IMG/VR virus record: IMGVR_UViG_3300011116_001227
Source of the DNA: a virus
Lineage: Duplodnaviria > Caudoviricetes
Direction: 5' to 3' (one strand)
Length of the DNA stretch: 64,000 nucleotides
Both the position numbers and the translations under genes were made by a program. The notes beneath the pieces are model-generated. The model made no database searches and was not told the DNA's origin. It worked only from the letters and a program-made list of their open reading frames with translations. Positions 1 through 64,000 of the stretch are shown here, piece after piece. The number at the start of each line of letters is the position of its first letter. Within the stretch, counting starts at the first letter, position 1.

Positions 1-603
1 GAATTGAGTTGGTGTTTTAAAAAACGTATTAATGTCATTTAAGAGTCTATTTGGATCTAATTTGATCGACGTGAGTCTTTGACCTTGATCAAGATTTACT
101 GACTCTGGGATTACTAGATCTACGCTTCTAAAAGGATTGTTGAGGGCATCTTTGATTTTGTCATTGATGTACACGGAAACTGTAGTGACCGAATCTGCGT
201 TTTTCTTATTTCCTTTTACGTAATCAATTGCCTTTAATGTTTGATTTATTCTTTCTGCAGATTGTGCAGAAATTTTAGTATCTACACTTCTAATTTTTGA
301 AAAGTCTCTATTGAGTTTTAATTTTGAAATAGAATTTGAAGTTAACTCAGTATTTGATGAATTTGAATTAAATTTAGAAGATTTAACTTTTGCTACAACT
401 GATTCTTGCTGAGTCGTTAATAAAGAAATAACTACTTTCTTGTAGTCGACAGGATCTATGGCAACATTATTCAGTGAAATTTTAAAAAAGAATCTTACAG
501 TAAATTTTTCTTCGCTTACATCAATTATCTGAGCAAATTCTACAGGATCGACTGAAAGAATTTGTGATAATGAATTTTTGCTGGTAACAAATTTAATAGT
601 CAT
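1..603 (-). CDS. Hypothetical protein, probably virion-associated; runs off the left edge (partial)
   Basis: Manual translation: ATG at 603-601 overlaps the stop of the upstream gene (ATGA coupling); MTIKFVTSKNSLSQILSVDPVEF... stays open for 201 codons to base 1. Absent from the ORF track because there is no stop in the window. Confidence 0.8.
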   Translation of the reverse strand, partial: MTIKFVTSKNSLSQILSVDPVEFAQIIDVSEEKFTVRFFFKISLNNVAIDPVDYKKVVISLLTTQQESVVAKVKSSKFNSNSSNTELTSNSISKLKLNRDFSKIRSVDTKISAQSAERINQTLKAIDYVKGNKKNADSVTTVSVYINDKIKDALNNPFRSVDLVIPESVNLDQGQRLTSIKLDPNRLLNDINTFFKTPTQF

Positions 604-2030
604 TCTTCGTCACCTTCACGTCTAGAAAATATTAAAGTGAACATGTTGACGTAACAGGTTGTTCCTCTATCGTCAAGAAATGTTTTTCCTGCGAAATAAA
701 CTTTATTGCTGACTACAGTAGAGTCAAAAGAATCATTTTTGACATCTCCGTAATTAATTAAGTCCAGCTTCTTTACTGTTCCATCGGCTACTTCAAATAA
801 TTGACAAAGTATGTTGTTCTTTCTTGAAGTCTCTACGAAGCTAATCTTTTCACCAAAGTAATTTGAAACTTGCTTAGAAATATCTTGAAAGCTTAATTGT
901 TTTTTATTATCTCCAAGCGGAGGATAATTTCCAAGAAGATAAGGATTAATTGCATCAAGATTAGACTTGTCTGTAACTGTTGTATCGCTTACTTTAATTA
1001 TTGGTGGAAGGTATCTAAAGTTGTCAAGATTACTTAGCTTATCATCATTAAAGATAGAATCAATTGAATTTAATGAAGGTGCATGCTTTATAACATCTTT
1101 GATAGACTTGTCAAGTCTAGAAATATCAAAATTAATTTCATTATTTGTTAAGTTAAATTTGTCTTCAAAAAAGATGGGATCTATTGTCGAGAGAGTTCTT
1201 AACTCTTGAAAATTATCGAAAGAAGAAGATAAAATTCCATCAATTTGTGAAGCAAATACAGCATTTGGAAGTTCTACTACGTCTGGTCTGCCTCCCATCA
1301 AAGATTCTTCAATAATAAATGGAAGAGAAGCCGTAAAAGATCCCATAGATCCCGTGACTAATTTTGTTGCTACTTTTTCATGACTTCCACTAATATCAGT
1401 AATGTAGATATAATTTTCTCTATCAACAGCTTCAACTTTAGGACCAGATCCTGATGATGCAATTTCAATTGATCGTTGTATTGCTGTCGTTAAATCTACA
1501 GAATTAATTCCGCCTTTAACACCCACATAAGAAAAGTCTGGTAACGAGGAAGATATTGTACCTGCTTTTACATTCTTATCAAGAATTACTGAAGAAAATT
1601 TTCCATTACTGTCGCAGTAAGAAAAACCTACTCCTGCTTCTTTAAATTTTTCTGAAATGCTTGAAACTTTAACTCTAGCACCGTAATTTATTTGATAAGC
1701 AATAGCTTTTCCATCAACAAAAGATGCAGCTACTCTTCTAGGAAGAAGCGAATCAATTCTTTGTATGTCTATTGTTTTATCTCTAAGTGGAACAATTTTT
1801 CCAGAATCATTTGCTTCAAATATGATTTGGTCTTGAGGTAAACTTTTAGCTTCTAGGTAAATTCTGTCTGTAGGATCAACGTGACCTTCAATTAAGTCAC
1901 TTTCATAAACTACATCATTGTCTGTAAAAGTAGCAAAAGACACATTGAAGGTGCCTTCCGCCATCTGTCTTCTTCCCTCGACAGTTATTATCGCGTCTAT
2001 GATTCTTGATTTACTGTCGAGAATACCCAT
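600..2030 (-). CDS. Putative virion structural protein
   Basis: 476-aa ORF. The N-terminus MGILDSKSRIIDAIITVEGRRQMAEG resembles the ILTxxGRxxLA start of phage tail-collar/baseplate proteins; function is inferred only. Confidence 0.45.
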   Translation of the reverse strand: MGILDSKSRIIDAIITVEGRRQMAEGTFNVSFATFTDNDVVYESDLIEGHVDPTDRIYLEAKSLPQDQIIFEANDSGKIVPLRDKTIDIQRIDSLLPRRVAASFVDGKAIAYQINYGARVKVSSISEKFKEAGVGFSYCDSNGKFSSVILDKNVKAGTISSSLPDFSYVGVKGGINSVDLTTAIQRSIEIASSGSGPKVEAVDRENYIYITDISGSHEKVATKLVTGSMGSFTASLPFIIEESLMGGRPDVVELPNAVFASQIDGILSSSFDNFQELRTLSTIDPIFFEDKFNLTNNEINFDISRLDKSIKDVIKHAPSLNSIDSIFNDDKLSNLDNFRYLPPIIKVSDTTVTDKSNLDAINPYLLGNYPPLGDNKKQLSFQDISKQVSNYFGEKISFVETSRKNNILCQLFEVADGTVKKLDLINYGDVKNDSFDSTVVSNKVYFAGKTFLDDRGTTCYVNMFTLIFSRREGDEE

Positions 2031-2103
2031 GAAGACATCCTAATTCGTCATCTAAAATTATATGCTTCTCAGCATACTATGCCTATAATTTAATAAGATG
2101 TCA

Positions 2104-3480
2104 TCAAAGAATCTGAGAAGCTAATGTTGCCAGTGCAGATCTTTCGCCCTTTAATAAAGTCACATGCCCTGAAACATCGTAATCTTTAAATTTTTCAATT
2201 GCGTGCGTAAGACCATTTGTAAAAGAATCAACGTGAACATTGTCAATTTGTTCAAGATCACCAGTTAAAACTATCTTCGATCCTTCTCCAGCACGTGTGA
2301 TGATAGTCTTAAGCTCATGAGTTGATAAATTTTGTGCTTCATCAATGATGATGAATGCATTAGGAATAGATCTTCCTCTGATATAAGTAATTGCTTCTAT
2401 TTCTATTAGGCCCTTCTGCTGCATTAACTCTAGATAAGGATCTGAAAAGAATGTTTGTTGATCTTCTGGCTTCTTCTTTCTATTTCTTGCAGTCATCTTT
2501 TTTCCAGCAGCAGAGCAAAGTAGATATTCAAGATTATCTCTGACTGGAGCGATCCACGGCTCCATCTTTTCCGCTAAAGTTCCTGGAAGGAATCCAATGT
2601 CCTTGCCGACAGCATGAATAGGTCTAGACACTATTAACTTTTGATAAATTCCATTTGTCCCTATTGACTCTAATTGATCTAGTCCAGCTGCTAGTGCAAG
2701 AAGCGTCTTGCCACATCCTGCTCTTCCTGAGAGAGTCACTAATTTTATGTTAGGATTCATCAGAAGATCAATAGAAAAATGTTGTTCTTTATTCCTTGGC
2801 CTTACACCAAAGATATTCTCGAATTTTTGTAGATGAACAAGAGAGCCGCTAGAATCAACTCTGCAGAGAGCTGAATTGACGTTTGTGTCTAGAGACTTAA
2901 GAACAAAAATTTGATTTGGATAAAATTTATCTTCAACTACTTCAGCAGCTTTTTTTGTCATACCGCTGTAGAATTCTTTAATAAACTCTGAAGTAGTTGT
3001 AACAACTTTAACGCCTGAATATAAAGCATCAAAGCTTTCAGAGACCCTTTGACTTAAATAGTCTTGCGCCTCAATCGATAGAGACGAGCATTTAACTCTA
3101 ACATTGATGTCCTTAGAAACCAAGAAAACTGGATTAGTACTTGTTTTCTTCATTGCTAAGGCAAAGTTAATGATCATATTGTCAACAGAAGTCGGTTCAA
3201 GTAATTCTTGCGGTGTTTCTGTTTGAACACTTGTCATTACTTTTAGAGTTCCACCGGTAGGAAGCTCCACTCCTTCTTTTAAAGACTTTCCTTTAGAAAG
3301 AGAGTCTAAGAGTCTAATAACTTCTCTACAATTTCTTCCAACTTCATCAGAACGTGTCTTGTGTTTATCAAGCTCTTCCAAGACCAACATTGGAATAATG
3401 AGGTCATTATCTTTAAAATTGTTAAAACAGTTTGGATCACTCAGTAAAACGTTTGTGTCTAGTATGTAGGTTTTTCTCAT
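2104..3480 (-). CDS. phoH: PIN domain + PhoH-family ATPase (PhoH2-like)
   Basis: N-terminal PIN motif YILDTNVLL...VLEELD...DNMII...SKDINVR; Walker A GRAGCGKT; PhoH motifs GFLPGTLAEKMEPW, RGRSIPNAFIIIDEAQN, KIVLTGDLEQID. Confidence 0.93.
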   Translation of the reverse strand: MRKTYILDTNVLLSDPNCFNNFKDNDLIIPMLVLEELDKHKTRSDEVGRNCREVIRLLDSLSKGKSLKEGVELPTGGTLKVMTSVQTETPQELLEPTSVDNMIINFALAMKKTSTNPVFLVSKDINVRVKCSSLSIEAQDYLSQRVSESFDALYSGVKVVTTTSEFIKEFYSGMTKKAAEVVEDKFYPNQIFVLKSLDTNVNSALCRVDSSGSLVHLQKFENIFGVRPRNKEQHFSIDLLMNPNIKLVTLSGRAGCGKTLLALAAGLDQLESIGTNGIYQKLIVSRPIHAVGKDIGFLPGTLAEKMEPWIAPVRDNLEYLLCSAAGKKMTARNRKKKPEDQQTFFSDPYLELMQQKGLIEIEAITYIRGRSIPNAFIIIDEAQNLSTHELKTIITRAGEGSKIVLTGDLEQIDNVHVDSFTNGLTHAIEKFKDYDVSGHVTLLKGERSALATLASQIL

Positions 3481-3540
3481 GAATCTGATCGTCTCTTGTA
3501 CAAGACTGTGTCTTAGATAAAATATACTGTTTAGAGGAAG

Positions 3541-3810
3541 ATGTCACATAAAATAGAAAAACAAAGATTACCAGTTATCGAACAGACATGTTTTGAAGTT
3601 AGCGAAAAATTTAATTGCAATTGTCAGAAAAAATCTTGCAATCAATGGATACCTTATGAGAAAGGAAATAATTGTATTTTGGTGACCACAAGAAAAGGTC
3701 CCCTAACCCTTAGAGAGATAGGGGACATTTATGGTTTGACTAGAATGAGAATCTGTCAAATAGAAAAGAAAATCTATAAGAAAATAAAAGAGCACATCGT
3801 AATGGTGTGA
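3541..3810 (+). CDS. Small sigma-70 region-4-like HTH protein with a Cys-rich N-terminus
   Basis: LTLREIGDIYGLTRMRICQIEKK matches the sigma region 4.2 pattern TLxEIGxxxGxTRERIRQIE; five Cys upstream; SD GAGGAAG before the ATG. Confidence 0.8.
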   Translation: MSHKIEKQRLPVIEQTCFEVSEKFNCNCQKKSCNQWIPYEKGNNCILVTTRKGPLTLREIGDIYGLTRMRICQIEKKIYKKIKEHIVMV

Positions 3811-3811
3811 C

Positions 3812-4081
3812 TTATTCTTTAGACTTGACTTTCTTTTTTGTTACTTTTGCTGTTGACTGTTCATTCTGCTCAAGAGTCTCTAATTGATCTTGGGCAGTTT
3901 TTTCTATTTCCGAATTATCATCATTAGATGATTTTTCGTCTTTTGTAATAGATACAGTTTCAACAGACACAACTTCTTGTTGTAATTGAATAAATTTACC
4001 ATCAGAGTAATAAAATGGTTTAGATGGATCAATTCCTTCAAGAGCCAATTGTCTTAATACTGTAAGTTGATGTCTACTCAT
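3812..4081 (-). CDS. Hypothetical protein
   Basis: 89-aa ORF with a Lys-rich tail, co-oriented directly downstream of the Hc1-like gene. Confidence 0.65.
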   Translation of the reverse strand: MSRHQLTVLRQLALEGIDPSKPFYYSDGKFIQLQQEVVSVETVSITKDEKSSNDDNSEIEKTAQDQLETLEQNEQSTAKVTKKKVKSKE

Positions 4082-4099
4082 AAAACACAGTCCAACTAA

Positions 4100-4303
4100 T
4101 CAGTCTTCAGTCTTTTTAGACTTGTCGTTCTCAAGAGTTAACTTCACAAGATCCTTAGAGGATGTTGCTAATTGACGAAGTCCTTTTCTAACTCGAACAC
4201 CAGCTGCTGCAACTCCCTTTACGTTCTTTGCAACATCAACCTCGAGTGCTTCGACAAGACCCTTTAATTCATTCCACTTGCTTAAAATTGTTTCAGATGA
4301 CAT
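4100..4303 (-). CDS. Histone H1-like (Hc1 family) nucleoid protein
   Basis: 67 aa with KGVAAAGVRVRKGL, matching the Hc1 signature KGNKAAGxRxRK; SD GGAGG upstream. Confidence 0.75.
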   Translation of the reverse strand: MSSETILSKWNELKGLVEALEVDVAKNVKGVAAAGVRVRKGLRQLATSSKDLVKLTLENDKSKKTED

Positions 4304-4325
4304 TTATTATTAACCTCCAATGGTC

Positions 4326-4354
4326 AATATAAACATAGCTGACTTATGTGTAAA
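4326..4354 (-). promoter_or_regulatory. Sigma-70-type promoter upstream of the Hc1-like gene
   Basis: Minus strand reads TTTACA-17 nt-TATATT in the intergenic gap, followed by GGAGG and ATG. Confidence 0.55.
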
Positions 4355-4372
4355 TGTCTCTAAAGTAATTTA

Positions 4373-6028
4373 TTAGACAACTTTACCAATGTGTCCTTCA
4401 AACATCCTCTTGTTTTTATTAAAAAAATTTGTCCAGTCTGAGTCAAGAATGTATGAAATTGCAAAATCATTCTCATTTCTAATGGATCTTCCCAAAGACT
4501 GAATTAATGATTTTGCTGTAGCATAGGAATACCAAGTCTCATTCTTTTCTAGTCTCTTTTTAACAACTTCGTCACCTAGATAAGGAAAAGGAACCTTGCA
4601 AATAATCTGAAATCTACTTAAATTATCTGAAAGATCTACTCCCTCCATCATAGATGGGCTAATTAAAACTGTTGGATTTTCGCTGTTAATGTGATCTTTT
4701 AAGATTTTATCTCTATTGGATACATCATGCGACAAGAGACGATCAGACTTAATTGAATCAATGAGATATTTTGAAATCTTATAGTTGACCGTGTGAATGA
4801 TTCCCTTTTCTTCTTTGTGTTTATCAAGCAACAATTTTATTGCTTCAACAAGAATCGGTAAAGTCGAATCAATCTTATTCTTAGACATGCTTCCAACAGG
4901 CATAAAATGAATAGGCCTGTTTTCGTCAGAAAAAGGGCTATGCTTTTTCATATAAGCGACGTCTGAAGGTTTTAGACCAATAGACTCACAAAAAATATCT
5001 TTGTCAACTATTGTAGCTGACATCATAAGAATTTTAGGTGCTTTTGAAAAGAGATGTTTTTCACAATAAGGAGAAACATCAACAGTTTTAAACTCAAACC
5101 TACTCATTATATTTGTGGTCTTTCCTTGACTGTACAATTTCTTTTCTAGGTTCATTACCCAACTTTTTGGATTATAAACTTCGATAAATTTTTCAACTTT
5201 TTCTTGATGCTTTTGAATCATCTCATAATTTTTAGAAGCATCTTTACACTTATTAAGTGAAGTTGTATTTTTCTTTAAAGTCGACTCAAGTTTTTCAGAA
5301 TACTTCTTGAGAGATTTTAAATAAGAAGTTTTAATCCAATCAAAAATAGATTTTTGATCTTGAGACTTTGGTGGTTTAATCTTTAAGACATCATTTGAAA
5401 ATTTTTCTGAAAAACTTACTTCAATAAACCTACCGACTTCTGACTCTACATTGTGTGCTTCGTCAATTACTAATAATCCTCTAGAACCAAGCTTACCTGA
5501 ATAAGAAGTCTCTGCCAAAAAATAAGAAAAATTAGTAATTGAAACGGATGAATCAATAAATTCTTGTTTTTCTTGACTATACTGACATTGCTTTGTGCAA
5601 TGATTCTGAAATTCTGTTCCACTTAAATTCTTAGCAAGTCTACTAAGCAACATCTTAGATTCTGCACAAGACTGGTCATCGTAAAAAGAGCAAGTATAGT
5701 TTGAAGATGACTTTATAGTTCTAAGAACAGGAAGTTTTGATCCTGGTCCAAAATCACGAACATACTGTTCTTGAAGAATCTTTTGAGTAGTTAAAACGTA
5801 CGCTCCCGTTAAAGAATCTCCATTTTCGTCTTTGATAGTAGGAAAATTATTTTCAAGATATCTTGCTATTGTAATTCCAATTGCAGATTTTCCAGTGCCA
5901 GTTCCTAGCTCTAGAAGAACATATTTCTTTCCTGACTCATAAGAATCAATAGCAAATTCAATTGCTTCTTTCTGTTCTTTTCTAATCTCTTTAAAAGGAA
6001 AATAACTTCTATAATCGTGTAGAGGCAT
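4373..6028 (-). CDS. SF2 DinG/Rad3-like DEAH helicase
   Basis: Walker A ELGTGTGKS, DEAH box, C-terminal SPSMMEGVDL...RFQIICKVPFP and QSLGRSIR; Cys cluster after motif Ia consistent with an Fe-S domain. Confidence 0.88.
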   Translation of the reverse strand: MPLHDYRSYFPFKEIRKEQKEAIEFAIDSYESGKKYVLLELGTGTGKSAIGITIARYLENNFPTIKDENGDSLTGAYVLTTQKILQEQYVRDFGPGSKLPVLRTIKSSSNYTCSFYDDQSCAESKMLLSRLAKNLSGTEFQNHCTKQCQYSQEKQEFIDSSVSITNFSYFLAETSYSGKLGSRGLLVIDEAHNVESEVGRFIEVSFSEKFSNDVLKIKPPKSQDQKSIFDWIKTSYLKSLKKYSEKLESTLKKNTTSLNKCKDASKNYEMIQKHQEKVEKFIEVYNPKSWVMNLEKKLYSQGKTTNIMSRFEFKTVDVSPYCEKHLFSKAPKILMMSATIVDKDIFCESIGLKPSDVAYMKKHSPFSDENRPIHFMPVGSMSKNKIDSTLPILVEAIKLLLDKHKEEKGIIHTVNYKISKYLIDSIKSDRLLSHDVSNRDKILKDHINSENPTVLISPSMMEGVDLSDNLSRFQIICKVPFPYLGDEVVKKRLEKNETWYSYATAKSLIQSLGRSIRNENDFAISYILDSDWTNFFNKNKRMFEGHIGKVV

Positions 6029-6071
6029 TCAAAATACAAACTATACAGCAATTTAAAGAATTACAATTCTT

Positions 6072-6677
6072 TTAGTCACCTATAATCTTGTCTACAATTC
6101 CCATTTCTATAGCTTGCTGCGGTGAAAGGTATACATCGTGACCCTTCTTCATTAATTTTTCAATTTCTACTTTAGAAAGTTTTGTTTCTTTTGAAATTGC
6201 ATCTACCATTTGATCTTGAAGACGTTTGCTTTCTTCAACATCGTTCATAATTTCAAAAATATTTCCTTGTGCCCCACCAGAAATTGGGTGCATCATAATT
6301 CTTGCTGACCTACCAATCATTCTAGTTCCCTTTTCTCCTGAGGCTAGAAGAAGAACTCCTGCTGACATGACCTTACCCAATGCAATTGTATGAACTGGAC
6401 ATGGTAGGAATTTTATCGTGTCGTACAACGTAAACATTTCGTCTACAGAACCGCCGTAAGTAGAAATAACAAGATGAATTGGATTGTGATTTTGACTAGC
6501 TAAATGAAGCATTTGTGCCATGACTGACGAAATAGATTGCTCATTAACATCACAATGAAGAATGACTAGACGAGAACTATCACCTGCATGAATCATCATT
6601 CCAGATGATTCATATTCATATGTGCTTCTTCTTGAATGAGTCTTTTTATTAGTTGGTGGTGTATATTCTCTTCCCAT
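6072..6677 (-). CDS. clpP: ClpP-family protease
   Basis: ISTYGGSV, GKVMSAG (catalytic Ser), IMMHPISGG (catalytic His), YLSPQQAIEMGIVDKI. Confidence 0.92.
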   Translation of the reverse strand: MGREYTPPTNKKTHSRRSTYEYESSGMMIHAGDSSRLVILHCDVNEQSISSVMAQMLHLASQNHNPIHLVISTYGGSVDEMFTLYDTIKFLPCPVHTIALGKVMSAGVLLLASGEKGTRMIGRSARIMMHPISGGAQGNIFEIMNDVEESKRLQDQMVDAISKETKLSKVEIEKLMKKGHDVYLSPQQAIEMGIVDKIIGD

Positions 6678-6678
6678 T

Positions 6679-6951
6679 TTATTTCTCTACTTCCTGTTCA
6701 GTCCAGTTATCTTCACCTGTAGCATAAAGTTTTGACACAAATATATCTTTTTCTTTCTTGCTCTTGATGAAATTAACCATTTCTTTCATGTCTTGGACGT
6801 CTTCTATCTCTAAACTTAAGAGATGAATCACCATCCACCTTTGTCTGTCGCTAATTCCAAATTTGTTTATTTCGTCTACAATTTGAACTGCTACTTTTTT
6901 ATCTTCAGCAATCTTTTCTGTCTGTAATTCGCCGTATAAAGATTGATTCAT
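6679..6951 (-). CDS. Hypothetical protein
   Basis: 90-aa ORF tightly packed in the minus-strand operon. Confidence 0.7.
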   Translation of the reverse strand: MNQSLYGELQTEKIAEDKKVAVQIVDEINKFGISDRQRWMVIHLLSLEIEDVQDMKEMVNFIKSKKEKDIFVSKLYATGEDNWTEQEVEK

Positions 6952-6970
6952 AACAACACCATAATTTGTA

Positions 6971-7483
6971 TTAGAAGTAATCGTTTCTAGAAAAATTTTC
7001 TATCTTAAAGAAATTTTCGCCTAAAATTCTTAGATATTTTCCTTGTCTAGTGTCTCCGTCATCTTCTTGTTCTAAAAGAACAAATGCACCCCAATCTTTA
7101 TTTTCTATTGCAAAATTTGCCTGTTCCCATACATGTAGTTCAGCTTTATATCTTTCTAAGATAGAAGCTAGATCTTTTATCATTGAAAGTTTAATATCTT
7201 CAATTGATATGATTGAAGACGCATTTTCTTTACCGCTTTGAATTTCTGAAGTACAGATGTCAGTAATCTTATGAATTATTCCACAATTATTACATTGAGC
7301 GTACTTAATATCAACATTATCAGACTCATCAATAATTGAGAAAACAATAAATTTATGACGAACAGGATCTGTAGCGTTCTTAAATTGAGGAAGCACACAT
7401 CTACATTGTATTAGATGTCTAAATCCTCTCTTTGTCTTAGACGTTTCTAAGACTTCTTTTTTTGCAATCTTTTTTTTAGCCAC
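6971..7483 (-). CDS. Hypothetical protein with Cys motifs (possible Zn binding)
   Basis: 170 aa; QCRC and QCNNCG motifs; operon context. Confidence 0.7.
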   Translation of the reverse strand: MAKKKIAKKEVLETSKTKRGFRHLIQCRCVLPQFKNATDPVRHKFIVFSIIDESDNVDIKYAQCNNCGIIHKITDICTSEIQSGKENASSIISIEDIKLSMIKDLASILERYKAELHVWEQANFAIENKDWGAFVLLEQEDDGDTRQGKYLRILGENFFKIENFSRNDYF

Positions 7484-7486
7484 GCT

Positions 7487-7786
7487 TCATTTCTTGCTTA
7501 AAGTCTTCTTATTTTCAGTCTCAAAATTAGAAGTTTGATTTAAATTTACTAGCTTCTGAACTTGACCATGAAAGCTATTAAATCCTTTTTGAAATGAATT
7601 TTCTAGAGCGCTTCCAACTAGCGTCGTAATTGTTCTTAAGTCATTTTCATTTAGAGTAAGATTACCCTTAGAAGTTTCGTCAACAATTGTTTTGACAGCA
7701 TGATCTTTTGAGTAAGTAAATAAATCAAGAGCTTCTTTACAAATTTTGTCTGCGTTATTCATGGTTGTAATCAGATAATAAGGCAA
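7487..7786 (-). CDS. Hypothetical protein
   Basis: 99-aa ORF in the operon. Confidence 0.65.
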   Translation of the reverse strand: MPYYLITTMNNADKICKEALDLFTYSKDHAVKTIVDETSKGNLTLNENDLRTITTLVGSALENSFQKGFNSFHGQVQKLVNLNQTSNFETENKKTLSKK

Positions 7787-7804
7787 TTATTGATGAAGTA
7801 AAGG

Positions 7805-8947
7805 TCATAATATTTCTCCAATATTGTTAATAACAGCTTCTAGTTTAACAGAGAATTCTTTCGCATGCTTTTCAGCATCTATCCTCTTACTCATTGCAGC
7901 TGTAATAAGCCTAATTCCTTCATCAATCTCTTGTGAAAAAGAGTAAAAGTTAATGTCGTCTGGAATTGCAATGTCTATGCTGTTTGCTGACAATGACTTT
8001 ATTCTTTTAAAAATAAATTCTTTAGATTCTTCTCTTGAATCTTCAGCTTTCTTTTTTAATCTATCTATATGAGACCTAACGACATCAGTTGTTCTAGAAT
8101 TTTTTAAAAGTATTCCATCATTTATGATCAACATAGAATCAATGTCTCTTAAATTAGACACATTAATAGAAGATATTAGTTCACCTTTAAGACAAGACAC
8201 AACATCACAACCCGCAACCACTGCAATATCAACAAGAGTATTGACGTTTTCTACGTCAAATTGAACTTTAAACGGAAAACACGTCAGAGATTCTCTGTTG
8301 TTATTTACACTAATTGTATTCAAAACATCATCGGACATTCCTCTACAGAATATAGCTAAGGGTCGACCGGTCTCGTTCGTAGAAAAATGCTGGAATAAAT
8401 GGTGAAGTTCAGAAACGTCTTCTACAAAACCGTCAATGCACACAGCTTTTAAAGACTTTATATGACTTCTTTTTTGTTTGACTAAACTTTCAACATTAAA
8501 ATGATAGCTGTTTGAAGATTCTATAAAAGTCTTATCGTTGATAGACTTTTTTAATTTTATTCTCGTATGAGCATGACATAAAGTTAAAACTTCTTTCAAT
8601 AAAGAAGAAGACTTTAAAGTTAGATTTAAGCGATCTATTTCTTTCTCTAGATCTTTTTTAGTCTTTGGTACATCTTTTTTCAGAGATAATTCTAAACTGA
8701 TACCAGAAAATATTTTTATCATCTCAGATCCAGCACCAGGACACGAACGTTCAGATTTTTCTGCAAAGTCTAAGATTATCTCAAATAATTTTTGTGTCTT
8801 CTTATCTGAAAATCGCTTGCAAAAAAGATGTTGCAACTTTCTTTGTGATCTAAGAGATCCATCTTTTTCAAATTTTAGAGAAAATTCTACATTTGAATTT
8901 TCTTTTAAAAATGATTTAATACAAGAAATTTCTTTAAAGTTAGACAC
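7805..8947 (-). CDS. Divergent, shortened GroEL/chaperonin-like protein
   Basis: RPLAIFCRGMSDDVLNTISVNN and LVDIAVVAGCDVVSCLKGE resemble the GroEL apical-domain segments [21 protein letters not shown] and LEDIAILTGGTVISEELG; 380 aa; no GDGTT motif. Confidence 0.6.
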   Translation of the reverse strand: MSNFKEISCIKSFLKENSNVEFSLKFEKDGSLRSQRKLQHLFCKRFSDKKTQKLFEIILDFAEKSERSCPGAGSEMIKIFSGISLELSLKKDVPKTKKDLEKEIDRLNLTLKSSSLLKEVLTLCHAHTRIKLKKSINDKTFIESSNSYHFNVESLVKQKRSHIKSLKAVCIDGFVEDVSELHHLFQHFSTNETGRPLAIFCRGMSDDVLNTISVNNNRESLTCFPFKVQFDVENVNTLVDIAVVAGCDVVSCLKGELISSINVSNLRDIDSMLIINDGILLKNSRTTDVVRSHIDRLKKKAEDSREESKEFIFKRIKSLSANSIDIAIPDDINFYSFSQEIDEGIRLITAAMSKRIDAEKHAKEFSVKLEAVINNIGEIL

Positions 8948-8991
8948 TAAAAATCAGTGTACAACTTTTGTAGATTCTTTTACAAGAATTT

Positions 8992-9549
8992 TTATAATTT
9001 TGTCTCAAGCCATTTAAACAAAAGCGTCAAAGCACCGCCGGCTATTGCTACTACAACCCACCTCACTGCACCAGAAATAGAATTTTTACTTTCTTGAAGA
9101 TCTTCAACATTTTTTTCTAAAGCTACAATCTTTTCAGAAGACTCTTCAGAGATTGTTTCAAGCTTTACGTCTTCTTTGTCTTTTTGTTTTTTCCACTCAT
9201 TGATCTCTATTAGCTTTTGTTCGGTTTCATTAATTTTACTAACTGTCTCTGCAGTTGTCGTATTAATCTTAGAAAAAATTCCATCGTGTGGATCGTAGAT
9301 TGCATCGTGAATTTTGTCGACTTTATCGACTAATTGTTCTTGATTTTGCTCTATTTTTTCAATTTTAAACATTAAGATATCAAAGCCGCCATTCAAAGCT
9401 GCGCTTCCGACTATCTTCTTATGAATATCTTCAAGAACTTTTTTCTTTTGAGCCGCTGGTCTTTTTGACATTGTTGTTTTTGGACTTGATTTTTTAATTG
9501 AAATCTCAGCTGATTTTATTTTTCCATCAGTTAATTTTGACATATACAA
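8992..9549 (-). CDS. Coiled-coil protein with a C-terminal transmembrane helix
   Basis: Heptad-like middle region; hydrophobic WVVVAIAGGALTLLFKW at the C-terminus; holin/XhlA-like architecture possible but unproven. Confidence 0.6.
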   Translation of the reverse strand: MYMSKLTDGKIKSAEISIKKSSPKTTMSKRPAAQKKKVLEDIHKKIVGSAALNGGFDILMFKIEKIEQNQEQLVDKVDKIHDAIYDPHDGIFSKINTTTAETVSKINETEQKLIEINEWKKQKDKEDVKLETISEESSEKIVALEKNVEDLQESKNSISGAVRWVVVAIAGGALTLLFKWLETKL

Positions 9550-9571
9550 AGTCTCGCTAGCGGTTATTTTT

Positions 9572-9663
9572 AGCTATAAATATCTAGCTTAGTAAGCTAT
9601 TTAAGCTATTAAATAAGCTAATAAAATTAAATATTTAATAGTTTTTATAAGCTAAATAAAGCT
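9572..9663. repeat. Cluster of TAAGCTA/AGCT repeats in an AT-rich divergent intergenic region
   Basis: TAAGCTA at 9593, 9602, 9614 and 9648, an inverted copy (TAGCTTA) at 9585, and seven AGCT in 92 bp. Confidence 0.75.
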
Positions 9664-9682
9664 TTAAGCAAAAGGATTAGCA

Positions 9683-11587
9683 GTGAACAGCTTTAAAGAT
9701 ACAATATTTGTAAATCCAAATTCTTTGATCGACCCTTCATCAGAAGTAATATTCGTTGCTGATCTTTTTGTTGAAGATTATGTGGGAGGAGCAGAGTTAA
9801 CATCTGAAGCCTTGATTGAAGAATCACCTTATAAAATTCAAAAGCTTCATTCTTCAAAAGTCAATCTGGCGACTCTGGATCAAGGAAAAGAAAAATTTTG
9901 GATATTTGGAAATTTTAGTCAATTAAATCCAGAATTACTTCCCAGTATTGTAGCTAATCTAAGATATTCCGTGCTTGAATACGACTACAAATACTGTAAG
10001 TTTAGATCCCCAGAAAAACATCAAGCTGCAACCGGAACATCTTGCGATTGTCACGAAAATATTACAGGAAAGATTGTTTCAGCTTTTTATTACGGCTCAA
10101 AGTGCATGTGGTGGATGTCAGAGGCACAAAAGCAAAGATATCTTAGCAAATTTCCTTTCTTAGCTGAAAAAGACAACATTGTTTTATCCAGCGTCTTTTC
10201 AAAAGAAACTCTGGGATACATTACTCACTTAAAACAAAAATCTTCTTCTATTGATAGAAAAGGATGGATAGTTTTAGGCTCTGATTCTTGGGTAAAAGGT
10301 GCTAACGAAGCAAAGAATTGGTGTGAAGAAAATAAAAAACAATACGAAGTCTTGTGGAATCTTTCGTATGAAAAGTTACTAGAAAAATTATCAACATCCG
10401 AAGGATTTGTCTATCTTCCTTCAGGAGCTGATACTTGTCCTAGAATGGTAATAGAAGCTAAGCTTCTTGGATGTAAGCTTCATCTCAACGATAATGTCCA
10501 GCACAAAAACGAAGAATGGTTTGCAACTGATGACATTCAGTCTATTTCGGATTATCTTTATTCATCTCCAGAAGTATTTTGGAAAGCGATTAAGAAAATC
10601 AATGATAAAAAATTGACCATTAGCGGATACACAACCACATACAACTGTCTTAAACAAGGATATCCTTTTGTAGAGTCTATCAAATCAATGTTACAGTTTT
10701 GTAATGAAGTCTGCATAGTAGATGGAGGATCTACAGACGGGACGCTTGATGTTATTTCTAAATTACAAAGAGAAGACGATAGAATAAAATTTAAAGTTGT
10801 AGAAAGAGATTGGAATAATCCTAGATTTGCTGTTTTTGATGGTCAACAAAAGGCAGAGTCTAGGTCAATGTGCACCGGTGATTTCTGTTGGCAGATGGAC
10901 TCTGATGAAGTTGTCCATGAAGACGATGCTCAAAAAATTATTGACCTTTGCAAAAAGATTCCAAACAATATCGATATCGTAGCACTTCCCGTAATTGAAT
11001 ATTGGGGTGGACCTGAAAAAGTTAGATGTGATATTATGCCGTGGAAGTGGAGATTAAGCAAAAATGCTGCTTATATCACACATGGAATTCCCGTTGAATT
11101 ACGAGGAAAAGATGATAATGGAAACATGTTTGCAGTTGGCGGAACAGATGGCTGCGACATGATTCATAAAGAATCAGGCCAAAGAATTCCTCATGTAACT
11201 TTTCACACACCTGAATCAGAATCTGCAAGACAAGCTGCAGTTCAAGGAAACAAAGAAGCATTAAACACTTATCAAAATTGGTTTAATGAAGTCGTCAAAT
11301 CTTTGCCAGGAGTTCATCATTATTCTTGGTACGATATTCCTAGAAAAATGAGACTCTACAGAGACTACTGGACAAAGCACTGGAATTCTCTTTATAACAA
11401 ATCTCTTGAAGATACTGCTGAAACGAACATGATGTTTGACATGCCTTGGTCTGAAGTCACTGAAGATATGATAGAAGCTAAGGCTAAAGAATTAAAAGAA
11501 AAAACAGGCGGATGGATTTGGCACAGCAAGTGGCAGGGACAGTCTATTCCGTTTATTAAAGTCAATGTATCGGAACCTAAAAAATGA
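9683..11587 (+). CDS. Two-domain glycosyltransferase (GT-B-like N-terminal half + GT2 C-terminal half)
   Basis: FVYLPSGADTCPRMVIEAKLLGC (GT-B/GT4-like) followed by ISGYTTTYNC...VCIVDGGSTDGT...WQMDSDE (GT2 with DxD). Confidence 0.85.
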   Translation: MNSFKDTIFVNPNSLIDPSSEVIFVADLFVEDYVGGAELTSEALIEESPYKIQKLHSSKVNLATLDQGKEKFWIFGNFSQLNPELLPSIVANLRYSVLEYDYKYCKFRSPEKHQAATGTSCDCHENITGKIVSAFYYGSKCMWWMSEAQKQRYLSKFPFLAEKDNIVLSSVFSKETLGYITHLKQKSSSIDRKGWIVLGSDSWVKGANEAKNWCEENKKQYEVLWNLSYEKLLEKLSTSEGFVYLPSGADTCPRMVIEAKLLGCKLHLNDNVQHKNEEWFATDDIQSISDYLYSSPEVFWKAIKKINDKKLTISGYTTTYNCLKQGYPFVESIKSMLQFCNEVCIVDGGSTDGTLDVISKLQREDDRIKFKVVERDWNNPRFAVFDGQQKAESRSMCTGDFCWQMDSDEVVHEDDAQKIIDLCKKIPNNIDIVALPVIEYWGGPEKVRCDIMPWKWRLSKNAAYITHGIPVELRGKDDNGNMFAVGGTDGCDMIHKESGQRIPHVTFHTPESESARQAAVQGNKEALNTYQNWFNEVVKSLPGVHHYSWYDIPRKMRLYRDYWTKHWNSLYNKSLEDTAETNMMFDMPWSEVTEDMIEAKAKELKEKTGGWIWHSKWQGQSIPFIKVNVSEPKK

Positions 11588-11946
11588 AAGAAAATAAGCT
11601 ACATCAATCTATTTCTAAGCTCATCACAGAGAGATTAGCAAGAAGAGCGGGAGAGAAATTAGATTCTTCAACTTGCAGCTCAATTTATCAAGATATATTT
11701 TTTACATTGGCTGAAGTTTTTAAAGAAGCACAAACTCCACTATGTAATGAGTCTGTAAATCTTTTGTCGCAGATGTACTATGATTCTATTAAAATAAATA
11801 ACACAATAGAACTAGACCCAAATATCTTTACTCAAAGAGCCAGTCTTAAAAATATCGAAATAAAAGAAATTGCACTTTTAGCAACAATGATGAATGGAAC
11901 AGCATTTGCTACTATCTTCATAGAAGAAGTGAGGAAAAGATCTTGA
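11584..11946 (+). CDS. Hypothetical protein
   Basis: 120-aa ORF overlapping both neighbours by 4 nt. Confidence 0.7.
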   Translation: MKENKLHQSISKLITERLARRAGEKLDSSTCSSIYQDIFFTLAEVFKEAQTPLCNESVNLLSQMYYDSIKINNTIELDPNIFTQRASLKNIEIKEIALLATMMNGTAFATIFIEEVRKRS

Positions 11947-12668
11947 ATCATAATGTAACAACTTACATCTGCGGCTTAAAGCTAGACGGTTTTATAAAAC
12001 CAGTTCATATTGGCCCAAAGCTTGTTTTCATTGATTGTGGAGCAAGACAAGGTGAAAATTTTATGTGGGATGGAGTCACACCAGACTCAGGTATTATGTC
12101 TAGAAATTTACAGGTGTGTCTATCTAGACCCGGTATTCCTATCGTCGCAAGTTCTCTTAGAGGAGCAGAAATACACATGTTTGAGCCGAATTCCATGTGG
12201 AAAAAAGAGCGACACGAAATAGCAAAAGAAGTCTCAAAATCAGCTCTAGCAGTTTATGTTCATGACTGCGCAGTTTGGACAAAGAACGAAAAAAAGAATT
12301 TCTTTGTAGGAATAGATGAGTTTGGTGATTTAGGAAGTTCTCTTTGTGAAGATAAAAATGAAAAGCTCGATAGAGAAAATCCCTGTGAGGTAGATTGTAT
12401 TGATCTTGCAGATTTCATTATTAAAAACTTTAAAGTAAGTGATAATGTCATTCTAAAGATTGATGTTGAGGGAGCTGAGTACGACATACTTCCTTGTATG
12501 ATTAATATTCAAGAGTGTATGGAGAGAATTGATTCTTTATTTGTTGAATGGCATCCTAACTTTTTTCCTGAAAAACATAGTCAGTTATTTCCTCAACTCT
12601 TCCAAATTTTTTCTCATTTATCGGTCCAGAATGGATTACATTACGCACCATGGCATCCTGCTTGGTGA
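11943..12668 (+). CDS. FkbM-family methyltransferase
   Basis: FIDCGARQGE, HMFEPN, ILKIDVEGAEYDIL, LFVEWH. Confidence 0.85.
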   Translation: MNHNVTTYICGLKLDGFIKPVHIGPKLVFIDCGARQGENFMWDGVTPDSGIMSRNLQVCLSRPGIPIVASSLRGAEIHMFEPNSMWKKERHEIAKEVSKSALAVYVHDCAVWTKNEKKNFFVGIDEFGDLGSSLCEDKNEKLDRENPCEVDCIDLADFIIKNFKVSDNVILKIDVEGAEYDILPCMINIQECMERIDSLFVEWHPNFFPEKHSQLFPQLFQIFSHLSVQNGLHYAPWHPAW

Positions 12669-12672
12669 ATAA

Positions 12673-13536
12673 ATGAAGCTTGTTACAAATAATTATGGTT
12701 GTGGAACTTCGTCTTCTATTTTAGACTATGGCATCAAAGACGTAGTAATTGTTTCAGAAGAAAATTACGATCATATTTTCGATGTCGAAGATGATCTTTT
12801 CTTTATTGGACACGATTTTCTTTTTTATTTGTGGGACAATGAAGAAAAATTAAAAAGATGGATAGATCGATCTCAGAAATACGAACACTGGATTTGGTGT
12901 TTTGAGAGAATTGATGCTATTGTACCGATATGGCAACAAAAAAGTCATGCTTCGCTTTCTATAGCATCAAAATTTTGCAAGAGAATTTTTGCATGCGATG
13001 AAGATGACTGTGACAAATATAATTTTGAATGGTTGCCTCAATGGGCATCTCGAAATTTTTATGACTTAAGAAATTCTCAACAGCCAGCTACTGATAAAAT
13101 TTTATTTAGCGGTCAAGCTGGAATACCAGAATACCACATGAGAAATATTTTGCTTTCCAATATTTTGAACAGTGAAGAATTAAAAGATAAGATTTCTATT
13201 ACAAATACAAAAAGAAGTCTTACATGGGAAGAGTACATACAAAATTTCTTATTTCATAAGACAATATTGAATCCTGTCGGTATATTAAAAGGACTCAATA
13301 CGAGAGCATATGAAGCACTATATGCTGGAAGATTTTTACTTCAACATGCAGCAGGAATTTATAAACGTCATGAGAGCTTGCTTCAAGATAATCCTGGCGT
13401 GATATTTTTTAGAGATCATTCTGACTTAAAGAAAGCAATTCTAGAATCAGAGATAAGATCTACAAATACTGAAAAATCTTTTAGTGAACATTCTCTTTAC
13501 GCAAGAATGAAAATGATTGGAATTGATATCAAATGA
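12673..13536 (+). CDS. Putative glycosyltransferase (CgeB/Glyco_trans_1_2-like C-terminus)
   Basis: KTILNP...LNTRAYEALYAGRFLL resembles the NxRxFE motif; cluster context. Confidence 0.6.
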   Translation: MKLVTNNYGCGTSSSILDYGIKDVVIVSEENYDHIFDVEDDLFFIGHDFLFYLWDNEEKLKRWIDRSQKYEHWIWCFERIDAIVPIWQQKSHASLSIASKFCKRIFACDEDDCDKYNFEWLPQWASRNFYDLRNSQQPATDKILFSGQAGIPEYHMRNILLSNILNSEELKDKISITNTKRSLTWEEYIQNFLFHKTILNPVGILKGLNTRAYEALYAGRFLLQHAAGIYKRHESLLQDNPGVIFFRDHSDLKKAILESEIRSTNTEKSFSEHSLYARMKMIGIDIK

Positions 13537-14459
13537 TTTCTGAATTAGAAAAAAATTCAATTCGATTAAATTGGAAAGAAATATCTAGAAAATTACCTCT
13601 TATTTGTGGTTTAAAAACACTCAATGCAGAATTAACAATTTATTCTGTATTAAGACAAGCTTACCATCAGTTTGATTGCATTGTTATTACTGATGATGGA
13701 TCAACAGACGGAACAAAAGAAGAAATTGTTAGATGTGTCAAAGATTTTGAGATTAAAAATCTAATCTTTGTAGATGTTAGCACAATAAATCCTTGGGAAG
13801 ATAATCAGATAGAGAAACGACCTGGCGATCATCATGTTCCTCGCCCAGATGGAAAGACACATGCAAAAGCTCAGTGGAAGTCTTATGAATTTATAAAAAA
13901 GAATTTTCAAAATTCTATCTTTGTCTCTCTTGAAGACGATGTAATCTTAGAAGATAATATAAGATGGAGAATTTTTGATAGAATTTCTAAATGGAATGAT
14001 CCTTTTACAGATTGTGAATTTTTTAACGTAACTTCTGCTATTAACGAAGATTATGTTCTTCTTGGTTGTCTAAAAGACGGATCAAAACTTCCGGGTATAG
14101 TCCAAAGAAATCTTTACAATAATGGTGGTGATTGGACATTTGCAGCAATTTGGACGGGAGGAGATCTTTCTATTGGTCCTGATCCTCTTTATCCTTTTGG
14201 AGCGTGTATCTATCCTTGGATGGAAAAAAATCAGACAGGTAAAAAAGGGCAAGATGGAGAAAAATCTTTCGGTTTTCACATGATCAATTATAGAACTTCT
14301 AAGATTGGTCTAGAATATGAAACAAACACTCCAGGCGTTTGCAAGATTTCAGATTTGCCTGTCAATAATGAAGCTGATTGGAATTTATTAAAAAGAATAG
14401 GACCAAATAAAATCGATCTTGTGAAGAAAGATGACAACCTAATTCAGGTGTCAAAATGA
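13533..14459 (+). CDS. GT2-family glycosyltransferase
   Basis: IVITDDGSTDGT and VSLEDD motifs. Confidence 0.75.
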   Translation: MISELEKNSIRLNWKEISRKLPLICGLKTLNAELTIYSVLRQAYHQFDCIVITDDGSTDGTKEEIVRCVKDFEIKNLIFVDVSTINPWEDNQIEKRPGDHHVPRPDGKTHAKAQWKSYEFIKKNFQNSIFVSLEDDVILEDNIRWRIFDRISKWNDPFTDCEFFNVTSAINEDYVLLGCLKDGSKLPGIVQRNLYNNGGDWTFAAIWTGGDLSIGPDPLYPFGACIYPWMEKNQTGKKGQDGEKSFGFHMINYRTSKIGLEYETNTPGVCKISDLPVNNEADWNLLKRIGPNKIDLVKKDDNLIQVSK

Positions 14460-15283
14460 TACCAGTTGCTTCTGTTGCGACTCAAAAGAGCTTAAATGAA
14501 TTTCTTTTATTAAAGCTTTCTCTTGAACAATATCATGAAGTATCGTGGTATGTTTCCACTGATGAATTTGCTTACAATGTTTTAAAAGATTATAAGAATG
14601 TAACTTGTCTTAATCTTATCAAAACAGATGAATGCAGTCATGGAACAAATGACCCTATAAAAAATAGACTTTTTCTTGAGCTTGTCATGACTAAGTTTAG
14701 TGCTATGAAACTTGCAATTGAATCTCATGGCTATGGGTTATTCATAGACGCAGACATCTTCTTTACATCTCAAATAGAAGACAGAGTTATTGAGTTGATG
14801 AAGAATAAGAACATCGATGCAATTCTAAGTCCTCACATGACTAACAATCTAGGACTTGAAGCGCAAGTAGGGCACTTTAATGTTGGTTTCTTTTCTATGA
14901 GAAATAAAGACTACTTGTCTCTACACGAATCCTTGTCGTGGCAACATAAAGAATTTGGTATGTATTATGAACAGCAGCCTCTACAATTTAGCTCATATCA
15001 ATTTTTAACTGTAAATTTACCAATTTATTACAACATTGGTTGGTGGAGATTTAATGAAAAGCAGACTCAACAGAGACTTCAATTATTAACCACTGACGGG
15101 AAGGACATCTATTTTAGTGGATCTAAAGCTGTGTGTTTTCACGTGCATGCACTAAAGAAGTTAGACTACACCAATTATGGTAAATTCTTGCTAGACAAAG
15201 TTTCTTCGCTTATGAAGGAATGTGACAATAAAAACTATAAAAATATTCTAAAGTTTATAGAGGAAAATCGTGAAGACAACTGA
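14456..15283 (+). CDS. GT-A fold nucleotide-diphospho-sugar transferase
   Basis: FIDADIFF (DxD), ILSPH, FNVGFF, YNIGWW. Confidence 0.75.
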   Translation: MIPVASVATQKSLNEFLLLKLSLEQYHEVSWYVSTDEFAYNVLKDYKNVTCLNLIKTDECSHGTNDPIKNRLFLELVMTKFSAMKLAIESHGYGLFIDADIFFTSQIEDRVIELMKNKNIDAILSPHMTNNLGLEAQVGHFNVGFFSMRNKDYLSLHESLSWQHKEFGMYYEQQPLQFSSYQFLTVNLPIYYNIGWWRFNEKQTQQRLQLLTTDGKDIYFSGSKAVCFHVHALKKLDYTNYGKFLLDKVSSLMKECDNKNYKNILKFIEENREDN

Positions 15284-16145
15284 ACTGGCAAGAGAATTTT
15301 TGATAGAAAGAGTTGACCCTTGCTATCCTCCTCATCACACGGGAGATCATCTAGAAGAAGCATTTGTCAAGTTTTGGCAGGATGAAGGAAACAATGCGAG
15401 AAAGCTCATACCTGTGCATTGGACTGCTGTCTACAATCATAAAGTAAAGGAGGGTTTAGGACCGGGTACTCCTAATTGGTCATTAAGAAATGATCTTAAA
15501 AGATACCTTAATTCCCTTGACAAAAATGACAAGTATTTTGTAGTAACAACTCACGATGATGCACCAGCTGAAGATCTACCTCCAAACACAGTAGTTTTTG
15601 CAGCGGGAGGTAATGCTAAAAAAATTGACGTAGCGATTCCTCTTACTTGTGGTCCTCACAACATTACTGAAGATCCTCTAAGAACAATACCTTGTTCATT
15701 TGTTGGATCCATGACTCATCCTATACGACATACATTGTTGTCAAGAGTGCACAATAAACCTGGCATGCTAGTACAGGCTTTTGAGTGGCAAGAAAAAGTT
15801 TCAGATCAAAAAGCAGATCTTTTTAAGCAGATAACTCAAAGATCAATTTTTAGTCTATGTCCTAGAGGATATGGAGCATCAAGTTATAGACTCTATGAAG
15901 CAATACAACTTGGATCTATTCCTGTCTACGTTTCTGATAAGCATCTTCTTCCTTGGAATGATGAAATCAAGTGGCAAGACTTCTGTGTAATAGTCCACCC
16001 AGCAGATATTGACAATATTGCTGATTTAACACTTGGTCTATCTAACAGCAGAGTAAAAGAGATGCAAAAAAAATTAGAGAACATTTGGATAAATCATTTT
16101 AGTATTGAAGCAACCTGTAAGCATATTCTTAAGAGGACTAAGTGA
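15270..16145 (+). CDS. Exostosin-like (GT47) glycosyltransferase
   Basis: CSFVGS and SIFSLCPRGYGASSYRLYEAIQLGSIPVYVSD...LPW, the exostosin C-terminal signature. Confidence 0.85.
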   Translation: MKTTELAREFLIERVDPCYPPHHTGDHLEEAFVKFWQDEGNNARKLIPVHWTAVYNHKVKEGLGPGTPNWSLRNDLKRYLNSLDKNDKYFVVTTHDDAPAEDLPPNTVVFAAGGNAKKIDVAIPLTCGPHNITEDPLRTIPCSFVGSMTHPIRHTLLSRVHNKPGMLVQAFEWQEKVSDQKADLFKQITQRSIFSLCPRGYGASSYRLYEAIQLGSIPVYVSDKHLLPWNDEIKWQDFCVIVHPADIDNIADLTLGLSNSRVKEMQKKLENIWINHFSIEATCKHILKRTK

Positions 16146-17593
16146 CAAAAATTCTTTTTGTTATTGCTGATTATCCAGATAAGCGTCAAGACTTTTTTCT
16201 CAAATGGATGTCACCAAGAAATAAAGAATATGCATCTAAGCATGGTTTTGAATATAGGGAATTATTAAAGCTTCCAAGAGATGAAAATGGAAATTTCTTT
16301 AGAAATAATCCTACCTGGTTAAAATTTAAGATCATCAAAGATTGGATTGACTCAGGTGATTTAAAACACGGAGATATCGTTTCTCATATTGATGCAGACA
16401 TATGCATTTTTAATACTGATAAATCATTTCAAACTAGCAAGTCGTTTGGTTATGCAATAGACTCATGTAATACTCATTGTATGGGTGCATATACACTGAC
16501 CATAAATGATTGGTCGATTGACATGTTAAACACTATGCTTTCAGATGACTTATTTGAAAAATGTAAAGAAGAAGATCATTGGAAAGCTTTTAGAGAGCAA
16601 GCTGCTTGGTACACGATGGCAGGAATTTTACCACATAGCTGGCAACCATTTAATACAATGCCACACAATGGATTTCATAGCAAAGTAACTAATAATTTAA
16701 AGTACTCAATTGATGAGCTTGAAAAACATGTTGAAGTTTTTTCTACTGAATGGAATGTTACTCATGTAGCCGGTGAGGGTTTTAATGATTACTTTATGAT
16801 TCCTACTCACAGAAAAGATACAATCTTTAGACACTTCGCAGGAGGTGGACTTTGGGATGAAGCATATTTCACAAATACTTCTTCAGAAGCTACTCTAGAA
16901 CCTTCTCACCTAAGATGTGCTAAACAGTTTAAAAATAACAAAAAAGTTAATGTGAATCTTTGTAATTCAAATTTTATTAATACTTTAATCAATTCTTTAG
17001 GTCTAAGATCTTATCTAGAACTTGGTCTTGGAAATTTTGAAACATTTTCTAATGTAAATTGTGAAAAAAAGTTAGGCGTAGACATAGACAATGAAAAGTC
17101 TAAATTTTTATTAAATGAAAATGAAAAAGTTGTAATTGACTCTACGACTAATTTTTTAAAAAATACCAAAGAAAAGTTTGATATTATTTTTATAGATGCA
17201 GATCATCATAGAAATTCTGTCTTAGATGATGCAATTAATGCACTGGATATTTTAAGTCCAAAAGGAATTATTTGCTTTCACGATATCGGCCCTACTGAAG
17301 TCAACCAAACTTTAGAGACAGCTTGTGGATCTGCATACAAAGCATGGATTAATATAAGAAATGGTAATTTAGGTAACAATCTTTATCTTTGTTCTTATGA
17401 GCAAGATGATCCTACTCAAGATTCTTATACATCAATTATTGGAGTTCTCTGTAGAACAAGTTTTGATAAGACTAATTTTCTAGAAAAGAAAGTCGAAGAG
17501 AATTGGGAGTCTTATGAAAAAAATAGATCAGAGATTCTTAATGTTTTAAATGTTGAAGAGATGATAAAAATTCTTGATTTAAAAAGAGAATAA
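16142..17593 (+). CDS. Fusion of a GT-A (GT34/galactosyltransferase-like) domain and a class I SAM methyltransferase
   Basis: N-half PTWLK...HIDADIC...EQAAW; C-half SYLELG...FDIIFIDADH...GIICFHD (Methyltransf_24-like). Confidence 0.8.
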   Translation: MTKILFVIADYPDKRQDFFLKWMSPRNKEYASKHGFEYRELLKLPRDENGNFFRNNPTWLKFKIIKDWIDSGDLKHGDIVSHIDADICIFNTDKSFQTSKSFGYAIDSCNTHCMGAYTLTINDWSIDMLNTMLSDDLFEKCKEEDHWKAFREQAAWYTMAGILPHSWQPFNTMPHNGFHSKVTNNLKYSIDELEKHVEVFSTEWNVTHVAGEGFNDYFMIPTHRKDTIFRHFAGGGLWDEAYFTNTSSEATLEPSHLRCAKQFKNNKKVNVNLCNSNFINTLINSLGLRSYLELGLGNFETFSNVNCEKKLGVDIDNEKSKFLLNENEKVVIDSTTNFLKNTKEKFDIIFIDADHHRNSVLDDAINALDILSPKGIICFHDIGPTEVNQTLETACGSAYKAWINIRNGNLGNNLYLCSYEQDDPTQDSYTSIIGVLCRTSFDKTNFLEKKVEENWESYEKNRSEILNVLNVEEMIKILDLKRE

Positions 17594-18493
17594 ATGAAAA
17601 TTCTTTATATCACAACTTCTAATCCTAGAGCTCAAGGAGATTTTCAAGAGAATATAATTCTTCATGGTTTAAGAAGTATACTTGGATCTGATGTAGTAGA
17701 TCTTCCAAGAAAAAAAGTAATGTATGGAGATTTTTCTGAAACTACAAGAGACGAGCTTCACGGTAGAGGATTTACCCTTTACACAAAACCCTTGTTAGAC
17801 CTTGATGCATCTCAAAGACAATTATCTAGTGTAGATGTAATTCTTTACGGTGTGACCAATGCTTATGGAATAACTGACTATCCTGAAGTAAATCAAATTT
17901 GTAAAAACATTTGGTATATAGACGGTCATGATACTCCTGACATTAAAAAGACGCCTTGTTTTAAAAGAGAACTTTTTAGTGATCAAGAAAATGTGTATGC
18001 AACAGGATTTGGAATACCCCACTATCAAATTAGACCAATAACTCTTGATAAAGATCAAAAAGTTCAAAAGACTGCTCCTGCTGAGGCTTTTTTTAAGCCT
18101 GAAGTCATGCAGCATTTAAGACATCATTATCCTTATACTTGGAGACAAGAAAAGGATTATTACGAAGACATGCAAAGATCTTGGTTTGGTCTGACATGTA
18201 AAAAGGGTGGGTGGGATTCTCTTAGACATTATGAGATCATGGCAGCAGGATCTCTTTTGCTTTTTAGAGAATACGAAAAGAAACCTGTTCTTTGTGCTCC
18301 ACAAGAACTTCCATGTTACAGTTATTCTTCTTTAGAAGAGCTGGATGATATTATGAATAGACTGGTTATTAATAATAGACCTACAAAATCTTATATTGAT
18401 ATGCTTTACGCACAAAGAGAATGGCTGTTAAAGTATGGTACTACTGAAGCTAGAGCGCTGCAGATAGTTAAGAAATTAATAGAAAAGATATGA
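17594..18493 (+). CDS. Putative glycosyltransferase
   Basis: GGWDSLRHYEIMAAGSLLLF, a GT-B-like C-terminal motif; cluster context. Confidence 0.65.
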   Translation: MKILYITTSNPRAQGDFQENIILHGLRSILGSDVVDLPRKKVMYGDFSETTRDELHGRGFTLYTKPLLDLDASQRQLSSVDVILYGVTNAYGITDYPEVNQICKNIWYIDGHDTPDIKKTPCFKRELFSDQENVYATGFGIPHYQIRPITLDKDQKVQKTAPAEAFFKPEVMQHLRHHYPYTWRQEKDYYEDMQRSWFGLTCKKGGWDSLRHYEIMAAGSLLLFREYEKKPVLCAPQELPCYSYSSLEELDDIMNRLVINNRPTKSYIDMLYAQREWLLKYGTTEARALQIVKKLIEKI

Positions 18494-19293
18494 AAACAAA
18501 AGAATTAACAATTTGCTTTCATGCATCAGATACCGATGTGTTGAATAAACAGCTAGATGTTCTTCAAAAAGATTTTTATTTTTTCGATAAAGTAAATCTT
18601 AGAAAAAGATCAGAAATACATCCAGATGCATATGAGTCTTACTCTAAGATGGTTAACACTGCAATATCTGATTCAAAAACAGACGTAATAATTCTTGTTA
18701 ATGATAAAGTTTTGCCAAATCAAGGTGAATTAAAAAAAATTGTTCAACTTCTTGACGCAGGATTTGGTTATGTAGGAATGTATAGCATTGGATTTTGTGG
18801 TTTGACTAAAAGCCTTATTAAAAAGATAGGTTGGCTTGACGAAAGATTTCTTGGCGGTGGTTACGAAGACGATGATTTCTTTTTGCGTCTTAAGTTAAAC
18901 AATATTGCAATTTATGACTCACATGAATCAAACTACAACTACATGTCAAAACCTTCAAAATTGTCTGTATCTGTTCCTCTATCTAAATCAGAACCACACT
19001 TTATTTCTAAGTGGAAATTTAATGATCACACAATTGAAAAATTGTTAAAAGAAGAAAATTATGAAGACTATTCTTTATTAGAAGCAAAAGAAAAAGAATG
19101 GCTTGATTGGAATTGCAGTGTTCTTGGTTATTATTATGGTGTAGGCCCTAAGATAGGAATTCCTGAGAATGTGCACGTAAGTAATTTTCAAGGAATGTCT
19201 AGAACTTTTAGATTTTCTGTAGTTCCTTATGGCGGACAAATTTTTGGTAAAAATAAGTCTATAATTGACGTGAAAGAAATTGAAGAATCATGA
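18490..19293 (+). CDS. GT2-like glycosyltransferase
   Basis: IILVND and IGWLDERFLGGGYEDDDFFLRL. Confidence 0.75.
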   Translation: MKTKELTICFHASDTDVLNKQLDVLQKDFYFFDKVNLRKRSEIHPDAYESYSKMVNTAISDSKTDVIILVNDKVLPNQGELKKIVQLLDAGFGYVGMYSIGFCGLTKSLIKKIGWLDERFLGGGYEDDDFFLRLKLNNIAIYDSHESNYNYMSKPSKLSVSVPLSKSEPHFISKWKFNDHTIEKLLKEENYEDYSLLEAKEKEWLDWNCSVLGYYYGVGPKIGIPENVHVSNFQGMSRTFRFSVVPYGGQIFGKNKSIIDVKEIEES

Positions 19294-20261
19294 AGAAAAA
19301 AGTTCTAATTACAGGTGGACTAGGATTTATAGGAATTCACTGTGTTCAGAAGTGGAAATCTGAAGGATGGGAAATTCATATTATTGATAATCTTTCTTCA
19401 AATGCTATTTCACCTAATCATGATTTTGTTATTGAAGAAAATCTATTAATAAAAAATATTCTTGATGTAGACTGGAAAGATCTTCCTAAATTTGATCTAA
19501 TTGTTCATCTTGCATCACCTGTAGGTCCTGTTGGTGTGCTTAAGCACGCAGGTAACATGGCTAAGATTATTCTTGAAGATATTTATTGGGCAATTACAGG
19601 TGCTAAGAAGAATAATTGTCCTCTTATATTCATTTCAACTTCAGAAATTTATGGTCATAGAGAAGAAAAAAGTTATCTTGAAGAATCAAGTGATAAAGTT
19701 CTTCATGGAGATTTTACTGTTAGAAATGAATATGCTATTGCAAAACTTTTGTCGGAAATTGTCTTGACTAATCACGGAAAGATTAGTAATGAATTTAAAT
19801 ATCAAATCGTAAGACCTTTCAATGTGACAGGAGAATATCAATTACCAGATGGTGGTTTTGTTTTACCTAGATTTGTAAGTCAAGCATTGAACTGTGAAGA
19901 TATTACTGTTTATTATGATGGAAAACAATTGAGAGCATTCACATGGGTAAAAGACATAGTTGATGGAATATTCTTAACTTCTATTGCACAACAAGATTTA
20001 TGGAATCAAGAGTGGAATATTGGAAACAAGAATAATGAAAGAACTATTCTTTATCTTGCAGAAAAAGTAAAAGAGTTGACAAAGTCATCATCTAAAATTT
20101 CTCATGTAGATCCTACTGATTTGCATGGTCCTCTTTTTGCAGAAGCACCTGAAAAAATTCCTAATAGCGATAAGATTGAAAGACTTCTTAACTGGCAACC
20201 CACAAAAGGTGTAGACGAAGTAATTCAAGAAGTTGTAGATTTCTACAGGAGAAAAAATTGA
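19290..20261 (+). CDS. NAD-dependent epimerase/dehydratase, UDP-glucuronate decarboxylase (Uxs)-like
   Basis: ITGGLGFIG, HLASPVGP, STSEIYG, YxxxK (YAIAK), RPFN, QALxxEDITVY.DGKQLRAF. Confidence 0.85.
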   Translation: MKKKVLITGGLGFIGIHCVQKWKSEGWEIHIIDNLSSNAISPNHDFVIEENLLIKNILDVDWKDLPKFDLIVHLASPVGPVGVLKHAGNMAKIILEDIYWAITGAKKNNCPLIFISTSEIYGHREEKSYLEESSDKVLHGDFTVRNEYAIAKLLSEIVLTNHGKISNEFKYQIVRPFNVTGEYQLPDGGFVLPRFVSQALNCEDITVYYDGKQLRAFTWVKDIVDGIFLTSIAQQDLWNQEWNIGNKNNERTILYLAEKVKELTKSSSKISHVDPTDLHGPLFAEAPEKIPNSDKIERLLNWQPTKGVDEVIQEVVDFYRRKN

Positions 20262-21238
20262 AGATTGCATTCCACTCATACCAGCTTGGTGAGAGAGGCA
20301 CAGAGATTTGTCTCTACAAGTATGCAAAGTATAATCAAGAAATTCTGGGAAATGAGTCTGTAATAATCTCAACTTCTTCAAGGCCTACGCCCACGTTGTC
20401 AAGATTTTCTACAGAGTTTAAAACAATTCTTTATCCAGATGTATGGATAAACGATGGCAAAAATGACTCATTAAGATCAACTTTAGAAAGTATAGTTGAT
20501 CGAGAAAAAGTAGATGCATTCTATGCAATTAAGGGTGGAGAAGATGATGGATTTATGCCTAAAAATTGCAAAAGACTTGCGCATGCAATCTTTAGAATGG
20601 ATCAACCTCATGGAGATGTTTACGCAGGTGTTTGTAAGTATATTTCTGACAAATATGGAGGAATTCACCCATATGTTTACCATATCATCGATGCACCTGA
20701 CGTCAATGAAAATTTAAGAGAAAAATTAGGAATTCCTAAAGACGCTTTTGTTTTTGGTCGTCATGGAGGAAAAGATACATTTAGCATACAATTTGTAAAA
20801 GAAGTTATCAGTTATGTTTTAAGCGTTAGAAATGATGCTTATTTTTTGTTTTTAAATACAGATAGATTCATAGATCATGAAAGAGTAATTTACTTACCTG
20901 CAATTCTTGAAGAAGTAGAAAAAAATAAATTCATTAATACTTGCGATGCAATGATTCATGCAAGATTAGATGGTGAAATTTTTAGTTTGTCTACTGCAGA
21001 ATTTTCAATAAAAAATAAACCAGTAATTACTTGGGATGGCTATCTTGATTGTTATGACAGAGGACATATTGAAATTTTAAGAGAAAAAGGAATATATTTC
21101 AAGACTCCTCAAGACCTATTTCAAATTTTAATTAATATAGATCATAATTTTGTTAAAAACAACAATTGGGATGCGTATAAAGACACATTTTGTGCAAAAA
21201 ATGTAATGAATCAATTTAATAAAGTGTTTTTAACTTAA
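20258..21238 (+). CDS. GT-B fold glycosyltransferase
   Basis: GERGTE N-terminal motif; CDAMIHARLDGEIFSLSTAEFS...KPVITW. Confidence 0.8.
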   Translation: MKIAFHSYQLGERGTEICLYKYAKYNQEILGNESVIISTSSRPTPTLSRFSTEFKTILYPDVWINDGKNDSLRSTLESIVDREKVDAFYAIKGGEDDGFMPKNCKRLAHAIFRMDQPHGDVYAGVCKYISDKYGGIHPYVYHIIDAPDVNENLREKLGIPKDAFVFGRHGGKDTFSIQFVKEVISYVLSVRNDAYFLFLNTDRFIDHERVIYLPAILEEVEKNKFINTCDAMIHARLDGEIFSLSTAEFSIKNKPVITWDGYLDCYDRGHIEILREKGIYFKTPQDLFQILINIDHNFVKNNNWDAYKDTFCAKNVMNQFNKVFLT

Positions 21239-21247
21239 ACAGCTAAA

Positions 21248-22207
21248 ATGATAATTTCAAGATGCCCAGTAAGAGTTTCTTTAGCCGGTGGATCAACTGA
21301 TCTAGATTTATTTTTGCAGAAGTACGGCAAAGGAACAGTTATTAGTTTTTCTGCAAACATTTACAATTATATCACTCTTAAATCTGACAGAATGGGTCTT
21401 AATGGATTAGAGAAAAAATATGTAATTGATTACATGAAAAGAGAAGTGACTGATTCTATTGAAGACATTAAAAACGATGTAGCAAGAATTGCATTAAGAC
21501 ATTTTAATGTTGATCCTACGACTGTTTGGTTTACAAGCGACATATATGCATCAGGTTCAGGATTAGCATCATCGACATCTTATCTAATTGCTTTAATTAA
21601 TGCAATTCAAACATCACTTAATTTAAACATGACAAGGAGAGAATTGTGTCAAATCTCTCATATGCTTGAAAAACAATTCAATCCTTTGACTGGTTACCAA
21701 GATCCTTATAGTTGTGGCACTGGTGGTTTTAATAGATTTGACTTTAGTAATAATGGAATAGTCAGAATAGAAAACCTTAATACAGATATTTTTGATAATT
21801 TTGATGCATATCTGGTGCACACGGGCCAAGCAAGAAGTTCAACTGATGTTTTAAAAACAATAGATCCTGATAAGTGTCTAAAGTTATTAGACACAGCTGA
21901 ACAAATGCATCGGTGTATTTTAAGCAATGATTCTAAAGGTGTTCTCGAGCTGATCAAAGAAGGCTGGCTAATTAAAAAGTCTACTGGCAAAATTGCCGAA
22001 GATAAACGCGTTATTGATCTTGATGACATATTAGAGAACGATAAATCTATTTTAGCGCACAGGCTTTTAGGCGCAGGAAACGGTGGATATTTTTTAGCAT
22101 TTGCCAATAAAAATTCAAAAATTGACGACTTGCAAGATAAAACAGGACATCAAATGGTTAAGATAGACATTTGTCATGCAGGACCAACTTGCATGCAGGT
22201 AAGGTGA
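21248..22207 (+). CDS. GHMP-family sugar kinase (HddA-like heptose-7-phosphate kinase)
   Basis: CPVRVSLAGGSTD, SGSGLASS, GYQD, LLGAGNGGY. Confidence 0.85.
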   Translation: MIISRCPVRVSLAGGSTDLDLFLQKYGKGTVISFSANIYNYITLKSDRMGLNGLEKKYVIDYMKREVTDSIEDIKNDVARIALRHFNVDPTTVWFTSDIYASGSGLASSTSYLIALINAIQTSLNLNMTRRELCQISHMLEKQFNPLTGYQDPYSCGTGGFNRFDFSNNGIVRIENLNTDIFDNFDAYLVHTGQARSSTDVLKTIDPDKCLKLLDTAEQMHRCILSNDSKGVLELIKEGWLIKKSTGKIAEDKRVIDLDDILENDKSILAHRLLGAGNGGYFLAFANKNSKIDDLQDKTGHQMVKIDICHAGPTCMQVR

Positions 22208-22208
22208 T

Positions 22209-22706
22209 ATGAATATTGTTGATGTCATTGAAGCATGCAGTAAATTAGATCACAATAAACTCAATAATCTATGTGATCTTATTAAATCAAAATCAACCAT
22301 AATAATCTTGGGCAACGGAGGCAGCAATGCAATTGCAAGTCACATCTCACAAGATTACACTAAGAAATTAAAAAAAAGATCTTTTACTTTTTCAGACCCT
22401 TCCAGACTAACTTGCTATATTAATGACTATGGCATGGAAGAAGCTAATCGTCAATTTTTAAGAGAATTTTCAGATTCAGATTCTTTAGTCATATTAATTT
22501 CTTCATCAGGAAATTCAGTTAATATTTTAAATTGTGCAGATTACTGTGTAGAAAAGTCTATTGATTTTGTTATACTCACGGGATTTGATCAAAACAACAA
22601 ACTAAGAAATTATTCTTCTTTAGCAAAAGAAGAATTTTGGATTGATTCAAAAGACTATGGTGTTGTAGAATGTGTTCATCAACTAATTCTACACGTGCCT
22701 GCATGA
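22209..22706 (+). CDS. gmhA: SIS-domain phosphoheptose isomerase
   Basis: GNGGSNAIASH, ISSSGNSVNI, YGVVECVH. Confidence 0.85.
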   Translation: MNIVDVIEACSKLDHNKLNNLCDLIKSKSTIIILGNGGSNAIASHISQDYTKKLKKRSFTFSDPSRLTCYINDYGMEEANRQFLREFSDSDSLVILISSSGNSVNILNCADYCVEKSIDFVILTGFDQNNKLRNYSSLAKEEFWIDSKDYGVVECVHQLILHVPA

Positions 22707-23032
22707 TCTATTGTTTTGATATAGACGGAACAATTTGTTCTTCAGTAAAAAATAGCGATTATCAAAAGGCCGAGCCTTTTAAAGATGTAATTGATGAAAT
22801 TAATCATCTTTATGAAAGCGGTCATAAGATTATTTTTATGACTGCAAGAGGATCAGTGTCAGGAAAAGACTGGACAGAACTAACTAAATCACAGCTAAAA
22901 AAATGGAATGTCCAGTACCACGAGCTAATCATGAATAAAAAACCGCATGCTGATTTATTCATTGATGACAAAGCTAAGAATATTGTAGATTGGAGACGGG
23001 AAATACATGAAAAAAAGAGTTCTAATTATTGA
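22703..23032 (+). CDS. HAD-superfamily phosphatase (capsule-biosynthesis phosphatase type)
   Basis: Start moved to the ATG at 22703 (ATGA overlap): MIYCFDIDGTIC, MTARG, KPHADLFIDDK. Confidence 0.85.
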   Translation: MIYCFDIDGTICSSVKNSDYQKAEPFKDVIDEINHLYESGHKIIFMTARGSVSGKDWTELTKSQLKKWNVQYHELIMNKKPHADLFIDDKAKNIVDWRREIHEKKSSNY

Positions 23033-24050
23033 TCCTCAGAAACATTTTCCTCTTGCGGTCAAAATGTTCGATAATGCTGATTATTTTTCTCCAAGAATAG
23101 ATCTTAGCAAGATTCCTACAATACAACCTGTAATGACACATGCCCGTGCAGAAGAATTGTATGGCGTAAAAATTCTTGAAGAAGAAGATGTCACAGGTGA
23201 ATATGACTTAGCTGTCATTGTATGGGCTATCAATTCTCTAGGTGACTGGTTAGATGCAAGAATTCAATGTATGGTTCCAACTACAGTTTCTAACCTAACA
23301 GATCTTGAAGAAAGACAAGAATTATTTCACAGCATCTACAAGTTAATAAAAAAAGTTCAGCCAAAAAAAGTTGTATTTTTTGATGGTAATGATTCTCCTC
23401 TTGTAGGCAAAGGCCTAAAGTGGCTTGATGACAACGATTATCAATGTGATGCTGTTTTTAAAAGAGAATATAGAAGAACTTATGCTTACGACTACGACAA
23501 TAGAATTCATCCATTTCCTTTTCTAGGCGGCAGTCGTGCAGATCCTTGGTTCCTCTTTGAAAAGAGGGTCAAAGGAAACGAAGGAATTATGGGATGTTTT
23601 TGGTCGGGTGCTCCGATACATAGATTTCAACCTGAAAGACCTGATGAGTGGTGTAATCGTAGAGACTTTTTGGCAGAAGTCCAAAACTTTTTGGTAATAA
23701 AGTCAGGTTTGCCGCAGGCTGAATTCTTAAATCAATTCAATCAATATAAATTTTTTCTTCATCTGAACGGTACGGGCCATCTTTGCGGAAGATTTTTTGA
23801 AGGTTTATCTAGAGACTCTTTAATGATCATGCAAGAGATGGATGTAGTTTTTCCTTTTGACAAAGGAGAGAATTTTCATAAAAAATGTGTCGTTAAAACA
23901 CCAAGAGAATTTATTGAAAATTTAATAGAATTAGCAAATAATCCTAAGCTCTATGATGAATGCAAGAATATTCAAGAACTCATTGTAGAAAAATATTACA
24001 ATTACGAATGGATTAAAAATTACGTTTTTGAGAAATCTAATGCTTTATGA
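23007..24050 (+). CDS. Putative glycosyltransferase-like protein
   Basis: YKFFLHLNGTGHLCGRFFEGL resembles GT-B/GT90-type C-termini; cluster context. Confidence 0.55.
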   Translation: MKKRVLIIDPQKHFPLAVKMFDNADYFSPRIDLSKIPTIQPVMTHARAEELYGVKILEEEDVTGEYDLAVIVWAINSLGDWLDARIQCMVPTTVSNLTDLEERQELFHSIYKLIKKVQPKKVVFFDGNDSPLVGKGLKWLDDNDYQCDAVFKREYRRTYAYDYDNRIHPFPFLGGSRADPWFLFEKRVKGNEGIMGCFWSGAPIHRFQPERPDEWCNRRDFLAEVQNFLVIKSGLPQAEFLNQFNQYKFFLHLNGTGHLCGRFFEGLSRDSLMIMQEMDVVFPFDKGENFHKKCVVKTPREFIENLIELANNPKLYDECKNIQELIVEKYYNYEWIKNYVFEKSNAL

Positions 24051-25146
24051 TTATGTGATAGTTGGGTCAGGCCTCTTTGGCGCAATATTCGCTAGAGAAA
24101 TGACAGATTCGGGAAAGAAATGTCTTGTCATTGACAAACGTGATCACTCAGGCGGTAATGTTCATTCAGAACAAATTGAAGGAATTCACGTAAGCAAATA
24201 TGGCGGTCACATATTTCATACGAATGATGAAAGAATCTGGAACTATATAAATAGATTTGCAAAATTTGATTCCTATCACCACCGCCTTCGCGTGCATTAC
24301 AAAGAAAAGCTTTATTCTTTTCCCATAAACTTAATGACATGTTACCAGTTGTGGGGGTGTCGTACGCCAGAGGAAGTTGAACTTCAACTCAATAAGGTAA
24401 AAATTCCCATAGATAATCCAAAAAATCTAGAAGAATGGGCATTATCACAAGTAGGACAAGAGATTTATGAAACATTTGTCAAAGGCTACACACAAAAACA
24501 GTGGAACTTAGATCCTAAGAATTTACCAGCTTCTATAATAAAGAGAATACCGATTAGAACAAATTACGATGATTGTTATTTCTCTGACAAATTTCAAGGA
24601 TGGCCATCTAATGGTTATTCAGAAATATTTGATAATTTGCTTAAAGGAATACGTGTAGAATTATCAACTGATTTTTTTAAAGATCGCTCTTACTTCGAGA
24701 AGATTGGAAAGAAAATAGTCTACACAGGAAAAATTGATGAATATTTTGATTATCTACACGGAGATTTGTCTTATCGATCACTTAGATTTGAAAATAAGAT
24801 TTTAGATCAGACTGATTTTCTTGGATGTGCCACTGTGAATTACACAGAATTAGAAGTTCCTTACACAAGAATTATTGAACACAAGCATTTTCAGCCTCAC
24901 AGAGTTAGTTTAATACAAAAAACTCTTGTTACTTACGAATATCCTGACGACTGGAATAGAAGCAAGGTCCCTTATTATCCTGTCAACAATGACGTTAATA
25001 ATGAGATTTATAGAAATTATCAAGAAGAAACTTTAAAATTGGAAAATGTAATTTTTGGTGGAAGGTTAGCTGAGTACAGATACTATGATATGCATCAGGT
25101 TGTTGGATCAGCATTAAGCAAATCATTAAAAGAATTAAGCAAATGA
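24040..25146 (+). CDS. glf: UDP-galactopyranose mutase
   Basis: Likely start ATG 24040: YDYVIVGSGLFG, GGHIFHT, YTGKID, YRSLRFE, PYYP, GGRLAEYRYYDM. Confidence 0.95.
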   Translation: MLYDYVIVGSGLFGAIFAREMTDSGKKCLVIDKRDHSGGNVHSEQIEGIHVSKYGGHIFHTNDERIWNYINRFAKFDSYHHRLRVHYKEKLYSFPINLMTCYQLWGCRTPEEVELQLNKVKIPIDNPKNLEEWALSQVGQEIYETFVKGYTQKQWNLDPKNLPASIIKRIPIRTNYDDCYFSDKFQGWPSNGYSEIFDNLLKGIRVELSTDFFKDRSYFEKIGKKIVYTGKIDEYFDYLHGDLSYRSLRFENKILDQTDFLGCATVNYTELEVPYTRIIEHKHFQPHRVSLIQKTLVTYEYPDDWNRSKVPYYPVNNDVNNEIYRNYQEETLKLENVIFGGRLAEYRYYDMHQVVGSALSKSLKELSK

Positions 25147-25562
25147 AAAAAGGACTTATAGCAGGATCCTTTGATTTGATCCACCCAGGCTACGTTAGAA
25201 TGTTTAAAGAATCTAAAAAGATATGTGAATATCTCATCATAGCACTTCAAGATGATCCAACAATTGAAAGATCTTCTAAGTGTAAGCCTGTTCATACGCT
25301 AGAAGAAAGAAAAGAAATTTTAAGTGCTTTAAAGCACGTTGATGATGTTGTAACATACACCTCTGAAAATGAGTTATATGAACTTCTTAAAAATCTAGAG
25401 TATGATGTACGAATACTGGGCATCGAATACAAAGAAAAAAATTATACAGGAAAAGATTTAAACAAACCAGTTTATTGGTTAGACAGACCTCACGCTTATT
25501 CAACTACTAGTTTAAAAGAAAAAATTTATAAAGAGCGATCGGAGTTTAAAAAGAAATTATGA
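25143..25562 (+). CDS. Cytidylyltransferase-family nucleotidyltransferase (TagD/HldE C-domain-like)
   Basis: GSFDLIHPGY (HxGH-like), ER.EIL.ALK.VD.V, YSTTSL. Confidence 0.88.
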   Translation: MKKGLIAGSFDLIHPGYVRMFKESKKICEYLIIALQDDPTIERSSKCKPVHTLEERKEILSALKHVDDVVTYTSENELYELLKNLEYDVRILGIEYKEKNYTGKDLNKPVYWLDRPHAYSTTSLKEKIYKERSEFKKKL

Positions 25563-26500
25563 AAAGATCAATTGCAGTCATCGGACAAGGATTTGTGGGA
25601 GGTTCTCTTACAACTGTCTTTTCAGAGCGTGGGTTTGATGTCTATGCGTATGATAAGGCAGGAAAGTATGCAAAGGGAGCATTGCCAAGTCATGGAGAAC
25701 CTGTTGCTGGTTACCCAAATTCTATTGCAGAATTAATTCAAGATAATGAGGATGGTGGAACACCGGGATTTTCCAACGTTTATTTCGTGTGTCTTCCTAC
25801 ACCAATGTATGAAGATGGTTCAGCTGATCTAAGCATTGTTGAAGGCGCATTGAGAGAATTAGCAGCTGTACCTGGTCAAAGAATTGCGGTAATTAAGTCG
25901 ACTATACCCCCAGGATCTACAGAAAAATGGAATGAAATGTTCAAGGAAACAGGTCTAAAAGTAGTCTTCAACCCAGAGTTCTTGACAGAAAGAACAGCAT
26001 TAGACGATATGCGCAACCAAGATAGAATTATTCTTGGTGGACCACGACCTTGGATTAATACGGTCAAACAAATTTTTAGAACAGCATTTTCAAATACAAA
26101 AATAATAAAGACATCATCTACTACTGCTGAAATGGTCAAATATTTGACAAATAATTTTTTAACAGTCAAGGTTGCATTTGCTAACGAAATGCATCAGATT
26201 TGCGAGGCTTTAGACAAAGAAGGCCTCAATGTTGATTACGATAAAGTAATTGAATATGCTTCGCATGACATTAGACTAGGCCCTAGTCACTGGAATGTGC
26301 CTGGACCGGATGGTCGTTTTGGCTTTGGCGGAAGTTGCTTTCCTAAAGACATTAATGCCATGATGTGCGTTTCAAAAGGATTAAATGTAAATTCAACAAT
26401 TCTTAAAGCTGCCTGGGACAAAAATCTTGAAGTAAGACCAGAGCGTGACTGGGAACAACTTCTTGGAAGAGCAGTTTCTATTAAAAAACAAGATACTTGA
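25559..26500 (+). CDS. ugd: UDP-glucose/GDP-mannose dehydrogenase family, short form
   Basis: IGQGFVG, VCLPTP, KSTIPPG, FNPEFLTE, AEMVKY, GFGGSCFPKD; ends at 313 aa without the usual C-terminal domain. Confidence 0.88.
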   Translation: MKRSIAVIGQGFVGGSLTTVFSERGFDVYAYDKAGKYAKGALPSHGEPVAGYPNSIAELIQDNEDGGTPGFSNVYFVCLPTPMYEDGSADLSIVEGALRELAAVPGQRIAVIKSTIPPGSTEKWNEMFKETGLKVVFNPEFLTERTALDDMRNQDRIILGGPRPWINTVKQIFRTAFSNTKIIKTSSTTAEMVKYLTNNFLTVKVAFANEMHQICEALDKEGLNVDYDKVIEYASHDIRLGPSHWNVPGPDGRFGFGGSCFPKDINAMMCVSKGLNVNSTILKAAWDKNLEVRPERDWEQLLGRAVSIKKQDT

Positions 26501-26536
26501 ACTAATGGTTATATGAGGCTTACATTATGACACATA

Positions 26537-27355
26537 ATGCAAGATACAAAATTATCTTTTGAGTCTCTTCCCACGGGTAAGCCTCATGTTTCTTTTTCAG
26601 AAGTCAAACTCTGGAAAGAATGTTCCTATCGTCACAACTTAGTTCATATCAAAAAAATTGACCTGTCAAAACCCTCTCCTGTTTTAGACTTTGGTACTGC
26701 AGTTCATGCGTCTTGTGAACATTATCTTCTAACAAGAGAAATGAAGCCAGAAATTGCTTTTGAACACATGGAAAAAGCTTGGGCCAAGCATGCAGGAAAT
26801 CCAGATTTTAGCCCCGCTGCATTAGAAAAATCAAAGAAGGAAGTTGAAGCGATTCTTTCAGAAGTTCCAAAGTTTCTTGATGAAACATTCGAGGAATGGG
26901 AAGTTGTCGATGCAGAACATCAACTCTATGAAGCAGTAGAAAATCATCCTCATGCTTTTAAAGGCTTCATTGATGGTGTTATTAAATCAAAAGGAAAAAG
27001 AGGAGAAACATTGTACTGGATCCTCGACTGGAAAACTACTGCAAGAGGATGGATGAGAGAAAAAAGATCAGACGAAATGGTCAAATCTCAATTGGCTCTC
27101 TATAAGAACTTTTGGTGTAAAAAAAATCCTGATGTTCCTTTCAAAAATGTCCGCTGCGGATTCGTGCTCCTGAAGAAATCAGCCAAACTAGGAGATCATT
27201 GCGAGCTATTCTCTGTATCAATGGGAGATGTTCCCGTAAAAAGATCACTTAAAGTCGTTAGCAACATGTTAACTTCTGTAAAACGAGGAGTTGCATTAAA
27301 AAATCGGGATGCTTGTACGTGGTGCGAATATAAAGGCACCGAGCACTGCACTTAA
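26537..27355 (+). CDS. PD-(D/E)XK nuclease (Cas4/AddB-like)
   Basis: HVSFS...C, FGTAVH, GFIDG, ILDWKT, QLALY, C-terminal CTWCEYKGTEHC. Confidence 0.88.
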   Translation: MQDTKLSFESLPTGKPHVSFSEVKLWKECSYRHNLVHIKKIDLSKPSPVLDFGTAVHASCEHYLLTREMKPEIAFEHMEKAWAKHAGNPDFSPAALEKSKKEVEAILSEVPKFLDETFEEWEVVDAEHQLYEAVENHPHAFKGFIDGVIKSKGKRGETLYWILDWKTTARGWMREKRSDEMVKSQLALYKNFWCKKNPDVPFKNVRCGFVLLKKSAKLGDHCELFSVSMGDVPVKRSLKVVSNMLTSVKRGVALKNRDACTWCEYKGTEHCT

Positions 27356-27360
27356 AAGCT

Positions 27361-27769
27361 TTGAAAGATAAAGAATACTTTGGGGATATTGTGTCGTTTC
27401 AAAAAAGCTTCTTATAGAATTTAATGGCGATTATTGGCATTGTAATCCTCTAAAGTATGAATCAAGTTTTTTTATCAAGTTAAAAAATTAAAAGCTCATG
27501 AAATATGGGAAAATGATGCTAAAAGACTTGAAACAATTTCTGAATTAGGGTATAGAATACACATTATATGGGAGAGCGAATCCAAGAATGGATCTTGGGT
27601 TGATAAGCTCGATCGTTGGCTGGAGGAAAATGCAAAAGAAAACAATACTAATGCTATCAGACCATCCGTGAACGACTACAGCTCAGCGGATGTAAAATTG
27701 GGTGAATTGCTGGAAAGTCATGGAACTAACACCACAACGCAACTGGAAACGGTAGACGTGAAGGTTTGA
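27361..27769 (+). pseudogene. Frameshifted Vsr/DUF559-like (putative homing) endonuclease remnant
   Basis: Three frame fragments read LKDKEYFGDIVSFQK / KLLIEFNGDYWHCNPLKYESSF / YQVKKLKAHEIWENDAKRLETISELGYRIHIIWESE. The breaks fall at A6 (27401-27406) and T7 (27467-27473). EFNGDYWH and GYxxxxIWE are hallmark motifs. Confidence 0.8.
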
Positions 27770-29141
27770 AAAGTTAGAGCTATATGACAATCAGCAGCCG
27801 AGCTCCTGTGAAGAAATTCTGGAGAAGGTTCAGAGACTACGGTTAGCCTAAATCGAAAGACATGGTAATGATCCGACAGCGCCCAACACCAATTTGGTGA
27901 TGATATAGTCCAAACTTCATAAATAAGTGAGCACGTCGGGTGTCGGAACTCAAGCGCGCTGGTTAGTTCAAGGTTTAACTAGCACTGGCAAATATAGCTT
28001 TAGATGTTTTGGCGGAGCAGTAAGACACGACAACTACGATACTGTCGCAGTCGATCCAGATTTTATTATAAAGCCAACAGATGGATTTGGCGATAAGAAT
28101 CTGCTTAGAAAAACTCTTGCGCAAGTAAAACCTGATGCAATTTTGTTGTTTACCGATCCTAGATTTTTTGTTTGGGTCTGGGAAATGCAAGACGAAATTC
28201 AACAAGTATGTCCAATAGCATACTGGCACTTGTGGGACAATCCACCATGGCCAGACTACAACAAGGTTCTATATGAGTCAACTGATCTGATCAATTGCAT
28301 TAATTATCCGACTTATGAGATGGTCAAAGAAAGATTTCCAAATAGAACAAATTATATACCTCACGCAGTTCCAAAAGATCTTTATAAACTCATTTCAAAA
28401 GAGGAGTCAATTCAATTCAAGAAGCGTCTTCTAGGTAATGAAAGAGCTGATCATTTTACTGTGTTGTATGTTTCAAGAAATGCTAGAAGAAAGATGACTG
28501 CTGATATTCTTGTATCTTGGAAGCTATTTCTTAAAGATCTTCAAGAAAAGCACGGTCACACAAAAGCTTCTATAATCATGCACTGTGATCCTCTTGATCA
28601 AGAAGGAACAAATTTACACAGTGTAATTGACATGCTGGGAATTAAAGAAAATACAATCTTTTCAAAGGATAGAATTGGTTTTGAAGACATGCGTGTTCTG
28701 TACAACATGTGTGATACAGTCGTAAATCGTTCTTCTAATGAAGGATTTGGTTTGCCAATTCTCGAAGCAAAGATGTGTGGAAAACCAGTCATATCTATTA
28801 AAACTGGTGGGTTAACACGTCAAGTTGAAGATCACATAACTGGCGAGCAATATGGAATTGGTCTTGATCCAGAAGTAAGCTCTATGGTAGGTAATCTTAT
28901 GATTCCTTACATCTATGAAGACTTTATCTCTCATAAAACTCTTTCTGAAGCTTTTATGAAGATGTATGATTACGGTCCTGAAAAGAGAGAAGAGATTGGT
29001 CAGAGAGCAATGAAGCATGCACACAGAGATTACGATCTTGATGCTGTCGTCGCTGAATGGGACAGGACTTTAATGAATACAATAGAGAACTGGAAAGATC
29101 CAGCCACGAAACCTGCAACATGGGAAATGAAGGTGCTCTGA
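27630..29141 (+). CDS. GT4-like glycosyltransferase, split gene: join(27630..27669,27928..29141), 417 aa
   Basis: GGAGG SD and ATG 27630 give MQKKTILMLSDHP; splicing adds TTG and continues STSGVGTQARW; C-terminal SSNEGFGLPILEAKMCGKPVI. The ORF-track start at 27927 is the intron terminal G. Confidence 0.9.
27670..27927 (+). mobile_element. Group I self-splicing intron (258 nt, no internal ORF)
   Basis: P AATTGCTGGAAA (27705), Q AATCAGCAGCC (27789), R GTTCAGAGACTA (27828), S GATATAGTCC (27902); P3 TTGGGTG/CGCCCAA; P7 GACTA/TAGTC; P1 CATCCGT/GCGGATG with U-G at the 5' splice site; P10 GCTCA/TGAGC; terminal G at 27927. Confidence 0.95.
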
Positions 29142-30325
29142 TGTTTGAAACATTTCTAAATAAAAAGAAGATTTTACTTCGTGCACCAGTTTTAACTCAG
29201 TCTGGATATGGTGTTCATTCAAGACAAATTGCTAGATGGCTCTTAAGCAAAGAGAATCTTGACGTGTATTTTCAAGCGCTGTCTTGGGGCAATACTCCGT
29301 GGATCATTAATAGTGATTTTTGTAATGGCTTGATTGGAAAGATGATGGAAAAAACTGTCGATCCAACAGGACAAAAATACGATGCTACAATACAAGTTCA
29401 GCTTCCTAACGAATGGGACTCAACTTTGTCTTCTGTTAACATAGGAGTATCAGCATTTGTAGAAACTGATATTTGCAATCCAAGCTGGTTGAGAGACTGT
29501 GAAAAAATGACAGCAGTCGTAGTTCCATCAAATCATTGTGTGGATGTCATTAAAAAGACAGGTTCTTTAACATCACATGTACACGTCATTCCCGAGGCAT
29601 ATCCAGACGAGATTAGAGAAAAGAAAAAGACTCGCGTAGACGACATGATTTTTGATACTAATTTTAACTTCTTGTTTGTCGGTCAAATCACAGGAAAAAA
29701 TGCTGAAAATGACAGAAAAAATATTTTCTACACGATCAAGTGGTTCTGTGAAGTCTTTGACAAAGACAAAGATGTAGGTCTTGTAATCAAGACAAACTCT
29801 GGAAGAAATACAAAGATCGACAATCAGATTGTCACAAATATGCTTCGGTCTGTCTTGTCAGAATTGAAAAAGAAGACTGAGCCAAAAATTTACTTAATTC
29901 ATGGTGAAATGTCAGACCAAGAGATGGTTTCTCTATACACACATCCGCAGATAAAAGCGCTTGTTTCTTTAACGAGAGGTGAAGGATATGGTCTTCCTCT
30001 TCTTGAAGCTGCCGCATCCAGTCTTCCAGTTATTGCAACTGGATGGTCTGGCCATCTTGATTTCTTGTCAAAAGGAAAATTTTTAAATATTGATTACAAA
30101 CTAGAGAATGTTCATCCTTCTAGAGTCGACAACATGATATTCATGCAAAACTCAAAATGGGCAAATGTGTCTGAAGAAGACTTTAAGAAGAAAATTCTTA
30201 AGTTTAGAAACTCACATTCTACTCCAAAAGAATGGGCTAAAGAACTAAGCGAAAAGATTTTAGATCAGTATTCTTTTGAGTCGATCAGCAAATTATATGA
30301 CCAAAAAATTGGTAATCTTTTATGA
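29141..30325 (+). CDS. GT4-like glycosyltransferase
   Basis: Likely start ATG 29141 (TGATG overlap); LTQSGYGVHSR, RKNI, SLTRGEGYGLPLLEAAASSLPVIATGWSGHLDFL. Confidence 0.9.
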   Translation: MFETFLNKKKILLRAPVLTQSGYGVHSRQIARWLLSKENLDVYFQALSWGNTPWIINSDFCNGLIGKMMEKTVDPTGQKYDATIQVQLPNEWDSTLSSVNIGVSAFVETDICNPSWLRDCEKMTAVVVPSNHCVDVIKKTGSLTSHVHVIPEAYPDEIREKKKTRVDDMIFDTNFNFLFVGQITGKNAENDRKNIFYTIKWFCEVFDKDKDVGLVIKTNSGRNTKIDNQIVTNMLRSVLSELKKKTEPKIYLIHGEMSDQEMVSLYTHPQIKALVSLTRGEGYGLPLLEAAASSLPVIATGWSGHLDFLSKGKFLNIDYKLENVHPSRVDNMIFMQNSKWANVSEEDFKKKILKFRNSHSTPKEWAKELSEKILDQYSFESISKLYDQKIGNLL

Positions 30326-30609
30326 TATCAACACTGCTGTGTGTTTTATTTGCAAGCTTATTCTCGGTTACGCTTTTTTTACTCGTTAGGACTACAAAGA
30401 ACAGCATTCAACTTCTTGACAAGATTGATGATTTAGAAGAACAGCTAGAAGTTTCTCTGACAATACTAAGAGAGAAGCACAAGCGACTTGAAGCAAAATC
30501 AAAGATAGAAATATTCTTTGATGATCCTGTAGTGAAAGAAGTCGTAAAGGATATTGCAGAATGCAGAGATGTTGTTGAGTCAATTATTAATAATTTTGAG
30601 GTCAAATAG
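30322..30609 (+). CDS. Small membrane-anchored coiled-coil protein
   Basis: N-terminal hydrophobic helix followed by heptads; operon context. Confidence 0.6.
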   Translation: MISTLLCVLFASLFSVTLFLLVRTTKNSIQLLDKIDDLEEQLEVSLTILREKHKRLEAKSKIEIFFDDPVVKEVVKDIAECRDVVESIINNFEVK

Positions 30610-30671
30610 ATCACAATTCAAAACATTGTTTTATTATAAAAAACTGAAATAATTCAATTAATGATAATGTA

Positions 30672-31541
30672 ATGCCTAAAAAGACGATTAAAAAGAAGAC
30701 CAAAAGAATCTCAAAGAAGGCTGCTTCAAGAGAGACTAAATCTCAACAAGTTGTTGAAGTTGATGTAGATCAATACATTGAAGATCAAGTTGTTGCTGAA
30801 GATGAAAAAATTGGACTTCTTGACAATGAAATTGTCACAAGTAAGAAAGAAGAAAAAACAAATCTTAAGCTTTACTTTAATGAAGACACGCATAAAGCAA
30901 TTGTTCAATTTCAGTCAGAACCTCTGAAGAAAGACAGAGATAATCTTTACGTCGAAAAGATAATGCCTGCATTTGAAAAGCTCGTAGAAAATTTAATCAA
31001 TATCTACAAGTTTACCAGTATGCATGACACATATGAAGACTTGAAGGTCGACTGTGTTAATTTTCTTTTTGAAACTATTCATAAATTTGACGAAACAAGA
31101 GGAACAAATGCTTTCTCTTACTTCAATGTTGTCGCAAAAAATTGGCTTATCATCAAGACGAAGCAAAAAGCCCAGAAAATGAAGCGTCTTGTGAGTCTCG
31201 ACGATCCTGACAGCTTGTCGTCTTACGAGACTTGCTTAATAGATGAACACAATTACATACCGTTTAAAGACGGAAACACTGAATTTAGCAATAGAAATGA
31301 TATCGTAAATATGCTTTATGATATTAGAACTAAAGTAAAGTCAGAGAATGAATTGTCTTGCATCAATTCTGTCATCACTATATTTGAGAACATTGACGAT
31401 ATAGATTTGTTAAACAAGAGTGCTGTGTTGCTCTATATGAGAGAGTTATCTGGTCTTACTCCTAAGCAGATGACTACGACAATGCAAGCAATAAAGGGAT
31501 ACTATAAAAAGTTAAAGGTAGAATCTGCAAGATCTCAATAA
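30672..31541 (+). CDS. Phage sigma-factor-like protein (T4 gp55-like, region 2)
   Basis: DLKVDCVNFLFETIHKFDETRGTNAFSYFNVVAKNW resembles sigma region 2 (KFDPxRGxxFSY). Confidence 0.72.
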   Translation: MPKKTIKKKTKRISKKAASRETKSQQVVEVDVDQYIEDQVVAEDEKIGLLDNEIVTSKKEEKTNLKLYFNEDTHKAIVQFQSEPLKKDRDNLYVEKIMPAFEKLVENLINIYKFTSMHDTYEDLKVDCVNFLFETIHKFDETRGTNAFSYFNVVAKNWLIIKTKQKAQKMKRLVSLDDPDSLSSYETCLIDEHNYIPFKDGNTEFSNRNDIVNMLYDIRTKVKSENELSCINSVITIFENIDDIDLLNKSAVLLYMRELSGLTPKQMTTTMQAIKGYYKKLKVESARSQ

Positions 31542-31549
31542 TTCATTTT

Positions 31550-31903
31550 ATGAAATCTATAGAAACAGCAGAATTAATCTTAGAAAAGAAAGTCAAAGAT
31601 TTTTCAGAACTCTTGGACCAAATTGACGGTGTTTCTGACAAGAAAAAGAAACTTTGGCGAGAAATTTATGAGAATTCTATCGCTGATAGACAAAATGCGT
31701 ACGTGTTATTTTCTTCGCTTGTCAAGATTGTAGAGAATGACAGCACAGAACACGCTGTTCATGGAAAGACTCTCTCTACTTACATTGAGAGAATGAGCAA
31801 AGCAAATGATCAATTAATTCGTCTTGCGGAGCTAGTAGCAAAAGCTGAATCTTCTAGCGATGAAATTGATCCCGAGGAGATGTTTAAGAGAATAGGAAAC
31901 TAA
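31550..31903 (+). CDS. Hypothetical helical protein
   Basis: 117-aa ORF between the sigma-like gene and the baseplate genes. Confidence 0.7.
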   Translation: MKSIETAELILEKKVKDFSELLDQIDGVSDKKKKLWREIYENSIADRQNAYVLFSSLVKIVENDSTEHAVHGKTLSTYIERMSKANDQLIRLAELVAKAESSSDEIDPEEMFKRIGN

Positions 31904-31909
31904 TTTTAA

Positions 31910-33445
31910 ATGACTGATCTTTTAGATACACCGAATATTCTTTCTCTAATGGCAGAGGGCAAGGCTGCTAGCGGTGCAGTCTATGCTTCTCCTATCACGC
32001 CAAATCCAACATTTAGAAGAATGGTCGTAATTGAAGTAGTTCTAGATCCAGATCCTAGCTATGTAACGCCAAACAAGATAGAATACTGGAAAAATGTGCT
32101 TGGCGTTTCTAATTCAAAATACGCAGGAATACTTCCTAGAAACACAATTATTGCACAATTTGCTTACAGCAATATTCCTCCCATGTTTGTGTTTCCTTTC
32201 TTTCCTTCACATCTTTCACTTCCTTGTAAAGCTGGAGAATGTGTTTGGGCGGTCATAGAAGATCCAAACAGCAATACACTTGACATGGCTTATTGGATGT
32301 GCAGAATAACAGAACCTCACAATGCTGACGATGTTAATCACACTCACGCACCCAGAGCTTACGATCCTGACTTCTCTGGCGTTGATAAAGTTTCAAAGAG
32401 AGAAAGAGAATTAAACGACGGAAGACTTGATCCTCGTTACGAACTAAGAAATGGCGTAGTAACTTACGACGGAGACTTAAGAAAAAGCAGCAACAATAAA
32501 CGTCTAATCGTCAATACAGACCAAGAAGATATTTTTGAATCATTGACGACATTTTCAGACGCGTCTTTTGTGACGCAATACGAAGCTGTACCAAGATTTA
32601 AAAAGAGGCCGGGCGACGTCGTCTTAGAAGGATCTAATAATTCCTTAATTGTTTTAGGCACTGATAGAGTGTCAGGAAGTTATCAACTCGATCAAAATAA
32701 AATAGAACGTCAAGGAAATCCAGGCCCTAGACCACTGATTCCTCAAACTGATATGCAATTTGATGCAGGGTCGATTGACATTGTTGTCGGCAGGGGACAG
32801 ACAAAAGAAACATTTGGAAGTCAAGCAACAACTACTTCGATCAATGGAGCATCAGTAAACAAAAAAGGACATTCTCTAAGAAATGAATTAGCAAAATCTG
32901 AAGATTCAATAGCACTAGGAGAAGGAGATCCAGATCTCATTAACGATAGAAGCAGAATTCAAATTTCTCAAAAAACTTCTGTTGATTCTAATTTTGGTCT
33001 AGACGTATTTAATCACACAGAGTTTAATATTTCAGACAGCGTAGACGGAGATTCTGCAATAGTCGTAAAAACTGATAAATTAAGATTAATAGCCAGGTCT
33101 GATATTCAAATTATTGTCAAGGGATTTAAAGAAAAAACAAATGCCAAAGGTCAGACGATAAAAGACGAATATCAGGACGACGACGATGATAAATTTGCTG
33201 CAATAGTAATTAAATCAAATGGTGACATCGTCCTCAAGCCGTCAGAAGAAGGCTTCATTAAATTAGGCGACGACGAAGCAGATCGTGCTTTGTTGTGCAC
33301 AGACACAGCAGCAGTTCTACTCAATGGATCAGTCAGCCCAGCAACTCCTGCACTAAGCAATACGATGGGCGGAAGATTTGGTGGAACGGGAATTGCTACA
33401 CAAGGAACTTGGGCAAGCAAAGTTTTAGTGACAGGAGCAAGATGA
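31910..33445 (+). CDS. Putative baseplate hub/spike-associated protein
   Basis: PCKAGECVW (gp5/VgrG OB-fold-like P..GE.VW) and RPGDVVLEGSNNSLIVLG; lies upstream of the gp25-like gene. Confidence 0.5.
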   Translation: MTDLLDTPNILSLMAEGKAASGAVYASPITPNPTFRRMVVIEVVLDPDPSYVTPNKIEYWKNVLGVSNSKYAGILPRNTIIAQFAYSNIPPMFVFPFFPSHLSLPCKAGECVWAVIEDPNSNTLDMAYWMCRITEPHNADDVNHTHAPRAYDPDFSGVDKVSKRERELNDGRLDPRYELRNGVVTYDGDLRKSSNNKRLIVNTDQEDIFESLTTFSDASFVTQYEAVPRFKKRPGDVVLEGSNNSLIVLGTDRVSGSYQLDQNKIERQGNPGPRPLIPQTDMQFDAGSIDIVVGRGQTKETFGSQATTTSINGASVNKKGHSLRNELAKSEDSIALGEGDPDLINDRSRIQISQKTSVDSNFGLDVFNHTEFNISDSVDGDSAIVVKTDKLRLIARSDIQIIVKGFKEKTNAKGQTIKDEYQDDDDDKFAAIVIKSNGDIVLKPSEEGFIKLGDDEADRALLCTDTAAVLLNGSVSPATPALSNTMGGRFGGTGIATQGTWASKVLVTGAR

Positions 33446-33448
33446 CTC

Positions 33449-36031
33449 GTGCCAGGTGTAGCTGAAAATTTAAAAGTCATCAAAGGCGGCAAATTTACAG
33501 AAGAAGGCAAAAAAGCTGTCTTGCAAAGAATTAGAAATGTCTTAACAAAAGGCGCGGAAGGTCTACCCTTTCCGTGCGACTCAGGAAAAAATACAAAAAA
33601 AGTTCCTGCAGATCAAGGTCTACCAGACGACATAGAAGATGAACAAAAATATCCAGAGTTTTGGAGAGACATCATCGGTTCATATGAAGGAATTGCCAAC
33701 GCTCTAAATATACAGGGCAATCACTCGCTTCCTCCTCCATTTGTTGATCCATTTGCTCTTGCTTCAAAATTAGGAAAATATGAGCAAGATCCAAATTTTA
33801 AATTAGACTTCGACATACTCAAGTTACCGACTCTGACTCCTGCGACGCTAGCCATTCTCATGGATGTCAATCCAATAGATCTTCTTTCAAAATTTGCACT
33901 TCCGCCAACTGACAAAGACGCAATAATAAAAATACCAAAGCTACCTCCGTTCGACATAAAACCACCAGTATTAAATCCTGAAATTAATGCCCTATTTCCA
34001 CTGCCAGGATTTGAAGCGTCTTTTTTATTAAAGCCTTTTGCAGATAAATTTGAATACGATTTCTGGAAAGACCCAAGCATCGGTATTCCCAAGGTCTTCT
34101 TGAGTATCTTCAATACAATTCTTAGTAAACCTGCACTTCTTTTTAAATTAATTGCACCAAAACCAGATCTTTGTTTTGCCATAGATGCTGTAGTCAATTC
34201 TAAAATGTTCGGAACGACTGAGCCTGGTGCTGTGGCAAAATCAGCAATAATTCAAGATCAAGCTGCTTACGCAGGATCTTTTATAGCAGTTGGTGCAACA
34301 GCGCTTGCAATCGGAGACGGAGGGCAAGACGGAGCGACAGGTCTTTTAGCTAGAGAATCAAAAATTATTATTGTAAATGCTCCTCAGCCATCTGGATTTG
34401 AGTCGGGCGTCAGGCCTAAAATGGTCAATAGAGTTGTCAAAGCTTTCTTAGGCTCTACAGAACACAGAGATAATGAAAAACAGTGGGGTAATTTGTCTCT
34501 TGATTTTCCCGGATATGGTTTTCCCCACTATGCAGTCGACTCGAGTTATATTCCTGGAGTAGTTCCAACAATTGGATCAGGCGGCGGCGTTGTTACTTCT
34601 TGCGGTCTTCTTCCAGCTCAATGTCTTGACGTTATGCTCGGTTTAGGAAAAAATGGTGTTCCAAACGAAAAAGGAGATAAAAAATTTGATAAAAATATTC
34701 AGGATATATCGGGAATTAACGCTGCTGATAATTTTAAAACAAACTATGTCGACTTAAGTGGACGACCGACAGATACAAAAAGTCTTCCTGCTCCTCTGGG
34801 CAGAGCACAAGAATTAATAAAGAAGGTTCAAGAAGTTAGCATCAACGAATACGCATTCCCGCCATCCACGAAGACAGAAATAGAAAGAGTGTTGAGCATT
34901 CCTACTCTCACGCCGAAGTATGTTGCAAAAGGTCCGATTGGAACTCTTTTGTGGGGAAAATATCTAAGAGCATACATGCCTTCAGGCGGAAGAGACCCGA
35001 AACCAGGAGATATCTACTTTGTCGGTGATGCAAACGGGGGAATTACACACGTAGGAATAATCATAAAAGTTGAACCTCCACCCAATGATCAAAGCTTTGG
35101 AAAAATAATTACAGCAGACGCTGGGCAAGGAGCAGCAGGTCAAAAAGGTAATGCAGACAAAAGACAAGCGGCACTTAATAACGCACTTAGTGATAGCAAA
35201 GCACCTAAAGGACCTGTTAATGCAGGTAATTACGATGCTTGGGAAAGATTGTTATCTTTTCCTAATGATCCCAAAGCGCTTGCTGATATTAACGGAGTTG
35301 TTTACGACGAGGACAGCGGAAAATTTTTAAAGAAGCTTCCTTCAGGCCCCGAAGCCGGCCAAGGTAATCCGTACGCACCCGTGAGCCTTTCCGTACCTTC
35401 GCCGGACCAACAGAAGCTTGCCCAATCTCAGATAGAAGCAGCAAATAATGACCCAGAAGTTAAAAAGTATTCCGCACGAGGATCACAGCAACAGTCTTGT
35501 TATTCTGTTAAAAATTGGTACAGAGGTAATTCAAATGAACCAGGAAGTGCATGGATGATTGGAGATTTTGGTGAAGGCGCAAATAATGTATTAAATACAT
35601 TTAGTTCAGCTATCTCTGATCAATCTGAAGCAAAAAATAAACAGATTCTTAAAAATTTAAAAAACAATTCTGATTTAAAGACTGTGTTGAGATCAATTAA
35701 TGGGTGGATTGATTTAGAGATGGCAATGGATAACATTAACGCTTGCGTTGCTGTCACTCCCTACGACGGCAATCCACCACAATTTTTAGAATATTTTAAT
35801 ACTTGGCTGGAAGCTGCATATGAGAATATGGGAAAAATAACAGCTGCAACGCAAGCTGTGCTTGGTCCACATTTTATTTTTGACGAGAGCAGAAAGACAT
35901 CTAAATTTATCAACAGTAATAATAAAGATGAGAAGCAGCTTGGAGATGTCATTCGTATTTCAAACACTGACGAAGTTGAAGATAGATTTAATTTAATTAA
36001 AGACGTTCGTGCTTTCAAGAAAAACTTTTAA
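33449..36031 (+). CDS. Large virion protein with a putative CHAP/NlpC-P60-like peptidoglycan hydrolase domain
   Basis: TSCG (Cys385) and KPGDIYFV...THVGII (His534); Pro-rich N-terminal third. Confidence 0.55.
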   Translation: MPGVAENLKVIKGGKFTEEGKKAVLQRIRNVLTKGAEGLPFPCDSGKNTKKVPADQGLPDDIEDEQKYPEFWRDIIGSYEGIANALNIQGNHSLPPPFVDPFALASKLGKYEQDPNFKLDFDILKLPTLTPATLAILMDVNPIDLLSKFALPPTDKDAIIKIPKLPPFDIKPPVLNPEINALFPLPGFEASFLLKPFADKFEYDFWKDPSIGIPKVFLSIFNTILSKPALLFKLIAPKPDLCFAIDAVVNSKMFGTTEPGAVAKSAIIQDQAAYAGSFIAVGATALAIGDGGQDGATGLLARESKIIIVNAPQPSGFESGVRPKMVNRVVKAFLGSTEHRDNEKQWGNLSLDFPGYGFPHYAVDSSYIPGVVPTIGSGGGVVTSCGLLPAQCLDVMLGLGKNGVPNEKGDKKFDKNIQDISGINAADNFKTNYVDLSGRPTDTKSLPAPLGRAQELIKKVQEVSINEYAFPPSTKTEIERVLSIPTLTPKYVAKGPIGTLLWGKYLRAYMPSGGRDPKPGDIYFVGDANGGITHVGIIIKVEPPPNDQSFGKIITADAGQGAAGQKGNADKRQAALNNALSDSKAPKGPVNAGNYDAWERLLSFPNDPKALADINGVVYDEDSGKFLKKLPSGPEAGQGNPYAPVSLSVPSPDQQKLAQSQIEAANNDPEVKKYSARGSQQQSCYSVKNWYRGNSNEPGSAWMIGDFGEGANNVLNTFSSAISDQSEAKNKQILKNLKNNSDLKTVLRSINGWIDLEMAMDNINACVAVTPYDGNPPQFLEYFNTWLEAAYENMGKITAATQAVLGPHFIFDESRKTSKFINSNNKDEKQLGDVIRISNTDEVEDRFNLIKDVRAFKKNF

Positions 36032-36073
36032 AAGTTAGTAGAAGCATAATTTTGATGAGTTTATAATTAGACT

Positions 36074-36544
36074 GTGGCGACTTATAGCTTTAAAAGCAGC
36101 GGAAAGACACCTCAGCAGCAAGCTCTTGAAACGCTGAATACTTCTAAAATTCCTTTTGGAATAAAGACACCGATGGCGTTAGCGGGCGCCGGCGAAGGAC
36201 TTCTTGCGATGAACTACAGCATTGCAGACCAGTTTGCTGACAATTTGAGAAATCTTTTGCTCACCAACTGGGGCGAGAGATTAGGTCATTATCAATTTGG
36301 TGCAAATCTTCGTCCGTTGACTACAGAATTTGCAAGCCAAGAAAATTTTGACAATCAGGCTATAGAGAGAATTAGAAATGCTGTGAATGAGTGGATGCCG
36401 TTCGTGACTTTAGGAACGTTTGAGTCTTCTGTGGACAGAACAGAGAACAAGAACACCGCTGTCATCTTAATAAAGATAACTTACAGTATTCCCGCTATTG
36501 AAGTCATAGATAGAGCTCTACAAATTGTTTTATACGTAATATAA
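36074..36544 (+). CDS. Baseplate wedge protein, gp25/GpW-like
   Basis: NLRNLLLTNWGER...FGANL...I.NAVNEWMPFV. Confidence 0.9.
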   Translation: MATYSFKSSGKTPQQQALETLNTSKIPFGIKTPMALAGAGEGLLAMNYSIADQFADNLRNLLLTNWGERLGHYQFGANLRPLTTEFASQENFDNQAIERIRNAVNEWMPFVTLGTFESSVDRTENKNTAVILIKITYSIPAIEVIDRALQIVLYVI

Positions 36545-36589
36545 TGAAGTTCTACTTATTGTCAATACAGGAAGAGGCAGAAAACTGAG

Positions 36590-38452
36590 ATGGCGTTAAT
36601 AGACAACAAGCAAGTTTTAAAATCAGTTCGTCAAAGAAGTTATCTGGCAAGAGACTTTGATAGCTTTCGAACTGTTTTGCTCGAGTACGCTAGACAGTAT
36701 TATCCTGATAAAATTCAAGATTTTTCTGAAGCGTCGCTTGGAGGTCTCTTTCTTGACATGGCTGCTTATGTGGGAGACAATCTCTCGTTTTATCTCGACC
36801 ACCTGTATGGAGAACTTAATTTCGATACAGTAGTAGAGACAGCGAATATTGAAAGAACTATTCGAAGTGCAGGAATTCAAATATCTGGCGCATCTCCATC
36901 TCTCATCACGTTAGAATTCTACATAGAGGTTCCCGTGTTGAGCTCTTCAGATCTTAGACCTGATCCTGCGCTCCTTCCCACGATAAAATCAAATGCAGTT
37001 TTTACTTCTGACAATGGTACGACATTTACTTTGATTGACGATGTTAATTTTTGGCAGCTGAATGAAGAAACTCAAGAATTAGAGCTCAATCAGAACGTTG
37101 TAGAGACAAATGGAAGAAGAGTCGGCGGAAGCATTATAACAAAAATCTTAAAGGCATCAGGAATCTGCACATCAGGAGTACAGACAACTGAGTCTGTTCA
37201 AGTCGGAGACTTCATTCCATTTAGAAGAATTAATCTGACACACGCAGACGTAACGAGTATTATTTCTGTGACTGACCAAAAAGGAAATATTTACTACGAA
37301 GTTGACAATCTAAGTCACGATGTTGTCTATAAGAATACGCTTAATACTACTGAAAAAGATAGTTTAGTCAAAGACTCATTAAAAGTTATTCCTGCTCCTT
37401 ACAGATACGTGAAAGAGACGTCTCTAGACACAAGAAAAACAGTTCTGATATTTGGAGGTGGAACTGCAGATTCTCTTGACGACGATGCGATTCCTGATCC
37501 TTCAGAATTTGCAATTCCGCTGAGATATACGCAAACATTCTCTAGAAAATCTGTTAATCCTCAACGTTTGCTTCAGACTTCTACACTCGGCGTCGCAGCA
37601 GCAAACACAACGCTGTCAGTCACTTACAGATACGGCGGCGGTCTGATGCACAATGTGCCTGTGGGCAGTGTTAGAAGCATTCAGACGGTTGAGTTATTTT
37701 TCCCATCAAATCCTTTGAATTCTCAACAGAATCAAATAAGAAATGGTTTAGAAGCTTATAACTCTACAGCAGGTTCTGGCGGTGAAGATGCACCTTCTAC
37801 ACAAGAGTTGCTGGCCCTCGTTCCAGCGATTAAAAGTTCACAGGAGAGAATTGTCACAAAAGAAGATCTTCTTGCAAGAGTTTATACGATGCCTTCAAAC
37901 TTTGGAAGAGTGTTTAGAGCATCTGTGTCAAATAACACAAGAAATCCTCTTGCTTCAATTCTTCATGTAATATCACGTTCACCATCGGGATCTCTGATAG
38001 TTTCTCCAGATGCTTTGAAGATCAATTTAAAACGCTATCTCAATTCTTATAGAATGATTTCAGACGCGATTGATATTCTTGATGCCGAAGTGATTAATTT
38101 AGAATTATATTTTGAGATTGTAGTAGATCCTTCGTATAACAAGTCGACAGTCTTAAAGAACACAATAAGCGCTCTTCAAAATCAATTTAACATTAAAAAC
38201 TTTCATATAAATCAGCCAATAGTTAAATCAGATATTAATAGCACAATTTTCTCTCAGCAAGGAATTGTGTCTGTCAATTCAATTACAGTTAGAAATTTAT
38301 ATGGAACAGTAAAGAATAGAGTTTACTCTTCTACGGTTTTTGATGTTAAGAGCAACACTAGAAACCAAATAATTTATCCTCCGCAGGGAGGAATATTCGA
38401 GATCAAGTATCCAGACATCAATATCATAGGCAAAGCGGTGTCAAATGTATAG
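36590..38452 (+). CDS. Baseplate wedge protein, gp6/baseplate J-like
   Basis: RDFDSFR..L, DFSEAS.GG.FLDMAAYVGD.LSFYLD, GGEDAP, RIVTKEDL. Confidence 0.88.
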   Translation: MALIDNKQVLKSVRQRSYLARDFDSFRTVLLEYARQYYPDKIQDFSEASLGGLFLDMAAYVGDNLSFYLDHLYGELNFDTVVETANIERTIRSAGIQISGASPSLITLEFYIEVPVLSSSDLRPDPALLPTIKSNAVFTSDNGTTFTLIDDVNFWQLNEETQELELNQNVVETNGRRVGGSIITKILKASGICTSGVQTTESVQVGDFIPFRRINLTHADVTSIISVTDQKGNIYYEVDNLSHDVVYKNTLNTTEKDSLVKDSLKVIPAPYRYVKETSLDTRKTVLIFGGGTADSLDDDAIPDPSEFAIPLRYTQTFSRKSVNPQRLLQTSTLGVAAANTTLSVTYRYGGGLMHNVPVGSVRSIQTVELFFPSNPLNSQQNQIRNGLEAYNSTAGSGGEDAPSTQELLALVPAIKSSQERIVTKEDLLARVYTMPSNFGRVFRASVSNNTRNPLASILHVISRSPSGSLIVSPDALKINLKRYLNSYRMISDAIDILDAEVINLELYFEIVVDPSYNKSTVLKNTISALQNQFNIKNFHINQPIVKSDINSTIFSQQGIVSVNSITVRNLYGTVKNRVYSSTVFDVKSNTRNQIIYPPQGGIFEIKYPDINIIGKAVSNV

Positions 38453-39935
38453 AAAGTTAAAAGCTGATAAAGACGCTTATATTACTAATAAAGTCGTCGG
38501 TGCAAAGTCAAAAGTATCGGGAAACGTAGGTTTAGCTGGAACTTTAGATCTTTTTAAATTGCACGGAATTGCTCCTGAGTCGTCGGGTGTAACAGACGAA
38601 ATTTCTAGACTTCTTGTTCACTTCGATCTGCAACCGCTTAGAGATCTTGTTTTTTCAAGAAGCATTGACATTAATTCCAATTCTTTCTTCTGCAAACTTT
38701 CACTCAAAGATGTTTATGGTGGACAACCTACACCTCAAAATTTTGGCGTAAGTGTCTTCCCGCTTTCTTCATCTTTTGAAGAAGGTCTTGGAAAAGATCT
38801 TGTGTATTACTCTGATGTAGATGCAACAAATTGGTTGTCTTCTTCTAGAGGTCAACTTTGGGGATCTGAAGGTTGTAATCTGGCGTGTTTTGCCACGGGA
38901 TCAGGCGACTACATTACAAGTTCTTTGTCTATTGGATCGACAGAAATAACTCAACTATTTCCAGTTGGAACAGAAGATCTTCTAATTGACGTTACGACTA
39001 TCGTTTCTGCTACTTTGAAGGGAGAGATTCCCGATAGAGGATACAGAATTTCTTTCTCTAGTGATATCGAGAACAACGATAACACATATTTCGTAAAGAG
39101 ATTTGGAAGCAGACATGCTTACGACGAGACAAAAAGACCAGCGCTTGTATTTGGATTTGACGATTCAATTACAGACGACACACAGAATTTGACTTTTGAT
39201 TCCGATTGCAAGATCAATTTATACAACTATATCGGCGGAAATCTAATCAATCTTGTTTCAGGAAACACGACTCTAACTGGTAGCAATTGTGTTGCATTAA
39301 AACTTGTGACTGAAACCGGAAATTATGCGATTAGCTTTTCAGGATCACAATTCACACTTGGGTCAAATCCCGTCGACGGTGTCTATAAAGCTACAGTTAA
39401 TATTCCTTCAAATAACGCAGTAATTGCTGCAAGAATTGCTGAATCAGGATCAGTTAAATTTACGCCTGTTTGGACAACAACAAATTCATCTTATGCTTTC
39501 GTAACAGGCAGCAAGGTTGAAGTTAAAAAGCCAATCAGAACATCAGCATCAAATAAGAAAAAATTCTACCGAGTTAATATATCGGGAATTAGTGAGAATT
39601 ATTCTGAGGGCCAAGACGTATCAGCAAGAGTGGTTATATTCGACGACAACGATCCTTATGTAAAGCTTGTCAAGTCTCCCGTCAATCTTGATGGAATTGT
39701 TCTCAACAATGTCTACTACTCTGTCAGAGAAATTGATTCTGGCGTGACAGCAATTCCTTTTGATGATGTTAAAGGATCTACTCGAGTCTCCAGCGATTCT
39801 GAGGGAATGTTCTTCGTTTTCAGCTCTGACGCCTTGGACTTGGGAAGATCTTACGTTATCGACATAATGATCAAAATAAATGGCGTTACAAATATCTACA
39901 AGAACGCTTCATCAATCTTTAGAGTAGCACAATAA
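38445..39935 (+). CDS. Putative baseplate/structural protein
   Basis: 496-aa beta-rich ORF overlapping the gp6-like gene. Confidence 0.6.
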   Translation: MYRKLKADKDAYITNKVVGAKSKVSGNVGLAGTLDLFKLHGIAPESSGVTDEISRLLVHFDLQPLRDLVFSRSIDINSNSFFCKLSLKDVYGGQPTPQNFGVSVFPLSSSFEEGLGKDLVYYSDVDATNWLSSSRGQLWGSEGCNLACFATGSGDYITSSLSIGSTEITQLFPVGTEDLLIDVTTIVSATLKGEIPDRGYRISFSSDIENNDNTYFVKRFGSRHAYDETKRPALVFGFDDSITDDTQNLTFDSDCKINLYNYIGGNLINLVSGNTTLTGSNCVALKLVTETGNYAISFSGSQFTLGSNPVDGVYKATVNIPSNNAVIAARIAESGSVKFTPVWTTTNSSYAFVTGSKVEVKKPIRTSASNKKKFYRVNISGISENYSEGQDVSARVVIFDDNDPYVKLVKSPVNLDGIVLNNVYYSVREIDSGVTAIPFDDVKGSTRVSSDSEGMFFVFSSDALDLGRSYVIDIMIKINGVTNIYKNASSIFRVAQ

Positions 39936-39956
39936 CACTTTTGGCGGACTAATCAA

Positions 39957-42900
39957 ATGGCAGCAAAAATAGGATCAATCAGCTCACCATCTTACGTTAA
40001 GTCAATACAGCAAGATGCTAAGCCTATACAACTTACTGCCGAAGACATCAAGTCATTAAATGAGTCTGTAGATTTTAGTTCTGGTGATTGGGACTTTAAA
40101 TTTGATCCAATCAATTATCCTCTAAAAAGTACACAACAATTAAACGTTGACTGGTCTAAATTTGAAAATCATACGTTCTTTTCTTCTGCTGAAGTAAAAG
40201 TCAACGAAGCTTTTAATCTTATCATTAATAATTTTCCATTCGACGGAACAAAAAAAGAGATTCAAACTTTTCTTGACAAGTTGACAGGATTTGAAAAATA
40301 CGTCTACGATAATTTTCCCGTGTGGTCGGGAGCTCTCCAATTTTCTGGCACTAAAGTAGGTGAAGATTTCAACGGAACGAAAGGAAGTTGGATATCTGTA
40401 AAAGACAAATCAGGTTATCTTTATCCAGATATATCTAAAAACAACAAGGGCGAAGTTATCATTAATCCTGATGCGTCGGGATCGATTTCTATTGAAACGC
40501 TCGTTTATCTTCCGACGATAACAAATTCTACACAAGTTATTTGTCAGAAACAGTCTTCACCTAACGATGGTTTCACATTATACTTGAGCCCAGATGCGTC
40601 TGCAAGTTACGCAACTGCAAGCTTTAGTATTTCTTCAGGATCTTCAAAGCTCAACACTTCTGCAGTGTTAAAGAAGGGAGCTTACAATCATATTTGCGTA
40701 GTTTTTAATAGAGAAGAAAATTTTCCTGATGCAAATTTACAATTTTATGTCAATGAAAAATTAATTTCAACAAGCTCAAACGTGATGAGCTTTGGTAAAT
40801 TGGACATAGACAATTCAGACTTCTTGATAGGAACTGGCAGCGCATTTTATTACAATAACTCACTAGTTACACCTACACAGACATTTAGCGGAACACTAGA
40901 TGAATTTAGACTTTTTCACAGCGTTAGGTCTGTAGAAAAACAAAAATTATACTTTGATAGAGGAATCTATTCAACACCTGATTTAAAGCTGTATTACAGA
41001 TTTAACGAACCACCTCCTCTTCTATCTTTGATAAATGAACAAGAAGCAGTCAACTCAATAGTTCTTGATAGCTCTGGTAATTCTTTACATGCTTATGTTA
41101 ATAATTTTACAGGATCTTTAAGAGTTAACTCTGCTCTAGACACATTAAATCCTGTATCAAATGAGAAAAGAGAATTTACTGTCGTTTTATTTCCAGCTTA
41201 CGATGAAGTCAAAAATTTAAACGCTAACTTGCTGTTGACGGCAAGTCTTTATGATCAAGCAAATCCCAACTACATTGTCAAATTAATACCAAAACATTAT
41301 CTTCTTGAGGGAGCTGACGACGAAGGATATTTCAATGCTAATGGAAATGCAGGAGATGCATACTCAGGGTCTGGAATTCCTGGTCAAGGTCAAAAGGGAT
41401 CGACTCATATTATTCTGACATTCTTGTACATTTGGTCGAAATTTTTCGACGACATCAAGATGTTTGTCGACGCATTTGGTACTTTAAAGACGGTAGGTTA
41501 TGATTTAAATGAAACCACGCCCGATGCTTTCTTAACTGACTTAATAAAGAGCTACGGCTTTTACTTACCTTCTTTTTTTAATCATGCAGACATAAACAAA
41601 TTTTCTGATGACGATGACACAGGTCAAACAACTCAGTATACAACAGGTTTAGCATTCAAGAAAGTACATTCTCAAATAATGAGAAGAGTCATTGTAAACA
41701 TCAATGACTTTGTGAGATCAAAAGGAACGAAGCACAGCATCAGGTCTTTCTTGAGATCAGTAGGAATTGATCCCGACAACAGCCTCAAGATTAGAGAATT
41801 CGGTGGAAATACAACGAAGCAGCTTGGAGCATCAAGAAATAAACGTTTAGAATCACTTCCTATTGTAGACTTTACAAGCGCTTCAATAGCATTATCGTCG
41901 CCTCTAACGGCGTCAAGAATAGAACCAGGATTTCCAACACCGTCAGGACAATTTGTTTATTCCGATAATCACATTGTGGGAACAACAAATTCTTCAGATG
42001 GTCTTCTCACTTCTGGATCGTGGTCTGTAGAATGCAATTACAAATTTCCTCCTTACAAGATCGATGTAATAGGAAATTCAAATCAGTCCTTACTGAGAAT
42101 GGTTGTAACAGGCAGCAATGCATATGCAAAACCAGGTCTAATTACAAACATAATCGCAACTCAAAAAACAGTCACTGAACCATCGACAATTACAGCTTAT
42201 GTAAGACCCGGTTCAGCTGTTGATTCTCCAACGCTTACACTTTCTTTAAATCTTTCTGGTTCTGGAATATTCGATGGAGAAAGATGGAATATTTCTTTTG
42301 GTAGAAAGAGATCAGATGAGTTTGGTTTAAATTATTTATCTTCTAGCTATTTCTTAAGAGCAGGCAAGTCTAATTACGGAGACGTTGAAGAAGTCTATAC
42401 AACTTCACAATTCTTCCACGAGAAAAAATCAACAGAAGCTAACATCTTTGAAGTTTCTTCTCCTTTGTATAATGCGTCTGGTTCTTATATCTCTATTGGA
42501 TCAGATCAAACAATTCCTACGTCGATTTTGTATCCTTATCTGAATAATACTGCAGAAGTATCAGACGAAGCTAGAACAACGTCGTTCTATGGTTGGACTT
42601 CACACTTAAGATTCTGGTCTAAATTTATAGATGTAAACGAATGGAAAGAACACGTAAGAAATTACAAATCTGCAGGTGTTTCTAATCCAAAAGTAAATTA
42701 TAACTTCGTCACTAATGTTTCTGGCTCTTTCAATAAATTGAGAATGGACACTTTCTCAAAACAACCAGTAAGAGACGCAGATAATACTGGAAAAATTATC
42801 TTTGTTGACCACAGCTATAATAATCTTGTTATGACAGGATCAGCATTTGGATCCGGATCTAATGTCGTGATCATCGGCGACGTAGGATCTTACAGCTACT

Positions 42901-43472
42901 TGTCACCTGATTTTGATGAGGCTTCTACTGATGAAAAAGTTAGAATTAGAGGTCTAAGTCAGTCAAGCAATCTAGATGAAAATCCTTATGCGTCTATCGG
43001 ACCAGCTTACTCGAGCAACGAATCCTTTATGAAAGAAGAGCCGAGTGATGATACGCGTTTGTCGGTAGAATTTTCTCTCACTGATGCTCTTAATAGAGAC
43101 ATCATAACAATGTTTTCAGATCTTGATGTTCTTGGTGACGCAATTGGAAGACCTGAAAATATGTTTTCTTCTGACTATCCTGATCTTGACGTTCTAAGAG
43201 ACGTTTATTTTAATAGACTTACTGAAAATCTTAATTTTAGAAACTTCTTGGAATTTTATAGATGGTTCGATTTGTCAATATCGTCTTTTATTGAGCAGTT
43301 AATTCCCGGGAAGACTCGCTATAAAGGAACTAATTTCGTTATAGAATCTCACATGCTCGAGAGACATAAACGAGAATTTAGACACAGCGAGAATTATTTA
43401 GGTAAGCAACAAATTGTAAGTGCAGATAAGTTACTACTGCAGCAAATAGCAGGCGAACTTAAAAAGTACTAG
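39957..43472 (+). CDS. Baseplate protein with LamG/ConA-like domain and P2 gpI/gp7-like segment
   Basis: YNHICVVF...FSGTLDEFRLF (LamG); KGTKHSIRSFLRSVGI (tail P2_I-like). Confidence 0.7.
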   Translation: MAAKIGSISSPSYVKSIQQDAKPIQLTAEDIKSLNESVDFSSGDWDFKFDPINYPLKSTQQLNVDWSKFENHTFFSSAEVKVNEAFNLIINNFPFDGTKKEIQTFLDKLTGFEKYVYDNFPVWSGALQFSGTKVGEDFNGTKGSWISVKDKSGYLYPDISKNNKGEVIINPDASGSISIETLVYLPTITNSTQVICQKQSSPNDGFTLYLSPDASASYATASFSISSGSSKLNTSAVLKKGAYNHICVVFNREENFPDANLQFYVNEKLISTSSNVMSFGKLDIDNSDFLIGTGSAFYYNNSLVTPTQTFSGTLDEFRLFHSVRSVEKQKLYFDRGIYSTPDLKLYYRFNEPPPLLSLINEQEAVNSIVLDSSGNSLHAYVNNFTGSLRVNSALDTLNPVSNEKREFTVVLFPAYDEVKNLNANLLLTASLYDQANPNYIVKLIPKHYLLEGADDEGYFNANGNAGDAYSGSGIPGQGQKGSTHIILTFLYIWSKFFDDIKMFVDAFGTLKTVGYDLNETTPDAFLTDLIKSYGFYLPSFFNHADINKFSDDDDTGQTTQYTTGLAFKKVHSQIMRRVIVNINDFVRSKGTKHSIRSFLRSVGIDPDNSLKIREFGGNTTKQLGASRNKRLESLPIVDFTSASIALSSPLTASRIEPGFPTPSGQFVYSDNHIVGTTNSSDGLLTSGSWSVECNYKFPPYKIDVIGNSNQSLLRMVVTGSNAYAKPGLITNIIATQKTVTEPSTITAYVRPGSAVDSPTLTLSLNLSGSGIFDGERWNISFGRKRSDEFGLNYLSSSYFLRAGKSNYGDVEEVYTTSQFFHEKKSTEANIFEVSSPLYNASGSYISIGSDQTIPTSILYPYLNNTAEVSDEARTTSFYGWTSHLRFWSKFIDVNEWKEHVRNYKSAGVSNPKVNYNFVTNVSGSFNKLRMDTFSKQPVRDADNTGKIIFVDHSYNNLVMTGSAFGSGSNVVIIGDVGSYSYLSPDFDEASTDEKVRIRGLSQSSNLDENPYASIGPAYSSNESFMKEEPSDDTRLSVEFSLTDALNRDIITMFSDLDVLGDAIGRPENMFSSDYPDLDVLRDVYFNRLTENLNFRNFLEFYRWFDLSISSFIEQLIPGKTRYKGTNFVIESHMLERHKREFRHSENYLGKQQIVSADKLLLQQIAGELKKY

Positions 43473-43481
43473 GAGTGAACT

Positions 43482-44543
43482 TTGTCAAAAAATAACACAG
43501 TCCAGACAGAAAATTTAAATAACGGACAGTGGCCAGATTTATTTGGCTTTGACGAGACACCTGTGTCTGCTGAAGTTTCATACTTCGTAATTGAAACAGA
43601 CACCAATTATTATTCTACACAAAGACAGTTAGAAGCAGAAGCAAATCGAAAATTTTTAGATCGATCTGCTGCACAATCTATTTCAGGATCAACTTCAGCG
43701 TCTAATTTCTTTTTAAATACTGCTAAAAAGTCAAGAACTACATCAAACGGATATCTTACAGGATCGATCATAGACAAATTCCGTCAAGGTGTAGAATTAA
43801 ATCAAGCTTCACACTGGTCCGCAGGATTTTATAAAATTTCAGCAGGAACTCCGGGACATTTAATTGCACCCGTCAACTTCGGCATTAATGAATCTTATAA
43901 TGTGACAAGCAATGATTATTTCGAAGAATTAAGCTTGTTTAATCCTATAGAGTTTATTGCGCTTCAAGACACAGACAAGCCGATTGATGAGATCATTACA
44001 TTTCCAATTGTCACTTCTGATGCAAATCAGAGAGAAAACTACGTTCTAAATGGAGTGATCGAGCCTTTTCCAATTAGACCAATAATTTCTCAGTTTAGCA
44101 TCAACTTTCCATTTGAACCGCATGGAGTTGTAGCCAACTTTGGAAATGGCAACCCTTTTATGCGATCCTCGTCAGATAATGTCAGTCAAATATATGACTT
44201 TGATCCATTAAGAATTAATCAAAAAGTATTCTTGGATAACGGAGATCCAATTGTAATAACAGACGAGAATGGAAATACAAGTTTGGAAATGGGTCCTAAT
44301 TTGGCTTATATTTCTTGGGATCAAAATGTTAATGAACCTTTTGAAGATTCGATACCATCTCGAGGTGACGAATTAGAATCTACACGTCAATACGAGAGTG
44401 ATCTGCTAGCAGCAGTCAGAGCAATGAGACCATTGAACACAACTTACTTAACAGCAAATCAAGTCTCTTCAAGAACGGGTTTTACTTACGATAACACTCT
44501 TCAAGGGGTCGATTCAATTGCATACGGAGGCTTGCTTCGCTGA
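43482..44543 (+). CDS. Putative structural protein
   Basis: 353-aa ORF in the tail/baseplate operon. Confidence 0.6.
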   Translation: MSKNNTVQTENLNNGQWPDLFGFDETPVSAEVSYFVIETDTNYYSTQRQLEAEANRKFLDRSAAQSISGSTSASNFFLNTAKKSRTTSNGYLTGSIIDKFRQGVELNQASHWSAGFYKISAGTPGHLIAPVNFGINESYNVTSNDYFEELSLFNPIEFIALQDTDKPIDEIITFPIVTSDANQRENYVLNGVIEPFPIRPIISQFSINFPFEPHGVVANFGNGNPFMRSSSDNVSQIYDFDPLRINQKVFLDNGDPIVITDENGNTSLEMGPNLAYISWDQNVNEPFEDSIPSRGDELESTRQYESDLLAAVRAMRPLNTTYLTANQVSSRTGFTYDNTLQGVDSIAYGGLLR

Positions 44544-47500
44544 TGTCGTTCAAAGACAAAAAACTTCCTCCCAGCAGAGACTTTGATAAGTATTTTGCTA
44601 ATTTTCAAAATGATCCATTCGCATCTTCAGTGGGTCTAAAAAGCATAAATCCAAATTCTTGGAATAGATTAGGTCCAATCCAGTCAAGCAGTCAGGGATA
44701 TGTTGAGTATCTAGAAGAGCCTACAGCGTCATCTTCTTTAGACCCGGGAGGCAATACATACGTCAAGTCTATTGGATTTGATTTTGAATTTGACGGAAAG
44801 ACTTATTCTAATTTCATAGCAAGTCCACATGGCTGGATCGCACTTCTAGATCCAAGTGCATCAATTGATTCGTCTAATCTAGACAAAATTTATAGTCAAC
44901 GTCTTCTAGCAAGTGGAAGTAGCTCTTTTTGCAACACTTCAATTACATCATCTTTTGTAAACAAAGATGTTTTTCTTGCACCTTGGTTTGACAGACTAAT
45001 GATGACGCATAAAGATGCTGATTCGTTCATAACATTTTATTCTGGCACTGCTCCGTCTGTCGTCAGTCAAAGAGAAAATTTCTTGTATGGAAGATCTACA
45101 ACAAAAGATCAACCATTTGATGAATTAACATCAGGTATGCGGTATGCTACAGTTGATGATTCAGTCGATGGTAAATCTCTTGTAGTTCGTTGGTCTTCAA
45201 TGGGATACGGATACAGAAATAAAAAATTAAATTTTGAAACAGCGATTTATGAAAATGGAAAAATAGAATTCAACTATGCACCTCTTGAATCTTATTCCAC
45301 AGATTACACTCTTGTAAAGTTATCTGCTGATCCAAGCAGCGTTTGGAAATTAGATGATACATCGGCTTCTGCTATCGATTCTCGAGGAGTTCAAAATTTA
45401 TCTCATAAGAATTCTGTTGCTTATAACGTAGACGGAAAAATATCTAGAGCAGCTTTCTACTCAGGAAGTAGTACTTCAGTCACATACACAGGAAATTCAA
45501 GTTTTGCTGATTTTTTAGTAACAAATTCTTTTTCTTTCAGCGCATGGTTTAAAACTACAGATTCTTCAAATCAGACTATTACAGGAAGAATGGCGTATGA
45601 CTTCAGTAGAGGTTATTCTCTAAGACTGAGTGGCGGGTATATAGAATTTACTCTCAATAAGACGTGGAACACTTCTACGCTTCAAGCAAGATCTACATTA
45701 AATACTTACAATGATGGTCAATGGCATCACGTTGTTGTCACGTATAATGGAACTGCCACGCTAAGTGGAATTAAAATCTATGTAGACGGTCAGCAAATAT
45801 CAACTACTGGTCCTTATACATCTTTGACAACAAGTGACAATATATCTTCCCCTTCTGGTCAAGGTAGATTTATGATTGGTGGGGTAGGAATTGACAACAC
45901 AAACAACCAGCAATTTACAGGCTCACTCGATGACATTGCTGTGTGGTCTTCTGTATTGACATCTGCTGACGCTAATTACATCTATTCTAATGGAATATCA
46001 TCAGTGTCTTCAGCTGATATTCAGACAATTGGACTCGGATCAGCTAGCGCGACTTGTGGAATATTCACTTCTGGATCTTCAACTTGGAATTTTAGAGATC
46101 TTGGCCCACTGCTTGGATCAAATTCTAACAGATTAATGAGTGATTTTGGCGGTGCATTGTTCACTGGATCTTACACGAGCATTGACACAAATACTGCTAC
46201 AACATCTTCTTACACGTCAAATCTTAGCATTAATAATTGGCCGCAGAGAGGCGGAAGAATTACTCTGATGCCTCCTCAGCTCAGAAGAAAACAGACAAGA
46301 GCAGACATACACGAGAATGAAAAGAAAAGATTTTTTAGTGAGTCTGCATATGACGATAGAAAACTCATAAACTACAAAGCAGAAAATAACGTAGATGCAT
46401 CTACAACTCTACCTCTATTCGATGTTGTTAATCCGTCATATCCAGGTGTTCATTTAAAACAAAATCTAATCTCTTCCGGTGGAATAAGAACAAACAATAG
46501 AACGATTATTTCTGCAGGGCACTCTGTGTTTCTAGAAGATGAACTCGAAAACAAAGAGAAAATTTCTCCATTTGCTGAAGACAGAGTTTATTCTTCTAAA
46601 AGCAATGATGATTCTTTCTTTTTAACTGGTTCTATTTCGTCTTTTGGCTCTGAAAGAAATAGTTTTTCTAGAAGTCTAGCAAACAAAAAGAAAATACAGA
46701 TCACCTTCCCAGTAGACAAAAAAGTAAAGATGCTGACAAGTGCAAGTAGCATGTACTACTTCAATCCTTCAGCAAAACAATGGAATATTCCTTCTTCGTC
46801 GCTAAATGATCACACGAACAATCCATTCGACAAGTTTTCTTCTAAAACTACCAATTTAGCATCAGGTACATCTTCGGGTTCTATCTACCTTGAAGATAAG
46901 ATTGGATTTGACACGTACGGAAATTCTATAATCTCTGGCAGCTTAAATATTTTAAGAACTTCTGGCACTGAACCCGCAAATCAATCTACAACGGAAATTG
47001 GTAATTCATTTAATCTTTCTAACCACATCGAATTGCTGTCTAGAGAATATCCAAAAAGTGTTCAAAGAAATTCAGATTACAATTCATCCGATGAGTTATT
47101 TGTTCTTCCAATTACCGAGCCATTTCTAATTGAAAAAGCAGTAATAGAACTTCCTTTTTGTATGGGAAATGGTTGGTTTAACGACAAAACATCTTTCTTG
47201 TTAGTTTCTGCCAGCAATTTTTCGCATACTTCTTCTATGTCTGTTGTAACTGCTCTTCCTCCTCTTACATTTTATGATGAAGGCGGACCAGCAATTACTA
47301 TTTCTCTATTTTGTCAAAAGAATTTTGGAACAGGAAGTGTAAGAGATCTTGTATTTAAATCAACTTTTACACATTCTGATGATGATTCTGGAACCGCGGA
47401 CTTCGTTATAGCCAGAAGCGGATCTTTAAATCAAACATGGAATGCAGTCATAGTAGGAAACAAAGATAATCAAAATATAATTTCTGACTCTGTCAATTAC

Positions 47501-48178
47501 AACACTGTAGGATCAAATAAGACATTTACTGGAAGTGTTGTCGTCAGATCTGAGGCAGCAATTTCAAATGCAGCACAAGTGGCTGTATTCAAGTCTTTCA
47601 ACATGACTTCGCATGCAAGTTCAGGAAGCATGCTTTCAAGCTTCTCAGATTTCTTAAATACTGAATACACCACACTCAACGATCCGATATCTTCTTCGTT
47701 GTTGTTAGGATTAGATCCGTTTGGAAGAGCTATGGGTGGTTTTGAAGCAGGTGGAGAATTCTCAACGACACAAGATGTTTTGTTTGGAACATCTATCAAG
47801 AATCCATTCTATTTTTCAAATGCATCAGACAGACAAACAATTTCTTCCAATCTCGAGACAAAGTTTAATACACAAGGGACTGGCAGTTTCGTGTTTTGTA
47901 TGTCCAAAGCTTCTCTTGGAAAACCAAAACAATCTCCTTACGTAGTCTATCCCGGAGATAAGTTTATTTTAGCAGCATCTAAAACACGTCCTACATTTAG
48001 AAGTGTAGACATAAGACTAAATGATTCAAGTTTAGCAAAAGGAATTACAAATGTAGTTTCTTCTTCGTACTTCAGTAATATTTCAAATGCAGAAGGACAC
48101 GATGTTGTTTTTAATACGGGATCAATTAGCATTACACTTTATGGATCAAGTGTTAAATTAGGAGGAGAAACACAATGA
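44543..48178 (+). CDS. Large virion protein with a LamG/ConA-like lectin domain
   Basis: FSFSAWFKT...NDGQWHHVVVTY...IYVDG...FTGSLDDIAVW. Confidence 0.8.
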   Translation: MSFKDKKLPPSRDFDKYFANFQNDPFASSVGLKSINPNSWNRLGPIQSSSQGYVEYLEEPTASSSLDPGGNTYVKSIGFDFEFDGKTYSNFIASPHGWIALLDPSASIDSSNLDKIYSQRLLASGSSSFCNTSITSSFVNKDVFLAPWFDRLMMTHKDADSFITFYSGTAPSVVSQRENFLYGRSTTKDQPFDELTSGMRYATVDDSVDGKSLVVRWSSMGYGYRNKKLNFETAIYENGKIEFNYAPLESYSTDYTLVKLSADPSSVWKLDDTSASAIDSRGVQNLSHKNSVAYNVDGKISRAAFYSGSSTSVTYTGNSSFADFLVTNSFSFSAWFKTTDSSNQTITGRMAYDFSRGYSLRLSGGYIEFTLNKTWNTSTLQARSTLNTYNDGQWHHVVVTYNGTATLSGIKIYVDGQQISTTGPYTSLTTSDNISSPSGQGRFMIGGVGIDNTNNQQFTGSLDDIAVWSSVLTSADANYIYSNGISSVSSADIQTIGLGSASATCGIFTSGSSTWNFRDLGPLLGSNSNRLMSDFGGALFTGSYTSIDTNTATTSSYTSNLSINNWPQRGGRITLMPPQLRRKQTRADIHENEKKRFFSESAYDDRKLINYKAENNVDASTTLPLFDVVNPSYPGVHLKQNLISSGGIRTNNRTIISAGHSVFLEDELENKEKISPFAEDRVYSSKSNDDSFFLTGSISSFGSERNSFSRSLANKKKIQITFPVDKKVKMLTSASSMYYFNPSAKQWNIPSSSLNDHTNNPFDKFSSKTTNLASGTSSGSIYLEDKIGFDTYGNSIISGSLNILRTSGTEPANQSTTEIGNSFNLSNHIELLSREYPKSVQRNSDYNSSDELFVLPITEPFLIEKAVIELPFCMGNGWFNDKTSFLLVSASNFSHTSSMSVVTALPPLTFYDEGGPAITISLFCQKNFGTGSVRDLVFKSTFTHSDDDSGTADFVIARSGSLNQTWNAVIVGNKDNQNIISDSVNYNTVGSNKTFTGSVVVRSEAAISNAAQVAVFKSFNMTSHASSGSMLSSFSDFLNTEYTTLNDPISSSLLLGLDPFGRAMGGFEAGGEFSTTQDVLFGTSIKNPFYFSNASDRQTISSNLETKFNTQGTGSFVFCMSKASLGKPKQSPYVVYPGDKFILAASKTRPTFRSVDIRLNDSSLAKGITNVVSSSYFSNISNAEGHDVVFNTGSISITLYGSSVKLGGETQ

Positions 48179-50916
48179 AAAATTATTTCTCCGATGTAGT
48201 GCACGATGTCATTGGAAATGATCCTGTCATTGACCAATTTGACGTATCATATCCTGCAAATTTCTATAAAACTTCTCAAGACAATTACATTACTGGAACA
48301 TTACTAAAAGTCGACAATGTTCAAACAGTTAAGTCAGGTAAACTATCTTTTAGTGTTGGAGAAAGAGGAAGTCTTTTTAGCAAATTACAAGCTTCTTCTC
48401 AGCCTCCTTTAGATTCGACATACGGGTCTGCAGAAGTTTCTAAAAATTCTTCATATGCAGAAAGACTTGTTCCTTGGATTGAAAAAGTTTCAAATAGCTA
48501 CAGAATTACGCAATGTGTTGATGAAAAAGAAAGATTCTACGATTCTTGTTTACCTTCAATAAAAAGTTGTTTTGCTTCTGACAATGCAAATTTTTGGGTG
48601 ACATCTGATGACCCTCTTTATTGGCTTAGCCCATATGGAAATGTTCAAACAGCTAGCGTAGGTTACATGCTGTTTAACGCTTCTCCAATAACATCTGGAG
48701 CGATATCCAACAATTCATGGACGTGGTCTTTTCCGTTTGATGTCAAATATTCAAATGCTGAAAGACTTCAAAAATCTTCGGATGTTCTAAGTAATTTAAC
48801 TACAAAGACAGTAACTAACTGGTATCCTCAGCCATTTACTTCAGTCAAAGATCAAAAAACAACAAGAACCTTAGACAGTTTTCTCCCGTTGCTACCAGGG
48901 AAAAAACAAATTAACACATCAGATGGAAGCTTTAGGGTAGACCCGTCTTTGCCAGCTAATGGTGATGGAAGTTATAGAATTCTTATCCCGTCTGACATTG
49001 ATCTTTCAACAAAGATTCCACTTAGAAATGAATACCTAACGGGAACGATGTCTGATGATGAAATGATTAAATTCTTGTTTGGTTTCGGCGACCTCAACAA
49101 CATCGCCTATACATCGTACAGTTTAAATGAATCTGAAGATGAATCAAATCTTTCTTCTTCTTATTTCACTGGTTTTGAACTACACGACTGGACAAATATT
49201 TATCAAACAAGCATAACATCTCCCTGGTTAACTGCTTCGTTTGCTTCTTCATCTTTTAACGGCGCACCTCTACCTCCTGACACGATACCTTTTAATTTTA
49301 GTCAATTTAATCAAACATCTACAGCAGCTAGTATAAGATGGATACCTCCGGTAGTTATACCCCAAAGTGCAGTGGGTCAAGGATATCCTGTTGATGTTTA
49401 TCTTTATGACGATACGGGTCAATCTTACACTAAAACGACAACAACTCTTGGCACAATTTCTTTTGGAGCAAGCTCAACAGGTTACGCTGAATATCCTTGG
49501 ACTCTAGTTGCAAGAGAAAATTTTGCAAGTGCATCTTTTAATAATGATGAGACTTTAAAAGTCTACAACTATGTTTCACAGTCAACTTATTATTCTTACG
49601 CTGAAGGAAATACTTCATATGCTAGAGGTCAAGTTTTAACAGGAACTACAGGTATATTCTGGTTATCTAGCTCTTCTCCTGCAAGTCACTGGATCATGGG
49701 TTCTTTTTTGAGCTCATCTACATTCTCAGCGATTACAATCGGTGACAGAGATATTAATAGATACGAGTATAGAATGCCTGATCCTGTTTTTACGGGTGGC
49801 AAAGCAGTTTCATCTCAAAGAGCAGATGTAACATCTTCATTACCTTGGAAACTATCGTATTCTAGAGCTATATCAGCACATGTTTCTGACTATTTTTATA
49901 GTAGCTTTACTGGAATGCCAGGTTATCCGTCGAATGTAGGCGGAATCGACGTAGTTATTGAAAAATTGCAAGGAACAGATACACCTTTTCAAGGAACAGG
50001 GCAGATAGAAACTTCTCCTCAGGTATTAACAGATTTTACTTCTTCTCTTTATCCGCCAGGAGAATACCAAATTAAATTTAGTTACGTAAAAACAGGTGTA
50101 TCTGGAAGCTCTAACAAAGTAGATAGATCCTTTATTGATAATGTTAATATTCTTACATTTCCTGTAGCTCAATTGACAGGAAATCTTGACCCACCACATA
50201 GAATTGGATACAGTCATTATCCAGACTTTAGACAAGTTATTAGAGATACTAGAACTGCTACTGATTTTCCAGGATCAGGATTTACTTCGCTAAGCAGTCT
50301 ATACAAAATTAATAGATCAAAATCTAGTTCAGTTTTTCTTCAAGAATCATCAAAATATCAACAGTCAAATAACTACGGTGCATACGAATTTGGAATAGCG
50401 CCAGTGATTCGAGGATGGAAGTACGGTATCTATAACGGATTACCTGCGCACTCAAGAATTATATTTAGAAGAAATAGATACGGTCAGTTTAGAGACATGC
50501 TGGAACAGAGACAATTTACTAAATTTATCAATGCAGACGTCACTGAATTGACTAATGTGTCAAGAGGCAGCAAGACAAGAACTACAACAAAAAATAGAAT
50601 TTCTTCTCCGCAAGAAGGACCCGTAACTGTCAAGTTTGTCACTCAAACTGCAGTAACTGATGCAGCTGGTTTTGGAACAGTTACAACGACTATTACTGAT
50701 CCTATGCAGACCACTTCTCAAAATCTAAGTACAGAAGTGACTTCTTCTCTCCCGTTTTTTGACGGAGAAAGTAGAAGTAGATTGGGTGATTTTAATCCTG
50801 ACGGATCTAGAACATCGCAGCTCAAATTAGTGACTGCCGGTACGTCTACGTTTACAGCAGCTACAAATCCAACATTGATGTCACAGACCAATCCAAATAA
50901 CACAACAATTCTATGA
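48175..50916 (+). CDS. Large Ser/Thr-rich putative virion protein
   Basis: 913-aa ORF coupled by ATGA overlaps within the structural operon. Confidence 0.6.
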   Translation: MKNYFSDVVHDVIGNDPVIDQFDVSYPANFYKTSQDNYITGTLLKVDNVQTVKSGKLSFSVGERGSLFSKLQASSQPPLDSTYGSAEVSKNSSYAERLVPWIEKVSNSYRITQCVDEKERFYDSCLPSIKSCFASDNANFWVTSDDPLYWLSPYGNVQTASVGYMLFNASPITSGAISNNSWTWSFPFDVKYSNAERLQKSSDVLSNLTTKTVTNWYPQPFTSVKDQKTTRTLDSFLPLLPGKKQINTSDGSFRVDPSLPANGDGSYRILIPSDIDLSTKIPLRNEYLTGTMSDDEMIKFLFGFGDLNNIAYTSYSLNESEDESNLSSSYFTGFELHDWTNIYQTSITSPWLTASFASSSFNGAPLPPDTIPFNFSQFNQTSTAASIRWIPPVVIPQSAVGQGYPVDVYLYDDTGQSYTKTTTTLGTISFGASSTGYAEYPWTLVARENFASASFNNDETLKVYNYVSQSTYYSYAEGNTSYARGQVLTGTTGIFWLSSSSPASHWIMGSFLSSSTFSAITIGDRDINRYEYRMPDPVFTGGKAVSSQRADVTSSLPWKLSYSRAISAHVSDYFYSSFTGMPGYPSNVGGIDVVIEKLQGTDTPFQGTGQIETSPQVLTDFTSSLYPPGEYQIKFSYVKTGVSGSSNKVDRSFIDNVNILTFPVAQLTGNLDPPHRIGYSHYPDFRQVIRDTRTATDFPGSGFTSLSSLYKINRSKSSSVFLQESSKYQQSNNYGAYEFGIAPVIRGWKYGIYNGLPAHSRIIFRRNRYGQFRDMLEQRQFTKFINADVTELTNVSRGSKTRTTTKNRISSPQEGPVTVKFVTQTAVTDAAGFGTVTTTITDPMQTTSQNLSTEVTSSLPFFDGESRSRLGDFNPDGSRTSQLKLVTAGTSTFTAATNPTLMSQTNPNNTTIL

Positions 50917-52607
50917 CGACGCCCACAGCTAAAAATCCTAATGACGCATTTGCATATTTGACAAATGAATCGGGGGCAAAATCAGAATTAGTTAGAATTG
51001 CTGCACTTGTCGATCTTCAAGTAGGAACGCCAGATACGCCTGCAGAGTTACACGTAACAGGTAGATTCTCACAAAGTGTCGTGCTTGTTCAAGCTCAGGC
51101 AAATCAGACCTTAAATTTTCCTGCAAACTTTACGTTGCTTTGTGTAGAAGTCGTAAATCCAAAAGAAAATTCACAAATTTATGTGAATCTTCCAGATTCA
51201 CCAAGATTAGGACAACTTTGTTACGTAAAAGATGAATCAGGTACATCAGATATCTGTAATTTAGTTGTTCAAAGCAATTCGAAGATTAATTCTTCAAACA
51301 ATACAATTATTGATTTTAAAAATGGATGTATTGGCTTCACATGGCTGGGAGAGTCATGGACTATTATCACTTCTTCTGGTTCTTCAACTATAATAGAAAA
51401 AACTATAGTTCAAGAAAAAACTACTGAAACAATAATAAGCTCTGGAGGAGGCGGAGGATCAGGTGATGTCGTTGGACCTTCTTCTTCAACAGACAATGCA
51501 GTAGTAAGATTTGATCTAACGACTGGAAAATTAATACAAAATTCAGGAGTCACGATAAGCGATGCTAACAACGTCGTTATTCCAGGATCGTTAAGCATTG
51601 CCGGAGGTTACGGATCTTCTGGTGTAACAATAAGCACTGCAGGAAATGTTCAAGCTAATGGAAATGCAACTTTTGACGGAAGCTTAACTGTTACTGGTGG
51701 GACAACATCTGTAACAGACGCAATTTTAGGCAATGCAGCTGTTGGATCATTTCCTTATTTTGATGGCGGAGCTTATTCTGGTGATTATGCGATCTTTAGT
51801 CATAAAGATTTAGACAATTCATCTGTTATAACAAATTACGCGATTTATCAAGATAAAATTGGCAATACGTCTATCAACGCAGCAGACGGAAAAAACTTAT
51901 ATTTTGCTATTAACAATGTAGCAATGGGCGCAATAACAAATGATCTATTAGGAACTGGAATTGATTCTATTGTTCTTACAGGTGATTTGTCAACTAGAAC
52001 AAATGTCTTATTGGGAAATTCAACAGGCGCTTCTTCAACAACTATAAATGCTGGAACAGGTGACATTACTTTAGCAGGTAACACTTCAGGAACAGACGTT
52101 GTATTAGAAGGTTACGTTAGAATTCCTAGTAACCCTACTCTCTTTATAGATACAATAACACCAGCGCAAAGTCTTACATCAGCCACGACAAATATCAATT
52201 GGAGTAATACAGCACCTAATTTCTTTGATAATTCGAGCGGTTGGGATAATACGAATAAAAATTGGACTGTACCAAAAACAGGTCGATACCAAGTCTCAAT
52301 ATCATTATTGTCGAGAATAAGCTCGTCAATTTCTGCAGACGTAAGATATATTCAGTGTACCATGTATAACAGCGGTACAACAAATCGTTACACAGTTGCT
52401 GAAGGCGGAGCAATAGATAGTGCAGCTTATAGCGGTGTTTCTCCGATTAATTACTACCAGTCTATTGCGGGATCAGGTGTATATGCATTGACATCTTCAC
52501 ATAAAGTTGCATTTCAATTTTCTTCAAATGCAAACAATTCAAGCGTTTTTCTCTACAACGGCTCTAGTGAGCAAAAACTCTATATCAAATATTTAGGTCT
52601 GGATTGA
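50913..52607 (+). CDS. Tail fibre protein with a C1q-like C-terminal domain
   Basis: GGGSGDVVGPSSSTDNAVVRFD fibre motif; FDNSSGWD...WTVPKTGRYQVS C1q-type tip. Confidence 0.7.
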   Translation: MTTPTAKNPNDAFAYLTNESGAKSELVRIAALVDLQVGTPDTPAELHVTGRFSQSVVLVQAQANQTLNFPANFTLLCVEVVNPKENSQIYVNLPDSPRLGQLCYVKDESGTSDICNLVVQSNSKINSSNNTIIDFKNGCIGFTWLGESWTIITSSGSSTIIEKTIVQEKTTETIISSGGGGGSGDVVGPSSSTDNAVVRFDLTTGKLIQNSGVTISDANNVVIPGSLSIAGGYGSSGVTISTAGNVQANGNATFDGSLTVTGGTTSVTDAILGNAAVGSFPYFDGGAYSGDYAIFSHKDLDNSSVITNYAIYQDKIGNTSINAADGKNLYFAINNVAMGAITNDLLGTGIDSIVLTGDLSTRTNVLLGNSTGASSTTINAGTGDITLAGNTSGTDVVLEGYVRIPSNPTLFIDTITPAQSLTSATTNINWSNTAPNFFDNSSGWDNTNKNWTVPKTGRYQVSISLLSRISSSISADVRYIQCTMYNSGTTNRYTVAEGGAIDSAAYSGVSPINYYQSIAGSGVYALTSSHKVAFQFSSNANNSSVFLYNGSSEQKLYIKYLGLD

Positions 52608-52620
52608 TTGGAAGAATTAT

Positions 52621-52923
52621 ATGCCAATAGCACTCGATAAAGAAGAGATTACAGTTGTTGACCATATTCAAATTACAAAATTTGAAGTTGAAGCTAATGG
52701 TTTGAAGGTCATAATACACTTTTCAAAAGGAACCTTAGATTCAAATTCTAATTTTGTAGCAAAAGAATACGGTAAAAGAGTAATTCAAAATCCTGAAATA
52801 GATCTAACACTCTACAGTCAAGTTAAAGATGCATTGTATTCAATGCTCAGCAATCAATTTTTACTAGAAACAAATCCAATTATTACAAAAGAAGTAGTAA
52901 CTAATCAACCTGAAGACAAATAA
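52621..52923 (+). CDS. Small protein, possible tail-fibre assembly factor
   Basis: 100 aa directly after the fibre gene; function by position only. Confidence 0.5.
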   Translation: MPIALDKEEITVVDHIQITKFEVEANGLKVIIHFSKGTLDSNSNFVAKEYGKRVIQNPEIDLTLYSQVKDALYSMLSNQFLLETNPIITKEVVTNQPEDK

Positions 52924-53424
52924 TCAACAGATTCCTATTTCGAATTCTTCGGGATCGTAGTCTTGTTCTTCTACAGATTCTTCTTTAAATAATTCTTTAA
53001 AATTAATCCTTGGTTTATTCCGACCTTTTAATTCGATTACTTTTAAATAGCTCTCGCCATTTCTGGTGTACCACGGAATGATATTTCCCGACACCCAACC
53101 GCTAAATCCAGTGATGTAATCAAATCCATCCTTGCCAGATTTTCTTGTGCATTTTCCTACTTTGATGTTATCACACTTAACAGTTAATGTTTTTATGGGA
53201 GGAACTTTACCATCTAAAAAAATGCTTGTGAGATCTAAGCTGCTATAGTCAGAACCCAGCCATTCGATTTCTAAGAATTCACCTTTAGACAGTGTAATTG
53301 TTTTCTTGAGTTGACTTTCGATCTGAGAATATTCGTGAAGATATATAAAAGATGATAGAGACTCATAGATCTGAAAAGACCATTTCTTTTTGGAGTCTCT
53401 CAGACTTATTCTTACTTTCTTCAC
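52924..53424 (-). CDS. Hypothetical protein
   Basis: 166-aa ORF, last gene of the inverted cassette. Confidence 0.65.
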   Translation of the reverse strand: MKKVRISLRDSKKKWSFQIYESLSSFIYLHEYSQIESQLKKTITLSKGEFLEIEWLGSDYSSLDLTSIFLDGKVPPIKTLTVKCDNIKVGKCTRKSGKDGFDYITGFSGWVSGNIIPWYTRNGESYLKVIELKGRNKPRINFKELFKEESVEEQDYDPEEFEIGIC

Positions 53425-53452
53425 TCGAATTATCCTTGGATTAATAAAAATC

Positions 53453-53842
53453 TTAAAATAGCTTTAGGTTGCCTGTAATTGCATCAAGTTTATCGCCTTC
53501 GTCAGGTCCAAGCGATGCTGCAATAATTTGCATTCCTTCGTCGATCTTACCACTCGTCGAGCCAAGAATTTCATAAGTTGAAATTCCTTGAATTTCAGCT
53601 TTTAAAAGAAGCTTTCGAATAGCATCTTCTGAAGAAACTCCAAGAACAATTCTTGTTGAGTTTCCAAGCAACCATTCAGCCTCAATTCCTGAAAGTTCCA
53701 CCTGAACGACGTCGCTTCTATCAGATTCATTTCCTTCGGAAATAAAAGACATAGAAGCTTTTGCAGCAAGTGCAGCAGCTTCTGCTCTTCTCAGGCGAAT
53801 GTCTCTTCTAAGCAGTATTACTTGCTTAATGTGGCTTTTCAT
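53453..53842 (-). CDS. Peptidyl-tRNA hydrolase 2 (Pth2)-like protein, divergent
   Basis: KQVILLRRD, RIVLGV, LGP...LDAITGNLKLF match the Pth2 framework. Confidence 0.75.
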   Translation of the reverse strand: MKSHIKQVILLRRDIRLRRAEAAALAAKASMSFISEGNESDRSDVVQVELSGIEAEWLLGNSTRIVLGVSSEDAIRKLLLKAEIQGISTYEILGSTSGKIDEGMQIIAASLGPDEGDKLDAITGNLKLF

Positions 53843-53878
53843 ATGATTATGAAAAGATTATAATAACAATTGAGAATT

Positions 53879-54334
53879 TTATACGAAGTCTTTTGAAATT
53901 GTTGAAACTAATTCAGATCTTAATTCCATAAGTAACTTTCCAAGCCAATTTTCACCTCGACCTCTGCAGACACCCCAAAAAATGTCATTCCAAGTATTGC
54001 TATGAATTAGTTTAGCGTTACCTGTCTCAATCAATTGATGCTGCAAGAACGGGCTTTCAAATTTCTTATGAAGAAATGATCTCATAAGAGGAATTCTTAC
54101 CTCGTTCCAATCCGGACGCAAAATAACACACTTTCCAAGTTTTTTTGCTTCATGTGGAGTTTTTGCTTTTCTTATTAACTCTCTAATATTTTCATCAACC
54201 GTTTTATGTGACTGATACGCATGCTCAACTGTAGGAAACGGCTTCTTGTCTATGTAGATTGTACTTGGATAAAAATTAGACAAGAAGCCGTTTTTAAGTC
54301 GAGGAGAAAAATCTTCTATTGGTTTCGAACTCAA
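53879..54334 (-). CDS. NADAR-family (YbiA/DUF1768) hydrolase
   Basis: FLSNFYPS, FPTVEHAYQSHK, KF...L...L.ETG...L, D.FWG, G.NWLGKLLMELR. Confidence 0.93.
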   Translation of the reverse strand: MSSKPIEDFSPRLKNGFLSNFYPSTIYIDKKPFPTVEHAYQSHKTVDENIRELIRKAKTPHEAKKLGKCVILRPDWNEVRIPLMRSFLHKKFESPFLQHQLIETGNAKLIHSNTWNDIFWGVCRGRGENWLGKLLMELRSELVSTISKDFV

Positions 54335-54368
54335 GTTTCCCTCAAGAAGTTAATTTCTCACACGCTAC

Positions 54369-54596
54369 TCACTTCTTTGCGGCAGCAGAAGCAGATGCCG
54401 CTGGAACTGCGACAGATGCAGAAGGTGCTGACTCAGCTGAAACAGCTGCTGTTGCTGTTGCGGATGCTTCAACTTGTGGTGCAGCTGAAACTGCTGCTGA
54501 AGCAGATGCTGCTGCCTCATCCTTTGACTTCTCAGACTCTGTGCAGCTAAGAAGGCTTGCTAACATAACGAAACTTACATTTTTAAAGTTAAACAT
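54369..54596 (-). CDS. Small Ala-rich putative lipoprotein
   Basis: SD AGGAG; signal peptide with lipobox-like LLSC; low-complexity Ala/Ser tail. Confidence 0.65.
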   Translation of the reverse strand: MFNFKNVSFVMLASLLSCTESEKSKDEAAASASAAVSAAPQVEASATATAAVSAESAPSASVAVPAASASAAAKK

Positions 54597-54627
54597 TTTT
54601 TACTCCTAAATGACTAAATGTTTTCGG

Positions 54628-54652
54628 AATAGAATCTTCCTCGGATTCTATT
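54628..54652. other. Perfect 9-bp inverted repeat in a divergent intergenic region
   Basis: AATAGAATC-ttcctcg-GATTCTATT. Confidence 0.55.
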
Positions 54653-54802
54653 TATTACTGCCAGTTAGATATGTTTATTTAATTTTAAATTGATTATCTG
54701 CGTTGATTATGATCTTAAATTAGAAAAACAAAGTCGTCACTGTCAATAGTTACATGCGTCAAGTTAAAAAATCCGGTATCGACTAGAAAGACTTGCTGTT
54801 AA

Positions 54803-57800
54803 ATGGGATATAGAGATTCACAAAGATTTAGAAAAGTCTACGGATATTATAGACCGCAACCCAGGCCAGTCGACACAGGCTTTACAATAGATAAAAATTA
54901 TGTCGATGAAGCGCTTCAATCACTAGACTGGAAACAGTCAGTAAGAGCAGCTTCGACAACAAGTGTCAGCCTTAATTCACCTGGGTTAATAGATGGTGTC
55001 ACATTAGCTGAAGAAGATAGAGTTCTATTAAAGAATCAGACAGCAGGATCTGAAAATGGAATTTATATCTATTATTCAGCTTCTGACGCTCTAGTTAGAA
55101 CTCTCGACGCAGCACAAGATTCTTTAACAAGCGGCGCAGCAGTTTATGTAGAAGAAGGTTCTTTAAACAGCCAAACTGTTTGGATTCTATCAACTTACGA
55201 TCCAATCGTAGTAGGAACTACAAATCTTACATGGGTTCAATTCCCAAATGCAAGTTCCATTTCTATCTTTACACAGACTGGATCTTACGCAAAGACAACA
55301 TTTAGCGTTTCATTTGACGGTTCTTATACTTCACAAAAAGGAAACGACGTTTTCTTCTTTGTCAGCGGAACGATAGGAGATATTGCTAACAAGAAAATCA
55401 GCGTATTTGGCGGAGATCTTCTCGTCAGTGGAGGTTTAAAAGTCGGAGACGACATCAACGCTGAAAGTTTCTTTATAAGAATTCCAGGATCCTCGCTCAA
55501 TTCTACTCCTGTTGGCAGCATAACAGGATCGATCCAAGGAATTGTTCTATCTTCTTCACAAGACATAAGATTCACAGTAAATTCAGGTTCTTATAATTTA
55601 GCGACGATAAATGATCCTTCAAATTACAATTACGTATTTGGTACAGGATCGCTAGTTGAATCTATTCTTAGCGCGAAGTACGATGGTTATTCTTACTATC
55701 GCAAAGGATTCTTATTTGGATCAAATGTATCGATATCGGGCACACTAGATGTTTCGTCCATCGGAACTCTTAGACCTGGTTGGAACGACGAGAGAGACGC
55801 AGACATATATTACAACGGTGTAATGTTAAATGATGGTAGCGCTATAACAGGCGACTACGAGTTTATTGACAGTCATACTGTTTTATTAAATACAGCATCA
55901 GTAGGACCGGTCGCCGGTGGTGATATAATCACTGTCGTCATAAAAAATGCTGATGGCGCGCCATATGGAATGTCTTACGTTCCACCACCAGCAGTTACCA
56001 TGGGTGGAGATGTCTCAGGTGATTCTAATTCAGCAACAGTTACGAGAATTAGAAATAGAGTCGTTTCTCCTGCAGGTCCGACAAATGGTGACATTTATAT
56101 TTTTAATGCTTATCAAAATCAATGGGTCCCTTCAGGATCAATTGTTACAGCATTATTTGCAGGGTCGGGTTTAAACGCATCTAAGACAACTGGATCGATA
56201 TCGATCAATATTGACGACAGTATTCTAGCTACACTCTCAGGTGCAACATTTACGGGTCCTGTCAATTTTAACGAAGGTCTCTCGGGTTCTCTCACATCAT
56301 TAACAGATGGATCACCGTATTTAATAGCGGGAAGCAACATCATAATTGCGACGCAATCAAACGGCGCAATTTCAATCTCTTCGACAGCTTCGGGAACGGG
56401 AGGAGACAGTTTCTTCCAGTCTTCAATTAACGACTCAATTTTTACGACAGGATCTGTCGCAATTAGAGGAACAAATTCTCTAATCAGCTCATCTTATAAT
56501 GCAGGCTCTGATGTTTTCTTCTACGTCAGCGGAAGCACTAACGTTTCGGGATCTTCAGCTAAAATAGCACTTTTTGGTGGTGATCTTGTAACATCAGGAA
56601 GTATTAGCGTTTCAAATGGTGGCTCAATTGTTGGAAACTTAACTGCTGTCAACAACGTTGGAATACTTGGCGATTTAAACGTAATGTCAGATGCTTTAAT
56701 AGCAGGAGACATCACGGGAAGTTTTGGACTTAAAATCGCTTCGGGCTCTTCATTTGGTGGAGTTGCAAGATTTGAATCAGGACTCAGCGGTTCTCTCACA
56801 AAGCTTCGAGATGGTTCTTCATATTTGATCGCAGGATCAAATATCATAATTTCTTCTGCGTCAAATGGCGCAGTAACAATCTCTTCGACAGCTTCGGGAA
56901 CGGGAGGAGACAGCTTCTTCCAGTCATTAGTGACAGGATCAATTTTTACGACAGGATCTGTCGCGATTAGAGGTGCAAATACTCTAATAAGTTCATCTTA
57001 CAGCGTTGGATCTGATGTTTTCTTCTACGTCAGCGGAAGCACTAACGTCACTGGATCGACAGCTAAAGTTGCATTATTCGGCGGAGACATTGTAACTTCA
57101 GGAAGTATTAGCGTCTCAAATGGAGGCTCTGTTGTTGGCAATTTGACAGCTGTTAACAACGTAGGCATTCTTGGAGATTTAAATGTAATGTCTGATGCTC
57201 TAATTGCAGGAGATATTACAGGAAGTGCTTCTCTTAGAATTGCTTCTGGTTCTACGTTTAACGGACCTGCTAAATTCAATTCTGGTTTGAGTGGATCTCT
57301 TACAAATTTGTCAGATGGATCTTCTTACATCAGAGCAGGTTCAAATATCACAGTTTCTACTTCTTCTAATGGATCATTAACGATATCTTCGATTGCTTCT
57401 GGCGCAAGCTATTTTAACAGCACGACGCAAGGATCAATTTTCACTACGGGAAGCGTTTCATTCTCTGGCAATCAGGTAGGAATTGACGCTCCTACAGACA
57501 TAGGAAATGATGTCTTCTTCTACGTAAGCGGTTCTATTGGATCAAAAAATACTTCGACTCAAGGAACTGCAGTATTTGGAGGAGACGTTAGAGTCAGTGG
57601 ATCTTTAACCGTTGGAACAGGTTCTGTAACAATTACATCGAACGATATTCAATTCGGTGATTCTGCAACCAAGATAGAAAAATCTGGAAATAATCTAAAG
57701 ATAAGTTTATCGGGCGGTAATTTACTAATTGCTTCTGGAGCAATTTCCAGCAATTCTGGATTAACGGGATCGCTAACTCGTCTATCAGACGGCACGCCTT

Positions 57801-58900
57801 ATCTTCTTGCAGGAAACGGAATCAGCATCACCACAGGATCTTCGGGTGCCATCACAATTACGAACGATGGAACAGTCGGTGATATTACTGGAGTTACTGC
57901 GGGAACAGGATTAACTGGGGGTGGTTTAAGCGGATCTGTTAGCTTGACAATCAATAATTCGATTGTTGCGACAGTTAGCGGAACAACTTTCACCGGTGCA
58001 ACAAAACACAATGCAGGACTTAGTGGTTCTTTAACAAGTTTAACAGATGGTACTTCTTATTTGATTGCGGGTAGTAATTTAACAATATCTACGGGATCAA
58101 ATGGAGCAGTGACAATTAATTCTTTGTCTGCTTCTTACATTAACAGCTTAAATCAAAATGTAGCAATTACAGGAAGTTTAACTGTCGGCAGCACTATTGC
58201 TGATACTCCATCTACTGAAAATACTTTAAATATCTACCCACCGAGCGGGGCTCCATCTAATGAAGGAGGACAGTTACTGCTTGCAGCACCAGGAGGTCTT
58301 TATACGTCAGCTTCCATGTTAGACACATTTCAAAATACCTTTAGAATTTTAAAGGGTACTAACACTAGCGGAAGTAGCACATCATACTTCAATTTAGATT
58401 TAAATAATGGAAACATAACGTCTGTTGGTTCAATAACACCTGGGTCTTATAATCCTGGCGATATTATTCAAATGAGAGCTTTTAAACCGGGAGATTCTGG
58501 CGTATACACAGCAGGTACAGCAGCAACAAGTAATTCAAATGAATGTTTTTTTAGTTGTAGTTTTACACCAAGAAGTACAACAAGCTATCTTGTAGTTGAA
58601 ATGTGTGCCAAATACGAATGCAAAGCAGGTGCCGCGGACAATGATGATTATTTATCTACATTGACGATTAACGGACCCTCAGGAACTGAAATAGGATTTT
58701 CATACCAAAGATTTTCATTAGTAGGTGGCGGCGACAGAAGCGGTGTGTTATTCCCATTAACAGGAAGATACACTAACACAAGCACTACTGCAAAAACAAT
58801 ATGTGCCAACGTAAGAAGATCTACTGCCGACGATAATATTGTTTTTGATAATGACAATCAAGGTAGTATGACAATGGTAGTTACAGAAATAGGAAGATAA
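54803..58900 (+). CDS. Long tail fibre/adhesin protein with internal repeats
   Basis: N-terminal KNYVD..LDWKQSVRAAS...DRVLLKNQT...ENGIY fibre domain; repeated GLSGSLTxLxDGxxYLxAG; C-terminal beta-sandwich-type tip ending EIGR. Confidence 0.8.
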   Translation: MGYRDSQRFRKVYGYYRPQPRPVDTGFTIDKNYVDEALQSLDWKQSVRAASTTSVSLNSPGLIDGVTLAEEDRVLLKNQTAGSENGIYIYYSASDALVRTLDAAQDSLTSGAAVYVEEGSLNSQTVWILSTYDPIVVGTTNLTWVQFPNASSISIFTQTGSYAKTTFSVSFDGSYTSQKGNDVFFFVSGTIGDIANKKISVFGGDLLVSGGLKVGDDINAESFFIRIPGSSLNSTPVGSITGSIQGIVLSSSQDIRFTVNSGSYNLATINDPSNYNYVFGTGSLVESILSAKYDGYSYYRKGFLFGSNVSISGTLDVSSIGTLRPGWNDERDADIYYNGVMLNDGSAITGDYEFIDSHTVLLNTASVGPVAGGDIITVVIKNADGAPYGMSYVPPPAVTMGGDVSGDSNSATVTRIRNRVVSPAGPTNGDIYIFNAYQNQWVPSGSIVTALFAGSGLNASKTTGSISINIDDSILATLSGATFTGPVNFNEGLSGSLTSLTDGSPYLIAGSNIIIATQSNGAISISSTASGTGGDSFFQSSINDSIFTTGSVAIRGTNSLISSSYNAGSDVFFYVSGSTNVSGSSAKIALFGGDLVTSGSISVSNGGSIVGNLTAVNNVGILGDLNVMSDALIAGDITGSFGLKIASGSSFGGVARFESGLSGSLTKLRDGSSYLIAGSNIIISSASNGAVTISSTASGTGGDSFFQSLVTGSIFTTGSVAIRGANTLISSSYSVGSDVFFYVSGSTNVTGSTAKVALFGGDIVTSGSISVSNGGSVVGNLTAVNNVGILGDLNVMSDALIAGDITGSASLRIASGSTFNGPAKFNSGLSGSLTNLSDGSSYIRAGSNITVSTSSNGSLTISSIASGASYFNSTTQGSIFTTGSVSFSGNQVGIDAPTDIGNDVFFYVSGSIGSKNTSTQGTAVFGGDVRVSGSLTVGTGSVTITSNDIQFGDSATKIEKSGNNLKISLSGGNLLIASGAISSNSGLTGSLTRLSDGTPYLLAGNGISITTGSSGAITITNDGTVGDITGVTAGTGLTGGGLSGSVSLTINNSIVATVSGTTFTGATKHNAGLSGSLTSLTDGTSYLIAGSNLTISTGSNGAVTINSLSASYINSLNQNVAITGSLTVGSTIADTPSTENTLNIYPPSGAPSNEGGQLLLAAPGGLYTSASMLDTFQNTFRILKGTNTSGSSTSYFNLDLNNGNITSVGSITPGSYNPGDIIQMRAFKPGDSGVYTAGTAATSNSNECFFSCSFTPRSTTSYLVVEMCAKYECKAGAADNDDYLSTLTINGPSGTEIGFSYQRFSLVGGGDRSGVLFPLTGRYTNTSTTAKTICANVRRSTADDNIVFDNDNQGSMTMVVTEIGR
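56377..57384 (+). repeat. Tandem 504-nt (168-aa) duplication inside the tail fibre gene
   Basis: CTCTTCGACAGCTTCGGGAACGGGAGGAGACAG starts at both 56377 and 56881; the units differ mostly at synonymous positions; end coordinate approximate. Confidence 0.9.
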
Positions 58901-59118
58901 TCAGCAAGGAGAATCATGTCAAAGATTGCGATTGATTGTCGCTGATCTATTTTTAAAATTAAAGAATCAGCAATAAAATACGTTAGATTAACTATAGCAA
59001 TGCTAAAGTGTCACGAGAGAATAGTTAAAGAGCCAGAAAATTGACTATTTTAACTTTAGCTATTTTAATTTTATACGAAAAACGCAATAATAATGGACTG
59101 TAAGTGTAAGAAGGAAAC

Positions 59119-59877
59119 ATGGCTGTTTTAGAGAGAGTCAGCTATAATAATGCTGAGTTGTTGAGAGTCGATTCAAATCCCAGCGGCTCTGTCACTGCTT
59201 TATATGGATCTCTTGCGGTTCTCATTACAACAGGTCAAGTATATAGAAATACTAACGGTGGAACTGCTTGGGAGCTAATAACTACTGGCGTTGGAATAGC
59301 TCCAAATCCGCAACCCGGAACAGGAACATCGAATCCTGCAGGTCTTGACTCTTATATACAGTACAACGACAATGGAATCTTGGGAGCAGATTCCAGCTTT
59401 ACGTTTAATAAAACGACAAAGACGTTGTCAGTCACAAATCTGTCGGGTTCTTTAACAAAACTTTCTGATGGATCTTCTTATCTTGTTGCTGGAAACAACG
59501 TAACAATTGTTTCTGGATCTAATGGATCAGTAGTTATCGCGGCAACGAGCGGTGGATCTGCGGCAGGAAATAATGCCGAGATTCAGTTTAACAATACTGG
59601 CTCTTTTGGATCATCTACTAACTTTACATTTGATTCTTCGTCTAATAATCTTTCATTAACCGGTTCATTTGGAATGAAAGGAAACATTATACCAGATGCA
59701 GACACTACCTACACGCTTGGAACATCAGAAAAGCGATGGGGACACATCTACACTGGCGATTTGCATCTCAGAAATGATCGTGGTGATTGGACAATAGTAG
59801 AAGAACCTGACTACCTGTGCGTTGTAAACAACAAAACAGGTAAAAAATATAAAATGATGCTCGAACCTGTTGATTGA
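59119..59877 (+). CDS. Short fibre-like virion protein
   Basis: SD AAGGA; IQYNDNG..GADSSFTF repeats; C-terminal LGTSEKRWGHIYTGDLHLRNDRGDWT...GKKYK module. Confidence 0.75.
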   Translation: MAVLERVSYNNAELLRVDSNPSGSVTALYGSLAVLITTGQVYRNTNGGTAWELITTGVGIAPNPQPGTGTSNPAGLDSYIQYNDNGILGADSSFTFNKTTKTLSVTNLSGSLTKLSDGSSYLVAGNNVTIVSGSNGSVVIAATSGGSAAGNNAEIQFNNTGSFGSSTNFTFDSSSNNLSLTGSFGMKGNIIPDADTTYTLGTSEKRWGHIYTGDLHLRNDRGDWTIVEEPDYLCVVNNKTGKKYKMMLEPVD

Positions 59878-59929
59878 TACTAAACATGAATACTTACTGC
59901 TGTCGTCAGAATTTTCACAGGAGTAAATC

Positions 59930-61942
59930 ATGGCTTTAGTCGGTCACATATCAGGAAGTACACAGTCCAATTCGGTAATTGGTATTTCAGGTTCAGTAAT
60001 AGTTGCAAATCGTCCTCAATCTTTGTTCCCGGCAATGCCTGGAACGGATGTTAAATTTTTCGTCTCTGGATCGTCTACCGCAACGCCATCAGACGTTGCG
60101 CTCTTTGGCGGAGATCTAATGGCTTCAGGTTCTTTCAACCTTAAGTCAGGCACGGGCGGTGCTTCACAATTCTCTGTTAGCTCAACAGGAGTGCTGGTAA
60201 ACACAGTTGCTGGAGCAAACACCTTCCAAATTGCTGCATCAACAGGCAACATCACCACATCCGGTGACATTGCTGTCAATGGTGGTGATATTACAACAAC
60301 ATCATCTTCGGCAACATTGTTCAGCTCTAACGCAACTAACGTTGCAATTGCATCGGCAGGTACTGCGGTCACCATCGGTTCCGCTGCCGGCACGGGAACA
60401 ACGACGGTTAACAACAGCCTCGCTGTTACAAAAAACGTAACAGTCACAGGTGATCTTACTGTCAACGGAGCAATGGTCACCGTCAACACAACAAATCTCG
60501 AAGTAAAAGATTCAGTGATCGGTCTCGGTTTTGCTTCCGGAACTATTGCTCAAACTGCAGGTGATCGTGGTTGGATCGGCGGTCTTGCCGGAACAAACAA
60601 CGTGATGAGCAAGTGGGATAATACAGCATCAGAGTTCGCATTCGCAACCACAACATCTTCTGCAACAGGAAGCTTTGCAATAACCGCTTATTCTAACCTT
60701 CATGCAGCAAACATCCAGGGTTCCATAGTTTCTGCAAGCCTTGGATTCTCAGGTTCTCATACAAAATTGGTGGATGGTACTTCAGCATTTATCGGAGGAA
60801 CTGGTGTTTCGATAACTTCACAATCTAACGGTGCAGTTACAATCTCAACAACAGGTGCATCGACAGTAGCCGGGTCTGATACTTGGGTTCAATACAACAA
60901 TGCCGGTGCGTTCGGCGCGGATGCAGATTTCAGATGGAACAATTCTTCAAAAGCACTAAGAGTTTCTGGTTCTTTTAGTCAAGGCGACAACACCGTAGCA
61001 TTTTTTGATTTTTCTCATGCAGAAGGTCAAAACTCTTTTGCCGGCGCGCAGTATTCTCATGCTGAAGGATCTAATACTGCCACAAACGGACTTTATTCAC
61101 ATGCTGAAGGTGTTCTATGCGCAACTTTCGCATCTGGTTCACATGCTGAAGGATATCTTTCTTTTACATATGGAGAGGGAGCCCATGCCGAAGGATATCA
61201 AACCGAAGCATCAGGAACTTATTCGCATACCGAAGGCAATCGGACCATTGCTTCCGGTTCATATCAAACTGTCATCGGTCAATTTAACAAACGTGGAAAC
61301 ACAAGCTCATTATTCGTTATCGGTAATGGTGCGGCAGACAATAACTCCTTTAGAAGCGATGTATTAAGGGTTGAACCAGGCACTTATAATGGAGGTGGTC
61401 GACTAGAAGTAACAGGGTCAATTGCAGCAACACTTGGATTGTCAGGATCTCTTACAAAATTAATAGACGGAACATCAGCATTCGTAGCAGGAACCGGTAT
61501 CGCAATTGCATCTGCTTCAAACGGCGCAGTTACAATCTCAGCCTCAGGTGGAGGAGGAGATGTAACAGGCCCAGGATCTTCCACACAATATGCAGTTGCT
61601 CTATTCAATGATACAACCGGTAAGGTCATAAGAAACTCTTCATTAACAACAGACGGAGTTGGTTCACTATGGATCTCCGGAACTCTTGGTGTTTCAGGAT
61701 CAACAACATTCGGAGCAACCGCTGTTCCATCTGCTGACATGGTATATAACCTTGGTTCACCATCTCTCAGGTGGGCAAACGTATACACCGGTGACTTGCA
61801 CCTCCGCAACGACCGCGGTGACTATACCCTCATCGAGGAAGAGGACTTCTTGACCATCAGATTCAATAAATCTGGAAAGAGATACAAGTTCGTTCTTGAA
61901 GCAGTCCCAGATTTTGACGAAGACCCACCAGTCATCTTCTGA
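59930..61942 (+). CDS. Fibre/adhesin protein with YadA/Hep-Hag-like SHAEG repeats
   Basis: SD AGGAG; six 14-aa H(A/T)EG repeats; same YTGDLHLRNDRGD C-terminal module. Confidence 0.8.
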   Translation: MALVGHISGSTQSNSVIGISGSVIVANRPQSLFPAMPGTDVKFFVSGSSTATPSDVALFGGDLMASGSFNLKSGTGGASQFSVSSTGVLVNTVAGANTFQIAASTGNITTSGDIAVNGGDITTTSSSATLFSSNATNVAIASAGTAVTIGSAAGTGTTTVNNSLAVTKNVTVTGDLTVNGAMVTVNTTNLEVKDSVIGLGFASGTIAQTAGDRGWIGGLAGTNNVMSKWDNTASEFAFATTTSSATGSFAITAYSNLHAANIQGSIVSASLGFSGSHTKLVDGTSAFIGGTGVSITSQSNGAVTISTTGASTVAGSDTWVQYNNAGAFGADADFRWNNSSKALRVSGSFSQGDNTVAFFDFSHAEGQNSFAGAQYSHAEGSNTATNGLYSHAEGVLCATFASGSHAEGYLSFTYGEGAHAEGYQTEASGTYSHTEGNRTIASGSYQTVIGQFNKRGNTSSLFVIGNGAADNNSFRSDVLRVEPGTYNGGGRLEVTGSIAATLGLSGSLTKLIDGTSAFVAGTGIAIASASNGAVTISASGGGGDVTGPGSSTQYAVALFNDTTGKVIRNSSLTTDGVGSLWISGTLGVSGSTTFGATAVPSADMVYNLGSPSLRWANVYTGDLHLRNDRGDYTLIEEEDFLTIRFNKSGKRYKFVLEAVPDFDEDPPVIF

Positions 61943-61968
61943 TTCTTAAAGTAACTCCTTACGATTGT

Positions 61969-62000
61969 AAGGGCAGTCACTTGTTGACTGCCCTTTTTTA
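61969..62000 (+). terminator. Rho-independent terminator
   Basis: AAGGGCAGTCA-cttgt-TGACTGCCCTT followed by a T-run, 27 nt after the stop. Confidence 0.9.
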
Positions 62001-62057
62001 TTTAAGCACTGTTTCAATTCAATCGAATAAATAGATAAAGGTGTTGCAAAATAATTT

Positions 62058-64000
62058 ATGGCTCTAGTAACGAATAATATATCGGGTTCATCGAGCAATT
62101 CTTCGAAAATAGGAATCACTGGAAGCGTGATAATTGGTAACGCTCCAAACAGTAGATTTCCCACATCTGGCACTGATACTGTCTTGTTTGTATCAGGATC
62201 AGACACAGCTAGATCTGTCTTTGGCGGCACTGCTGTCGTCTCAGGATCTCTGATCACTGACGGCAACGTTCAGATCGGAGATTCTAGCAATGACACGCTC
62301 ACCATCAATGCTTCAACTGTATCCATCCCGAATAACTTAAATTTTGATAGTAACACCCTTTATATCGATTCAACCAACAACAGGATCGGAATCGGCAAGG
62401 TTCCAAGTGTTACTCTCGATGTCTCAGGATCTCTTACTTCCAACGGAGCCGATCAACCTTCCACAATATTCAATGGTGACACTTTCGTTTCCGGTGCATT
62501 CGGAGTTTCCGATTACATCCAGATGAAACCAGTTGGGTCCCTTAGGATTCCAACCAACCAATCTGCATCATACATCTATACCTCAGGTTCCACGAACGAT
62601 CTATACTTCACGCAATATGCACCAGGAACTAATTACACCAACACGACACGCTTCAGGTGGTTAGAAGGAACTCTTCACACAGGACTTCTTCACGGCGGAG
62701 TTCTTTCAACTCAGACAGGTACAACAACATTCACCATTGCTGATGGTAGCGGCATCATCATAGCCTACAATGCTTCCACAACAAGTGAACCGTATCCAAC
62801 GATTCAATATGTAACATGGCCAACATATCTCAGCCAATCTCTTACGTACGTAACATCAAGCCAGATAACCTACATAGGAATCAATCCGTCTGGCGGGATA
62901 ATCCAGAGAACAACTGCTTTCAACGATGGTGATTATCTTGACTACATTTCTCTAGGCAGAATTCTTCATCAATCAGGATCTGTTACAAATGCTGCTGTTA
63001 CGAATCCAACGGTCGGATACGGAAACACACAACAGCACAGCCATTTCACACGGGCATTCGGACCATTAAAGATCTCTGGTCACACACTAGCAGCAAGCGG
63101 TTCGACACTAGGTTTAACAAAAACATCCGGTGATGCTTATGCTGAAGGAAGAAATTATCGAACTGATGCAGACGATCCAAACTATACTAAAGCCGCAACA
63201 GATTCAGCTGTAACTGTCTCAAAGATATATAAGCAATACTCAAGCGGATCTTCATACAGGATAGACACCGGCACTGCAAATGCCGGGTACACGGTAATAG
63301 ATCCTACGTTATATAATCCTAGTGGATTAGGTACTCTGTCAAGCGTCGCTGCAGGGCAATATTCTATTCAAAGAATCTATTGGTTCCCGAACTCCGTAGA
63401 CAGGGCTTTCTATGTTTATTATGGAAATGCAACTTATAACTCTTTAGATACGGCCGAAGTGGCTATCAACACTGAAACATTCACCGAGTCTGAAAACACA
63501 AGAACTTCAGCAATCTTGGTAGGCTACCTTCTAGTCAAAGGAAACGCCTCTGATCTCTCTGACACATCACAGGCAAGAATAGTTCAGGCGGGTCTCTTCA
63601 GGGGAGGTTCCCTTGGAGGGGGAAGCGGTGGAGCCGGATCGACAACTCCAGGAGGATTGGACACGTATGTTCAGTTCAATGACGGAGGTTCTACATTCGG
63701 CGGAGATGCAGAGTTTACCTACGACAAGACAACGAACACTCTTGCAGTTCCGAATATCTCTGTGACTGCACTGACGGCATCATTGACACAGGGAAGCGTT
63801 CTATTTTCAGGACCGAGCGGTGTTGTTACACAGGACAATACAAATTTATTCTGGGACGACACGAACAATTATTTAGGAATAGGAACAACAAGCCCTGCAA
63901 GACCGTTACACGTCAGCGCCGCGGGAGGATGGAGAGTATCTCTCACAACAAGTTCAACTGGGTTTGAATTTATCAACTTAAATTCAACAACATGGAGATT
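62058..64000 (+). CDS. Fibre-like virion protein, paralogue of 59930..61942; runs off the right edge (partial)
   Basis: Manual translation MALVTNNISGSSSNSSKIGITGSVIIGN... is open to the end of the window; the N-terminus parallels MALVGHISGSTQSNSVIGISGSVIVAN; contains YVQFNDGG..FGGDAEFTY. Confidence 0.85.
   Translation, partial: MALVTNNISGSSSNSSKIGITGSVIIGNAPNSRFPTSGTDTVLFVSGSDTARSVFGGTAVVSGSLITDGNVQIGDSSNDTLTINASTVSIPNNLNFDSNTLYIDSTNNRIGIGKVPSVTLDVSGSLTSNGADQPSTIFNGDTFVSGAFGVSDYIQMKPVGSLRIPTNQSASYIYTSGSTNDLYFTQYAPGTNYTNTTRFRWLEGTLHTGLLHGGVLSTQTGTTTFTIADGSGIIIAYNASTTSEPYPTIQYVTWPTYLSQSLTYVTSSQITYIGINPSGGIIQRTTAFNDGDYLDYISLGRILHQSGSVTNAAVTNPTVGYGNTQQHSHFTRAFGPLKISGHTLAASGSTLGLTKTSGDAYAEGRNYRTDADDPNYTKAATDSAVTVSKIYKQYSSGSSYRIDTGTANAGYTVIDPTLYNPSGLGTLSSVAAGQYSIQRIYWFPNSVDRAFYVYYGNATYNSLDTAEVAINTETFTESENTRTSAILVGYLLVKGNASDLSDTSQARIVQAGLFRGGSLGGGSGGAGSTTPGGLDTYVQFNDGGSTFGGDAEFTYDKTTNTLAVPNISVTALTASLTQGSVLFSGPSGVVTQDNTNLFWDDTNNYLGIGTTSPARPLHVSAAGGWRVSLTTSSTGFEFINLNSTTWR

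Follow-up and report, generated by a model that had tools for sequence, protein, structure and literature searches.

[quoted passage not shown]

What is the broken, endonuclease-like sequence that abuts and runs into an interrupted glycosyltransferase (GT) gene of a phage, and what has it had to do with the intron in that gene? The window analyzed here, a stretch of 64,000 nucleotides (IMG/VR record IMGVR_UViG_3300011116_001227), is phage-like, with 36% GC, helicase, baseplate and tail-fibre-like genes and many sugar-pathway genes. Around the locus in question (27361-27769) genes are tightly packed on the plus strand, where all features of the window described below lie. A first-pass annotation, made from the letters alone, saw in this locus a Vsr-like endonuclease decayed by two single-nucleotide losses, took it for a possible snapshot of collaborative homing or intron invasion, and offered slippage-dependent expression as an alternative. 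Upstream of the locus is a gene for a PD-(D/E)XK (Cas4-like) nuclease (26537-27355; Pfam PF12705, E 3e-17), which also occupies the upstream position in most related loci; its stop codon at 27355 forms the 5' boundary of the element. The stretch is present in 20 public runs from 8 studies, mostly freshwater metagenomes (lake, river and other), although 5 of these runs, all from one study, are labelled marine plankton, and a 210-kb contig encodes a GT protein identical to that of the window. A blastn search of 26500-29200 against GenBank phages found no close relative; the matches covered the conserved intron core only and came from unrelated Staphylococcus, Serratia and other phages.

To establish what remains of the gene, we used the protein encoded by an intact homologue (L001, 339 residues) as a tblastn query against the window. 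This produced three collinear segments in three frames (27364-27414, 27402-27488 and 27467-27739; joint E 1.8e-50), together corresponding to residues 214-339 only, and no second copy of the endonuclease within the 64 kb. Piece 1 (frame 1, 27361-27417) reads LKDKEYFGDIVSFQKSFL followed by a TAG stop; it matches approximately residues 214-230, among them the catalytic Asp in the GDIV motif. Piece 2 (frame 3, 27402-27488), delimited by translation, alignment and tblastn, reads KKLLIEFNGDYWHCNP onward and carries the Vsr-type motif IEFNGDYWHCNP. Piece 3 (frame 2, 27467-27739), delimited by tblastn and translation, encodes the C-terminal half of the nuclease up to ca. 27600 and then a read-through tail that spans the GT ribosome-binding site, exon 1 and the P1-P2 part of the intron. 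In the alignment to L001, one nucleotide is missing at each of two homopolymers, namely an A6 run at 27401-27406 and a T7 run at 27467-27473, where intact relatives have the equivalent of eight. The ancestral stop codon lay at 27740-27742, where L001, L002 and L011 have TGA and the window has CAA, so that open frame 2 as a whole (27461-27769, FFYQVKK...IWESE...) continues to a TGA at 27767-27769 inside the intron; intact homologues end ca. 27 nt sooner, at TGA or TAA. Thus, the first-pass description of the two breaks, of a last frame that crosses the GT start codon and exon 1 before ending in the intron, and of a GT ribosome-binding site inside the endonuclease frame was borne out by alignment and translation, and the ORF map, with its tightly packed uninterrupted ORFs, agrees with its remark that the other reading frames of the window are unbroken.

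The damage goes further than these breaks. The 5' ca. 640 nt of the gene (the first ca. 213 codons) are deleted along with the native spacer, a loss that took away three putative zinc fingers, the NUMOD3-like motif and the first part of the nuclease domain. The catalytic residues are still encoded in the remnant, but they are spread over three frames. Piece 1 has a TTG at 27361 as its sole candidate start, and the frame-2 piece, which has no ATG, GTG or TTG before 27668, is untranslatable on its own. Judged from its reading frames, then, 27361-27769 is a pseudogene, dead several times over. The earlier annotation was right that the gene is dead; it understated the extent of the decay, because the 5' deletion and the mutated stop codon come on top of the two slips, and its proposal to restore the enzyme by mending the two frameshifts fails, as two thirds of the gene are absent.

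Might the gene nevertheless be alive, its frameshifts being sequencing or assembly errors or being bypassed, at the A and T runs, by programmed slippage of the ribosome or in transcription? Both breaks do fall in homopolymers, and samples differ in the length of the T run, a contig from run X5 having T5 at 27467-27473, two fewer T than the window. The T run is thus polymorphic in nature; relative to the T8-equivalent of intact genes, T5 is an in-frame loss, and run length varies between natural populations. However, contigs from independent public runs are identical to the window over 27250-27888 (X3) and 27346-27563 (X8), and the A6 run is the same in contigs of runs X2, X3, X5 and X8. As the X3 and X8 contigs come from other studies and agree with the window across the A6 and T7 runs, the breaks are real and not sequencing errors; the comparison was made on assembled contigs rather than raw reads, so that rare in-frame variants could escape it. 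Slippage would require two successive shifts in the same rare direction, in a sequence whose first piece has only the TTG and whose third piece has no start codon, while relatives carry other lesions that are not slippery. Above all, the missing 5' part encoded all of the putative DNA-binding modules as well as the helix and strand that open the nuclease core, and its loss excludes slippage-dependent expression. We therefore consider a living gene extremely improbable.

Pfam analysis of the remnant pieces returned only a sub-threshold match to REase_MTES_1575 (E 0.05), and the family was therefore assigned through intact homologues. A search with the largest piece led to products of relatives that all share the tail encoded by exon 1 and the intron, and at least six related phage contigs were found to have an intact homologue of 300-348 aa at the equivalent position. 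The ORF of L001 is unbroken over 348 codons, or 339 from its first ATG; the others are of 341 aa (L018), 340 (L017), 342 codons from stop to stop (L127), 310 (L020) and 300 (L100). In the intact protein, of ca. 340 aa, a Vsr-like nuclease domain at the C-terminus follows three putative CxxC zinc fingers and a NUMOD3-like motif. The three CxxC...CxxC repeats are visible in an alignment of 12 full-length members; Pfam matches of one family protein (P0007) to NUMOD3 (20.1 versus 20.4 bits) and zf-FCS (17.3 versus 22.4) both lie below threshold. A profile of the same 12 members matches Vsr (1vsr and 1cw0; E 0.005) and the catalytic domain of I-Bth0305I (3r3p; E 0.014). In an AF2 (AlphaFold) model of the L001 protein the nuclease domain has a pLDDT >90, and the last 32 residues, which exon 1 and the intron encode, are disordered (pLDDT <50); Foldseek aligned this model to Vsr 1cw0 with probability 1.0 and to 3r3p with probability 0.99 and a target TM of 0.70-0.73. 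Residues D221, E232, H239 and D265, invariant in 12/12 full-length members, align to Vsr D51, H69 and D97, and D/E/H/D catalytic residues define the EDxHD family (PMC3239194). PHROG matches of the protein are annotated as endonuclease or homing endonuclease. On its modelled fold and its catalytic residues, the family is a Vsr-like nuclease of the EDxHD (I-Bth0305I) type, with DNA cleavage as its predicted activity, and its gene is hereafter called the homing endonuclease gene (HEG). Viral contigs often encode this nuclease domain: IMG/VR yielded 284 confirmed matches, and metagenome contigs >443. As an aside, the best Foldseek E-values for the L001 model went to unnamed Toxoplasma mitoribosome proteins (9i05 and 9g6k) in long, poor superpositions (rmsd ca. 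21 A); these proteins may share a Vsr-like domain, as the title of PMC11879112 reports for FASTK-family proteins.

The gene into which the remnant runs begins well upstream of its called start. The true GT start is the ATG at 27630, preceded by a ribosome-binding site, GGAGG (27622-27626), that lies inside the endonuclease coding sequence and is kept in all remnants; the called ORF starts at a GTG at 27927. Exon 1 (27630-27669, 40 nt) consists of MQKKTILMLSDHP plus the first base of a Leu codon, and exon 2 (27928-29141) encodes the family 4 glycosyltransferase (Pfam PF00534, E 4e-15, and homologues). Between them lies the single intron found between the upstream nuclease gene and GT, a group I intron of 258 nt without an ORF (27670-27927), which scores 71.2 bits against Rfam RF00028 (gathering score 50). 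Its internal guide (27681-27692) pairs with both exons: the last 7 nt of exon 1 pair with 27686-27692 to form P1 (CAUCCGU/GCGGAUG), with a U-G pair at the 5' splice site, and the first 5 nt of exon 2 pair with 27681-27685 to form P10 (GCUCA/UGAGC). P1, P10, the terminal G of the intron (27927) and the splice sites are fixed in 13/13 homologous introns, whose consensus fold contains 73 pairs, with compensatory changes at 28. The GT gene is uninterrupted in 105 of 120 close homologues, which begin M.KKTILMLSDHPLSTSGVGTQ, exactly the predicted spliced product, and the predicted exon junction DHP/LSTSG is encoded as such by intron-less alleles, as the first-pass annotation had supposed. Together, the guide pairings with the terminal G, the 105 uninterrupted homologues and the consensus fold fix the GT start and the intron bounds. 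By its score, the P1 U-G pair, the terminal G and the covarying core, 27670-27927 is a group I intron, and self-splicing is predicted.

All intron-bearing alleles have CCG T/TG AGY at the junction (slash, insertion point), as P1 and P10 require, and intron-less alleles, with the exception of L015 (TTG AGC), have other synonymous codons there (CTN or TTA, and TCN; CTT TCC in L013). This pattern is accounted for by splicing constraint and co-conversion, and no further hypothesis is needed. We also considered a 5' splice site upstream of the HEG, which would make the endonuclease an intron-encoded ORF, and rejected it: exon 1 is needed for the GT N-terminus, as the 105 intron-less homologues indicate, P1 and P10 pair exactly at 27669/27670 and 27927/27928, and the upstream gene already has a complete C-terminus of its own. 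When read by eye, the HEG frame of a spliced transcript would enter exon 2 out of the GT frame, so that the C-termini of intact members would differ between spliced and unspliced RNA. The arrangement has misled gene calling. Intron-bearing GT alleles are called as proteins of 399-404 aa from a false GTG or ATG, 14 of the 15 best GT homologues (of 120) that lack exon 1 are such false-start calls, and HEG remnants are annotated as small hypothetical proteins (P0001, P0003-P0006 and P0008).

To place the window among its relatives, every fetched locus that shows the GT 5' end was sorted by the state of its HEG and intron. The intron occurs together with a HEG or its remnant in ca. 17 distinct lineages, neither is present in 13 lineages (L013-16, L109, L110, L113-120, L122-124 and L126), and a HEG stands before an intron-less GT gene in three (L128/129, L132 and L135); no lineage in this census has the intron without a HEG remnant. 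Among the intron-bearing alleles, the HEG is intact in L001, L017, L018, L020, L100, L127 and probably L207; gives a single-frame match with a shorter called ORF in L209/210; and is decayed in the window, L002, L003-10, L011/12, L098/L102, L106, L131, L133 and L208. L134, whose contig ends before the intron, was grouped with the decayed L131. Thus, two expectations of the first-pass annotation hold, in that intact homologues at this locus flank intron-bearing GT genes in 6/6 cases and every intron-bearing allele keeps the endonuclease or a remnant of it. The HEG-only alleles, however, mean that the pair is no single recent snapshot of invasion and that the HEG does not need the intron.

The same loci indicate where the HEG inserted and how it decayed. 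Alleles with neither HEG nor intron have a spacer of ca. 40 nt between the upstream stop codon and the GT ATG, or up to ca. 280 nt in L123/124. (In L123 and L124, ca. 320 nt separate the end of the PD-(D/E)XK match, at ca. 2681, from the position equivalent to GT exon 2, at 3001; in others the distance is ca. 82-96.) This native spacer is still recognizable upstream of the HEG start in L001, so that the HEG sits exactly between the spacer and the GT ATG. In L129 the HEG adjoins the GT gene in a different upstream context, indicating that it tracks the GT 5' end. Where present, the gene, intact or decayed, terminates in or at exon 1, 40 nt away from the intron. The end-points of the 5' deletions differ among the window, L002, L011/12, L003-10, L098 and L106, and the lesion in L208 is a frameshift; thus, the HEG has decayed several times independently. 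In a maximum-likelihood tree of 23 HEG-family proteins, members with and without an associated intron do not form separate groups; with 11 of its 20 inner branches below 80% support and long outgroup branches, it gives no order of events, neither as to whether HEG or intron came first nor as to whether HEG-only alleles once had the intron or represent the ancestral state. Two of the three HEG-only alleles are altered at the otherwise invariant Pro-Leu of the insertion site (DHQM and DHAL), where 105/105 other intron-less homologues have DHPL. These changes hint that the enzyme may target this site and that carriers may escape by mutation, in a post hoc comparison of n = 3 that involves distant GTs and ignores phylogeny.

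Other ORFs occur near some of these alleles. Directly upstream of the intact HEG of L020 is a different ORF of 492 aa (L020:2479-3957) with its own Vsr-like motif (IECNGLYWH ... FEDEW), and three paralogous minus-strand ORFs (300-2451) lie between it and the expected PD-(D/E)XK position, which may represent a pile-up of selfish genes at one intergenic spot. In L129, a 352-aa ORF on the minus strand (699-1757), upstream of the HEG-only allele, ends in CxxC...CxxC and by eye resembles a TnpB/OrfB-type transposon protein.

The overlap of the endonuclease frame with the GT gene predates the decay in the window. The frame reads into the intron in the intact L001, L017, L018 and L127, stops before exon 1 in L020, and stops inside exon 1 in L100 and L207. 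Thus, read-through into the intron is ancestral in many intact members, though not universal, and is not a by-product of decay. The amino acids of the tail vary wherever GT synonymous sites vary, and the part read from the intron comes from stems, P2 and beyond, that evolve through compensatory pairs; the tail is an incidental extension rather than a selected domain.

If HEG and intron have traveled together, closely similar copies of the block might be expected in otherwise diverged phages. In a sliding profile, the window and L003 are 95-100% identical over 27520-27939 and 72-80% identical in both flanks, with sharp edges; fixed-segment identities under-read the remnant in this pair, because that of L003 is shorter than the segment, and the sliding profile was used instead. 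L002 and L011 likewise are 88-98% identical in the block versus 60-78% outside it. The high-identity tract takes in ca. 110 nt of pseudogene that is free of RNA-structure constraint. The simplest reading of such tracts is a recent transfer of the whole block between diverged phages, and HEG and intron have probably spread as one block. Moreover, the window and L003 have the lost stop codon in common, which suggests that the block was already decayed when it moved or recombined; movement of a decayed block would need either an intact helper enzyme acting in trans, as in the T4 mobE/nrdB system (PMC2790892), or ordinary recombination.

Taken together, these data make it probable that 27361-27769 is the relic of a free-standing HEG that moved with an ORF-less intron, by collaborative or trans homing. 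In a mixed infection, the enzyme would cleave element-free GT alleles at some point in the conserved 5' part of the gene, and repair from the donor would copy HEG, exon 1 and intron together, since all lie within 40 nt of each other. The resident intron would probably split the target and so shield its carrier. Once the block was resident in the window's lineage, selection for the enzyme would have gone, and the gene would have lost its first ca. 213 codons, then one base in each homopolymer, and then its stop codon. The last ca. 110-230 nt are the only part that no lineage has lost, probably since GT has come to need them for its translation. Collaborative homing is the best-supported mechanism from the comparisons above, and a trans-homing variant like that of mobE fits them equally well.

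A different reading makes HEG and intron independent neighbours: the HEG homes to the point at the GT start where it is inserted, or to a site close by, the intron gives it no protection and does not depend on it, and their association results only from tight linkage and common descent. The census speaks against this, with 0 of ca. 17 intron-bearing lineages lacking a HEG remnant and 0 of 13 HEG-free lineages having the intron, as does the apparent movement of the block as a unit between diverged phages; yet features 40 nt apart would co-segregate under any mechanism, so that linkage alone could produce the co-occurrence, and RNA-structure constraint explains part of the identity of the introns, a caveat that only the ca. 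110-nt pseudogene stretch escapes. The HEG-only alleles and a HEG tree that mixes intron-associated and intron-free members speak for independence; those alleles also mean that the HEG persists without the intron and that protection by the intron is not required. Even so, an intron carried in the conversion tract of the HEG would still be an instance of trans homing, as for mobE (PMC2790892), and on balance we regard independence as unlikely. Another possibility, compatible with joint homing, concerns what the remnant does now: its retained 3' part may have been co-opted as a cis signal of GT, as a ribosome-binding site and perhaps a promoter, or as an aid to intron folding, which would make the region functional non-coding DNA derived from a HEG. 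At least the part that matches residues 263/267-339, with GGAGG inside it, is retained in all lineages, even those with the deepest deletions, and the 3' end of the HEG supplies the GT ribosome-binding site, the HEG having displaced the native spacer that in the window is lost altogether. A scan of 26400-28000 for sigma-70-type promoters and terminators found no more sites than in shuffled sequence, leaving the retained part without promoter support, and its retention could also reflect too little time for deletion; we therefore treat co-option as possible but doubtful.

Returning to joint homing, a more far-reaching version of it, which we put forward only tentatively, is that the locus preserves every stage of the proposed mobile-intron route, the HEG targeting the intron site, HEG-only carriers being shielded by their Pro-Leu changes and the intron providing a second, amino-acid-neutral escape. 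If this were true, the empty site, the HEG alone, the HEG with an ORF-less intron and the decayed HEG with the intron would all be found in living freshwater phages and, since the 5' splice site lies within the HEG frame, translation of the HEG would compete with folding of the intron on one transcript.

Systems of this kind are known, and the present locus is a probable further member. In collaborative homing as described for cyanophage S-PM2, the partners are the endonuclease F-CphI and a group I intron of psbA (Zeng, Bonocora & Shub 2009, as cited in PMC6083498 and PMC3984707), and in its arrangement the GT block matches the definition given for that pair in PMC6083498 and in the review PMC3984707. 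According to these sources, both systems have intron-less alleles in relatives and the same proposed logic, in which the target is interrupted by the intron and the intron owes its mobility to the enzyme. As far as these accounts go, they differ in that F-CphI is Endo VII-like and the present enzyme Vsr-like; that the HEG here is an upstream neighbour of the interrupted gene, directly adjoining its start codon, providing its ribosome-binding site and in many cases extending into the intron; and that HEG-only alleles exist here, where cleavage is predicted from sequence. In phage T4, mobE drives trans homing of an nrdB intron whose own I-TevIII is defunct (PMC2790892). Like the present HEG, mobE is free-standing between two conserved genes, depends on upstream transcription and acts on the 5' region of the downstream gene (as the HEG here would do), and a neighbouring intron without mobility of its own is dragged along in the conversion tract. 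In contrast, mobE is an HNH enzyme, and the T4 intron retains a dead internal ORF, whereas the dead gene of the window is the free-standing one, so that present-day mobility would need an intact helper in a co-infecting phage.

I-Bth0305I is the prototype of the EDxHD (Vsr-like) homing endonucleases, members of which are known within introns, within inteins and as free-standing genes (PMC3239194; PDB 3R3P). It resembles the present family in its C-terminal Vsr-like catalytic domain, with the same Asp/His/Asp positions, and probably in its N-terminal modular DNA-binding motifs, but it is encoded inside its own intron (in P5 of a recA intron) and has two NUMOD2/HTH motifs (PMC3239194), whereas the present family lies outside the intron and has three putative CxxC zinc fingers and a NUMOD3-like motif; the similarity is at the profile level only (E 0.014). 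HEGs are considered to pass through cycles of gain, degeneration and loss, as summarized in PMC3984707. Consistent with that summary, empty, intact and decayed sites coexist here in close relatives, and their lesions are independent by lineage; unlike the cycle as outlined there, complete loss of the remnant with retention of the intron was not seen in the census, and the 3' end seems to be held in place.

The window's own copy is thus an ordinary pseudogene, and the value of the locus lies in the natural series of states around it. For annotation, it means a GT gene called as a 404-aa protein from a false GTG and a HEG remnant called as small hypothetical proteins. In the literature cited here (PMC6083498, PMC2790892 and PMC3984707), there is bench evidence for only two pairs of a cooperating free-standing endonuclease and an intron that is ORF-less or defunct, F-CphI/psbA and mobE/nrdB; this locus would be the third such case, in a different nuclease family, host gene and habitat. 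Because the empty, HEG-only, HEG-plus-intron and decayed states are all present in public metagenomes, the model is testable with natural alleles.

Follow-up and report, generated by a model that had tools for sequence, protein, structure and literature searches.

A group I intron in the glycosyltransferase gene of a large freshwater phage and its probable collaborative homing with an adjacent, now decayed endonuclease

In an uncultured freshwater phage, a 258-nt group I intron that has no ORF of its own splits the glycosyltransferase gene after the first base of codon 14, and the gene is adjoined upstream by the remnant of a free-standing homing endonuclease gene. We propose, with a probability of about 0.8, that the intron is spliced and formed with this endonuclease a collaborative homing unit, the endonuclease of which has since decayed in the DNA analysed here, a stretch of 64,000 nucleotides (hereafter the window) on which all features described lie on the plus strand. 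The source of the window is a large phage: in a protein search, proteins near-identical to its own were found on contigs of up to 210 kb, its DNA occurs in lake and river metagenomes, and its helicase and baseplate genes show a distant phage likeness.

The glycosyltransferase gene sits in a long sugar-pathway cluster, next to a gene for a PD-(D/E)XK exonuclease of 272 aa (26537-27355; PF12705, E 3e-17), which is its conserved upstream neighbour and keeps this position in the intron-less loci L001-L003. Exon 1 (27630-27669, 40 nt, ATG at 27630) encodes MQKKTILMLSDHP and the first base of a Leu codon, and its ribosome-binding site GGAGG (27622-27626) lies within the endonuclease remnant. The reading frame picks up again at TGAGCACG (27928), and exon 2 runs to 29141 (PF00534, E 4e-15), to give a spliced product of 417 aa. 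The protein is a GT4-type GT-B glycosyltransferase, scoring 56 bits for PF00534 (Glycos_transf_1), whose cut-off is 26. About 4600 relatives turned up in a search of 5.8 billion proteins; the closest were either 404 aa or 417 aa long, and the public gene calls are 404-aa products for every intron-bearing allele. The corresponding 404-aa ORF of the window, from GTG 27927, carries the PF00534 domain; it was considered as the real gene and rejected, as it has no ribosome-binding site and the homologues have 13 extra residues. The glycosyltransferase gene is intact and under strong purifying selection, with a dN/dS of 0.04-0.10 in exon 2 among the intron-bearing lineages and with saturation at synonymous sites when the more distant of them are compared. 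Among phage isolates no close glycosyltransferase was found, the best match being one of 31% identity in Microcystis phage Mel-JY01; the annotation of this gene shows two ORFs with 10 nt between them, and the gene was set aside as an intron case, the arrangement being a frameshift or split.

The original prediction had placed a 258-nt group I intron with a final G at 27670-27927 and had proposed the covariance model RF00028 as a check. This Rfam model matched positions 27592-27932 with 71.2 bits (E 4.6e-16), above its gathering score of 50, and the boundaries proved exact; the Rfam scan gave no second match anywhere in the 64-kb window. The secondary structure was examined with RNAalifold and by pair counts over 8 variants. 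The guide sequence GCTCAGCGGATG (27681-27692) pairs with both exons, as had been predicted and as can be seen in the sequence. Its P1 part (27686-27692, GCGGATG) pairs with CATCCGT (27663-27669) of exon 1, with a U.G pair between U27669 and G27686 at the 5' splice site, and its P10 part (27681-27685, GCTCA) pairs with TGAGC (27928-27932) of exon 2. The core pairings P3 (27698-27704/27880-27886), P4 (27708-27713/27791-27796) and P7 (27835-27839/27906-27910), also part of the original prediction, could all be placed, together with P5 (27718-27722/27783-27787, with an extension between its strands), P6 (27797-27799/27827-27829), P6a (27803-27806/27821-27824) and P8 (27887-27891/27895-27899). P2 is not present, UAAAA directly following P1 and leading to P3. 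P9 (27915-27917/27925-27927) is short, with only 3-4 bp including the terminal G at 27927, and its sequence varies among the variants. A short P9 and a missing P2 are minimal for a group I intron, and we counted this against our own explanation. Between P7 and the 3' strand of P3 lies an extra hairpin of 36 nt, P7.1 (27840-27875). Extra helices at this place (P7.1/P7.2 or P7.1/P7.1a) are a criterion of subgroup IA, and the element belongs to the IA type of group I ribozyme introns. P7.1 and P7.2 are among the elements by which group I introns are classified (PMC3984707).

A further 14 loci, from metagenomes of lakes, rivers and other sources, carry the same intron at the same position, with RF00028 scores of 57-77 bits in nine related loci. 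We aligned 8 intron variants over 56 pairs of P1, P10, P3, P4, P5, P6, P6a, P7, P7.1 and P8, and standard pairing was observed in 98.4% of the cells. In controls with the 3' partners slid by 1-3 columns, 27-42% of the cells were paired and 1-3 pairs showed compensatory double changes, compared to 13 of the 56 pairs in the true alignment, among them pairs of P3, P6a, P7.1, P8 and P10. Two of the three stems of the P7.1 hairpin carry compensatory changes. P1 is nearly fixed: six of its seven pairs, including the U.G pair, are invariant in all 8 variants, and the outermost C-G is lost in L037, which has CA there. In L042 the exon codon TTG is changed to TTA (UAAGC) and the guide from GCUCA to GCUUA, so that a C-G pair of P10 becomes U-A, which appears to be the most telling of the compensatory changes.

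The arrival of this intron in a glycosyltransferase gene would be explained by the adjacent decayed homing endonuclease gene (27361-27769), on which the original prediction is silent. The remnant was delimited by tblastn with the intact protein P0121, by DNA alignment with L004 and by translations. The distance from the exonuclease stop (27355) to the glycosyltransferase start is 274 bp in the window and 39 bp in the intron-less relatives, and a three-frame reading of the 274-bp stretch gave ...LLIEFNGDYWHCNPLKY... and ...AHEIWENDAKRLETISELGYRIHIIWESE... The remnant corresponds to residues ~216-339 of the intact 339-aa protein and is broken by two 1-nt deletions; in the DNA alignment with L004, about 660 nt of the 5' part are lost and the two single-base gaps are seen. 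It retains the Vsr-like motifs EFNGDYWHCNP and HIIWESE, and its last frame runs over the ribosome-binding site and exon 1 of the glycosyltransferase gene to a TGA stop within the intron (27767-27769). The endonuclease is dead in the window.

At the same place, L004-L006, L008, L015, L037 and L042 carry the intron together with an intact endonuclease ORF of 315-350 aa. The intact protein consists of repeated Cys-pair modules resembling Zn-ribbons, a NUMOD3 and a Vsr-like C-terminal domain. NUMOD3, with 22.2 bits, was the only curated family above its Pfam cut-off, and PF04480 and PF18741 reached 13-18 bits, under their cut-offs. The motifs of the C-terminal domain are an invariant D, an E, G-D-Y-W-H, W-x2-D and W-E; residues D221, E232, G235, W238, H239, W262, D265, W283 and E284 are invariant and D236 nearly so. 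A PDB search with the single sequence gave no match. A profile built from 24 members of the family gave weak PDB matches to the DNA-binding domain of I-TevI, to Vsr and to I-Bth0305I (E 0.013-0.07). The AlphaFold model of the protein has a mean pLDDT of 81.8, and Foldseek aligned it with the catalytic domain of I-Bth0305I (3R3P, target-normalised TM 0.71) and with Vsr (1CW0), both at a probability of 1.00. From NUMOD3, the conserved residues, the profile matches and the Vsr-like fold of the model, the protein is thus predicted to be a homing endonuclease of modular build whose nuclease is Vsr-like. The glycosyltransferase ribosome-binding site, exon 1 and the start of the intron encode its last ~36 residues, for which the model shows disorder (pLDDT below 50). 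Other lineages have an earlier stop, within exon 1, and the tail looks incidental.

We found also that the intron and the endonuclease gene occur together. An intron with an endonuclease remnant is present in L009, L012 and L014 as in the window, and every intron locus with its upstream side on the contig has an endonuclease gene or remnant. This co-occurrence holds even in L042, at 39% endonuclease identity and with a strongly diverged intron. Neither element is present in the ten ordinary intron-less loci checked, L001-L003, L018, L019, L022, L025-L027 and L032. In L039 and L041 an endonuclease homologue lies directly upstream of an intron-less glycosyltransferase gene. Introns of phages that share only 67-72% identity in exon 2 are themselves 85-91% identical; the intron is far more conserved than the gene around it. 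The reverse was seen for the window and L004, with 90% identity in the intron and 95% in the exons.

The exon sequences next to the intron differ between the two kinds of allele. All intron-bearing alleles read CCG T/TG AGC at the insertion site (TA AGC after the intron in L042), where the slash marks the intron, and the 10 of 10 intron-less, endonuclease-less alleles checked read CCN YTN TCN; no single synonymous step leads from the Ser codon family TCN to AGC. When the window was compared with L001, which is 98% identical and intron-less, identity was 78% in exon 1 and 73% over the initial 60 nt of exon 2, but 95-100% further on. These locally divergent exon flanks look like a co-conversion tract from a divergent donor. 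The insertion site falls in the most conserved motif of the protein, SDHPLSTSGVG, and such motifs are the kind of site that homing enzymes choose. The intron-less allele of L041 keeps TTG AGT at the site, which suggests a precise intron loss and not the ancestral state. The sampled loci would together cover the stages of a homing cycle, namely empty site, invasion, endonuclease decay and loss.

In collaborative homing, a free-standing endonuclease cuts intron-less alleles at the insertion site of the intron, and the intron protects its carrier (PMC6083498, PMC3984707). In the phages studied here, co-infection would expose intron-less glycosyltransferase alleles to cutting by the endonuclease, at the insertion site or close to it; the cut genome would acquire the endonuclease gene, exon 1 and the intron through repair, and the intron and the altered flanking codons would shield the carrier from its own endonuclease. 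In the window the endonuclease would since have decayed, leaving the intron as an immobile yet still required passenger. With the endonuclease dead, the intron of the window would no longer actively spread, but must splice for the glycosyltransferase to be produced.

Some observations weigh against this scheme. The endonuclease target could differ from the insertion site of the intron, and the arrangement in L039 and L041 implies that an endonuclease can persist without the protection of the intron. In the relatives with an intact endonuclease gene, its frame crosses P1 and reaches up to 73 nt into the ribozyme, so that its translation should disturb ribozyme folding unless the two are separated in time. 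A further reading of this overlap, which we regard as rather unlikely, is that the family represents intermediates between free-standing and intron-encoded endonucleases, with a cut at codon 13/14 and with translation of the tail through P1-P5 competing with splicing, so that endonuclease and glycosyltransferase expression would be mutually exclusive on one transcript.

In the main alternative, the intron is spliced but the endonuclease is an ordinary free-standing enzyme that cuts elsewhere, for example in the spacer between the exonuclease and glycosyltransferase genes or deeper in the latter, the intron 40 nt away being co-converted and shielding no target (trans homing). The homologues in L039 and L041 indicate that the intron is not strictly needed, trans homing is documented for MobE (PMC2790892), and the co-conversion tract fits both models. 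We nevertheless consider this alternative unlikely: outside L039 and L041, the endonuclease and the intron co-occur in every lineage sampled, including the divergent L042, the intron sits in SDHPLSTSGVG, and the TTG AGT of L041 looks like the trace of a precise loss.

The predicted ligated junction is CATCCGTTGAGCACG, its unspliced counterpart is CCGTGAACGAC, and the full-length spliced protein is predicted to begin MQKKTILMLSDHPLSTSG. The spliced reading MQKKTILMLSDHPLSTSGVGTQ is, letter for letter, the N-terminus of the intron-less 417-aa homologues: P0006, P0008 and P0011, at 97-98% identity, start with it, and more distant homologues retain the motif. In L001-L003 the exonuclease gene is followed by the 39-bp spacer and an uninterrupted glycosyltransferase gene with no insert. 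The original prediction of this junction and of a 417-aa GT-B product is borne out by these alleles, and its proviso that homologous enzymes might naturally start at STSGVG falls away. The 13 N-terminal residues form the first strand of the N-terminal Rossmann domain and are present in all intron-less homologues; the Gly-rich N-terminus KKTILMLSDHPLSTSGVG, comprising this strand and its loop, is regained only via splicing.

The unspliced exon 1 had been thought to read on into the intron, which is not the case. At the 5' splice site, the last base of exon 1 and the first two bases of the intron combine into a TGA in frame with exon 1 (CCG TGA), so that translation of an unspliced message would end after 13 aa. 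An in-frame stop at this place is common in phage introns and is thought to bar ribosomes from the ribozyme (PMC3984707). No Shine-Dalgarno sequence was found upstream of GTG 27927 by sequence inspection. The TGA at the 5' splice site, this lack of a Shine-Dalgarno sequence and the conservation of the 13 N-terminal residues all argue that expression of the glycosyltransferase needs splicing, a part of the original prediction that stands as probable. Since the low dN/dS of exon 2 indicates a gene in use, the intron must be removed, and we infer that it is spliced in the phage. The ribozyme would fold after transcription, exogenous G would attack after U27669, which the guide sequence holds in P1, and the freed exon 1 would then attack after G27927, with exon 2 held by P10, to yield the mRNA for the 417-aa enzyme. 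The TGA would halt ribosomes before they reach the ribozyme.

It is very improbable, by comparison, that the ribozyme is dead in the phage and that the enzyme is the 404-aa protein from GTG 27927, the 300 nt upstream being junk. The 404-aa length of the public gene calls for all intron-bearing alleles would fit this, and splicing is predicted here from DNA sequences, the sequencing runs listed in our searches being DNA metagenomes (lake, river, plankton, virome) with no RNA run among them. However, the core is invariant or compensated across lineages with saturated synonymous sites, exon 1 keeps its frame and its amino acids in every intron-bearing allele with synonymous changes only, the GTG has no ribosome-binding site, and the 13 extra residues with the first Rossmann strand occur in all intron-less homologues. 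That the intron has been co-opted as a switch, by which splicing efficiency (for example through the GTP level or the translation state) times the production of phage glycans, is scarcely credible: splicing of T4 introns does depend on translation and growth state, as cited in PMC3984707, and the gene lies within a long sugar-pathway cluster, but closely related phages do without the intron, its presence tracks the endonuclease gene and not the pathway, and the sequence suggests no ligand-sensing domain.

Collaborative homing has been described for F-CphI and the psbA intron of cyanophage S-PM2 (Zeng, Bonocora & Shub 2009, as related in PMC6083498 and PMC3984707) and for a second phage. Like the pair described here, the S-PM2 psbA intron and F-CphI have close relatives with neither element. 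The host gene there is psbA, whereas here it is a glycosyltransferase gene, and F-CphI is an Endo VII-motif protein, whereas the endonuclease here combines a Vsr-like nuclease with NUMOD3 and Zn-ribbons. The endonuclease gene here also differs in lying upstream, with a frame that overlaps the 40-nt exon 1 and ends in the intron or in exon 1. Cleavage at the insertion site was shown for F-CphI and is predicted here from the genetics. A second likeness is to T4 MobE and the nrdB intron with its defunct I-TevIII, where, according to PMC2790892, a free-standing endonuclease by an intron-containing gene mobilises a non-autonomous intron. The nuclease fold is shared with I-Bth0305I (EDxHD, Bacillus phage 0305phi8-36, PDB 3R3P; TM 0.71), which is encoded inside its intron, whereas our endonuclease is free-standing; in sequence the two are very weakly related (E 0.07), the E-x2-G-D-Y-W-H motif here is closer to Vsr, and the Zn-ribbon and NUMOD3 modules are additional. 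With the small IA-type phage introns (T4 td, nrdB and nrdD, and Staphylococcus phage) our intron has in common the P/Q/R/S core, the extra helix between P7 and the 3' strand of P3 and the in-frame stop at the 5' splice site. It differs from them in that P2 is missing, P7.1 is one long hairpin, P9 is very short and includes the terminal G, and the host gene is of another class.

The element is a regular member of RF00028 with a known mobility scheme, and only its host gene is unusual. No group I intron in a phage glycosyltransferase was known to the original prediction, and our literature search returned no paper with one; with this case, the few phage genes known to carry self-splicing introns include one of a sugar pathway. 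It also means that gene callers overlook the first exon across public metagenomes and report 404-aa instead of 417-aa products. A review of 2014 placed collaborative homing in "two different phages" (PMC3984707), and the glycosyltransferase intron family would be a well-populated natural example of it, with a compact modular Vsr-like enzyme that has a defined likely target. As the metagenomes hold empty sites, intact endonuclease with intron, decayed endonuclease with intron, and endonuclease without intron, the proposed origin of the mobile intron can be tested with a few cloned alleles. We see the main value of the family in this rich natural material for tests of the origin of mobile introns.

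Two further observations concern the intron in assemblies and in other phages. Contigs of four DNA runs, examined over positions 26900-28700, gave no clean intron-less joint at 85% likeness. In all four runs contigs end within the intron, and pieces of other elements are drawn to the EFNGDYWH motif and to the intron core; repeats or polymorphism could account for this pattern. Unannotated stretches in Staphylococcus, Listeria and Serratia phages match the intron core at 71-76% identity over 100-150 nt.

In L042, a locus that carries an intact endonuclease gene, the intron occurs in a strongly diverged version of 280 nt (L042:2417-2696; RF00028, 73.4 bits). This version is longer at its 3' end and shows compensatory changes in P3, P6a, P7.1, P8 and P10; unspliced, exon 1 reads four intron codons and then meets a stop. 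Two other loci, L039 and L041, possess a homologue of the endonuclease (L039:1725-2760, 43% identity, and L041:2501-3460, 40% identity, respectively) immediately 5' of an intron-less glycosyltransferase gene, with the stop codon of the homologue overlapping the glycosyltransferase start codon. L041 retains TTG AGT where the intron would formerly have been inserted, which suggests that the intron was lost precisely; the L039 sequence at the corresponding site is CCG TTA TCT.

The closest glycosyltransferase homologue from an isolate (31% identity) belongs to Microcystis phage Mel-JY01 (L040; PP395634.1 83441-84932), with a similar gene order, a PD-(D/E)XK nuclease gene preceding two annotated glycosyltransferase ORFs. 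An intron was rejected here, since the spacing of 10 nt between the ORFs indicates a frameshift or a split gene.

Inspection of window 27412-27448 and 27687-27888 showed that contigs from four metagenome runs end within the intron. Either the sequence coding for EFNGDYWH or the core around P3/P4 recurs in many unrelated short contigs; group I introns and endonuclease genes of related kinds are therefore numerous in these communities.

Upstream of the intron-bearing glycosyltransferase gene lies a long sugar-pathway gene cluster, all on the same strand (window 9683-26500), including one for UDP-galactopyranose mutase (24028-25146; PF03275, E 1e-76) and, at 25559-26500, one that resembles UDP-glucose dehydrogenase but is without the C-terminal domain. 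As called, the last 85 nt of the intron-bearing gene also belong to a second GT4-like gene (29057-30325). In the close relatives L001 (intron-less) and L004 (intron-bearing), a Methyltransf_21 gene is located between the cytidylyltransferase-like and dehydrogenase genes; on comparison of window 25146-25562 with L001:1099-2153, this gene appears to be missing from the window, as the alignment upstream falls out of register some 800 nt ahead of the stop codon of the exonuclease gene.
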